Assembly: GCA_964016885.1 (NCBI GenBank)
Contig: OZ024744.1
Location: 37,944,001-38,008,000 of the forward strand
Source of the DNA: Eledone cirrhosa
Taxonomy: Eukaryota
Direction: 5' to 3'
Length of the DNA: 64,000 bases
The position numbers were made by a program, and so were the translations under genes. The stretch's first letter is position 1, and every line of letters starts with the position of its first letter. Shown piece after piece: positions 1 to 64,000 of the stretch. The notes under the pieces are model-generated. The model had not been told where the DNA came from, searched no databases, and worked only from the letters and a program-made list of their open reading frames with translations.

Positions 1-3000
1 TGACTTCATGGCAGTTCCAAATCCTTTTCACCTCCCACTTTAGGTCCTGGTATCGGTTAATTTTCTCCCTCTCCTTCTCTTGCACTCTCGTGTCGAACGG
101 GCAGGCCACATCCACAATCAGACACGTTCTTTTTTCTTTGTCCACAACCACCAGGTCAGGTCTATTGTGTTCCAGTTTTTTGTCCGTCTGTATCCTAAAA
201 TCCCACAGCACCTTCACCTGATTGTTCTCCATCACCGCCTCTGGCCTATGCTCATACCATTTCTCAGAATGTGGTAAATTGTTTACTTTGCACAGGTGCC
301 AGTGGATCACCCTGCCCATCACATCGTGTCTCCAGCCCTTATAGTGGGTCTGGGCTAGGTGTTTACACTCGGACACAATGTGAGCCACAGTCTCCTCTCT
401 CTCTCCACAGATCCTGCACAGTGGGCTAGCCTCCTCCTTGTAGATATGGTGCTTCAACCACTTCGTTTTGAGGGCCTGCTCCTGCGCAGCCATTAGCATT
501 CATTCTGTAGCCTTTTTAAGGTCTCCTCTTCTCAACCAGTTCCATGTCTGTGGATCTCTAAATTCAGTTTTCTCAAAGAAGGTACTATGAAGGGATTTTC
601 CCTTAAGGCTGCTCTTCCTCCTTGATGTTATTTCCTTCTTGGACATCCCCTGGCCTACTGTCCCCTCCTTCAGTACAGTTCTGAGCATTGGCTCCTTACT
701 ATAGGTCACGTATTTGTATAGGTTGTTTTTCTCCATCTGAACACAGTCCTCTATGCTAATAAGACCTCTTCCACCCTCAGATCTCCTTAGGTAGAGTCTA
801 TCGACATCACTCCTCTTGTGGAACATGTTGTAGACAGTCAATAGCTTCCTAGTCTTCCTATCCATTTCTTTTTGTTCAGCAACATTCCATCTCAGAATTC
901 CCGCACTGTACCTAATAATAGACACAGCTCGGGAATTTACTGCGCTTATGGCATTTCTGCTGTTCAGATGTGACTTCAATACCCTCCTTACTCTTCGAAT
1001 GTATTCAGTTCTTAACAATTCCTTCATTTTTTTGTTCTTTATGCCATCAGCCTCCAGAACGCCCAAATACTTGTATCCTTCCTCAGAGTCAATTTCCTTT
1101 ATCATCTCACCTGTTGGTATCTGGATCCCGTTACTTCTGCTCAACCTACCCCTCTTCATCACAATGACTCCACATTTACTAATACCAAACTGCATACATA
1201 TATCACTGCTGAAAATACGGACAGTGTCAACAAGCACATCCAACTCCTTCTCACTTTTCCCGAAGAGCTTAAGATCGTGCATGAAGAGGAGGTGATTGAT
1301 GGTAAGCTCTCCCCTTCCCAACTTGTATCCTGCTCTCACTTTTCGCAGCATAATGGTCAAGGGCATCAGGGCAAGGACAAACAACAGAGGGGACAGGCTC
1401 TCTCCCTGGAAGATACCTCTCTTGATCTTCACGCTTCCCAAGGATACTCCGGTTGATGTCAACTCTGTCTCCCAGGACCCCATACTCCTGCCCAGCAACT
1501 GTCTGATGTTATCTGCCACCCTGAAGATCTCCAGGCTTTTGGTGATCCAGGAATGAGGCACCATGTCAAATGCCTTTCTGTAGTCTATCCATCCCATGGC
1601 AAGATCAGTGTGTCTCCTCCTGCAATTCCCCATTACCATCTTATCAATAAGTAACTGGTCCTTTGTACCACGTGACTTCTTTCGGCATCCTTTCTGTTCG
1701 TCCGGTAACAAGTTGTTTGTGTGGAGGTGATGGTAGATTTCCTCAGACACAATGCTCGTCAACAGTTTCCACATTACGGACAGACATGTGATAGGTCTAT
1801 AGTTGGTAACATCATTACCCTTGATTCGGTCTTTCATTATCAGAACTGTGGTACCTTTTGTCAACCACTCTGGCACCTCACCCGACACCAAGCAGTCATT
1901 GAACATGGCCGTCAGCTTCGGGTGTAGGGATGTTAAATGTTTAATCCAATACCCCTGCACACCATCTGGGCCTGGTGATTTCCAGTTGGTTAGTTTTTTG
2001 GCCTGCCCCTTAAGAGTTTCAACTGTGATACTCAAATCAGTTTGTTGTTGTGCCTGCTCACCGATCTCCCTCTCTACTGTCTCAATCCACCCTGCCTGGG
2101 CATTGTGTCTAACATCCTGCTCCCATATTCCTGTCCAGAATGTTTTAGTTTGCTCCGCCCCAGGGATCAAGTCGTTGCCTCTTTCTTTCCCCTCAAGCTG
2201 TCCAAACAGCATCTTCTGGTTGTTGTCGAACATGCGGTTCTGTTTATACTGACTGACTCTGTTCTCGTATCGCCTGATTTTTGCACTCTTTGCTACAATG
2301 CGTTGCTTCAGTTCCTCTATGATAATATTTAGCTTTTTCCTCCTAGTTTTGTATTTTATTTCCAGTCTATTTTTAGTGCCTATGTTTTTTAGTGTCCCAT
2401 TCAGTAGTGACTCAAGCTTTCCTATGTCATTTCTCATTTCCCCGATTTGCCCACTCAGTCGCTTCTTCCACCACGGCTCTGCTCTTTCTTGTCTGTTGTT
2501 TCCTCTCGCTTTTATACCAAGTAGTTTCCTCACCGTATTTGCTGTTGCTTTGAGGATATTGTTGCACTGGTGAAGGCTCCTCGCCTCAAGGTATGGGATG
2601 ACTTTGTTTACCTTAGCTGTTGTTTCTTTTAACTTTTTCCTGTCTACAAATCTTAGGTTCATAGGTCTCCCACTATCATTGTTCAATTCATCTACCACTA
2701 AATTTAGGATGTCAACCGAATCTTGTCCTAGCCCGTCAGCATTCATCTCCTCAGTGGCCGTATCTCTGTTCCAGGTATTATTTATCTCAGTATTCAGATT
2801 ATTGTCTGCTTCGGGGGGTTCCTCCGTTCTCAGGACCTCTTCACCTTCATTTCCCACTGGCTCGCTTGTCTGGCATACTACACCCGCCATCTCCAAGCCA
2901 TTCTCTCTGCTCAGTTCCTCCAGTTCCAGCTCGCTTATCCATCCATTAGTTCTTATTACCCGAGCCTGCCCGGCCAATTTTTGTTCATCTAATTTAAATA

Positions 3001-3399
3001 AACCAATCTTGTTCCAGATGTTATGCATCCGTCTCCTGTAGCCCCTCTCCTTGGGGTTACTTTTCAGGTAACATTGCATAACAGTTCTATTCAATTCTTT
3101 CGTCCAGTTGGTTCTGGCCCCTTTCCTTCTTCTCCTTCCTCCAACATCAGCAGTATTTGGTTGACAGTCAGGTTCCTGCTGCTGAGCCAGGGGGCACCTG
3201 TTGGGTGAGAGTCTGTCACATGACGTTCTAGTCTCCATTTCACCGTTATTCGAACTGTTTATGTTCGATATTTAAACACTCTTATCGAGGATTGGCGAAT
3301 GTATGGTTACATATCCATCTGTGGATCCGCCATTCCACTTGGCCCTTGTGTGGCATTATCACCACGCTGTATACGAACACACATAAACAAACAAACACA

Positions 3400-3400
<1 letters not shown>
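1..3400 (-). mobile_element. R4/Dong-type non-LTR retrotransposon, family A, 5'-complete copy running off the window edge; inactivated
   Basis: ORF 500..3238 has RT motifs ([30 protein letters not shown]). Catalytic FMDD is mutated to FMHD. A GGA>TGA stop at ~500-502 interrupts a frame that continues in bases 1-499 with the CCHC knuckle and RPD..VD endonuclease motif seen in the 4235 and 41171 copies. The 5' end abuts (TTA)n at 3401-3440. Confidence 0.9.
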
Positions 3401-3439
<39 letters not shown>

Positions 3440-3440
3440 T

Positions 3441-3952
3441 GCATTATTTGCATTATCTTGCTTTATGTTTATACGAGTTATCACCAAGTCACAACCAGTG
3501 ACCTCAAGAGACAACAAGGTCCGCCATGTTCAAGAAAGAACATACATATTCACACATGCATCCTTAGTGTTTAGACTTGTGATGTACTTATATTGACAGG
3601 ATCTTCCTTAGTATATGGGCAGTTCCCATTAGTACTATCTTTTGTATTTCTCCTATACGCGGGTTTCCTGGGATTTGCGATAAGTAGTCGTTAGAACCCT
3701 TAGGTATCATTCCCAGAGCGCCTACAACCACTGGTATTGTTTTAGTTCTCAATTTCCACATTTTTCCAATTTCTATCTCCAGGTCCTTATACTTGCTCAA
3801 TTTTTCAAATGTTTTTATAGATACATTCTTGTCTATTGGAACGGACATATCAATTAGCAGGCATACCCTCCTTTGAAAGTCCTTCAATATTATATCAGGT
3901 CTATTTGCATCTATTTTTCTGTCTGTTTGGATGCTAAAGTTCCACAAGATTG
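3441..3952 (-). mobile_element. R4/Dong-type family B, 5'-truncated 3' fragment (endonuclease end plus 3' UTR)
   Basis: ORF 3588..3947 (NRPDIILKD...K..KYKDL...IPVVVGALG) and its 3' UTR are nearly identical to 6487-6995; ends in (TAA)n. Confidence 0.9.
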
Positions 3953-4117
3953 CAGCCTCAGATATTCAGGAGGTATCGGAGGGTTCTTGCTGTTCCCAGC
4001 AAGCATGCCTTTTGAAGTGTTCCAAAAAGCGTGTAGAGCCGATTTTCTTTAACCATCCCTGGAAACTTTTGGAGATAGTCCCAGTGCGCCTATGACAATC
4101 GGGATCACTTTGACTTC

Positions 4118-4118
<1 letters not shown>
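3953..4118 (-). mobile_element. Short family A fragment (last ~50 codons) fused to the family B fragment
   Basis: Matches 4230-4398; bounded on the right by (TTA)n at 4119-4160. Confidence 0.8.
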
Positions 4119-4148
<30 letters not shown>

Positions 4149-4160
4149 GTTGTTGTTATT

Positions 4161-6470
4161 CCTTGAATCTCAGTCATTGATGTTGATTAACTGGAAAGTC
4201 CGTTGGAATGAATATCAAGCCACTACCTGCAGCCTCAGATATTCAGGACGTATCGGAGGGTTCTTGCTGTTCCAAGCAAGCATGCCTTTTGAAGCGCTCC
4301 AAAAAGCGTGAAGGGGCCGATTTTCTTTAACCATCCCTGGAAACTTTTGGAGATAGTCCCCAGTGCGCCTATGACAATCGGGTTCACTTTGACTTCATGG
4401 CAGTTCCAAATCCTTTTCACCTCCCACTTTAGGTCCTGGTATCGGTTAATTTTCTCCCTCTCCTTCTCTTGCACTCTCGTGTCGAAAGGGCAGGCCACAT
4501 CCACAATCAGACACGATCCTTTTTCTTTGTCCACAACCACCAGGTCAGGTCTATTGTGTTCCAGTTTCTTGTCCGTCTGTATCCTAAAATCCCACAGCAC
4601 CTTCACCTGATTGTTCTCCATCACCGCCTCTGGCCTATGCTCATACCATTTCTCAGAATGTGGTAAATTGTTTACTTTGCATAGGTGCCAGTGGATCACC
4701 CTGCCCATCACATCATGTCTCCACCCCTTATAGTGAGTCTGGGCTAAGTGTTTACACTCGGATACAATGTGAGCCACAGTCTCCTCTCTCTCTCCACAGA
4801 TCCTGCACAGTGGGCTAGCCTCCTCCTTGTAAATGTGGTGTTTCAACCACTTCGTTTTGAGGGCCTGCTCCTGCGCAGCCATTAACATTCCTTCTGTAGC
4901 CTTTTTAAGGTCTCCTCTTTTCAACCAGTTCCATGTCTGTGGATCTCTAAATTCATTTTTCTCAAAGAAGGTACTATGAAGGGATTTTTCCTGAAGGCTG
5001 CTCTTTCTCCTTGATGTTATTTCCTCCTTGGACATCCCCTGGCCTATTGTCCCCTCCTTCAGTACAGTTCTGAGCATTGGCTCCTTACAATCAGTCACGT
5101 ATTTGTGTAGGTTGTTTTTCTCCATCTGAACACAGTCCTCTATGCTGATAAGACCTCTTCCACCCTCAGATCTCTTTAAGTAGAGTCTATCGACATCACT
5201 CCTCTTGTGGAACATGTTGTAGATAATCAATAGCTTCCTAGTCTTCCTATCCATTTCTTTTTGTTCAGCAACATTCCATCTCAGAATTCCCGCACTGTAC
5301 CTAATAATAGACACAGCTCGGGAATTTACTGCACTTATGGCATTCCTACTGTTCAGATGAGACATTAATACGCTCCTTACTCTCCGAAGGTATTCAGTTC
5401 TTATCAATTCCTTCATCTTTTGTTCTTGATGTCATCAGCCTCCAGAACGCCCAAATACTTGTATCCTTCCTCAGAGTCAATTTCTTTTATCATCTCACCT
5501 GTTGGTATCTGGATTCTGTTACTTCTGCTCAACTTACCCCTCCTCATCACAATGACTCCACACTTACTAATACCAAATTGCTTACATATATCATTGCTGA
5601 AAATACGGACGGTGTCAACAAGCACATCCAACTCCTTCTTACTCTTCCCGAAGAGCTTAAGATCGTCCATGAAGAGGAGGTGATTGATGGTAAGCCCTCC
5701 CTTTCCCAACCTGTATCCTGCTCTCACTTTTCTCAGTACACTGGTCAGGGGCATCAGGGCAAGGACAAACAACAGAGGGGACAGACTATCTCCCTGGAAG
5801 ATACCTCTCTTGATCTTCACGCTTCCCAAGGATTCTCCAGTTGATGTTAACTCTGTTTCCCAGGACTTCATACTTTTGCCCAACAACTGTCTGATGTTAT
5901 CTGCCACTTTGAAGATCTCCAGGCTTTTGGTGATCCAGTGATCCAAGAATGAGGCACCATGTCAAATGCCTTTTTGTAGTCTATCCATCCCATGGCATGA
6001 CCAGTGTGTCTCCTCTTGCAATTCCTCATTACCATCTTATCAATGAGTAACTGGTCCTTTGTACCACGATACTTCTTTCGGCATCCTTTCTGTTCGTCCG
6101 GTAACAAGTTGTTTGTGTGGAGGTGATGGTAGATTTCCTCAGACACAATGCTCGTCAACAGTTTCCACATTACGGACAGACATGTGATAGGTCTATAGTT
6201 GGTAACATCATTACCCTTGATTCGGTCTTTCATTATCAGAACTGTGGTACCTTTTTTCAACCACTCTGGTACCTCACCTGACATCAAGCAGTTATTGAAC
6301 ATGGCCGTCAGCTTCGGGTGGAGGGATGTTATGTTTTTAATCCAATACCCCTGCACACCATCTGGGCCAGGTGATTTCCAGTTGGTTAGTTTTTTGGCCT
6401 GCCCCTTAAGAGTTTCATCTGTGATACTCAAATCAGTTTGTTGGTGTGCCTGTTCACTAATCTCCTTCTG
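4161..6470 (-). pseudogene. R4/Dong-type family A, 5'-truncated, frameshifted copy
   Basis: Overlapping ORFs 5868..6431, 5413..5946 and 4235..5416 together give RT (FMDD), CRIC..H..SEC knuckle, RHD and RPDLVVVD endonuclease motifs. An 8-bp duplication (gtgatcca, ~5930-5946) and a 1-bp loss near 5420 cause the frameshifts. (TTA)n lies on both sides. Confidence 0.92.
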
Positions 6471-6486
6471 TTTTATTATTATTATT

Positions 6487-9400
6487 GCAGTTGCATTTAT
6501 CTTGCTTTATGTTCATACGAGTTATCACCAAGTCACAACCAGTGACCTCAAGAGACAACAAGATCCGCCATGTTCAAGAAAGAACATACATACTCACACA
6601 TGCATCTTTAGGGTTTAGACTTGTGATGTACTTATATTGACAGAATCTTCCTTAGTATATGGGCAGTTCCCATTAGTACTATCTTTTGTATTTCTCCTAT
6701 ACGCGGGTTTCCTGGGATTTGCGATAAGTAATCATTAGACCCCTTAGGTATCATTCCCAGAGCGCCTACAACCACTGGTATTGTTTTAGTTCTCAATTTC
6801 CACATTTTTCCAATTTCTATCTCCAGGTCCTTATACGTGCTCAATTTTTCAAATGTTTTTATAGATACATTCTTGTCTATTGGCACGGACATATCAATTA
6901 GCAGGCATACCCTCTTTTTAAAGTCCTTCAATATTATACCAGGTCTATTTGCATCTATTTTTCGGTCTGTTTGGATGCTAAAGTTCCGCAAGATTGAGAT
7001 TTGATCTTTTTCAAGTATGGGAGGTGGTTGATGTTCCCACCAATTCTTTTCATGGGGCAGGTCAAAATGCTTACACATTATCCAATGTATGTATTGTGCA
7101 GCTCTGTCATGCCTGTTTAGGTATTCGGTTGGAGCTATAGGACTGCACATTGAAATTATATGGTCAATGGTCTCTGGTTGTTTTTTGCATACACGGCATA
7201 ATGGGTTGCATCCATTTTTTATTATGTTGGCTTGGTAATTTTTTGTTGGCTGACACTGATCTTGTGCTGATATAATCAGTCCTTCAGTCTCCGATTTCAG
7301 TCCAGAGGTTGCCAACCACTGATGGGTTAAATTTTTTTCAACATCAGGATTGTTAGCTCGCTCTGGGTATTTTCCATACAGAGGCTTTTCTTCCCATTTC
7401 TTAGCCAGTTTCTGTAGCAGTTCTTTCTTTGCAGTTACTTTTACCTGCTTTGCTTTTTCTGTGTTTTCCATTTCAGCAGTAAATGGGACTTCTGAAATGT
7501 GTAGTCCATTACTGTATCTTTGTGCATCTTTTGTAATGGAATATGATCTTTTGATGCTTTCGTGTTTCAAAACGAGTTTGATCATCCAATCATGTGATTC
7601 CCTTAGATATGTAGATAATCCAATTGTTGCAGTTTTCAACGCAATCTCTAACTGGATTAACCCACGTCCTCCTTCTTTCCTAGGGAGATATATTCTATCT
7701 ATATCTGCCTTAGGGTGATGCATTCTGTGCATGGTTAAGAATTTTCGAATTTTTGTATCGAGCTTACGGATCTCTGTGCTTGACCAGTTGATGACATTGT
7801 AACAGTAGGTTACTACTGGTATGGCAAGCGTGTTTATGGCATCGATCCTATTCCTTGCATTCAATTCCGTTCTTAAGATTGCTCTTACTCTGCGGTAACA
7901 TTCCTTCCTTATCCTTTCCCTCATTGTCGAGTGCTTGATTCCGTCTCCTTCACAAACACCTAGATATTTGTAAGTTTCCTCTTGATCAAGTTCTCTTATC
8001 ACATTCCCCCGATCAAGATTAATGTCTGAACTTTTCAGCAGCTTTCCTCTGGTGAACGTTGCTTTGGCGCATTTATCTAGTCCAAACTCCATTTTAATGT
8101 CATCACTGAACTGCTCCACAGTGGATAATAGCCCTTGCAATTGTTCATCATTTTTTGCAAATAGTTTCAGGTCATCCATGTAGAACAAGTGATTAATGGT
8201 TTTGTCATAGACTTTATATACATGTTTTGTTTCATTGAGCTTTTTACTTAATGGTATAAGTGCGATGCAGAATAAAAGCGGTGATAAAGAGTCACCCTGA
8301 AAAATTCCACAATTAATATTAACTTCTCCAGCTTCCAGTGATTTTGTTTCACTATTCAAAAGGAGTGTCGTTTTCCATGTCTTCATACTGAATGACAAAA
8401 ACCTCCTGACAACGGGGGATATTTTGAAAATCTCTAAACATTTTTCAATCCAACTGTGTGGCAAACTATCGAATGCTTTTTTATAATCTATCCAAGCAAT
8501 CGATAGATTTTTGTGTCTATTATGACAATCTTCCAGTATCATTTTGTTAACCAAAAGCTGCTCCTTACAGCCATATGAGCCTCGTTTACACCCTTTCTGC
8601 TCAATGGGAAATAGGTCATTTGTTATCAGGTGGTCATATGTGTATTCAGTTAGGACTGATGTTAAAATTTTATACATTGTGGTCAAGCAAGTTATCGGTC
8701 TGTAATTTTTGGGATTGTTTGTCTCATCATTCTTCGGAATCAGGAATGTAATGCCGTTAACTAGCCATGATGGTATCTTTTCTGGCTCCTTAACTATTTC
8801 ATTGTAAAGTTGGGCTAACAGCTCATGAGACTCTGTGAAGGCATTTATCCAAAAGTTTTGTATTTTGTCTTTTCCTGGGGATTTCCATTTGCTGGTTTTT
8901 CTTAGAGCCAAGCGCAACTGTTCAACTGTTATATTTTCCCATATGTGTTCCTCAAGGTGAGCTGTATCTTTCATTTGTCTGTCTATCCATGCGGCATGTA
9001 TGTTATGAACTTTTTCTTCGGCCCAGATCTTTTCCCAGAATTCTTGCACTTCCTCCTTGGGTGGTATTGATTTAGCAGTTATTGTTGACTTACCAATTTT
9101 TCTGTAGATGCTTCTTAGGTTGTTTTTGAACATATTGACCTTATAGAATCTAGATCGTTTTTCAAAGCGCCTTATACGAGCAGCTTTGGCCGACACTTTT
9201 TGCTTGATTATTTCTATCAGCATGTCTATGTCGCTTGTTGATTTTATACTATACTTTCTTTTCAATTTTCTAAGTTTAGTTTTTTTAACATGTTCACCTA
9301 CTTTATAGTTTGTTAAAATTTCTATGTCAGATCGGAGAAGGTTTATTTGGCGATTGATGTTCTCTTGCCAAGTAGATTTCTTGTGGGAATTCCTTTGTTT

Positions 9401-10445
9401 TTTTATCTTCACTCCACATAAGTGAGTGGTGACTTTAGCCGATGCATAATAGAGATGATTTAAATCAGTAATGTGTAGTTTGTTTGTGATGATAATGTTT
9501 TTGAGAATTATGTTAGTCTTGTGTATTATCTTTTGGTTCTGTTTGGAGTTCTGGATCTTAGGGAGGGTGTCTCGTTGCCCCATGTCAGATTCTTTCATTT
9601 TCATCCATTCGATCATAATTTCATCCTTCAAGTTGGCAAGTTCATTCTCATTCATTTCTTTATCATTTACGATCTCATTATTTTCATTTGGAGTTTCATC
9701 CTGAGCATGCACTCCCTCCACTTTTTCGATCCTTTCTTTAATTTGTTCTGTTGCCAGTGATTCCGCCCCAACGCTGGGATTCGAAGTGTTACAGTTTACC
9801 TCGTTTTCACTGACACATGTTTCATTTTCCCTTCGCTGACTTTGTGCTAATAGCTTGATCTGATCAATTTCTATATCAGTTAGTAACTTTTTTCTTACAA
9901 TATTTCTTCGTATATTGGCTAGTTTGTTACTGTCAATATAGCCTCTGTTTTCGGGATGTTTCTTTTTCCAGTTGATATATGTCTGTTCTGTATTCGATGT
10001 ATTTGATGGGTAGTACATGGCAGTGTAGAAAGCCTCAAGGACTTCTTTATTATCTTCCCTTGACCATTTTTCTCTCTTTTTCTTTGGATTTCTTGGTGGT
10101 GAGCATGGAGGGCCAACAGTAGGAGTATTCCGGTTATGGGAGGTCTCCAGCTCCGAAGTGATGGGAAGGTTTGAACCATTAGCTGATTTTTCGACCCCAG
10201 TCTGGTTCCTCTCTGAAGGACGCGGCCCTTATTTACCCGAGTGACGGCCGATCCGGTATGAGATTTTATCATTAGACATTTACTTTATTTTGTCGCGTTT
10301 TATCCTTATCCGCCAAGGGGTAATCATTTCGTGTTACCACTTCTAGAACGAGTGTCAAACAAGACTAGAGGGGTCGTTCTCCCCTAGAGACACGGCTATT
10401 CCCCGCCGGCCGCCATCCCGGTATTTCTTGGTCACGGGGTTTTCT
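6487..10445 (-). mobile_element. R4/Dong-type non-LTR retrotransposon, family B, full length
   Basis: 3' UTR 6487-6631 ends in (TAA)n, followed leftward-to-rightward by one long ORF and a GC-rich ~160-nt 5' UTR (10280-10440). Confidence 0.92.
6632..10279 (-). CDS. Family B RT/restriction-like endonuclease polyprotein; the 1128-aa ORF extends in frame to an ATG at 10279 through one premature TAA
   Basis: Motifs KSPGKD, NYRPITCL, WIDYKKAFD, GIFQGDSLSP, FYMDD, CRVC..H..SMC, RHD. The upstream frame reads MSNDKISYRIGRHSGK*GPRP...KWSREDNKEVLEAFYTA-MYYP with a stop at 10229-10231. The endonuclease PD motif is mutated (NRPG here, NRPD in the 3588 fragment). Confidence 0.88.
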
Positions 10446-10519
10446 TTTTGTTGTTTTTTTTAAATTGTTATTATCATGAGTGGTTCCTTAATGTGAGCAT
10501 TGCGTGGCTTAAGAATGAA

Positions 10520-10577
10520 ATTATTAATAATTGTCTCCACTCCAGGCACAAGGCCAGCAATTACCCAGTGCATTACA
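10520..10577 (-). mobile_element. SINE 3' end fragment
   Basis: ggcacaaggccagcaattacccagtgcattac is the reverse complement of the SINE tail at 50573-50620. Confidence 0.7.
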
Positions 10578-10794
10578 ATAATATAATATACTTTTTGCTG
10601 AAGTTGCCTGTTATTGTTGTCGGCTATGTCGGTGGTGGTGCTGGGGCTTTTTAGTGTACACAGGTGATGGGGTGGGTGGTGTATCTAGTTTCTGGTGTTG
10701 GTGAGTTTGGCTGTTCTATATAGTGTAGACAGAGGAGAGGAGGGGGGGGGGGGGGTTCTTCTTCCATTTATAGCCATTTTCTTTTTTGAATATT

Positions 10795-10988
10795 GTTGCA
10801 TCCATTTTTTATTATGTTGGCTTGGTAATATTTTGTTGGCAGCCACTGATCTTGTGCTGATATAATCAGTCCTTCAGTCTCCGATTTCAGCCCAGAGGAG
10901 GCCAACCACTGATGGGTTAAAGTTGGGTCAACATCAGGATTGTTAGCTCGTTCTGGGTATTTTCCATACAGAGGCTTTTCTTGCCATT
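10795..10988 (-). mobile_element. Internal fragment of R4/Dong family B
   Basis: Matches 7205-7398; bounded on the right by (TTA)n at 10988-11024. Confidence 0.85.
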
Positions 10989-10992
10989 TATT

Positions 10993-11023
<31 letters not shown>

Positions 11024-11026
11024 TTC

Positions 11027-11330
11027 TTTGCCCGTTTATTCGCGAGAGGGTCGTGATGGCAGAGTCTTCAAACATCCTCCCAGCGGGCCCTCTGAGAAGC
11101 AGCCGTCTCTGACTGATCCGGATGGATCCACAAACGAAAATAGCCAAGCTCGTGGATTTCATCCAGCCATCTTGCTCGAGGTCTATCCCTGGGTCTCTTA
11201 CCTGTCAGTTTTGCCCGTAAAATCTGTCCAGCGATTCTTTCCTGTGACATATGCCCATAGTATCGGAGCTGTGATCTCTCAATTCAGAGAAGTAGCGGCT
11301 CTACTTTGTTTTCCCAGTTTTACTCTATAG
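11027..11330 (-). mobile_element. RTE-like LINE 3' end fragment
   Basis: ORF 11068..11250 (MSQERIAGQIL...GKRPRDRPRARWLDEI) resembles the R-M...R...GKRPRGRP..RW C-terminal motif of RTE-clade LINEs; followed by a (TAA)n tail. Confidence 0.65.
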
Positions 11331-12019
11331 AGTAACGTTATTCCCAAGACACCCTTTTAAAAAACTATTTATATTTATATATTCAACCAATACTTAAATG
11401 TATAAATTTAAATATAAATATAAATATGAAAAACATACATTAAGGATACACATATCTACGTAATCCTAAGCCATTACCTGCACGTTCATTTCAAAAGCAG
11501 GTTATTCCATTGATAAAACAACTGACATACTCGTCATCGGAACACAATCTTTGGTGTACACAAAAATATACAAATTCTGGATTTAATAGTTAATACCGAG
11601 ATTAGCAGCTTAAAATAGAACAATGCTATATTTCTGTACATATCTAAGTATAGGGCTTCAATAGACATGCATAATATAAAGTGGTAAAGTTATGCATAAT
11701 TTAGTCATGCAGTGTATTAATGGCTCTATATATATATCCTTGTCTTTTGAGCCCTGTGGTAATCTTTGTAAGAAAGTACACTGTTTTTTGTTCGGGAGAT
11801 TAGTCACACACACACACACACTGCACACACACGGTCTTTCTCTCTCATACACACACTTACTTACTCCCCAGCCCCATCCATACCCCCATGTATATATATA
11901 TATATGTGTGTGTGTGTGCGTGTATGTGTGTTCATACGTATAAACACACACACATGCATATAGATATATATGTAATATACATACATATATATATATTGTT
12001 ATACTTGGGTAGGGTCATT

Positions 12020-12340
12020 AAATTCTATAATATATATTTCAAGGGTACCAAAACTTTGGTATGCACTCATCAGATAACATACAAAATTTGTTTTATAAAT
12101 AGTGACATACCCAGGAATCAGACCTTAGCGCTTCAGGTTCCGTTTGTATTTTATCTGATGAGAGCGCCCCAAAGTTTTGGTACCCTTGAAATATATATAA
12201 TAGAATAAATATGGTTTTATAAATATAGTTTCCATTTATTAATATCATTGATATTATACTCCAGAAAAATAGTCGAGTGCTTCGAATCTGTTATAAATAT
12301 ATTTGTTGAATTACCAACAAATTAAATATCTGTTTGCCAA
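12020..12340. mobile_element. Non-autonomous Penelope-like pseudo-LTR inverted pair (family H1) with hammerhead motifs
   Basis: 12023-12118 is an inverted partial copy of the plus-strand unit starting at ~12140. Related to the pLTR at 61200-61400. Confidence 0.7.
12147..12207 (+). ncRNA. Type I hammerhead ribozyme (H1)
   Basis: tattttat-CTGATGA-gagcgccccaaagttttggtaccctt-GAAA-tatata-TA-atagaata: stem I pairs, stem II is imperfect, loop III is palindromic. Confidence 0.75.
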
Positions 12341-12626
12341 AACTGGAATTGAAACATCAGCACAGTTGAGGTATGTCAGACATCAATTTATTTTATCTGA
12401 TGAGGACGTACTGATGAAACAGCTCAGTACTTCTGAAATATAAACGACTTAAAGAAATAATAAAATATATTTGATCACATGAATGTCTATATTTATTAAT
12501 ATTTTGAAATAATATATATATATATATTAATATAGAAGAGTTTCTACAGGACTAGAACTGTTTCATACTCTGCTATGTATTGAGTTCCTTACTTACTGTG
12601 GTTACCTCCGATTTAACCCGGAATAA

Positions 12627-12698
<72 letters not shown>

Positions 12699-12702
<4 letters not shown>

Positions 12703-13175
12703 ATTAAATAAATGGAAACTATATTTATAAAACCATAATTATTTTATTATATATATTTCAAGGGCAACCAAGACAACATTGGTACGCTTTCATCAGATAA
12801 AATACAAAGTTTGTTTTATAAATAGAGACGTACCCACGGTTGTTTTTTCAATTATTTACACATTAATTTGCATATTCACACATAAGTTTGAATAATCCCT
12901 AACATGTTTCCACTATCCAGTGAATTTCCGACCGATAAGGTATGATTTTCATGGGTACGTCTCTATTTATAAAACAAACTTTGTATTTTATCTGATGAAA
13001 GCGCACAAATGTTGTCTCGGTTGCCCTTGAAATATATATAATAAAATAAATATGGTTTTATAAATATAGTTTCCATTTATTTAATATCATGGAATATTTA
13101 CTCCAGTAACTTGTTGAGTGCTCTAAATCAGTTATACACATTTACGTTTGTCGGACTTCCAACAAATTAAATACA
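12699..13175. mobile_element. H1 pseudo-LTR inverted pair in (TA)n; hammerheads at 12740-12804 (-) and 12984-13048 (+)
   Basis: Arms ~12699-12836 and ~12952-13090 are reverse complements. Each reads tattttat-CTGATGA-aagcg...ccctt-GAAA-tatata-TA-ataaaata with a perfect 8-bp stem I. Confidence 0.8.
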
Positions 13176-13183
13176 ACTTCTAC

Positions 13184-13214
<31 letters not shown>

Positions 13215-14140
13215 TACATATATACATATATACATATATATATATATACATGTATGTATTTACGTATGTTTACATGTATGCATATATGTATGAATATATA
13301 TGTGTATACATGTATGTATGTATGTATAGGGTTCCTTAGACAAAGGGAAATACGCATACATAAGGGGATAGAATGAATGGCTGTGTGTATGCACAATCTA
13401 TATATATATATATATGTGTGTGTGTGTTTTCTTTATAGTAGGATTTTTGAAAACAATGAAGTTTTAGTTCTAAGTAGGCGTAGTGCCAAGAAATCACGAC
13501 GATACTCATTACTAACCAATATATGATGCCAAGAAGATTATCAATGACCTCTATAATTTAATGCCATCTCTCCTACCAATGAATAAGTACTCTTTTAATC
13601 TCATCTTTGATCTTAATGTTAAAATAAAGATGTAGAGGTTTAGACTGAAAATTATTCTTGCATTCAAATGACTGCATAATAGAAATAAGATCAGCACGAT
13701 TTCTATTGCTATAAAGGGATATTAAAAATAACTCTAAAATTACATATATTAATATATACAGATTATTCAACTGGAAGAGACGATAAAATGATCGACAAAA
13801 GACCTTGTGCTGTGTAATTAAAACATTTTTGCGTTCTCAGCTCAAAATCTTGTCTAGATCGACTTTGCCGTTACTTTGTATACTTGGGACTATGAAAATA
13901 AGTCCTAATCCACAATCCGTGTTGATTTATCTAACGATACCACCCATATTCCTGTAAAACATATGTATATCCAGAGCATATATATATATATAGAAATACA
14001 CACACATACACACACACTCACTGTTTGGTTGGTTTTCGCTTCTGTATCTTTTATATCTCCACAGTTAATTCATCTGGTCCTCATTGTTTATCATTGATTG
14101 ACCAACCGTCAAAAATACAGATATAAATATATATATATAT

Positions 14141-14194
14141 ATAGTCTAACAAAGTTCTTTCGTTGCACATCTGCAACATCATCAGTGGTACTAT
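14141..14194 (-). ncRNA. Type I hammerhead motif at the 3' end of the decayed PLE
   Basis: CTGATGA-t-gttgca(gatg)tgcaac-GAAA-gaac-TT; 6-bp stem II, imperfect stem I. Confidence 0.6.
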
Positions 14195-15825
14195 TATGCT
14201 CCTCCTGTTGTATTGTATGTCCATGCCATTTTTATTTTATCTGTTTATTTGTTTTTGTCTTCTCTGCGCATGCGTTTCGTGTGTGTATAGTGTTTGATGA
14301 GTGTTCGTGTTTGGGTGACTGTGTTTTGGTTATTGTATTCTATCTTAGTTTACTAGTGTGTGTTTATATATGTTTGTTGTTATTGTGCTTGTGTATATAT
14401 ATATTTATTTATTTATTTATTTATATTTCTCTTAATTCAGTATTGTTTGTTTGGGTGTTGTTGTTATTCCATTCATTTCTTCTGTTTAGATTTGGCCTTC
14501 TAAGCTCTATTTCACTGGCCTCTCTGATTTGCCTACCTGTTGGGTCATTTCTATGTTTAGATATTATTTTAATTTCTATGTTGTCTATGTTACCATCACG
14601 TTGTTGTCTGGCGTATTCGTATAGTACTGAACCGTTTGTTCGTCCTTTTAATTCCCCCCAGTGTTAGTCTATCCTTTCACCTATGCTTCGAGCTGTCTCG
14701 CCTATGTATGTTGTGTCATGTTTCTGCAAGTATCCTCTGTACATCTTATGCTATAGACTACGTTTCTAGTTTTACAGTTTATCCGGGGATTTACCTTACA
14801 TATGATACATTTCCTATTAGTACAGTGGGTTTTCTTAAAAGGGTAGGTTTTGCTGATCAGGGATTTTATGGTAGTTCCTGCCTTTTCTACCACTTTTATC
14901 TTTAAGTGGGTCTTTCTCAGGGCCTTTCTACACTGGTTAGCTAATTTCCCTCCAGGGGTAGCGTCCACAAACCTGACACTCTGGTATCTCTGGTTGTCGT
15001 ATCATGAGGTGGCTATCCCTGTCTTATGTTTAGTCCTATCTAAGCTATTCCATGATTTGCTCCTGTATAATGGGCAAATTCCTTTCATGTCCAGTTCTAT
15101 GAGGGTCTTACACTTCTCCATGGCTCCGTCGTATACTCCGACTCTGTCTCTTTGGTTGTAGCCAGAGAACTGCATGCGGTTGATGAAGTGTTGGATGTGT
15201 CTTTCGTTTTTGGTTGGGTCGCACATGCGGAACACGTTCTTCATCACTCGTACCAAGTCTGCCATCAGAATATTAAACTTAACACTACTGGACATTGCTG
15301 AGTTTTTGAGTATCAGGTATTTGGAGGCCATAGGTTTAGCGTAGTGTGAGTGGAGAATTTGGGCCCTTTCGTCTATATTGTTAATCCAGAATTCCGTTTC
15401 TAATACAGGAAGTCTATTGTTATACTCTGGTGTATGGAATTAGCTATCTGCCGGATGCTTTCCATTGTGCTACATTCTAAATCATATTTGTTAATGCTCT
15501 CTTATGGGGGTGTCCTTATTACTATATTAATATCGTCTACATAACGAGAGTACATGATGAGGTCTATGGAGCTCTCATTAAGGAGATCTGTGAGTCTCCT
15601 TTCCCACCATACCATAAAAAGTTTGGCAACGTCACCAGCTATGCTGACGCCAATGGCCGCTCCTTCATTTTGGGTGTAGATCTTTTCCTCGAATTTGAAT
15701 ATATGGCCCTTTAGAGTAGTTTTAATATTAGCCCCTATTGCATGCGCATCCATTTTTCGTACCTGATCATTGTTTGGGGGTCCGTATGGCTTTTGTCCAC
15801 CCAATCCACCTTCCCATGGGAGTCT
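14141..15825 (-). pseudogene. Decayed Penelope-like element (RT plus GIY-YIG), a different lineage from the 59-kb element
   Basis: Fragments 15502..15804 (EGAAIGVSIAG...YSRYVDD), 15002..15331 and 14702..14968 (CIIC...CKTRNVVYSIRC). A shifted frame continues YIGETARSIGERID; flanked by (TA)n. Confidence 0.8.
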
Positions 15826-15844
15826 TTATATATATATAAATGTA

Positions 15845-16065
15845 TATTTATTTATTGTATAGAAGGATCTTCTACAGGACTAGAACTGTTTCATTCAGAT
15901 GAAATCTTCAGGAAGCTCATGAAGATTTCATCTGAAGATTTCATCTGAATGAAACAGTTCTAGTCCTGTAGAAGCTCCTTCTATACAATAAATATATTTT
16001 ACTCTGCCATGTATTGAGTACCTTACTTACTGTGGTTATCCCCGACTCAACCCGGGACCTACGTA
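15845..16065. mobile_element. Hammerhead family H3 fold-back insertion in (TA)n
   Basis: 15848-15918 is inverted relative to 15932-15998. Minus copy 15866-15918 reads gagcttc-CTGAAGA-tttcatctgaat-GAAA-cag(ttctagtc)ctg-TA-gaagatc. Related to 26187-26390 and 12530-12628. Confidence 0.75.
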
Positions 16066-16099
16066 TAAATATATATATATATATATAAGCAAAAGGGAT

Positions 16100-16513
<414 letters not shown>

Positions 16514-16730
16514 GTAAATATGATAATAATGGAGCTGCGGCGTTGCAAATGGGTTACATATGAAAAAGTAAGTCCTTCATCAGTGACCCTCCAACCGTCC
16601 TAGGCATTTCATCGCTTTAAGGGCCTCTGATACCTCAGGTTGGTGCGAACAACGGCTAAAAAAAGTCGTTGGGACACGTAAATAAAGGGGACGTTAGGGT
16701 GAACAAACAAAATGGTTTAAGCAACAGAAA

Positions 16731-16789
<59 letters not shown>

Positions 16790-17404
16790 TTAAAAAGAGT
16801 CGAAATCAGTGTTGCCGCATTGCATCATAAGTACAAACTTTATTTCCATACTACAATTGTTTCGATATTGATCAACTCGGAGTACAATCCAATCAAGCTG
16901 ACTTGGCCACACGCTTTTTGACATCTCGTCTCATATGCGAGCTTAAATGTGCAACGACATATCCGTTTATCAGTTATTTTGCTAGCTAGCAGTAGTGAGT
17001 TTTTTTGTTTGTTTGTTTGTTTGTTTGTTTTACTTCTACACTTCTTTTTTTCATTCGTAGAATCTCATTCAGTTTAACGAGGCTGAAAACTGAAGTTGAT
17101 AAAGTTCTGCTTGTTTTTATTCTTTTATTTTAGTTTATTTTTCTTTGTATTTTCTCAAGTACATCTCTCTTTACATATGCAGAGTGTCCCCCCAAAATGT
17201 ATACACACTTTGATTAGAATGATGTGGAAGTGTGTATACATTTTTGGGGGATGCTCTTATATATATGTGGGATGTCCACGTGTTGGAAAGCCAAGAAAAT
17301 GTTTATCTCGGTGTTTTATATGAAATTTGTAACAAAATAAAATAAAAATAAATGATAAATAGGATATAAAATAAAATGGGGCGAAGAAGAAGAACAATAG
17401 CAAC

Positions 17405-18996
17405 ATGATGATGATCATGATAATGATTGTGGTTGTTGTGGTGGTGGAGGAGGGGGGTAGTGATGGTGGTGGCGCTGGAGGTGGTGATGGTGGTGGTGCG
17501 GATTGTGGTAGTGGTGGTGGTGCTGGAGATGGTGATGGTAGTGGTGTTGGTAGTGGTGGTGGTGGTGGTGCTGGTGGTGGTGATGGTGGTGGTGGGGATT
17601 GTGGTAGAGGTGATGGTAGTGGAGGTGGTGATGGTAGTAGTGATGGTAGTGGTGGTGGTGGTGGTGGTGCTGGTGCTGGTGCTGGTGCTGGTGGTGGTGA
17701 TGGTGGTGGTGGTGGGGATTGTGGTAGTGGTGGTGGTGGTGATGGTGCTGGTGCTGGTGATGGTGATGGTAGTGGTGGTGGTGGTAGTGGTGATGGTAGT
17801 GGTGATGGTAGTGGTGATGGTAGTGGTGGTGGTGGTGCTGGTGCTGGTGGTGGTGATGGTGGTGGTGATGGTAGTGGTGGTGGTGGTGGTAGTGGTGGTG
17901 GTAGTGGTGGTGCTGGTGATGGTGATGGTAGTGGTGGTGGTGGTGATGGTAGTGGTGATGGTAGTGGTGATGGTAGTGGTGGTGGTGGTGGTGGTGCTGG
18001 TGCTGGTGGTGGTGATGGTGGTGGTGATGGTGCTGGTGGTGGTAGTGGTGGTGGTGGTGGTGGTGCTGGTGCTGGTGGTGGTGATGGTGGTGGTGATGGT
18101 AGTGGTGGTGGTAGTGGTGGTGGTGGTGGTGGTGCTGGTGCTGGTGGTGGTGATGGTGGTGGTGATGGTAGTGGTGGTGGTAGTGGTGGTGGTGGTGCTG
18201 GTGCTGGTGGTGGTGATGGTGGTGGTGATGGTAGTGGTGATGGTAGTGGTGGTGGTGGTGGTGGTGCTGGTGCTGGTGGTGGTGATGGTGGTGGTGATGG
18301 TAGTGGTGGTGGTGGTGGTAGTGATGATGGTAGTGGTGATGGTAGTGGTGGTGGTAGTGGTGGTGCTGGTGATGGTGATGGTAGTGGTGGTGGTGGGGAT
18401 TGTGGTAGTGGTGGTGGTGGTGATGGTGGTGGTGTTGGTGATGGTGATGGTAGTGGTGGTGGTGGTGGAGATGTGATGGTAGTGGTGATGGTAGTGGTGG
18501 TGGTAGTGGTGGTGCTGGTGATGGTGATGGTAGTGGTGGTGGTGGGGATTGTGGTAGTGGTGGTGGTGGTGATGGTGGTGGTGTTGGTGATGGTGATGGT
18601 AGTGGTGGTGGTGGTGGTGGAGATGTGATGGTAGTGGTGGTGGTAGTGGTGGTGGTGGTGGTGGTGGTGGTGGTTATAGTCGTGGTGGGGATTCTGGTAG
18701 TGGTGGTGGTAGTGGTGGTGCTGGTGGTGGAGATGTGATGGTAGTGGTGATGGTAGTGGTGGTGGTGGTGGTGGTGGTTGTGGTGGGGATTGTGGTAGTG
18801 GTGGTGGTGGTGCTGGTGGTGCTGGTGCTGGTGATGGTGATGGTAGTGGTGGAGATGGTGATGGTGATGCTGATGGTAGTGGTCGTGGTGGGGATTGTGG
18901 TAGTGGTGGTGGTGGTGATGGTGGTGGTGCTGGTGATGGTGATGGTAGTGGTGGTGGTTGTGGTGATGGTGATGGTAGTGGTGATGGTAGTGGTGG

Positions 18997-19027
<31 letters not shown>

Positions 19028-19158
19028 GCTGGTGGTGGTGATGGTGGTGGTGGGGATTGTGGTAGTGGTGGTGGTGGTGATGGTGGTGGTGCTGGTGATG
19101 GTGATGGTAGTGGTGGTGGTTGTGGTGATGGTGATGGTAGTGGTGATGGTAGTGGTGG

Positions 19159-19189
<31 letters not shown>

Positions 19190-19700
19190 GCTGGTGCTGG
19201 TGATGGTGGTGGTGGGGATTGTGGTGATGGTGGTGGTGGTGATGGTAGTGATGGTAGTGGTGGTGATGGTAGTGGTGATGGTGGTGGTGGTGGTGGTGAT
19301 GATAGTGGTGGTGATGGTAGTGGTTGTGATGGTAGTGGTGATGGTGGTGATGGTGGTGGTGATTTTAGTGGTGGTGGTGATGGTAGTGGTGGTGATGGTG
19401 GAGGTGATGCTGGTGTAGGTGGTGGTGGTGGTGGTGGTGGTAGTGGTGGTGGTGGAGGTGGTGGTGGTGATGGTGGTGGTGGTGATGGTGGTGGTAGTGG
19501 TTGTGATGGTAGTGGTGATGGTGGTGATGGTGATGGTGGTGGTGGTGATGGTAGCGGTGGTGATGGTGGAGGTGGTGATGGTGGAGGTGGTGGTGGTGGA
19601 GGTGGTGGTGGTGGTGGTGGTGGAGGAGGGAGCGATGATGACGACAATGACGACAAGGCAGACGACGACGACAACGACAATGACAATAAATACGGCGACA
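17405..19700. repeat. Degenerate (GGT)n trinucleotide tract with internal block duplications
   Basis: GGT/GAT/AGT/GCT units with a recurring ggggattgtggtagt marker; it produces the Pro-, Gly- and Val-rich ORFs in several frames. Confidence 0.95.
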
Positions 19701-19997
19701 ACTCTGAACTCTATTTACTATGCTATAAGATAAACGTTTTTATTCACCGAGAAATATATATTTGTCTCTGTTTTGTCAGACGTAATAATGACGTAATATG
19801 ACTACATTGCAGCGAATATCCTTTTTATAAAGAAATATAGACGTTGTGTTGGAAATAATACATTCCTGCACAATTACCGGAATTACCGTCATTCTTTTCC
19901 ATGATTCTTTTCCAAGAAACTAGATATTGTTTCCAGGGTAACATCGGATGTATTGCATGTTTATATACATATCACGTGTGCATTGTTTATCAGCGTG

Positions 19998-20033
<36 letters not shown>

Positions 20034-20043
20034 TCTCTCTCTC

Positions 20044-20640
<597 letters not shown>

Positions 20641-20644
20641 TATG

Positions 20645-20699
<55 letters not shown>

Positions 20700-20704
<5 letters not shown>

Positions 20705-20882
20705 AAAAAGTATGACCCCGACGGCAGAGCTCAAGCCGTTTTGACGGCTATTTCTGGACTCCAGAAACGGCTTGAGCTCTGCCATCGGGGTTATAATTTT
20801 TCCTATTCCCCGCTATATTACCCTAAGTATTGAGTACTCTGGTGCGTTATGGTCCATCTGGTTCCTTACCACAATTCCTTTG

Positions 20883-20943
<61 letters not shown>

Positions 20944-21135
20944 AACGAGTAGGACCCCGACGGCTGAGCTCAAGCCGTTTCGACGGCTAATTCTGGACTG
21001 AATTAGAGTCCAGAATTAGGCGTCGAAACGGCTTGAGCTCAGCCGTCGGGGTCCTACTCGTTCCTATTACCCACTCTACTACCCTAAGTATTGAGTACGT
21101 TATGGTCCACCTGTTTCCTTACCACATTTCCTTTG

Positions 21136-21140
<5 letters not shown>
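20700..21140. mobile_element. Two fold-back insertions of family H4 separated by (TA)n
   Basis: gaccccgacggc.gagctcaagccgttt and its reverse complement occur at 20702-20805 and 20941-21067. Homologous to 35597-35879, 36760-36915 and 50262-50368. Confidence 0.75.
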
Positions 21141-21171
<31 letters not shown>

Positions 21172-21226
21172 TTAATAAATGATTTCTTTGTTTATTAAAT
21201 GGAAACTATATTTATAAAACCATATT

Positions 21227-21288
21227 TATTCTATTATATATATTTCAAGGGTACCAAAAACTTTGGTACGCACTCATCAGATAAAATA
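21227..21288 (-). ncRNA. Type I hammerhead ribozyme (H1)
   Basis: tattttat-CTGATGA-gtgcgtaccaaagtttttggtaccctt-GAAA-tatata-TA-atagaata. Confidence 0.8.
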
Positions 21289-21444
21289 CAAAATGTGTTT
21301 TATAAATAGTGACATACCTAAGAAACCAGACCTTATATATATATATGAGCGTGAAACTAATAAACCTTTGTTCGTACTGCCTCTCTGTTTTGTTCCCGTT
21401 CCATTTTTCACTATATATATATATATTTATGTAATAAACAACAT

Positions 21445-22230
21445 AAGACATATCGCTCACTCCTGTTGTTTATGAGGCTAAAATAACACCGGTAATCAAC
21501 AACCAGCCAGCCAGGAGTGAGCGATATGTCGGTATGACCCAGGACAGGTTTAAAACCAGATTTTACTCACATGTCGCTTCTTTTAAGCACTCCGATAAAC
21601 GAACATCAACGGCCCTCGCAAGTAAGGTGTGGGAATTCAAGGATAGTAACATCCCGTACTCTATCGATTGGTCTATCTTAGACCATTCGAGGGAGTACCA
21701 AAGAGGCACAAAGAATTGTTCTTTGTGTACCACAGAAAAATATAGGATTTTGCTAAACTTGAGAGCCACTTCTGCTTGCCTAAACTCAAAGACTTAGATC
21801 TTCAGATGTTGTCCTCATCTGAAATCACATCTGATCTGTAACTGGATTGACACTCCTATGATAAATCAACCGCCTTGAACTCCATCTCTGCTCTTTACTT
21901 CTACTACGGTTTTTTTTTATTTACTGAATCCACGTTCTGTACTTTTGTATTCTTTTTCTCCCTTATCTCCCCTTATATTTCACATTTCCCTATGTCTCCC
22001 CCCCCCCCATATATATTCTTTTTGCCTTACCCTTCACATACCAAAATGTATGTGTATGTATGTGTATGTGTATATGTATATATATATATATATATGTGTG
22101 TATATGTATGTATATGTAGATAGACCAGGTTTTTTTCATTCTGAGGATTGAAGGCAAATTTTTTTGCTTTTAAGAAACCACCGTGAATGGAATAATTGCC
22201 TTATGTTGTTTATTACATTACTACTATATA
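21445..22230 (+). pseudogene. 5'-truncated Penelope-like element: GIY-YIG C-terminus, 3' UTR and degenerate hammerhead (22137-22189)
   Basis: YVGMTQDRFKTRFYSH...STALASKVW...CSLCTTEK...CCPH. Short 5' inversion (21447-21465 vs 21512-21530). catt-CTGAGGA-ttgaaggcaaa..tttgcttttaa-GAAAC..GTG-aatg has a mutated cleavage triplet. Confidence 0.8.
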
Positions 22231-22295
22231 TATGTATATATAAGGTTCATATGAATTATCTAAGATTGAGTTTTACACACACACATATATATATG

Positions 22296-22326
<31 letters not shown>

Positions 22327-22442
22327 TTGTATTTGGTTGTGCGTGTTTGTGATATGTACGTATTTGTATGTGTATAATTGTATAGCTATGTATGTATGTG
22401 TGTATGTATATATATATATGTGTGTGTGTGTATGTGTGTGTG

Positions 22443-22549
<107 letters not shown>

Positions 22550-22994
22550 ATATGTGTGTGTATATATGTATATGTGTGTGCGTGCGTGTTTGTGTATGTA
22601 TTTGTGTATGTGTATGTATGTATTTATGTATTTGTATATGTATATTTATTTATGAGAGTGTGTGTATGTATTTACTTTTTCGTACGTATGTGTACGTGCA
22701 TGTGTGTGTATTGCTTACCACGCGTGTCTGTTCATCTACTCGTCACATGTATCGCTGTCAACTGTATAATTATTTTATTTTTTATATATATTTTTTCTTA
22801 TATTTATTTGCGTGTGTGAATATGTAGAGGTGTGTTTATTTTTCTAATTTTGTACATGCATATGTATGCATTTATGTATGTGTATGTATGTACGTGTCTA
22901 TATAGGTATGATTGTGTGCATGTATGTATGTATATGTATGTGTGTATGGATATATATGTGTATGTGTATGCATGTATGTATATATATATATTTA

Positions 22995-23109
22995 TTATAA
23001 CGCCCGCTTTGTCCGGAATAAATCAGGCTGTCCGTTTGTTTACAAACGGACAAAGCGGGCGTTATAATAAACGTCCGCTAAACTGATACGTACATATATA
23101 TATGTTTAC

Positions 23110-23154
<45 letters not shown>

Positions 23155-23581
23155 TGCTACTGTACGTCTGTATACATATATGTATGTACGTATACATACA
23201 TACTTACATTTAAGTAAGTGCCGTACTAAGAGTGAGAAATGAAATTTCGTTTCATCCTATTCCAACTTATCGTTTTCGGTACGCCTGGCCGACAGAACTC
23301 ACTCGATATGCAAATTAGGCTGCTCAGCCGTTAATTTTCATAAGGAAAGTATATAATTTCGAACGTTCAACCATCTGGCAGAAGCGTATACGGTGCTGAT
23401 GATAGCTAAGAAGCTTGAAACTAGTACACCGTTCCTGTGTCAGTGTTGAACAAAAAGGTGACGTGGTTGCCTTAACACCGTACGGCATAAATCAGGCTGT
23501 CCGCTTGTTTATAAACGGACAAAGCGGGCGTTTTAATAAACGTCCGCTAAACTGATACGTACATACATATATGTGTACCTG

Positions 23582-23582
<1 letters not shown>
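22995..23582 (+). mobile_element. Non-coding hammerhead element (H5) with ~90-bp direct terminal repeats
   Basis: 23019-23112 is repeated at 23488-23582, with a short 5' inversion at 22995-23013. Homologue at 54020-54490. Confidence 0.7.
23390..23432 (+). ncRNA. Minimal type I hammerhead ribozyme (H5)
   Basis: acggtg-CTGATGA-tagctaagaagctt-GAAA-ctag-TA-caccgt: perfect 6-bp stem I, agct/agct stem II, palindromic CTAG loop III. Confidence 0.88.
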
Positions 23583-23649
<67 letters not shown>

Positions 23650-23651
<2 letters not shown>

Positions 23652-26136
23652 GGAGGTGAGTTTTATTGTAGTACAATAAAGCAATGCAGATATCGGATAA
23701 GAAGCACTCTACAGTTTGTAGGACTGGAGTATACATAATATAAGATCAAAAGATGGTTAAAGGAGTTCCATGTATTTTATTATGCGCATTTCAAAAACAA
23801 ACATCATCATGCAATAATATTTGTGTTTTCATCAGATAAAACAGGAGAACATGATATGAAGGCTAAAAAACACTTGTGGATAGTGCAGTTTTAAATCAAC
23901 ATATGAAAAGTGGTTTTAGATTGATGTGTGATATTGGGAAAAATATTTTATTTAGAGAGGGGGGGGTGGAAAGGATGAAAAAGGGGAGGAGATGAGAGGG
24001 AGAGATGGGTGATAGAGAGAAAGAGATAGTTTTTATAGCTGAGAGGAGATATATTGTTTTACATAGAGAGGTTGAGAACCGTTGGAAGATAATGTATAAA
24101 TTAAAAGAATTTGAAAATTAACGAAGGGAGGGGGGTGCTGGAAAGGATGAAAAAAGGGGGAGGAGATGAGAGTGAAGGTGGAGAGGGAGAGATGGGTGAT
24201 AGAGAGAAAGAGATAGTTTTTATAACTGAGAAAAAGATATATTGCTTTACATAGAGAGGTTGAGAACCGTTGGAAGATAATGTATAAATTAAAGGAATTT
24301 GAAAATTAACGAAGGGAATTTATGTATGAAGATAGAGAGAAAAAATAATAATTGTGGATGAATATTCTAACGTCAAAAAAAGTGTATGTTGATAAGTATT
24401 GTGGCAATTTCAAAATTAACGAAGAGAAAAATTATTAAGGTTTGTGTGTAGAAGGATTTGAGAAAAATAATGTGAAGTTAAAGTTTGTATATTGAAGGAA
24501 TTGATAATATATGCGAATAAAGAGTTAATATGTATTAAGAATGAGTTCGTTGATGGGGAGAAAAAAATAATAAATTAAGGATGAAATTGAGATTAAAAAG
24601 ATTTATGATAGAGAGAAAAAATAATAATGATTGCGGATGAATATTCTAACGTCAAAAAAATAAATGTATATGTTATGAAGGATTTTACAAGGTGAAGATA
24701 GAATGAGGGTAATGAGTAAACAAGTATTATAGAGTGTATAATGCCCTTTAAAGTAAGGTAGGAAGATGGGTATATTTTAAATACAAACTTAAAAGAACCA
24801 ACACTGCTCTCTCAGAACTCATATGGTCCTTAAAAGACAAAAACATTAAATATACCATCTTTTGGAAGAAGGTTTCTTCTGCATCCTCATACTTGAACAG
24901 CTCTCTATCTAAAATCTGTAATCTCTGCCTAAATGAAAAATTTACCATTATCTCTAACCTAGATTCTATAATAAATAGACGTACAGATTTGTTTTCTATC
25001 TGCCTGCATAAATTCCATAGGACTTTTCACAAAGTATACAGTTAATATTCAATTCTTTATCAATTTAGAATCTTTTCTCAAAGACACATATACATACACC
25101 TCTTTAAAATATACCCATCTTCCTACCTTACTTTAAAGGGCATTATACACTCTATAATACTTGTTTACTCATTACCCTCATTCTATCTTCACCTTGTAAA
25201 ATCCTTCATAACATATACATTTATTTTTTTGACGTTAGAATATTCATCCGCAATCATTATTATTTTTTCTCTCTATCATAAATCTTTTTAATCTCAATTT
25301 CATCCTTAATTTATTATTTTTTCTCCCCATCAACGAACTCATTCTTAATACATATTAACTCTTTATTCGCATATATTATCAATTCCTTCAATATACAAAC
25401 TTTAACTTCACATTATTTTTCTCAAATCCTTCTACACACAAACCTTAATAATTTTTCTCTTCGTTAATTTTGAAATTGCCACAATACTTATCAACATACA
25501 CTTTTTTTGACGTTAGAATATTCATCCACAATTATTATTTTTTCTCTCTATCTTCATACATAAATTCCCTTCGTTAATTTTCAAATTCCTTTAATTTATA
25601 CATTATCTTCCAACGGTTCTCAACCTCTCTATGTAAAGCAATATATCTTTTTCTCAGTTATAAAAACTATCTCTTTCTCTCTATCACCCATCTCTCCCTC
25701 TCCACCTTCACTCTCATCTCCTCCCCCTTTTTTCATCCTTTCCAACCCCCCCTTCCCTTCGTTAATTTTCAAATTCTTTTAATTTATACATTATCTTCCA
25801 ACGGTTTTCAACCTCTCTATGTAAAACAATATATCTCCTCTCAGCTATAAAAACTATCTCTTTCTCTCTATCACCCATCTCTCCCTCTCATCTCCTCCCC
25901 TTTTTCATCCTTCCCCCCCCTCTCTAAATAAAATATTTTTCCCAATATCACACATCAATCTAAAACCACTTTTCATATGTTGATTTAAAACTGCACTATC
26001 CACAAGTGTTTTTTAGCCTTCATATCATGTTCTCCTGTTTTATCTGATGAAAACACAAATATTATTGCATGATGATGTTTGTTTTTGAAATGCGCATAAT
26101 AAAATACATGGAACTCCTTTAACCATCTTTTGATCT

Positions 26137-26143
<7 letters not shown>
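23650..26143. mobile_element. Truncated Penelope-like element (H2) with ~1.04-kb inverted arms; hammerheads at 23774-23842 (-) and 26037-26105 (+)
   Basis: Arms 23737-24781 and 25103-26143 are near-identical reverse complements. The spacer encodes on + TNTALSELIWSLKDKNIKY...CNLCLNEKFTII...SICLH, a PLE GIY-YIG C-terminus. (TA)n on both flanks. Confidence 0.88.
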
Positions 26144-26186
<43 letters not shown>

Positions 26187-26190
<4 letters not shown>

Positions 26191-26387
26191 TTAATATAGA
26201 TGAGATTCTACAGGATTAGAACTGTTTCATTCATTTGAAATCATCAGGAATCAGAGATTCCTGATGATTTCAAATGAATGAAACAGTTCTAGTCCTGTAG
26301 AATCTCATCTATATTAAAACTGTTATACTCTGCTATGTATTGAGTACCTTACTTACTGTGGTTACCTCCGATTCAACCCGGAATAAC

Positions 26388-26390
<3 letters not shown>
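26187..26390. ncRNA. H3 fold-back with back-to-back hammerheads at 26202-26252 (-) and 26254-26306 (+)
   Basis: gagattc-CTGATGA-tttcaaatgaat-GAAA-cag(ttctagtc)ctg-TA-gaatctc: perfect 7-bp stem I and a real stem III. Palindrome spans 26187-26321. Confidence 0.85.
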
Positions 26391-26419
<29 letters not shown>

Positions 26420-26472
26420 GCATGCTACTGTACGTCTGTATACATATATGTATGTACGTATACATACATACT

Positions 26473-26511
<39 letters not shown>

Positions 26512-26514
26512 CTA

Positions 26515-26576
<62 letters not shown>

Positions 26577-26591
26577 ATATATATATATATA

Positions 26592-26650
<59 letters not shown>

Positions 26651-27475
26651 TGTTAGATAGATCGATACATAGACAGATACACCTATTAATATGTAATATA
26701 TAAATATTTATATTGAGTATAATACATACATATATATGTATGGGTGTATTTATATTTATTTGTATATATGTATATATATATGCATGTGTGGTGTATGTGG
26801 GTGTGTGTATGGGTATGTACATATGTTACACAAACATAAACATGTATATATATATATGTGCGTGTTTTATATAAATAAACATGTTACATTTACACACTCC
26901 TTCGATGTATGCGTACGTATACATAAAGATAAACACACACACACTCTCTCTCCCTCATACACACACACACATACTCACACTTTCTCTTATTCACACATAT
27001 GTTTGCCTATGTGTATATGTGTGTGAGATTGTGTGCGGTGTACATGAGTTTGTCCGAATGTGAATCACGGTATGTGTGTCTGTATGTATGTGTGTGTGCG
27101 CGTATGTATGGTGTATATATATGTGTGTGTCGGAACGTCAATGTTTGTATATGCATATGCATGCTTGTTTGTGTGTGTGTCTGTATGCGTGCGGTGTATG
27201 TGGGTGTCAGAATCTGAATGTATGTGTATATATCGGGGGGTGGGGGTGGATGTGTGTGTATGTGAGTGTGTGTATGTGTGTATGTGTCTGTGTCTCTGTG
27301 TGTATGAGGGGCGTGAATGCCTATGTGTGTGTGTGCGTGCGTGCGCGTGTGTGTGTGTGTGTGCGTCTGTGAGTCTATGTGTCTGTGTATGTGTGTGTGT
27401 GTCTGTATGTATGCGTCTTTGTGTCTGTGAGTCTATGTGTGTGTGTGTGTGTGTCTGTGTGTGTGTGTGCGCGTT

Positions 27476-27519
<44 letters not shown>

Positions 27520-28028
27520 TATGTGTGTCTGTGTGTCTGTGAGTTTATGTGTCTGTGTATCTATGTGTCTGTGAGTCTCTCTGTGTGTGTGTGTGTGTGT
27601 GTGTATCTGTTTGTATATGTATGTATGTTAAATCCTGTCACGGTGCAAAGGAAGTGAAGGAAGGCTATGAAAGAAACGAGTGCAGTAGAGTAGGAAGTTG
27701 GTTTTGGCAATATCGATGGAAGAGAGAGAGAGAGAGAGAGAGTCACGGAAGATGGGGAGAAAGAGAAGGAGAGAGAGGGATTGAGATAGATAGATGAATA
27801 AAGAGGGGGGGGGGAGAGGAGGAGTGATATTTGTTTATATATAAATTTTTGTATGTAATATGTATATCTACATATCTACATATATATATATATACATATA
27901 TATTGTTATATATACATATATATATACCTACATGTGTATATATATATTTATATATACCTACATGTGTGTATATATAAATATATACACATATATACATGTA
28001 TACATATATATATATACCTACATGTGTG

Positions 28029-28088
<60 letters not shown>

Positions 28089-28375
28089 GGTATATATATA
28101 TATGTATACATGTATATATGTGTATATATACATGTATGTAAATGTATATATGTAAATGTGTGTGTATATATATATATAGATAGGGAATGAGGGGGGAAAC
28201 GCTAGATAGATAGGTAAAAATAGAGGGGAGTGAGTGAAAGAGAGAAAGAGAGAAAGAGAGAAGGAGAATAAATGTGTGAGTGCTGACACGTGGAAGGTGA
28301 TGTGGATACGTTAGTGTGTGAGTGTGTGTGAATACGTGTGATTATGTGTGTGTATATGTGTGTGTGTGATACAGT
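26390..28375. repeat. Compound microsatellite region (TA, CT, TG, GA)
   Basis: Direct inspection; source of the low-complexity Y/I/V/C ORFs. Confidence 0.9.
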
Positions 28376-28377
28376 AT

Positions 28378-31300
28378 TGTAATGAGGTAATGAGTGAATG
28401 AATGAGTTAGTGAGTGAATGAATGAGTTAGTGAGTGAATGAATGAGTTAATGAGTGAATGAATGAGTTAGTGAGTGAATGAATGAGTTAATGAGTGAATG
28501 AATGAGTTAGTGAGTGAATGAATGAGTTAATGAGTGAATGAATGAGTTAGTGAGTGAATGAATGAGTTAGTGAGTGAATGAATGAGTTAGTGAGTGAATG
28601 AATGAGTTAATGAGTGAATGAATGAGTTAGTGAGTGAATGAATGAGTTAGTGAGTGAATGAATGAGTTAGTGAGTGAATGAATGAGTTAATGAGTGAATG
28701 AATGAGTTAGTGAGTGAATGAATGAGTTAGTGAGTGAATGAATGAGTTAGTGAGTGAATGAATGAGTTAATGAGTGAATGAATGAGTTAGTGAGTGAATG
28801 AATGAGTTAGTGAGTGAATGAATGAGTTAATGAGTGAATGAATGAGTTAGTGAGTGAATGAATGAGTTAGTGAGTGAATGAATGAGTTAGTGAGTGAATG
28901 AAAGAGTTAGTGGGTGAATGAATGAGTTAGTGAATGAATGAATGAGTTAATGAGTGAATGAATGAGTTAGTGAGTGAACGAATGAGTTAGTGACTGAATG
29001 AATGAGTTAGTGAGTGAATGAATGAGTTAATGAGTGAATGAATGAGTTAGTGAGTGAATGAATGAGTTAGTGAGTGAATGAATGTGTTAGTGACTGAATG
29101 AATGAGTTAGTGAGTGAATGAATGAGTTAGTGAGTGAATGAATGAGTTAGTGACTGAATGAATGAGTTTGTGAGTGAATGAATGAGTTAGTGAGTGAATG
29201 AATGAGTTAATGAGTGAATGAATGAGTTAGTGAGTGAATGAATGAGTTAGTGAGTGAAGGAATGAGTTAGTGAGTGAATGAATGAGTTAGTGAGTGAATG
29301 AATGAGTTAATGAGTGAATGAATGAGGTAGTGAGTGAATGAAAGAGTTAGTGAGTGAATGAATGAGTTAGTGACTAAATGAATGAGTTAGTGACTGAATG
29401 AATGAGTTAGTGAGTGAATGAATGAGTTAATGAGTGAATGAATGAGTTAATGAGTGAATGGATGAGTTAGTGAGTGAATGAATGAGTTAGTGACTGAATG
29501 AATGAGTTAATGAGTGAATGAATGAGTTAATGAGTGAATGAATGAGTTAGTGAGTGAATGAATGAGTTAATGAGTGAATGAATGAGGTAGTGATTGAATG
29601 AAAGAGTTAGTGATTTAATGAATGAGTTAGTGACTAAATGAATGAGTTAGTGACTGAATGAATGAGTTAGTGAGTGAATGAATGAGTTAATGAGTGAATG
29701 AATGAGTTAATGAGTGAATGAATGACTTAGTGAGTGAATGAATGAGTTAGTGACTGAATGAATGAGTTAATGAGTGAATGAATGAGTTAATGAGTGAATG
29801 AATGAGTTAGTGAGTGAATGAATGAATTAGTGAGTGAATGAATGAGTTAATGAGTGAATGAATGAGTTAGTGAGTGAATGTATGAGTTAGTGAGTGAAAG
29901 AATGAGTCAGTGACTGAATGAATGAGTTAATGAGTGAATGAATGAGTTAGTGAGTGAATGAATGAGTTAGTGAATGAATGAATGAGTTAGTGAGTGAATG
30001 AATGAGTTAATGAGTGAATGAATGAGTTAGTGAGTCAATGAATGAGTTAGTGAGTGAAGGAATGAGTTAGTGAGTGAATGAATGAGTTAGTGATTGAATG
30101 AGTTAGTGAGTGAATGAATGAGTTAATAGAGTGAATGAATGAGTTAGTGAGTGAATGAATGAGTTAGTGAGTGAATGAATGAGTTAGTGACTGAATGAAT
30201 GAGTTAGTGAGTGAATGAATGAGTTAGTGAGTGAATGAATGAGTTAGTGACTGAATGAATGAGTTAGTGAGTGAATGAATGAGTTAGTGAGTGAATGAAT
30301 GAGTTAGTGACTGAATGAATGAGTTAGTGAGTGAATGAATGAGTTAGTGAGTGAATGAATGAGTTAGTGACTGAATGAATGAGTTAGTGAGTGAATGAAT
30401 GAGTTAGTGAGTGAATGAATGAGTTAAAGAGTGAATGAATGAGTTAGTGAGTGAATGAATGAGTTAGTGAGTGAATGAATGAGTTAATGAGTGAATGAAT
30501 ATGTTAGTGAGTGAATGTATGAGTTAGTGAGTGAATGAATGAGTTAGTGAGTGAATGAAAGAGTTAGTGGGTGAATGAATGAGTTAGTGAATGAATAAAT
30601 GAGTTAATGAGTGAATGAATGAGTTAGTGAGTGAACGAATGAGTTAGTGACTGAATGAATGAGTTAGTGAGTGAATGAATGAGTTAGTGAGTGAATGAAT
30701 GAGTTAGTGACTGAATGAATGAGTTAGTGAGTGAATGAATGAGTTAGTGAGTGAATGAATGAGTTAAAGAGTGAATGAATGAGTTAGTGAGTGAATGAAT
30801 GAGTTAGTGAGTGAATGAATGAGTTAATGAGTGAATGAATATGTTAGTGAGTGAATGTATGAGTTAGTGAGTGAATGAATGAGTTAGTGAGTGAATGAAA
30901 GAGTTAGTGGGTGAATGAATGAGTTAGTGAATGAATAAATGAGTTAATGAGTGAATGAATGAGTTAGTGAGTGAACGAATGAGTTAGTGACTGAATGAAT
31001 GAGTTAGTGAGTGAATGAATGAGTTAATGAGTGAATGAATGAGTTAGTGAGTGAATGAATGAGTTAGTGAGTGAATGAATGTGTTAGTGACTGAATGAAT
31101 GAGTTAGTGAGTGAATGAATGAGTTAGTGAGTGAATGAATGAGTTAGTGACTGAATGAATGAGTTTGTGAGTGAATGAATGAGTTAGTGAGTGAATGAAT
31201 GAGTTAATGAGTGAATGAATGAGTTAGTGAGTGAATGAATGAGTTAGTGAGTGAAGGAATGAGTTAGTGAGTGAATGAATGAGTTAGTGAGTGAATGAAT

Positions 31301-32730
31301 GAGTTAATGAGTGAATGAATGAGGTAGTGAGTGAATGAAAGAGTTAGTGAGTGAATGAATGAGTTAGTGACTAAATGAATGAGTTAGTGACTGAATGAAT
31401 GAGTTAGTGAGTGAATGAATGAGTTAATGAGTGAATGAATGAGTTGATGAGTGAATGAATGAGTTAGTGAGTGAATGAATGAGTTAGTGACTGAATGAAT
31501 GAGTTAATGAGTGAATGAATGAGTTAATGAGTGAATGAATGAGTTAGTGAGTGAATGAATGAATTAGTGAGTGAATGAATGAGTTAATGAGTGAATGAAT
31601 GAGTTAGTGAGTGAATGTATGAGTTAGTGAGTGAAAGAATGAGTCAGTGACTGAATGAATGAGTTAATGAGTGAATGAATGAGTTAGTGAGTGAATGAAT
31701 GAGTTAGTGAATGAATGAATGAGTTAGTGAGTGAATGAATGAGTTAATGAGTGAATGAATGAGTTAGTGAATCAATGAATGAGTTAGTGAGTGAAGGAAT
31801 GAGTTAGTGAGTGAATGAATGAGTTAGTGATTGAATGAGTTAGTGAGTGAATGAATGAGTTAATAGAGTGAATGAATGAGTTAGTGAGTGAATGAATGAG
31901 TTAGTGAGTGAATGAATGAGTTAGTGACTGAATGAATGAGTTAGTGAGTGAATGAATGAGTTAGTGAGTGAATGAATGAGTTAGTGAGTGAATTGATGAG
32001 TTAGTGACTGAATGAATGAGTTAGTGAGTGAATGAATGAGTTAGTGAGTGAATGAATGAGTTAAAGAGTGAATGAATGAGTTAGTGAGTGAATGAATGAG
32101 TTAGTGAGTGAATGAATGAGTTAATGAGTGAATGAATATGTTAGTGAGTGAATGTATGAGTTAGTGAGTGAAGGAATGAGTCAGTGACTGAATGAATGAG
32201 TTAATGAGTGAATGAATGAGTTAGTGAGTGAATGAATGAGTTAGTGAATGAATGAATGAGTTAGTGAGTGAATGAATGAGTTAGTGAGTGAATGAATGAG
32301 TTAGTGAGTGAATGAATGAGTTAGTGAGTGAAGGAATGAGTTAGTGAGTGAATGAATGAGTTAATGAGTGAATGAATGAGTTAGTGAGTCAATGAATGAG
32401 TTAGTGAGTGAAGGAATGAGTTAGTGAGTGAATGAATGAGTTAGTGATTGAATGAGTTAGTGAGTGAATGAATGAGTTAATAGAGTGAATGAATGAGTTA
32501 GTGAGTGAATGATTGAGTTAGTGAGTGAATGAATGAGATAGTGAGTGAATGAATGAGTTAGTGAGTGAATGAATGAGTTGGTGAGTGAATGAATGAGTTA
32601 GTGAATGAATGAATGAGTTAATGAGTGAATGAATGAGTTATGGAATGAATGAGTTAATGAGTGAATGAATGAGTTAGTGAGTGAATGAATGAGTTAATGA
32701 GTGAATGAATGAGTTAGTGAGTGAATGAAT
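28378..32730. repeat. 20-bp tandem satellite (gagtgaatgaatgagttagt)n, ~4.35 kb, with higher-order duplications
   Basis: The 20-bp period is visible in the column alignment, and variant units recur in the same order. Confidence 0.97.
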
Positions 32731-33219
32731 AAGCGTTTGTAGAAAAAGAAGGAAAAAATAAGTTTTTGAATGAGCGAGTGAGTATGTGATGAGAAGTGAG
32801 TGTGTGTGTGTGGGAGTCATTGGTTAGTGTGTGGTTGTTTGTCTGTGTATGTGTGTGTGTATTTATGTGTGTGTGTATTTATATATGTGTGTCTGTGTAT
32901 GTGTGTGAGTGAGTATGTGAGCATTTATTTGTGTGCTTATGTGTGTGTATATATATGTTGTGAGTATGTGTGCGTATGTGTGTGTATGTGTGTTTGTGTG
33001 TGTATGTGTTTGTGTGTGTATGTGTATGTGTGTGTATGTGTGTGTGAGTGTGTATGTGGCTGTGTGTGTTGTTAGTGTGTATGTGTGTATGTGTGTATGT
33101 ATGAGTATGTGTTTTAGTGTGTGAGTATGTGCCTGTGTGAGTGTGTATGTGTGTGTGTGTTGTTAGTGTGTGAATATGTCTGTGTATATTTTTTGTGTAT
33201 GCGTGTGTGTGTGTGTGTG

Positions 33220-33250
<31 letters not shown>

Positions 33251-33592
33251 ATGTGTGTATATGTATATGTATGTGTGTATGCTTATATGTGTGTATGTGT
33301 ATGAGCGTGTGTGTGTCTGTGGGCGTGCGGTTGCTGACATGTAAATGGAAGATTGCCCGAGTGACTGACTAAACGTGTAAGCTGTGTACAAGATAAATGA
33401 GAAAAAGCGTAACTGAATGAAATAATCAATATATGTGTGTTTGAATGAATGAATAAAGAAGGAAAGAAGGAAATAAAGAAGGGAAGGAAGAAAGAAAGAA
33501 AGAAATAAGGAATGAAATGGATGCGTGTCTATGTATGTGTATGGGACTGTGATGACTGGTGGTTGCATTAATGAATATGTAGGTGAAAGACA

Positions 33593-33671
<79 letters not shown>

Positions 33672-33959
33672 ATACACACAGTTCAAGAGTAACCAATCTT
33701 AAAGAGAGAGATGGAGATAGGAGAGGAGATAGGAGAGGAGAGATTGGTGAATTAGTTAGAAGCCAAAGCGTAAAGGCATGTACTCAATGTGCAATATGCA
33801 GTAGAAAGCAGCTAGGTGGCTGGGTTCATGCCGAGGTTAGGTGCACAGAGCTGGAAATATTCATTAGTTAAGCAAAACAAGACCACAAATTTCACAAGGA
33901 AGACATTATTAAAAGATTTTCAACATATTTTAGTTTGATGTAAGGAATGTAGAAAATAA

Positions 33960-35582
33960 TAATAATATTAATAATAATAATGTCCGTTTACAATTGTTTC
34001 GCTACTCCATATAATATTTCTGGATCAAATGATTATAGATCATTATTGATCTGGTTCAGTTGAAAATAATTAACATAGGTAAAAATAGAGCAGTTCATCG
34101 GAATTTCAAAAGGAATATAAATTAAAATAAGGAAAGAATGTTACATGAATGTAATGTTCCATATATTGGTGTTTCACTATGGTGTCCTGGGTATATCTAT
34201 TGTCTACCATAGTCGAGCAGTATTCTTCTGTCGAGGCTGCATTGTGTGAGATCTGCCTATGGGTAACAAGATGGCCACCAATGGACATATTTACCTTATT
34301 AATTAGAGGTGGTTTCAGGGGAGGTAACTCCTTGATAGATTAGAAATTGTGAGTAGTTTATAGTTAAGGATTGCTAATTTTTTAATTTTTTAATTGAGAG
34401 ACAATGTAAGGGAGGTAACTTATAATTATCTAAGTTAGCTATAATTATTTAACTTATTAGCTAAAAGTAAAAATGAAGCTAGATGACTATGTTGGGTGCC
34501 GAAGGAATTAGCCCTTCGATGTTGACAGCTAATAGTTACCTCCGTTCTATCGTTAATCGGTAGAGCTCGTGATAGAGTTATGTAATATGCTTCGGTAAGA
34601 CAGGGTCACAAGAGTTTCTTCGTCCATTGAACGGTTGGGCCCTAGCCAAGATATCCGATGTTAGTGAGTGTTCAATGTTGGTTAATTTAAGGTATTTAAT
34701 GAGCCTTGCTAGAGATGTCGAACATCTGTTGTTAGGGTCACGGAAGGAAAAAGAGTGCGCGTTATAGCGTACCTTAAAGGGGTTAGAGGTAGAGCCGATA
34801 TAGGAGCTGGTATGCGAAGCAGTTTTAACCGTGCACCTATAGACTATATTGGGTGTCAGGCAATGTCCATTTAGTGGGCATGCATTAGGGTAACCGCAGT
34901 TGCAGTTACTTCTGCGGTTAGAGGGGTAGGGTTGTTTAATCTAAGCGGTTGGTCAGTTCTAGAAGGATTAGATGGGGGTGGGTGCTACTAGAGTAAGTAT
35001 TGGTGTAGTGGCGTGGTGTATTTGATGGGGTGGTGGTACCGCGGTGTGGGAGTTATACTGTCTTAGTTTATGATGGTTACTGAATGCGATGTGGCTAGCT
35101 AGGTTAGGTGTTGTGGAGAATGAGATTTTAATGTTATTTTTATTAAAGAGTTTGTAATATCTATGGTTGGGGGGTAAGTGTTTGGATAGGATAGAGAAGA
35201 AGCGTTTAAGCCAGGTGATATTTCTAGGCCTATTCCTTCTAGAGGTTCTATTGGAGTTGGTAGGAGCCTTCATAAGGTTACTATTACCTGGGCATTTGTT
35301 ATTTGTCATCCCATTGCTCATTCCTATTCTAGGGTTGATTTTTAGTTTGCTACTTGGAGTGGGAAGCAGGCCGCTGCCACCATTAAGGTTCCCTGTATAG
35401 GTGCTGTTACTGCTAAAATTCCGGCGAGTCTGGCTATATGCTAAGGTATTTCTAGTTCTAGTGTTAAGTTTGTTAGGGTTGTGTTGAAGTGCTGTGTTAT
35501 GGCATTTAGATATTACAAACTCTTTAATAAAAATAACATTAAAATCTCATTCTCCACAACACCTAACCTAGCTAGCCACATT
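33960..35582 (-). pseudogene. Decayed 5'-truncated Penelope-like element (CxCx5C type) with a 5' inversion
   Basis: ORF 34968..35321 (RPRNITW...NHRYYKLFNKNNIKISFSTTPN), then CNCGYPNACPLNGHCLTPNIVYRCTVKT...YIGSTSNPFKVRYNAH at ~34910-34750. 35511-35581 is an inverted copy of ~35089-35160. Confidence 0.8.
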
Positions 35583-35879
35583 GTAGTAGAGTGGGAAATA
35601 GGAAAAAGTATGACCCCGACGGCAGAGCTCAAGCCGTTTCGACGGCTATTTCTGGACTAAATTAGAATGTTTAGCCTGGTGAATAAATAGCCGAACTTGT
35701 CAAGGAGGTACTTCCTTATATGGAAAGATTGTAGTTGTCAACTTCAATCTTCCCATATAAGGAAGTACCCTCTTGACAAGTTCGGCTATTTATTCACCAC
35801 GCTAAACATTCTAATTTAGTCCAGAAATAGCCGTCGAAACGGCTTGAGCTCTGCCTTCGGGGTCATACTTTTTCCTATA
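35583..35879. mobile_element. H4 fold-back element with a variant hammerhead at 35770-35848 (+)
   Basis: Arms ~35597-35730 and ~35746-35878. ctc-TTGACAA-gtt-cggctattt...aaatagccg-tc-GAAA-cggc-TT-gag; the core is non-canonical. Confidence 0.6.
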
Positions 35880-35889
35880 TATATATATA

Positions 35890-36660
35890 TGGCTTAGGTG
35901 GTTGATGTCTTCTTAATCGCCGTTTTAGTTTGTATGGCTTTTATAACATATGTTTATTGCTCGGGTCTCTTTTGGTCCATGGAGCACTTGCCAACACAAA
36001 TCGGAAATTGAGTTTTGCTTATTTCTACCCGCCGAAATACGATTCTCACTGAATTTATATTTATAATCTCCCGAGTCTAACAATTAACCAGTTAATTTTT
36101 TTAGATAATTCTATTGACTGATTAATTGCTTAAGTTTATTTTAAAAACTACCCGGTCGAGAGCTTAATTCGATTTGTGTTGTTTTTGCAATTTTTGCATC
36201 GATTACACATACAGAATTCATTTGCCAAAGTTTGGGGTTTTCTCCCCTGTAGAGTTACACATGTGTTTTCAAAACACTGTGTGATTCAAAATGCTGGCGT
36301 AGAACAAAATACCTTTTGAGAAAGTGATATGCTTTTTCGATCATTATACCAGAGGCTTATTTTTTTAAGCAGACAGTATTATTGATTTAGGTGTCGCAGA
36401 AACCCTGTACTGGATTATACCATCATTTCCAAGTGATCCGGGTAAATTATTCTTTCATATTTTGTTTGACCCGTTTACCTTGCTTCGTTTTTTTGGGGCT
36501 TAGGTGGTTGATAGCTTCTTAACCGCCGTCTCAGTTTGTTTGGCCTTTATAACATGTTTATTGCTCGGGTCTCTTTTGGTCCATGGAGCGCTTGCCACAG
36601 AAATCGGAAATTGAGTTTTGCTTATTTCTATCCGCCGAAATACGATTCTCACTGAATATA
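35890..36660. repeat. Unclassified element with ~165-bp direct repeats (35891-36053, 36497-36657) between microsatellites
   Basis: ggcttaggtggttgat...gattctcactgaat occurs twice. 36460-36540 is homologous, inverted, to ~62730-62810. Confidence 0.65.
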
Positions 36661-36664
36661 TATT

Positions 36665-36731
<67 letters not shown>

Positions 36732-36990
36732 AGGTGTGTGTGTGTGTGTGTGTGTGTGTATAACAAACAAAGTGTGGTAAAGAACAACGCGAACCATAAC
36801 GCACCACAGAACTCGATACTTAGGGTTGTAGAGTGGGTATTAGGAAAATAGTCAGGACCCCGACGGCGGAGCTCCAGCCGTTTCGACAGCTGTCGGGGTC
36901 CTGACTCTCTTCCTATATATATATATATATAAATAAAATAAAATAAAATAACAGGAGGCTGGACTGGTGTAAATCCTTGAAAGGTTTATT

Positions 36991-37048
36991 ATACTATGAT
37001 CATTTCAATGACCGGGTTCCATATGAATCCGGTGATATCATCAGGTAT
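36991..37048 (-). ncRNA. Type I hammerhead ribozyme (H6, single copy in window)
   Basis: atac-CTGATGA-tatcaccggattc(atatg)gaacccggtcatt-GAAA-tgatca-TA-gtat: long stem II, palindromic TGATCA loop III, ~60 nt from a (TA)n tract. Confidence 0.8.
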
Positions 37049-38768
37049 TGGAATATAACAAAGGAATATGTAAAAAACCATGGGTCCGAAAAATCAGAGA
37101 CAGAGATAAAGAGGACGGCTGACCAACTAGCTGCCAATACCTTGGCCAGTCGCCCTCAAAGTAGTGGCAACTGAATCTACTAATGAACATTTGGTGAGGT
37201 GGCGGAGGCTTATAATGCACTACCACCTCTCCGTCAAAGAAAACGGGGAAGAAAGAAAGAAAGGAAGAAAGAAGTCAGCGTAAGGGTCACACTACATTCA
37301 TGCTAGAAAATGCCGCGAAAAAATGCTACTCTAAAGAATCTATAATGGGTGTCTGTATGGTCTAATGTGTGAACCGAAGATTGGAACGTTAAATTTATGT
37401 TGCGATTTATAGGATGAAATAAATTAAATTAAAAATATTAAATTGCAAAATGATAAATTAAAAAATAAATTATTCGAAAATTAAAGGTTAAGGTAGCGAG
37501 ATTAATTTAATGAACTTACGGAGATAAGATATTAGGATGGGATATAGAGTAAAGATTTCGATTGTGAGATCCAGCCAGCACACCCCAACCACGTGTCAGC
37601 CAGTTTCAAGTGGTATCGTCCAGCGAAAGAAATGGAAATTAATTTTTCCGAGTACTCTAGGAACGTAGCTACCTTAGGCTCCGGGAGCGCGAGTGGGAAC
37701 TCCACAATTTCGACAGGCCATCGTCTATACCAAACGAATATTATTAAATCACGCATGAGGGGTTTATTTACGTGCCAGTAGAGGCATGATACAGCTAGTA
37801 GTTATGCCTAAACCTGGAGTTTATAGGTATAAGTATAATGTGGCGGCCAAAACAGGCGGCGCGGTGGAACCGGGGCAAAGCAACCCGCTCCGAGTAATTT
37901 CGTTTACCGAAAGAGGAGAAATTTATTTTTCCGAGCACTCAAGGAAGGCTGAACTTTCCGAGTGCCCAGCGCACTGCCAGGAAAAAGCCACCACATAAGT
38001 CGAAGGTAGCAACCCAATGAAAAGTGCAAATAGACCAAAATTATTTTAAAGTCCCAGTTAGTCCGGGTTATAAGTAGTGTGGTTCTTAGGTGGGTAGGGG
38101 GCTATGAAAGGTGCATAATGACCTGAGTAAGGAAAGTTACAAAAAATAATTGTTTCTACTTTAGGAACAAGGCCATCAATTACCCAGTGCATTACTGGTA
38201 CTTTAATAAAAGCAGGATACAAAGATAAAATACAAATATAAAGATAGAATACATTGATAAAAATATATCAATAAAATAATAAAAAATACATTAATAAAAT
38301 AATTAAAAAAATTAATAAAGGTAAATAACTAGGGATGTAGAAAGACGGAAGTAGATAAGAACGTATCGGAGGAATCACGGTGTTGGGGAAATACAATATA
38401 GATCAAGTTGTAGTAAGATAATACAGGTTGTACATTTAGATATAGAGGATGGAGGAGATGGAATGGTGACAGGTTGTACCTAGTGTAAAGTTCGGGTCTC
38501 CGAATTCAGTGTGAGTCACAAAAAGTCCTGAGGTATAGAGTAGAGAATTCAGTCAATACAATACATGTTTTAGTATAATACGTAGAGTTTCGTCGGAATC
38601 GGATTCATCCCGACAAGGAAGTGGTATCAGGTGGCGGTAGATAAAGCACAGAGCAGCCAAAATCCGAATGGCAAGTAGATCAGTTAATCCCATGCTGGTA
38701 ATAGCTGTACACTGAAGGCAGTGCCGCTGTTCAATATTACATTTTGAAGTGCTCAACATTATAGGAGC

Positions 38769-38808
<40 letters not shown>

Positions 38809-38810
<2 letters not shown>

Positions 38811-39903
38811 AATTTGAATTGAATGCTCTGAAATAGCGATATATATGTGAAGACAAACACAGAATATTCGAAAATATTCTGTATGTTTATAATAAACATT
38901 TTGAAGACCCAATCGCTATAGAATAGAATACGTCACGTATTACAATTTGAGATTCTCGATAAAAGTAAGGGAAGTAATCTACGCGTTTCATTCTTGTTAG
39001 AAATCTTCAGGATTACATATCCAATACTTTTATCGAGAACGACACAGCTAGAGACTTATAGAATACTTAGCTGTGTACAGGAACTGGTTTGATAGAGCGG
39101 TAGCCGGTCCGGCAGAAATTAGAATTTGAATTTAATGCTCTGAAATAGCGATATATATGTGAAGACAAACACAGAATATTCGAAAATATTCTGTATGTTT
39201 ATAATAAACATTTTGAAGACCCAATCGCTATAGAATAGAATACGTCACGTATTACAATTTGAGATTCTCGATAAAAGTAAGGGAAGTAATCTACGCGTTT
39301 CATTCTTGTTAGAAATCTTCAGGATTACATATCCAATACTTTTATCGAGAACGACACAGCTAGAGACTTATAGAATACTTAGCTGTGTACAGGAACTGGT
39401 TTGATAGAGCGGTAGCCGGTCCGGAAGAAATTAGAATTTGAATTTAATGCTCTGAAATAGCGATATATATGTGAAGACAAACACAGAATATTCGAAAATA
39501 TTCTGTATGTTTATAATAAACATTTTGAAGACCCAATCGCTATAGAATAGAATACGTCACGTATTACAATTTGAGATTCTCGATAAAAATAAGGGAAGTA
39601 ATCTACGCGTTTCATTCTTGTTAGAAATCTTCAGGATTACATATCCAATACTTTTATCGAGAACGACACAGCTAGATACTTATAGAATACTTAGCTGTGT
39701 ACAGGAACTGGTTTGATAGAGCGGTAGCCGGTCCGGCAGAAATTAGAATTTGAATTTAATGCTCTGAAATAGCGATATATATGTGAAGACAAACACAGAA
39801 TATTCGAAAATATATATCGTCTTCACATATATATCGCTATTTCAGAGCATTAAATTCAAATTCTAATTTCTGCCGGACCGGCTACCGCTCTATCAAACCA
39901 GTT
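38809..39903 (-). mobile_element. Retrozyme-like tandem array 1: ~3.2 copies of a 312-bp unit with a terminal inversion
   Basis: Unit starts at 38809, 39121, 39433 and 39745. 39819-39903 is an inverted copy of ~39706-39790. The left end is in (TA)n. No protein homology visible. Confidence 0.85.
38974..39016 (-). ncRNA. Minimal type I hammerhead of array 1 (also 39286-39328 and 39598-39640)
   Basis: gtaatc-CTGAAGA-tttct(aaca)agaat-GAAA-cgcg-TA-gattac: perfect stem I, palindromic CGCG loop III. Confidence 0.85.
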
Positions 39904-41058
39904 ATTTGATGTTATTTGATGTTATTTCCTCCTTGGACATGCCCTGGCCTACTGTCCCCTCCTTCAGTACAGTTCTGAGCATTGGCTCCTTACTATAGGT
40001 CACGTATTTGTATAGGTTGTTTTTCTCCATCTGAACACAGTCCTCTATGCTGATAAGACCTCTTCCACCCTCAGATCTCCTTAGGTAGAGTCTATCGACA
40101 TCACTCCTCTTGTGGAACATGTTGTAGATAGTCAATAGCTTCCTAGTCTTCCTATCCATTTCTTTTTGTTCAGCAACATTCCATCTCAGAATTCCCGCAC
40201 TGTACCTAATAATAGACACAGCTCGGGAATTTACTGCGCTTATGGCATTTCTGCTGTTCAGATGTGACTTCAATACGCTCCTTACTCTCCGAATGTATTC
40301 AGTTCTTAACAATTCTTTCATTTTTTTGTTCTTTATGCCATCAGCCTCCAGAACGCCCAAATACTTGTATCCTTCCTCAGAGTCAATTTCCTTTATCATC
40401 TCACCTGTTGGTATCTGGATCCCGTTACTTCTGCTCAACCTACCCCTCTTCATCACAATGACTCCACATTTACCAATACCAAACTGCATACATATATCAC
40501 TGCTGAAAATACGGACAGTGTCAACAAGCACATCCAACTCCTTCTCACTTTTCCCGAAGAGCTTAAGATCGTCCATGAAGAGGAGGTGATTGATGGTAAG
40601 CTCTCCCCTTCCCAACTTGTATCCTGCTCTCACTTTTCGCAGCATAATGGTCAAGGGCATCAGGGCAAGGACAAACAACAGAGGGGACAGGATGTCTCCC
40701 TGGAAGATACCTCTCTTGATCTTCACGCTTCCCAAGGATACTCCAGTTGATGTCAACTCTGTCTCCCAGGACCCCATACTCCTGCCTAGCAACTGTCTGA
40801 TGTTATCTGCCACCCTGAAGATCTCCAGGCTTTTGGTGATCCAGGAATGAGGCACCATGTCAAATGCCTTTCTGTAGTCTATCCATCCCATGGCAAGATC
40901 AGTGTGTCTCCTCCTGCAATTCCGCATTACCATCTTATCAATAAGCAACTGGTCCTTTGTACCACGTGACTTCTTTCGGCATCCTTTCTGTTCGTCCGGT
41001 AACAAGTTGTTTGTGTGGAGGTGATGGTAGATTTCCTCAGACACAATGCTCGTCAACA
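39904..41058 (-). pseudogene. R4/Dong family A internal RT fragment, truncated at both ends
   Basis: ORF 39902..41059 is near-identical to 623-1764 with FMDD intact. The 3' part is missing where the 312-bp array adjoins; a tgatgttatt duplication marks the junction. Confidence 0.9.
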
Positions 41059-41095
41059 TTATTATTATTATTATTATTATTATTGTTATTGTTAT

Positions 41096-42730
41096 TCCTT
41101 GAATCTCAGTAATTGATGTTGGTTAACTGGAAAGTCCGTTGGATTGAATATCAAGCCACTACCTGCAGCCTCAGATATTCAGGACGTATCGGAGGGTTCT
41201 TGCTGTTCCAAGCAAGCATGCCTTTTGAAGCGTTCCAAAAAGCGTGAAGGGGCCGATTTTCTTTAACCATCCCTGGAAACATTTGGAGATAGTCCCCAGT
41301 GCGCCTATGACAATCGGGATCACTTTGACTTCATGGCAGTTCCAAATCCTTTTCACCTCCCACTTTAGGTCCTGGTATCGGTTAATTTTCTCCCTCTCCT
41401 TCTCTTGCACTCTCGTGTCGAACGGGCAGGCCACATCCACAATCAGGCGCGATCTTTTTTCTTTGTCCACAACCACCAGGTCAGGTCTATTGTGTTCCAG
41501 TTTTTTGTCCGTCTGTATCCTAAAATCCCACAGCACCTTCACCTGATTGTTCTCCATCACCGCCTCTGGCCTATGCTCATACCATTTCTCAGAATGTGGT
41601 AGATTGTTTACTTTGCACAGGTGCCAGTGGATCACCCTGCCCATCACATCGTGTCTCCAGCCCTTATAGTGGGTCTGGGCTAGGTGTTTACACTCGGACA
41701 CAATGTGAGCCACAGTCTCCTCTCTCTCTCCACAGATCCTGCACAGTGGGCTGGCCTCCTCCTTGTAGATATGGTGCTTCAACCACTTCGTTTTGAGGGC
41801 CTGCTCCTGCGCAGCCATTAGCATTCCTTCTGTAGCCTTTTTGAGGTCTCCTCTTCTCAACCAGTTCCATGTCTGTGGATCTCTAAATTCAGTTTTCTCA
41901 AAGAAGGTACTATGAAGGGGTTTTCCTTTAAGGCTGCTCTTCCTCCTTGATGTTATTTCCTCCCTGGACATCCCCTGGCCTACTGTCCCCTCCTTCAGTA
42001 CAGCTCTGAGCATTGGCTCCTTACTATAGGTCACGTATTTGTATAGGTTGTTTTTCTCCATCTGAACACAGTCCTCTATGCTGATAAGACCTCTTCCACC
42101 CTTAGATCTCCTTAGGTAGAGTCTATCGACATCACTCCTCTTGTGGAACATGTTGTAGATAGTCAATAGCTTCCTAGTCTTCCTATCCATTTCTTTCTGT
42201 TCAGCAACATTCCATCTCAGAATTCCCGCACTGTACCTAATAATAGACACAGCTCGGGAATTTACTGCGCTTATGGCATTTCTGCTGTTCAGATGTGACT
42301 TCAATACGCTCCTTACTCTCCGAATGTATTCAGTTCTTAACAATTCCTTCATTTTTTTGTTCTTTATGCCATCAGCCTCCAGAACGTCCAAATACTTGTA
42401 TCCTTCCTCAGAGTCAATTTCCTTTATCATCTCACCTGTTGGTATCTGGATCCCGTTACTTCTGCTCAACCTACCCCTCTTCATCACAATGACTCCACAT
42501 TTACCAATACCAAACTGCATACATATATCACTGCTGAAAATACGGACAGTGTCAACAAGCACATCCAACTCCTTCTCACTTTTCCCGAAGAGCTTAAGAT
42601 CGTCCATGAAGAGGAGGTGATTGATGGTAAGCTCTCCCCTTCCCAACTTGTATCCTGCTCTCACTTTTCGCAGCATAATGGTCAAGGGCATCAGGGCAAG
42701 GACAAACAACAGAGGGGACAGGCTATCTCC
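41096..42730 (-). mobile_element. R4/Dong family A 5'-truncated copy with an intact C-terminal ORF (41171..42709) and 3' UTR
   Basis: FMDD, CRIC..H..SEC, RHD, RPDLVVVD..VDV. (TTA)n tracts at 41059-41095 and 42731-42766. Confidence 0.92.
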
Positions 42731-42779
42731 TATTATTATTATTATTATTGTTACTATTATTATTACTTTTTTTCTTCTT

Positions 42780-45760
42780 TTCCCAATTCAATGATGTTCC
42801 AAAACAATATAAAAGAGATAATTGGCAATAAGGGCAGGGGCCCCAGGTTATCACAGCCTGGGCCTGCTCGTCATCGTGCCACTGTAATAGAGTCAAACAA
42901 GGCATTTAGTCATGGCTGCTGGAACGTACGGACGCTGCTTGACAGGGATTCATTGGAACGTCCTGAACGAAGGACCGCTCTTGTTGCAAAGGAGCTTCGA
43001 CGTTACGATCTTGACATCGTAGCTTTATCTGAGATGAGGTTAGCTGGAGATGGTCATCTTACAGAATTTTGTGGTGAATATACATTCTTCTGGAAAGGAA
43101 GAGATGAAGTAACCAGAAGAGAGGCTGGGGTAGGATTTGCTGTTAAGACTGTTCTTGTGAATAAATTAGAATTCCCAGTGGGGATTAGTGAGCGTCTTAT
43201 GTCCATGAGAATTCCGCTGGACAAAGGAAGATATGCGACCCTGGTGAGTGTGTATGCTCCAACTATGAATTCTGTCGATGAAGAAAAAGTGTCCTTTTAC
43301 CATGCCTTGAAAGGTGTTTTAAGAAATATCCCTCAGGCAGACAAAGTCATTGTGCTTGGTGACTTTAATGCTAGAGTGGGTAGGGATTTTAACACATGGA
43401 ATGTAATCGGAAGGCATGGGATGGGAAAGTGTAACAACAATGGTATGCTCTTGCTGCAGATGTGTGATCCTGCATCTAAGGAATGGCATCTTTTGGACTA
43501 CGTCCTAGTCAGGATGCGTGAGAGACGGGATGTGCAGTTTGTTCGTGCTCTTCGTGGAGCTGAGTACTGGACGGACCACCGCCTGGTACGCGTAAAAGTG
43601 AAACTAATCACTAAACGTAAAATCCGGGCTCCTGGTGTTACCCTGCCCAGAAGATTGAATGCTGCTCGTCTTAGGGATAAAAATGTGAAGAGGACATTGC
43701 GAGAAGAGATGCAGGTTGCAGATTTTGGTGAGGATTGGCCGACCCTTAAAAAGTCGGTTTATGATGTAGACAGGCGTGTTCTGGGATTGGTGCAGATAAA
43801 ACATCAAGACTGGTTTAATGAGAATTATGAACATATAGAAGACTTTTGGGCTGATAAGAGGCGTGCTCTGTCACGCTACTTGACGGCAAAACCACAGGAG
43901 AAGAATATGTTGCATACTGTGAAAGTAGCTCTCGCAGAACCTCCGACGCTTGAGGAGGTTGCAGTGGCTATCTCGAAGCTGAACAGTGGAAAGTCTCTAG
44001 GTATGGTGGCATACATTCAGAGCTCCTACAATATGGTGGTAAGATACTCCTGCAACATCTTCACTCTTTGTTTGGCAGGATATGGGCTAATAAATCCGTA
44101 CCTGAGGACTGGAGAGATGCAGTAATGATGGTCTTGTACAAGGGAAAGAGTAACAGGAATGATTGTGGGAACTACAGAGGTATATCATTGCTTTCTGTCG
44201 TATGGAAAGTTTATGTAGGTTGCTTCTGGACCGTCTGCTGACACACATTGCAGATTGTGTTCTTACTGAATGTCAATCTGGTTTTCGTGCTGGACGCGGC
44301 ACTACTAATATGATCTTCTCAGCTAGACAGCTCCAGGAGAAGTGCATGGAATAAGGTTTGGATCTGTATCAGGTTTCTGTCGATCTCACAAAAGCTTTCG
44401 ATAATGTCAACAGAAATGCATTATGGAAGGTTCTCCAGGAACTTGGTTGCCCTGATAAGTTCCTTGCTTTAGTTAGGTCTTTCCATGACGATATGAAGGC
44501 TTGGGTTAATGTCGGAGGTAACATGTCAGAGCCTATCTCAGTAAAAAATGGAGTGAAAAAGGGGGATATTCCAGCACCGACCCTGTTTGCCATATACATT
44601 GCAATGGTTTTCTATATTGCCTTCAGGAATTGCGAGCATGGTGTTTACATCCGATATCGAACCTCAGGCAGCATACTTAACATCAGGCGCTTTGCTGCAA
44701 AAACAAAAGTATTTACATCAATCATAAGAGACCTCTTGTAGGCAGATGATTGCGATCTTGTAGCGCACACAGAGAGTGATATGCAGCACATTTTGAATGA
44801 ATTTTCTGATGCTTGCACTGTCAGTCTCAAGAAAACCGTCGTCATGTACCAACCTGCCCTTGGTAAGCAGAACAGTGAACCAAATATCTATGTGTATGGT
44901 AAACGACTTGGAGTGGTTGATCAGTTTGTCTACCTGGGAAGCACTGTCAATCGATACAGCAACCTTGATAATGAAATCCCACTCAGGATTAGGAAAGCAA
45001 GTGTTGCTTTGGGAAAGCTAGAAAGGCGACTCTGGGGTCGGCGAGACATATGCAAGAACATGGTTTGGATCTGTATCAGGTTTGGATCTGTAAAGGTGTA
45101 CAAGGCATGTGTGCTCTCTTCTCTTCTTTATGCCTCCGAAACCTAGGTCACATATCGACACCACCTTACGCAATTGGAGCGTTTCCATCAGAAATGTTTC
45201 AGACGGATCCATGGCGTTCACTGGAGGGACCACGTCAGTGATGTCGAGATTTTAGAAAGCTCTATGTGTGACAGTATAGAAGCTCTTGTGCTTAAGCAAC
45301 GACTCCGTTGGAGTGGTCACCTTGCCAGGATGAAGGATTCTAGAATACCAAAACAACTCTTTTATGGAGAGTTAGTTAAAGGAAAACGACCGCCACATAA
45401 ACCAAAAAAGAGGTATAAGGATTCTTTGAAAGCCTCTTTGAAAAACGCTAACATCTCTGCTGATACATGGGAAAATATTGCTGCTGATCGTAATAAATGC
45501 AGAAAGACTGTATATGAGGGAAAAGTTGCCTTTGAGGCATCTCGAATCACATACGAGAAAGTAAAGCGGGATGTGAGGAAGGGCATTGCTGTTGCACTTC
45601 CAGTCGGCGTAGGTCCACCTATGGCGCTGACATGCAGCGTCTGTGCGAGACTCTGCCTAAGCAAAGCAGGACTCGAAAGTCATTTTCGCAGTTGTAGTGA
45701 CTAGCGCCATATCTCCGGGAAACCAAACTATTCGGAGTTACTTCGCCGTGGCCAGTATAT
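42780..45760 (+). pseudogene. Decayed RTE (BovB-like) LINE: APE endonuclease, RT and C-terminal C2H2-like motif
   Basis: CWNVRTLLD, ALSE.R, LGDFNARVG, LDYVLV, WTDHRLV; QSGFRAGRGT, VDLTKAFD, GVK.GD..APTLF. YADD is broken by TAG at 44739-44741. LRWSGHLARM..RIPKQLFYGEL; CSVC..LCLSKAGLESH. Several stops, frameshifts and deletions. Confidence 0.92.
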
Positions 45761-45999
45761 AAGGGAGTGTTCTGACGTCACTTGACCTCTCTTGCTCACT
45801 TACTCCTCTTTCCACCTTTTGGCCGCCTGGCTTAGTTGCAACACATCTGCTGAGGACCTATACCATAAGGCTCAGCCCAGATGTATTCCACATGTTATGA
45901 TTCAGGATTATACCTTGTTATGCCACGAGGCACATTTGTTTACCACATTTGTAAACGCAAATGTAAACTACAATAAACGCAAGTTTAAAAGAAAACAAA

Positions 46000-46238
46000 A
46001 AAAAACACTTTCGTGAATTTGATAATTTAATAAGTGAAGGAACACAAGAATATATAAGGAAAGCAGGAAGCAAGATGATGAGATGTAGACAGGAAATAAT
46101 ATTCAAACGACATGCAAAAGTACATGAACTCCAACCACAGCCGGCTATTCCCAGTGAATGTTTTGGTTGCCGACTCTGTGCAAGACATTTTAGATCATTG
46201 GCTGGGCTAAAAAGCCACATTCGATCGCAGCGCTGTTA
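46000..46238 (+). mobile_element. Second RTE-like 3' end fragment
   Basis: ~46168-46235 reads CRLCARHFRSLAGLKSHIRSQRC*, the same C-terminal motif type as at 45630-45700. Confidence 0.55.
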
Positions 46239-46272
46239 GTTGCTATCGTGTGTGTAGAGAGAGAGATGTTTA

Positions 46273-46303
<31 letters not shown>

Positions 46304-46364
46304 GTATATTACTATTATTGTTGTTGTTGTCCTTATTATTATTGTTGTATTATTATTATTACAA

Positions 46365-46556
46365 GTGTGGTGGATTGGCAGTATCGGTAGAGGGTCGGAC
46401 GCCATGCTTTGCAGCAAAGAGTTACGGCCCTTTGTGGTCTGAGTTCAAATCCCGCCGAGGTTAACTTTGCCTTTCATCCTCACGGGGTCGATAAAATAAA
46501 GTACCAGTAATGTACTGGGATAATAGCTGGCCTTGTGTCAAAAGTAGAAACAATTA
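46365..46556 (+). mobile_element. tRNA-derived SINE, full length
   Basis: A-box-like tggcagtatcgg, B box gagttcaaatccc, conserved core gccgaggttaactttgcctttcatcct..ggggtcgataaaataaagtaccagt, and an (ATT)n tail. Confidence 0.85.
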
Positions 46557-47649
46557 TTATTGTTATTATTGTGGGTTTTCTGGGTTTTTTTTATCGTGCA
46601 ATGGTCATACTCGATAACGAGGGGGCAGCCATCATGTATGTATGTTTATTTGTATGTATGTATGTATGTATGTATGTATGTATGTATGTATGTATGTATG
46701 TTCTTCTGGTGTTATAATTTAATAAATTCTTACTAATAGAAAGTGAGTTGGTTTCTAACATAGACACAAGACTCTCTCATTGGAATTTACACAACATCAA
46801 CTAGGTAGATATGTCTGCATGTCTGCATGCATGTGTGCGAAGGTATGGATGTTATTTTATGCGTGGAGGTGTATGTTTCGAGTTATATGTGTATATGTGC
46901 ATATGCTTTCTATCTGTACATGTGTATATGCAGTTGTTAGATGCAGAATTTTTGGATAGTTTTACATATTTTTACTGTTCCATTAATGGATTGTATTTGT
47001 AATTTCCTATGTATGTATGTATAAGATCGCTCTTTTATGCTACAGGTATCATGTAACCCCGTAAAACCTGTGCACGATCAGGTCGTTGGTGACTAAACCG
47101 GCAACCCCACTATGCTTGCTTGAGGAGTAGGGTGATGAATTGGGACACCCTGCGGGATGAAAATAAAACCCTCACATGGTGGTGAAACTCAGGAGGAGAG
47201 TCGACAGTCATCTAATGAAGTAATTTTTGAGGCAGTGGGTAGCGGCATTGTAATATAAAACTTGCAGCTATGTTTGCATACAATGGTGTAGACCAGTTCT
47301 ATTTTGGGAGTAAATGTATTTGATCTTCAGAGAGTAGGTTTGGCATTACTCGAAATTAAGTTACTGCCATCATGTATATATATATGTCGGGTCACTCTTG
47401 AGTGCTACTAGTAATACGTAACCCAGTACAACTTGTCATATGGTCGGGTCGTCGGCGACTAAATCGACAACTGCTCCAAGTTTACTTGGTGAGGAGGAGG
47501 ATTTTGCACACCCTGCAGGACAAAAAACAAAATCTGACAAAGGGTAGAAGGACTCATAAGAGTCAACTGCCATCCAAAAATGTGTAAATATGTATATACA
47601 CATGTACATATGTATATATATGCATGTGTGCTGTGTGTATATGCGCGGC

Positions 47650-48125
47650 GACATAGAAATAGTCGGGCTGGACACCCGATCGCACAGTTAAACCACTGGG
47701 AGTGAAGGACCCCTAGCCTTTATCAGGGCATTATTCTGGGAGAAGGCAACTCAGGCAACTGGGTTAACTCCGATATAAAACCTGCGGCTCAGTAGTTACT
47801 GATGATGTTGATCTTTTCTTCTTTTCGGGTTATAGCTACTGTCTCTCAGAGAGTGGGATTGGCTCAGTGAACAGTCTTTCCTCACTTTAAAAAATATCTT
47901 CCTGCACAGGCATTGCATGATAGAATTAATTAATAATTATTAATAATGGTATATCGTGCAATGGACATACTCGATAACGAGAGGGCAGCTATCATGTATG
48001 TATGTATGTATGTATGTATGTATGTATGTATGTATGTATGTATGTATGTATGTATGTATGTATGTATGTATGTATGTATGTATGTATGTATGTAGGTAGG
48101 TATGTATGTATGTATGTATGTATGC
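47650..48125 (+). mobile_element. Short retroelement with an (ATGT)n tail (related pieces at 46590-46700 and 49235-49580)
   Basis: Shared 3' end atcgtgcaatgg.catactcgataacgag.gggcagc.atcat followed by (GTAT)n; a shared gagagtggga.tggct block at ~47849 and ~49240. Confidence 0.6.
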
Positions 48126-48134
48126 ATGCATGTA

Positions 48135-48535
48135 TAATAATAATGAAATTATTGTGTAAAGTGCTCAGGTGCACTACAACGCGTGAAAGGTGTATGTATA
48201 GTACATAGAATAATACACAAATATCAGGAAAGTGAATAGTGTGAGTCATGATATACACGTGTGTATGTGTATGGAGGGGGAACATTAGGTGTAGTGTTGG
48301 CGAATCTCAGGAAGCATGGAGGCCTTAAAGGATGCAGTGTCTCGACAGCTAACAACTGATGCAGGAAGTTTGTTCCATTCTTCAGCAACTCTGAGCGTGA
48401 AATAATGTTTCCGAGAGTCAGGGGAACTGTGCTGTTTTCTGACTTTGTGGGCATGCCCACGTGTGTTAGACACATGGAAATCAAAAAGGTACTCAGGGTT
48501 GTTGTTGTCAAGATGGTTAACAATTTTTTGGGTGT
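48135..48535 (-). mobile_element. CR1-clade LINE 3' fragment
   Basis: ORF 48285..48473 (TRGHAHKVRK...RKHYFTLRVAEEWNKLPASVV...SFK) is the typical CR1 ORF2 C-terminus. Confidence 0.85.
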
Positions 48536-48577
48536 TTCATGTATGTATATAGACGGCGAATCATTAGAATATCAGAT

Positions 48578-48767
48578 ATAATTGTTTCTACTTTAGGCAC
48601 ACGGCCAGCAATTACCCAGTGCATCACTGGTACTTTATTTTATCGACCCCGTAAGGATGAAAGGCAAAGTCAACCTCGACGGGATTTGAACTCAGATCGT
48701 AAAGGGACGTAACTATGCTGGAAAGCATGGCGTCCTACCCTCTACCGATACTGCCAATCCTCCGCCA
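48578..48767 (-). mobile_element. tRNA-derived SINE with a 21-bp target-site duplication
   Basis: Reverse complement of the 46365 SINE; cattagaatatcagatataat occurs at 48562-48582 and 48766-48786. Confidence 0.9.
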
Positions 48768-49107
48768 TTAGAATATCAGATATAATGATATTGGTTCTGG
48801 CTCTCTGAGGTCAAATCTCGCCGAGGTCAACTTTGCCTTTCATCCTTTCGAGGTCGATAAAAAAAAAACCAGGTTAGTACTGGGGTCGATTCTTCTTCTA
48901 TATTTCTTTCTCATTTCTCCTCTCTCACTTTCTATCTTTCTCTGGAAGAAATCTGCTGTAGTCAGACCTGGAGAGGGATGGGCTCCGTCAGGCTTAAAAT
49001 GCCCAAGAAACGCCGTATGTAAATATGGCGCCCTACGACTCTATCACGAGTTATGGGACAATGCCATATTATGTATGTATGTATATATGTGTGTGTGTGT
49101 ATATGTA

Positions 49108-49143
<36 letters not shown>

Positions 49144-49856
49144 TGTATGTATGTATGTATGTATGTGTGTGTATGTATGTATGTATGTATGTATGTATGT
49201 ATGTATGTTCTTCTTTTTGGTAAATATCATCTTGGTTAAGAGAGTGGGACTGGCTTTGTGCAGTGCCTTTGCTCACTATAAAAGCTTCACAGCACAGGCA
49301 TTGGTTTATATCTGGATATCTCTCTGCACTTGTCGTCACATGGTACCATGGGCCCAGCACTATGTGTCAGTAATTGTCACAAGTGTAGTGTTTGTACCAG
49401 AGTTTTCAAGTCGCTGGCTGGACTAAAAAGTCACACTCGTTCAGCGCATCGGTAGGGGTTCTCCTACATGGATATAAAGTAGTGGCCGTACTCGAAAACG
49501 AGTTGGCAGCCACCATGTATGTATGCATGTATGTATGTATGTATGTATGTATGTATGTATGTATGTATGTATGTATGTATGCCTGTGTGTGTGTGTGTAT
49601 GTATGTATGCGTGTGTGTGTATAAGTATGTATATATACATATGTATGTATGTATGTATGTGTGTGTGTTAGTGTCTGTTTGTGTTTATGTCTCGTGACTG
49701 AAACCAGTAAAACAATGCAGATAATTGCCGTGTATATTTTCTCAAGTGACAGGTTTGTAAATATTTCTGTTTTGTTTCTCAGAGAAAAATCAATCTTTTT
49801 GCTATTGTTTACTTTGAAAACAACAACAACAATAACACAGTATTGTTATTTCTAAG

Positions 49857-49915
<59 letters not shown>

Positions 49916-50175
49916 CATATTAAAGTTATTTTAAAAACAATGATATATATATATATGTCATTGTTACGTTTAAAACAATACACACACACACATATATATA
50001 TAACATATTATAATTCTTTTTAAAAACAATATATATATATATATCATTGTTACGTTTAAAACAAAACACATACACACACACACATATATATATAGCATAA
50101 TATTGTTATGTGTAAAACAATATATAGTGGTGTTTACGTTCCAAGCATTATATATAATGTTGTTATGTTTGAAAC

Positions 50176-50265
<90 letters not shown>

Positions 50266-50363
50266 ACAAAGGAATTGTAGTAAGGAACCAGATGGACCAT
50301 AACGCACCAGAGCACTCAATACTTAGGGTAGTAGAGTGGGAAATACTCGGGGTCATACTTTTT

Positions 50364-50408
<45 letters not shown>

Positions 50409-50421
50409 AGAAACACATACA

Positions 50422-50490
50422 TTCCGGGGATCGAACTCACAAACTCACGAGTGCGAATTCAATTCTCTAACCACCCAGCCGCGCACCTTC
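50422..50490 (-). pseudogene. tRNA-like sequence (SINE head or tRNA pseudogene)
   Basis: ggtgcgcggctgggtggttagag...tgtgagttcgatcccc has A-box and B-box motifs but a poor cloverleaf. Confidence 0.5.
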
Positions 50491-50509
50491 ACTTAAATGT
50501 TAATATGGT

Positions 50510-50792
50510 ATTAAATCCCGCCGAGGTTGACTTTGCCTTTCATCCTTACGGGGTCGATAAAATAAAGTACCAGTAATGCACTGGGTAATTGCTGGCCTTG
50601 TGCCTAAAGTAGAAACAATTATATAAAAGCTATTTGTTTATTCTTTACACCAACGTGCGGAAAGTTTATATTCTACAGTTCAAATCCCGCCGAGGTTAAC
50701 TTTGCCTTTCATCCTTACGGGGTCGATAAAATAAAGTACCAGTAATGCACTGGGATAATTGCTGGCCTTGTGCCAAAAGTAAAAACAATTAT
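50510..50792 (+). mobile_element. Two 5'-truncated SINE copies (50510-50621, 50678-50792)
   Basis: Same core and tail as the 46365 SINE. Further fragments at 38148-38205 (-), 48810-48890, 50968-51060 and 55270-55430. Confidence 0.85.
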
Positions 50793-53534
50793 ATTATACT
50801 TTAAACAATTACTGTTAAAGAGAAATATTAACAAGTAGTTTCCATAAACTGTATGATTATGGTTTCATTTATTGTATATATGCCTTGACGTCAGTATATT
50901 TGCACAATCGTTAGAAGGTCGGACTAAATATAATCGTTATTCAGTTACAGCCCTTTATTTTTTGGATTTAAATCCCGCCAAAGTCAAATATGTCTTTTAA
51001 ACTTCTGAAAAATTGATAAAATAAAATAGCAGTAAAATACTGAGTCGATTTAATCGACTTTCATTGGCTAAATTACATACCTTTATTTATTCCCCTTTGT
51101 CTACAAGATTTAGCAGTATTGGTTATTGAGTAGTCGCCACTTTAGCAGGGTGGTAGAATCAGTGGTCGTTACTTTAGCAGGGTAGATGATTGAAGGTCGT
51201 TAGTTGCCAGTGTGGTAAGTGATAGTATCCTCGTTGGATTATCTTGTTGACATAGACGTGAGGGAAGGTCCCTCGATCTATTTACCATCTATTTACAATA
51301 TTCCTTTCGTCAGGTCGCCAATTCCAGCAGCATGGATTATAGATGTTATTGAGACACGAGTAACATAATAATGATTTCAACAGCAGTAATTAGAGATGAA
51401 ATGTATGTTTATTTATATGGTTGAAGTTACAGATAAAAAGAGGTTACACAAGGGAATGTGCCACTGCGCCGTTAAGCCGGCGAGGCTAGGGGGTGCAATA
51501 TCTCACTGTTACATTATGCGTGTTGCTGGCTCGAAGTTTCTGGTACAAGAGAGAGATTCTTCAAATCTTCGCGGGGAATTTCTTCCTCAGGGCGCGTAGG
51601 GATACATCCTCTTCTACTGGCGCTGATTGGCTGAACTGAGCCAAATCACGCACAGAGAATGTATGTGAGCCCGCGGAATGTAGGTCACTACAGAGACATT
51701 AGAAAAAGGAAAAAAAATCATTTTCAGTCCAACCTCCCTCCAAAAGGGATTGCTGACCCCTGGTCAAAAATATTCTAACTATTACTATACTATTTATTTT
51801 CCTATGTTCAGGGAACACAGAACCACATAATACGAGTGCGGGTGAGATTCTAGGGTGGTTTGGTTGCTATTTTTAGCATCTCTAGCTACTATGTAGAGGT
51901 TGGTAAGTTGATTTGTTTTGTGGTGCTTGTTGTAATGATGTAGTAGAATAGCGGTATTAGATATGATGATATCTCCAAATATCGGTCACTCTACGACAGG
52001 TTTGCGTCGAGCCCTTAGCAGTGAGAATTTCTGGAGTCTTTGGCCTCCAAGGACCTCCTCCCTATTCACGCCTATCGGCACTGGGATAGTGTTTGTATCG
52101 TTGTTTTGGTTGTCGTGATCAATTTATGTTTGTTTGTTTGTCTTGTTTCGTTCGACACAATGCATCTAGGTGGGCCCTGTCGTTTGAGCGAAGTCATTTT
52201 GAGCGATGCCTATTAAACAATACCAGTATATATATATAGTAATGGTATTAACATAACATATACTTAGCTACCACACCAAGACGTAAAATACCCGCGTATA
52301 GTTCGTACTATCCGTTAGGGTATAATGTGGTAGCTAAGTATATGCTATGTTAATACCATTACTTATTCGTATAGGTAAGTATATATTACCTGTATGTTTT
52401 GCGAAGGTACGTATATTTTCTCGTACGTATATTTGATTGTATATGTCATTGGCGTATATATTATATGTACCGGTACATGTGCATTTGGTTATGTGTATAC
52501 GTGAGTTTTGCGTTTGTGTGAGTATGCGGGTTCGTACGTATGTAGGGTGTGTGTATATGTGTACTTTGTGTTTTGGTTGACGTACGTCTGCGAACATATG
52601 TGTCTTTATATGTGGGTGTGTGCGCGCGCGCGTTGTATACGTATTTATGTGTGTATATTTATATACGTTTATTTAATTATGTATACACACACACACACAC
52701 ACACACACGTGTATATATATATATGTTTTTAATTATTTATGTTTATGCGTATTTGGTGTATACGTTCGTATGTGTGCGGTTCAGGCGTTGCGTGGGTTCT
52801 GTATGTGCGTGTGTTTCTTTGTATTTTTTTTGTACGTGCTTGTATTTGCATACCCATGGGGACGGTTTTCGCGTATGCTTGTGTATGTACGTATATGGAT
52901 GCGTGTATGTATATATTTAGTTTCTATTACCTCTGTATTTTATTTACTTTATTCTTAACACTAAAGCCGAGAATCATTCGGTTTTCTAAATAGAATTTTA
53001 GTCTACCACCTCAGTTATACCATTTACGTGGTTTTGTCTTTGCGTGCAATTATTCTCCCCGCTAGACATATGACGTATTATCTTCCTTTTTTCCGTTCAT
53101 TACAAGAGAACGTCTCTATGAACGACCTAATAGAATATTAGTTTACGACTTCATTTATACCATAAACGTGATTTTGTCTTTGCGTGTAATTGTTTTTCAC
53201 CGCTCCAAATAATGACGTATTATATTCGTTTTTTCCCGTTTTTTGCCAGGGAACGTTTCCACGAACCAAAGTATCGTCTTCCTGACTTCCTTCGGTTGCA
53301 ACGTGTTTTGAAATATTTACTTCTACGTTCACAGATTGACGTTTCAGAAGATCCCGTTGAGAGTGAAAGCAGCGATTCTTTGCTTAAAGTTTACTCTGTT
53401 ACTTTAATAAATATTTGCTCTACAGTTCTTATATATCTGATATTTATTTATCCTTATCGAGCCCTCTTAGGATTTTAGTCTTCAAATTTATTATTATTAC
53501 TATATATATATATATATATATATTTCGTTTCTGA

Positions 53535-53586
<52 letters not shown>

Positions 53587-54019
53587 TATATATATTATTT
53601 TTTATTTCATTTTATTTATTTTTTTAAGTTTTGTCTCCGTGTAGCCAGCTTGTGTTACTGTGATTCCTTTATGCAATACACCTGATGATGTTGCTGCAGT
53701 TCCACTGGCCATTGAAATATATGTGCCTGCAAAAATAAAAACTTTAAAGGAATTTCAACATTGCGGCCTCTTCACACTTTATTCATTAATATTTCACTTT
53801 GGTCACGCACCACCAACAGAATCTTACACCAAAGATGATAGAGTTGCGTCACGTCGAGTGCTTTTCCTATAATTTCATTATGGTTAACTATACAAAATGA
53901 CCAGTTCTGTCCAGTGGTGAACCACCAATTTCAATATATATATATAGGGAGAGGAAATACTGTATATATTTTATCTAATAGTTCTTCAAACTTGCAATTT
54001 TATATATATATATATAAGT

Positions 54020-54490
54020 ATATACACGCACATACATATATGTATACAGACGTACAGTAGTATGTATATATATATATACATGCATGCACACATATATATA
54101 TGTACGTATGGTTTCACCGAACATTTATTATAATTCTCGGTGTGTTTCTAAACAAACGTTCAATCATCTGGAAGGAAGGTATACGTTGCTGACGATAGCT
54201 AATAAGCTTGAAACTAGTACAGCGTTCCTTTGTCAGTGTTGAACAAACGAGCAACGATGGTTGCTAGACACTACGGCTTAATACGGGATGTTTGTTTACA
54301 AACACACCGAGCATTATAATAAATGTTCGGTGAATCCATACGTGCATATATATATGTGTGCATGTATGTATATATATATATATACAAACTACTGTACGTC
54401 TGTATACATATATGTATGTACGTATACATACTTATATTTAAGTAACAGCCGTACTAAGAGTGGGAAAAGAAATTTCGTTTCATTTTTTCC
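54020..54490 (+). mobile_element. Second H5 element; hammerhead at 54183-54225
   Basis: acgttg-CTGACGA-tagctaataagctt-GAAA-ctag-TA-cagcgt. Flanks are homologous to 23150-23560, with inverted 5' pieces. Confidence 0.8.
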
Positions 54491-54736
54491 CGTTTATATA
54501 TATATATGTATATGTATATATACCTATATATATGTGTGTGTGTATATATATATAGAACAACAACTTTTCACTCCTCCCGTTTTCCCCTCGTACATATATC
54601 TCCTGACGGACAGTCAGACGGACAAACAGATTCACTTTTATAATATAGATAGACTGAAAGAAATGGGATACTTTTTACATATATGGTCTATATCTTTATA
54701 TATAACAATATCGTGTAGAAATGTCGGCTGAAAGAT

Positions 54737-55066
54737 TACGAGTGTCGGCTGAAAGGTTCATAAGCTGACTATCACATAGCGATGCTAAAGCATCTTGCAT
54801 GCATTAAATTCAATTTTTCTTATTAATAACTGCATTGTTTCTATCCAGGGACTATGTTTAAAAATAAGCCTCATTTGGTCATGCCATGAAAGTATCTTGG
54901 TCAGCTTATAAAAGAGTAATGCTAGAGCTGTGAAATCTTACATGCATTAGTTTCAACTCTTCTTATTAATACCTGCATTGTTTCTTTCCAGGGACTATGT
55001 TGAAAAAGAAACCTCATTTAGTCAATCGATGAGAGTAACTTGGTCAGCCTATGAACTTTTCAGCTC
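54737..55066. mobile_element. Mariner-type MITE
   Basis: The left end TA-cgagtgtcggctgaaaggttcataagctgac pairs with gtcagcctatgaacttttcagc at 55043-55064; internal ~135-bp tandem duplication. Confidence 0.65.
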
Positions 55067-56187
55067 TAGCATTATTCAAAATAACTTCGCTCGTAATGAC
55101 TTCGCTCAAAATTAACTTAATAATACTGCTGGGGTTATTTTACATATTGTTGTTGTTGAGGGTGTTAGTGGTTGTGAATGTTGTGTTGATGGGATGAGAG
55201 GAGGGAACTGTTGATGTTTGGTGCAATGTTGTTTTGTGTTGTTGCTTTGTTGTTAGTGGCGGACAACATGCATCGTGGCATTGAGTTACAGCCCTTTACA
55301 TTCTGAGTTTAAATCTCGCCGAGGTTAACCTTGCATTTCATCCTTACGGGATAGATAAAATAAAGCACCAGTAATGCACTTGGGTAATTGCTTGCCTCGT
55401 GACAAAAGTAGAAACATTTATTATTATTATTGGTGGTGGCGGCGGTGATGGTGGTGGTGGCGGTGGGGGTATGGTGATGATGGTGATGGTGGTGATGGTA
55501 GTGTTGGTGGTGATGGTAGTGTTGGTGGTTGTGATGGTAGTGATGGTGGTCGTGGTGGTGGTGGTGGGTGTGTAAAGTAAATATTTGACAAAAAAGGAAG
55601 AATGAAACATTGATGAAGAAAAAGAATGAAGGACAGACAGACAAACAGACAGAATGAATTAATGTTAGAAGTAAATAAATAAATAAATAAATAAAGAAAG
55701 AAAGAAAGATGGAAATAAATATTGAAAAAGAAAGAAAGAAAACCACGAATGTTAAATAAATCATGAAAAAATAAAACTAATAAAACTAATAATAAAATTA
55801 AAAAAAGATAATAAAATTAAAATAAATTGAAAATATTGAAGTTGGATTCTTTAGAAAGAGAGAAGAGAAGAAAACAAGACTTTATTGTCTTAAAATTTTA
55901 GATTTAGCGACAAAATATAATTTTTTAAAATTAACCTTGAAGTCACTAACGGAATATGTATGTAGTGGTGTTAGCGGATTAATGCAAATATATGTAAATT
56001 TTATCTAGAAAGAAAAAAAAGATATACTTAATGAGACGCACGTGATGTAGTATAGGTGAAACAGTTTTTTAGTATTTTTGCTTGTGGAGTTGCTATGACA
56101 TTTTTTATAAGGATTCTAAATAAATCTTTAGCTCAGTTTACTAAGACACTTCATTCGTTAGCTACGGTTAGATAAGCAGATGGTTAG

Positions 56188-56251
<64 letters not shown>

Positions 56252-56312
56252 ATGTGTGTGTGTGTGTGTGTGTATAAATATTCATGTAAATATATATATT
56301 ATTTCTCTCTCT

Positions 56313-56377
<65 letters not shown>

Positions 56378-56385
<8 letters not shown>

Positions 56386-57372
56386 TTAGAAACACACAGA
56401 TACATGCGGACACACACATATATACATGAATGCATCCGCACCCAACTGTGAGTTAAGGGTGAATACCCCCTCCGCCTCCGTGGTATTTTCTTCGTGGTTA
56501 TAAGAGGCTTAGCTCTGTTTCTCGACCGTTATATCGCGTGACTATTTCCCCCTCCGCCTTTTGGGATTCTTTCTCACGTCGTGTAGACGCGTTCTTGAGA
56601 CTAGTAAAATGAGGTATCCTCTTGATAAGTCGGCAGACCTCGCAAGGACTCTATATCTTTGATATATTGTTTTTCTTTATGCCACGAAACTACGTAGTCG
56701 AGGAATTTAGGAGCAGTTTAGGTATGATACATTTTATTACTAATTATATCTAAATGTTTCTTCTCTCTTCATAATGTATTTTTAACTCTGATACTGGTTC
56801 AGTCTAGTTCAAACTGAATTGGTCTGTCCCAGTCATTCATTGAGAAACATCGGTGAAGTTGGCACCCTTAACTCACAGTTGGGTGCGGATGCATTCATGT
56901 ATATATGTGTGTGTCCGCATGTATCTGTGTGTTTCTAAATATATTGTTAATAACTCCCTCTGGTCGAGCAATCTTTGAAGTGTGGGGACAACTGGGAAGC
57001 TTCCATTACTCATACTTCTCGCCTTCTTCACTACCTCTTCTACGGCCTCGATGTGAATACCCCCTCCGCCTCCGTGGTATTTTCTTCGTGGTTATAAGAG
57101 GCTTAGCTCTGTTTCTCGACCGTTATATCGCGTGACTATCTCCCCCTCCGCCTTTTGGGATTCTTTCTCACGTCGTGTAGACGCGTTCTTGAGACTAGTA
57201 AAATGAGGTATCCTCTTGATAAGTCGGCAGACCTCGCAAGGACTCTATATCTTTGATATATTGTTTTTGTTTATGCCACGAAACTACGTAGTCGAGGAAT
57301 TTAGGAGCAGTTTAGGTATGATACATTTTATTACTAATTATATCTAAATGTTTCTTCTCTCTTCATAATGTA
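56378..57372. repeat. Partial tandem plus inverted non-coding element between (TA)n tracts (Penelope-style arrangement)
   Basis: 56459-56778 is repeated at 57053-57372 (offset 594); 56378-56461 is inverted at 56863-56946. No intact hammerhead core found. Confidence 0.7.
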
Positions 57373-57433
57373 TATATATATATATATATATACGATATTA
57401 AATAAATGGAAACTATATTTATAAAACCATATT

Positions 57434-57499
57434 TATTTCATTATATATATTTCAGGGATATCATATTAAAAATATGTTATGCCTTCCTCAGACAAAATA
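57434..57499 (-). ncRNA. Hammerhead ribozyme in the downstream pLTR
   Basis: tattttgt-CTGAGGA-aggcataacatatt(ttt)aatatgatatccct-GAAA-tatata-TA-atgaaata. Confidence 0.8.
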
Positions 57500-57782
57500 C
57501 AATATAAACAGTCTTATAAATAGATAGATTCGACATACCTTTCAACATCGACTTCAATTTGAAAAGTTGAATTGGTAGTGGAAAAAATATATTAGGGACA
57601 GTTATAAAAAGAAAGAAAGAAAAAAGAAAAAACGGAGAAAAAGAAGAAATGCATGCAACTAAATAGAGAGAGATAGATATAGAGAGATAGATAGAGAGAA
57701 GAAATCCATGTAAAGAAACAGAGAGAGATATATAGAGAGAGGAAAAAACATAGAGGGAGATAGATAGAGAGAGAGAGAGAAG

Positions 57783-57838
<56 letters not shown>

Positions 57839-58936
57839 GAGAGAGAGAAAATATAGAGAGATAGATATAGATAGAGATAGAGAGAAAGAAAATAGGTAGT
57901 TGTGCACCAGTTGAATGACGTATCAATGATATATTTATTTATTTATTTATTTATTTATTTAGCTCTAGTATCAATGTAGAGAGAGATATATGTGGTTAAG
58001 AGAGAAAACAGCCGTTACATAGAGAGAAAAGAAAAAGAAAAATATCCAGACAAAAACGAGGCAGATTTAAAACACTATGTATCATCAATGTAAAAAATAT
58101 CAATTCGTATAAAACAGGCATTATAATGTAAATATCAGTATTCATGAATGAGACACGTATCAATAAAGTGTGAAAAATAATGATCATATGTCTAGTTTAA
58201 AATTCATAGGTTTATATTAGAAGGTTATCCCAGATTTTATACTATATACATCATGTGAATTTACGTGATCAGCTCTGCAAATTCCTATTTCACACGAAAA
58301 CATTCTCATTGTGCTATAAAAATTCTAGTATACATATATGTGTACATACACACAAATATATATAGAGTCTACATTAATTTTAACCATACTATTCATGTCT
58401 TTACTCTACATGATTAGCGTTCAAGCATAAATAGAGAACAGATATCAATATATTAATAAAAATAAAAATATCAGAAACAAAAAGTAAATAAAAAACAAAA
58501 ATCAAAAAAATAAATAAATAAAAATCAAAAAAATATTAAAAATAAAACTAAAAATATTAAAAATATAAAAAATATTAAAATAAAAATGAAACATAGTATG
58601 CCCCGCAAATCAACCACAGAGATCAGCCCTTCAAAGTTAATTGACAATATATTGCCAAGTTCGTTATAAGCATCAGAATCAAAAGCAAACAAAACCAAAA
58701 TTATTTACCAAATCCTGTCTAGCAGAAAACATTCCAAAAGTTTAGGATACCCATTTGATCTACAGATGGTCTTATATTTAATATAGAAGTTTATCTAGTG
58801 TAAAATGTATTCGATATATTTGGAGCATCAGCTTTTAGGGTAGTTTAATTATTCATGAAGAATGTTTAAAAAATAAAAAGGAATCGAAAGATTTATCGGC
58901 GAGTTTCATAAATAATTATAAATCAAATTAAATATA

Positions 58937-61152
58937 CTACATTTTAAATTTATATTTATATTTAAAAGTTGAGTTCAAACTATGTCTGCAGCAACTGAAT
59001 AAATTTGTCCGTAAATTAAGGGAATTTTTAGATTTTAGTATAAAGAATATCTCCTCCGCGCAGAGGTCTCAGAGGATGAATTAAAAGGAATCCCTCTTGA
59101 GACTATATTCCAAGCCGTTGAATATCCAACGTTATCATGCCTAAGTTGCCAGAGTAGGCCTGATAGTGATGTTGAGGATTTTTTGCTTGGATCTGTGAAA
59201 GAATTCTTGTGGTTATTATAGCGAAGTTTAAATTCTGTTGAGGTGGAACCAACATAATTAAAAGAATTTAAGTCCGTTTTAACATTACAGTTGTATATTA
59301 TATTTTTAACTAAGCAATTGTTATTTAACGGACATTTAGATCTATCTCTACAGTTACATTTGTTAACTTGGATATTATTTATGCTATTATCGGTATTTTG
59401 GCTAGGTTTTAAATTCCTATTATTTATTCTATTAATATTTTGTGCTAAATGTTTGGTGGATGAGTAGGTTAATGTTATAGTATGTCTATTGAAAATTGAG
59501 TGATACCTATGTGTTCTAGGGAAGCGATTATCAAGAGCATTAAAAAATAGTTTAGCGATGTGGGTTTTAATGTTTAGTGAGAAAGGGGGGGCAAACCATA
59601 TTATATTCCTAGTTCTATTTCTTTTTTGGCTTTTGGAATTATTGTAATGCTTTTTATTATAGTTGTTAAAGTTGTTGCCGTAATTAAAATTGTTGTTATT
59701 TTGGTTAGTTTGTCTATTATTATCTATGTATATAATTTTATCACTATATCCTGCTCTAGCTAACGCTTCATTGTAATACTGGGCTTTTTCGTCGAAAATC
59801 TTTTTATTAGATGAGATTCTAGAGATACGATTTTGAACAGAGTTTACTATAGTATTTTTAACAGATCTGGGGTGGTTAGAGTTAAAGCTGACATAGTTTA
59901 AGTTTTCATTCAACTTGTGAAATGGATAGTGAAGACATGTGTTGAGATTTAATGTTACATCTAGGAAATTGACTATTCTATGGTTATTCTCAATTTCTAT
60001 TTTTAGATTAAAGTAATTAAAAAATTGTGTAATTTGTTTTCTTTTTCTATTTAGTTCAGAGTTATTATTTTCAATAAGTAAAAGCATGTCATCTCTATAT
60101 AAACCTCCGGTAGCACCGGGTATTTTCCTATGCAGCGAATTGATTAAAAATAGGCCCACAAGGTCAGTTACCTGAGCTGAGTCGGATGATCCCATAGTAA
60201 TGTCGAAATTGTTATCTCTATCTGCTCTGGTCCATAGTTGGTCATTAAATTCTATCAATGTTTTCCTAGCCGATAATATAATGTGCATTTCATTGCTAGT
60301 TAGGTCTGTATGTTTGAATGCGTAAATTAGTGCCTTATTTAGTAGATTAGGGGTAATAGATGAATAATAGTTAGCGATATCTAGTTGAATAAACTTATTA
60401 TTATTGTTATATTTAATTTCTTTAAACCACTCAACAACCTCTCCAGTTCCCTTCCACAAGCTCAAGTTAGGTACACAATTCAAGTTTTTAATTTGCTGTA
60501 TCACCCTGTCTAGAATGTTTTTGCTTAGTTTACCCAGGTCAGATTTTGATGGTGCAATCAATCTGACTGGCAGGTCATTTTCAAAATTACTTTTGTGATC
60601 TTTCATATTGATCTTCGGTTTCCTGGGCACGAAAGGTTGTGTTCTGTTCTCAATTTCCAACTCATGCATTATACAAGATGCCTCAACATTCAATTTCTCA
60701 AGCTCGGCCTTATCTGCTACCTTGTACTTTTTCCTCAGTTCTTTCAGTATGATGCCATTATACATGTCTTTTTGCACTCCATAGAGGTTGTTGGTCTTGT
60801 CAGATTTCACCAAGATCTTCTCAGTTTTCTCTAAGCTCTCAATATTATCCTTAATGCCTTTCAGATATTCCTGGCCTTTGAAGTTTCTCTTGAATTTGAC
60901 TCCTTGTATGATAGAAATTATATCGTTTTCAAAGTCAAATAAAAGTTTGTTGGGGGGTGGATTTCTTTTAGATTTGAAAACTTTGTCTAAGTCCGAGACA
61001 TTTTCATTTATATTAGATTTATCAAAGTGGAATGCACGCCACCTGATTCTCCTTATAAAAGAGTCAGATTTATCTATTAATTGTTTAATAAAGTCTTTGT
61101 TTCTAGGTAGAGGTATGTCTTTTAAAGAGGAAGAAATCTTAAAGAATTCCAT
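58937..61152 (-). CDS. PLE RT plus C-terminal GIY-YIG endonuclease (probably Hydra clade), frameshifted near 59070
   Basis: QLDIANYYSSI, ITMGSSDSAQVTDLVG, LYRDD, NFLDVTL, CNCRDRSKCPL, IIY..NYVGST..FKLRYNNH. The shifted frame gives DLCAEEIFFIL...FSCCRH and a stop at 58937-58939. Confidence 0.88.
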
Positions 61153-61331
61153 TTTTTCAGTTATAATATAAAGCGCTCAACAGTATTGGAGCAAGATATA
61201 TGCAAAGTTTTATTTAAATTGTTGGGTTAACAACGAGTAAATATTTATAACTGATATAAAAGCACTCAACAAGTATTTGGAGTATATGTACGATATTAAA
61301 TAAATGGAAACTATATTTATAAAACCATATT

Positions 61332-61397
61332 TATTTCATTATATATATTTCAGGGATATCATATTAAAAATATGTTATGCCTTCCTCAGACAAAATA
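61332..61397 (-). ncRNA. Hammerhead ribozyme in the upstream pLTR
   Basis: Identical to 57434-57499; lies ~180 nt upstream of the ORF start. Confidence 0.8.
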
Positions 61398-62325
61398 CAA
61401 TATAAACAGTCTTATAAATAGATAGATTCGACATACCTTTCAACATCGACTTCAATTTGAAAAGTTGAATTGGTAGTGGAAAAAATATATTAGGGACAGT
61501 TATAAAAGGAAAGAAAGAAAAAAGAAAAAACGGAGAAAAAGAAGAAATGCATGCAACTAAATAGAGAGAGATAGATATAGAGAGATAGATAGAGAGAAGA
61601 AATTCATGTAAAGAAACAGAGAGAGATATATAGAGAGAGGAAAAAACATAGAGGGAGATAGATAGAGAGAGAGAGAGAAGAGAGGAGAGAGAGAGAGAGA
61701 GAAAATATAGAGACATAGATATAGATAGAGATAGAGAGAAAGAAAATAGGTAGTTGTGCACCAGTTGAATGACGTATCAATGATATATTTATTTATTTAT
61801 TTATTTATTTATTTAGCTCTAGTATCAATGTAGAGAGAGATATATGTGGTTAAGAGAGAAAACAGCCGTTACATAGAGAGAAAAGAAAAAGAAAAATATC
61901 CAGACAAAAACGAGGCAGATTTAAAACACTATGTATCATCAATGTAAAAAATATCAATTCGTATAAAACAGGCATTATAATGTAAATATCAGTATTCATG
62001 AATGAGACACGTATCAATAAAGTGTGAAAAATAATGATCATATGTCTAGTTTAAAATTCATAGGTTTATATTAGAAGGTTATCCCAGATTTTATACTATA
62101 TACATCATGTGAATTTACGTGATCAGCTCTGCAAATTCCTATTTCACACGAAAACATTCTCATTGTGCTATAAAAATTCTAGTATACATATATGTGTACA
62201 TACACACAAATATATATAGAGTCTACATTAATTTTAACCATACTATTCATGTCTTTACTCTACATGATTATCGTTCAAGCATAAATAGAGAACAGATATC
62301 AATATATTAATAAAAATAAAAATAT

Positions 62326-62374
<49 letters not shown>

Positions 62375-62815
62375 AATTTCAGTACAGCATCAGCGAAGCT
62401 TTTGGTAGCAGCCAAGCTAACGAATGCGGTTTCGGTGTGCAGCTAAGCACACAATGGAGAATATTACCCCAGCCTTATAACATTACGTTTAGACAGCTTT
62501 GCAAATCAAATAAAGCGACCAATAGACGGGCCGCAGAGACCATAGCGACGAAAAAAACTGAACTCAGGAAGAATGTTTGACTGGTATATATATATATAAA
62601 TATAAATATAAAATTAGCGACAATCGCATTTCGGCGGGTAGAATTGGCGGAGCGCAACTTTTGTATTATGCAGACAAGTTCTACATGGCTACAAAGATAC
62701 CAGAGCTATAAACATAAGTTAAAAAGGTCATACAAACTGAGACGCTGGTTAAGAAGCCATTAACCACCTTAGCCAAAAAAGCGAACAAGCTAAACGGGTC
62801 AAACAAAATAAGATA

Positions 62816-64000
<1,185 letters not shown>

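Follow-up and report, generated by a model that had tools for sequence, protein, structure and literature searches.

To establish how two short tandem arrays came to lie in a 64,000-nt stretch of the Eledone cirrhosa genome (contig OZ024744.1; hereafter the window), we asked whether their units represent independent insertions of an element with a structured RNA or a passive satellite, and, if they were inserted, what kind of template was copied. A preliminary description had favoured two independent insertions of an RNA-structured replicon under selection, and had cited a double compensatory change in an outer stem as support.

Two arrays of a hammerhead-bearing unit

The minus strand of the units carries a type I hammerhead motif, with core and stems present in all six units of the window, in the order 6-bp stem I, CUGANGA, short stem II, GAAA, a single A-U pair that closes on a palindromic CGCG loop, and GUA. 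The core heptamer is CUGAAGA in array 1 and CUGAUGA in array 2, a change at N7. Unit positions are counted from the predicted cleavage site on this strand; positions past 30 are 2 lower in the 310-nt majority unit than in the 312-nt unit, and the ends of the window arrays are given in 312-nt numbering. The Rfam model HH9 scores 20–21 bits on the units (cut-off 52 bits), and at gathering thresholds Rfam returned no match; miRNA-like Rfam matches at 39722–39888 were rejected, as they only reflect the 85-bp hairpin of array 1. The predicted folds of the units are more stable than those of all 100 shuffled sequences (z of −5.6 and −4.4). Their hammerhead geometry agrees with that described for canonical metazoan hammerheads, a form said to act as a dimer (PMC4209133; PMC7229834). 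The low Rfam score counts against an active ribozyme, as does a preprint in which, of 9 Xenopus retrozyme dimers assayed in vitro, 8 are reported to have failed to cleave (bioRxiv 10.64898/2026.07.22.740005). Excess variation at the ligation site was looked for in 79 arrays, and the changes seen there were limited to A2G and an inserted C in 3 of them. By these features, arrays 1 and 2 belong to a non-LTR retrozyme family that is non-coding (no stop-free frame of at least 120 aa occurs within either array), has (TA)n junctions at its ends and no LTRs, and is predicted to self-cleave.

Table 1. Features of the two arrays and their surroundings (window coordinates; strand “.” where none applies)
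Feature	Position	Strand	Detail
(TA)n target of array 1	38771..38805	.	(TA)19 microsatellite at the RNA-3′ (tail) end
Array 1, main arm	about 38806..39813	-	3.2 head-to-tail retrozyme units, period 312
Outer stem	38952..39040	-	16 bp, enclosing the ribozyme domain; arms 39025–39040 and 38952–38967
Hammerhead motif, array 1 unit 1	38974..39016	-	predicted cleavage between 38980 and 38979
Hammerhead motif, array 1 unit 2	39286..39328	-	predicted cleavage 39292/39291
Hammerhead motif, array 1 unit 3	39598..39640	-	predicted cleavage 39604/39603
Filler	39814..39818	.	5 nt, at the inversion point of array 1
Inverted stub of array 1	39819..39903	+	85 bp, unit positions 126–210
Tandem duplication	39904..39927	.	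10 bp of the neighbour's sequence at the array 1 junction
Non-LTR retrotransposon RT fragment	39916..41058	-	RVT_1; adjoins array 1
Penelope-like element	57385..62327	-	direct repeats 61283–62327 and 57385–58473, both carrying a minimal hammerhead
(TA)n target of array 2	62813..63002	.
Array 2, tail arm	about 63002..64000	-	period 310; outer end at unit position 166

The main arm of array 1 ends on its outer side at unit position 172–174, the tail start site, and on its inner side at 103. It is followed by an inversion with a perfect arm pair (39706–39790 and 39819–39903, spacer 28 nt), which the preliminary description had likened to Penelope-type insertions; the inversion is real, but it is not the second arm typical of the family. 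The stub runs past both start sites and stops at neither canonical site. The adjoining RT fragment, which we take to be R4-like, lacks its downstream part at the junction, and we infer that the 10-bp duplication beside the stub is an end-joining scar. The stub is either an end-joined fold-back or a second arm shortened by later deletion. Non-canonical ends of this kind occur in 8 of the 142 two-armed arrays of the family described below, several with short arms on unique flanks. Array 2 (locus L043) extends beyond the window, with a tail arm of 1,340 bp in total followed by a 943-bp inverted arm that stops at the short site in (TA)n. Array 2 is the typical case of the family. Array 1 belongs to an older and rare subfamily, and its own second arm is only a stub. 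The earlier remark that both arrays end within a few nucleotides of the same unit position fits the left ends (174 in array 1, 166 in array 2); the right end of array 1 is neither in (TA)n nor canonical. Each array was also said to be homogeneous and distinct from the other. The units of array 2 are indeed identical, whereas those of array 1 vary at a few sites, and an alignment of the two arrays shows 20 differing columns, of which 18 are substitutions and the rest a 2-nt indel.

The window also contains a cluster of non-LTR retrotransposon copies near (TAA)n tracts (500–10228 and 39916–42787, minus strand), one of which retains a 1,198-aa open frame at 6632–10228. Two further hammerhead repeat families, with periods of 466 and 467 bp and an ACUAGU stem III, are represented at 23396 (+) and 54189 (+) and at loci L048 and L045; the 466-bp family ends about 126 and 150–170 nt past its cleavage site, resembling the retrozyme.

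Variation in the predicted RNA fold

The changes named in the preliminary description are all present: the outer-stem pair 264/14 is U264-A14 in array 1 (window 39026/38966 in unit 1) and C-G in array 2, the stem I pair is A277-U3 in array 1 and G·U in array 2, and the core heptamer differs as above. We judged covariation by pair counts and a parsimony count. Among 74 pairs over 164 arrays, 52 are invariant, 17 show one-sided changes that keep the pair and 5 are broken somewhere; the only two-sided change is at 264/14. On a tree built from 48 haplotypes the swap arose once, in a single step, and shares its branch with T197A, a change unrelated to it. The chance that 18 differences would strike both partners of some pair is 0.22, and for the 3–4 changes on the 264/14 branch it is 0.005–0.009, which makes the swap not negligible. 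Genome-wide, however, this pair occurs as U-A in 64 units, as U·G in 7 and as C·A in 38, and the C·A mismatch fills a whole two-armed insertion (L223). Since the C·A form was transposed as a whole insertion, the pair is not essential. The single compensatory pair is by itself weak evidence for selection on the fold, and many of the “conservative” A-U to G·U changes may reflect A>G editing instead of selection.

Evidence of another kind for selection came from comparing variants common to at least two arrays with within-array minority variants. Structure was defined by the hammerhead geometry and the helices of the predicted folds, and was fixed after the variants of the first set had been seen; the fresh set is therefore the fair test. 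Disruptive variants made up 3 of 39 shared and 121 of 322 within-array variants overall (p = 1e−4); the fresh set gave 3 of 28 against 47 of 132 (p = 0.012). Since an A>G change in an A-U pair can never break it, but turns it into G·U, we also removed the A/G changes, which left 2 of 22 shared against 98 of 261 within-array variants (p = 0.009); of 21 non-A/G shared sites, 4 lie at structured positions, where 52% would be expected to do so. The catalytic core has no shared variants and 10 within-array variants. Under this model of the structure, transmitted variants seldom break it, supporting the view that the fold is under selection. A T>C excess within arrays, considered as a sign of wobble errors by the reverse transcriptase, was significant in the first set (33 against 11 A>G, p = 0.009) and not in the fresh one (18 against 9, p = 0.25), and this explanation was dropped.

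Insertion ends, clonality and probable editing in the family

Exact hammerhead cores number 9,503 in the 3.0-Gb assembly (control 0). Matches to the TA junctions on the forward strand comprise 1,082 tail and 995 short ends, from which we estimate roughly 2,000 arrays genome-wide; forward-strand counts were used as those of the reverse strand are inflated by overlapping matches. We mapped 183 arrays, excluding redundant overlapping loci and loci with Penelope-like elements (PLEs) only. The 171 complete arrays have a median of 4.4 units and a maximum of 28.5. Unit length is 308–312 nt in 460 full units.

Of the complete arrays, 142 are two-armed, with the RNA 3′ ends facing outward. One “short” and one “tail” end are found in 134 of these, and no array has a pair of like ends. 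The two sites lie 25–33 nt apart on the unit: the short site, at about 139, is an internal AU run that merges with the (TA)n target, and the tail site falls at 155–174, mostly 164–172. The 3′ ends run into TA in 281 of 313 cases, a rate inflated by the choice of most loci by one TA junction; among loci chosen by the tail end alone, the far end is short in 63 of 67, and loci from the first core search, picked regardless of their ends (L031–L042), are mostly two-armed too. The tail arm is the longer in 67 of 133 arrays and the short arm in 66; given this near equality, one arm was not copied from the other. PLEs are described as carrying an inverted truncated partner copy and a 30–40-bp tail at one end (PMC8557442), and a purified PLE as nicking and extending both strands, with two internal start sites bounding the tail (PMC11167929). 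The paired short and tail ends in (TA)n match these descriptions and are the Penelope signature. This insertion anatomy is a stronger result than the compensatory pair. The junctions together with the depletion of disruptive variants uphold the earlier conclusion of independent insertions of an RNA-structured element under selection, although the evidence then cited for it is its weakest part; “replicon”, in the sense of RNA-to-RNA replication, finds no support here.

Taken together, these data argue, with good though not complete confidence, that a non-coding 310–312-nt retrozyme has been inserted into (TA)n as clonal, mostly two-armed arrays, probably written by a Penelope-like reverse transcriptase circling one monomer RNA. 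The circling of one monomer is proposed on the geometry above, the clonality of arrays and two individual cases, one array providing the case for hyper-editing (L146) and one pair that for a source and its daughter (L223 and an array on contig C1).

Alternatively, the machinery of PLEs might insert short linear monomers or dimers, which would later expand in situ into arrays through unequal crossover or slippage. A preprint argues for this course, an origin from PLEs followed by amplification on the spot (bioRxiv 10.64898/2026.07.22.740005), and local DNA amplification does occur in a minority of arrays: repeated variants are present in 12 of 127, a 48-unit mosaic array on contig C1 (L219–L222, 217.795–217.810 Mb) has higher-order duplications, and a block on contig C14 likewise shows real local amplification. 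As an account of the arrays in general, however, growth in place is unlikely. Within-array minority variants are mostly singletons (254, against 20 repeated), and arms of 19–22 units carry only 0–2 differences. The two arms agree in 71 of the 72 arrays with at least two copies per arm, whereas random pairs of arrays are identical in 4%. Private and edited haplotypes are common to both inverted arms, across the cleavage site. Moreover, the longest arrays are found in the youngest subfamily (median 7.8 units at a within-array divergence of 0.056%, against 2.5 units at 0.42%). The former value is that of the array 2 type (104 arrays) and the latter that of the U-A clade to which array 1 belongs (20 arrays), which by this measure is the older; it is also rare, with 64 U-A units against the 9,503 cores.

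The sole array with disagreeing arms (L081:976–4994) does so at one site, position 276. Here four outer units of one arm have A, while its two inner units and the entire opposite arm have G, so that the base switches part of the way along the array. The C14 block (L224–L228, 25.02–25.30 Mb) is a higher-order satellite with units of about 6 kb made of decayed retrozyme pieces and TA tracts.

The template could also have been an uncleaved linear multimer transcribed from a homogeneous source array, with no circle and the hammerhead incidental. PLE insertion in vitro is reported to have used unprocessed RNA and required no hammerhead cleavage (PMC11167929), and some haplotypes are common to many arrays (24 and 20 of 164). 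The array L146:387–2780 (contig C1, about 380.305 Mb) speaks against such a template. Measured from the nearest haplotype, 14 of its 14 private changes are A>G on the hammerhead strand, present in all 7–9 copies and in both arms, and none lies inside the ribozyme domain (0 of 14, post hoc P = 0.006). Clustered, strand-specific A>G changes are a known mark of ADAR editing, and L146 is likely a hyper-edited RNA fixed in the genome. A genome-wide search with a degenerate pattern found this haplotype at that locus alone (9 of 10 matches), though an unassembled source is conceivable. A linear multimer would not receive identical edits in every unit; therefore one monomer was recopied across its own cleavage site in both arms. 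Similarly, the unit type G14A+C210A occurs eight times, never adjacent, in the mosaic C1 array, from which we infer that L223, clonal and fixed for it in every unit, descends. With the catalytic core free of shared variants beside its 10 within-array ones, we regard a linear multimer as very unlikely.

Outside L146, A>G exceeds T>C by 23 to 12 events (p = 0.017), or 13 to 8 when counted by sites (p = 0.13), a modest excess. Two further arrays, L068 and L058, have C210A together with G14, which would fit, among other routes, an A·C mismatch edited back to a pair.

That the family is a passive satellite of hairpin-rich DNA, its inversions and paired change arising by DNA fold-back or template switching, is scarcely tenable: the sub-threshold Rfam score, the C14 satellite block and the presumed capacity of a perfect 16-bp stem to transfer a change between its arms could be cited for it, but it is largely refuted by the junction counts, which point to some 2,000 arrays scattered over the genome and ending at two fixed sites, and the strand-specific A>G cluster and the depletion of disruptive variants also oppose it, supporting instead a family of dispersed independent insertions in (TA)n.

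Penelope-like elements, proposed route and known systems

The retrozyme unit carries no reading frame for RT plus GIY-YIG and is not an autonomous PLE. The PLE of the window has a 713-aa frame (59035–61176) between its hammerhead-bearing direct repeats. Pfam and PDB searches gave no match for this frame, and the features of the PLEs match GIY-YIG/HTH_animal clusters. Intact PLEs are present in the genome, with 104 of 104 scored matches at 93–100% identity and many frames of 745–750 aa. In the family of the window PLE the ends lie near +49 and +140 relative to the cleavage site; this gives a tail of some 90 nt, as in one other family, compared with 25–33 nt in the retrozyme and 30–40 bp in published elements. 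We found no sequence similarity of the PLEs to the retrozyme unit, and no terminal sequence shared with an autonomous partner among 133 other hammerhead-like matches in 1.16 Mb of loci. By its sequence, the window element may serve as an example of the type of helper present, and is a candidate partner at most.

At some loci other sequence adjoins the retrozyme: a PLE end is joined directly to a retrozyme 5′ end in L058 (4754–5460), a PLE coding fragment of 143 nt occurs in L021/L121 (L121:323–471), and pieces of 115–270 nt lie at retrozyme 5′ ends or between arms in L123, L042 and L122. These captured pieces were considered as a clue to the partner, but the others are non-PLE or without identification, and we claim no partner from them. 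Many short inverted PLE-type insertions with minimal hammerheads lie between (TA)n tracts in the window (12155–13090, 20230–20586 and 23730–26260), and several have, by eye, a GAGYRYT-like motif 20–25 nt past the short end that is also seen in the retrozyme.

We propose that arrays would be transcribed and their hammerheads would cut as dimers via the palindromic stem III, yielding monomers that could be circularised and at times A-to-I edited. A PLE protein would nick both strands of a (TA)n tract and prime on the same RNA once at unit position ~131–141 and once at ~164–174; each cDNA might then circle its template many times, before the two cDNA ends were joined, in many cases through a short microhomology or at a stem of the RNA itself, with the 3′ ends left facing outward. 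A minority of arrays would later amplify locally as DNA. A bolder form of this proposal, towards which we lean only slightly, holds that one 310-nt ribozyme circle is primed twice by the Penelope-like enzyme, once per nick, and written into the germ line over as many as ~28 turns, that ADAR edits written in every repeat feed the evolution of the family, and that some stem “compensation” (C·A to C-G) stems from editing and not from selection.

Hammerhead “satellites” were first seen in newts over 30 years ago, and two routes of entry have been put forward, reverse transcription of circles in one paper and local amplification after PLE insertion in a 2026 preprint. A young family that keeps its insertion scars offers a direct genomic test, which favours the one-monomer, twin-primed rolling-circle route. 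Our data support twin-primed rolling-circle reverse transcription of one monomer RNA family-wide, a model that had been proposed before and that we did not find demonstrated in the literature searched; a search by title and abstract, mostly outside subscription journals, returned no report of the two-site anatomy, clonality or editing imprint of a retrozyme. With exact start sites and the target named, the reaction could be rebuilt in vitro, and the likely fixation of an RNA-editing event warns against reading A-U to G·U changes as selection.

The twin priming of L1 likewise starts from two nicks in the target, and the cDNAs primed there are joined so as to leave an inversion. The L1 cDNAs cover different parts of a linear RNA, whereas those of the retrozyme start within ~30 nt of one another and copy the same unit many times. 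Non-LTR retrozymes of animals are an established class for which a circular template and a PLE helper have been proposed (PMC7229834). They too consist of tandem non-coding units of 170–400 nt with a type I hammerhead, in thousands of copies and co-occurring with PLEs (PMC7229834; bioRxiv 10.64898/2026.07.22.740005); the stem III of one base pair and a palindromic tetraloop is as in axolotl HHR_Amex1, and stem II has a U·U at its base, like that of HHR_Amex2 (PMC7229834). Compared by description, the main texts of these reports do not present two-armed outward arrays, paired short and tail ends, insertion into (TA)n, clonality of single arrays or a trace of editing in the genome. With GIY-YIG Penelope-like elements, as described (PMC8557442, PMC11167929, PMC4209133), the retrozyme shares the inverted 5′-truncated partner, a tail of comparable kind at one end only (30–40 bp in those elements), microsatellite or AT-rich targets and a hammerhead upstream of the RT start sites. 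It differs from them in having no reading frame, in that each of its two arms repeats a single short unit several times, and in its start sites, which lie ~135 and ~167 nt past the cleavage site, the short site being itself a stretch of (AU)n continuous with the target.
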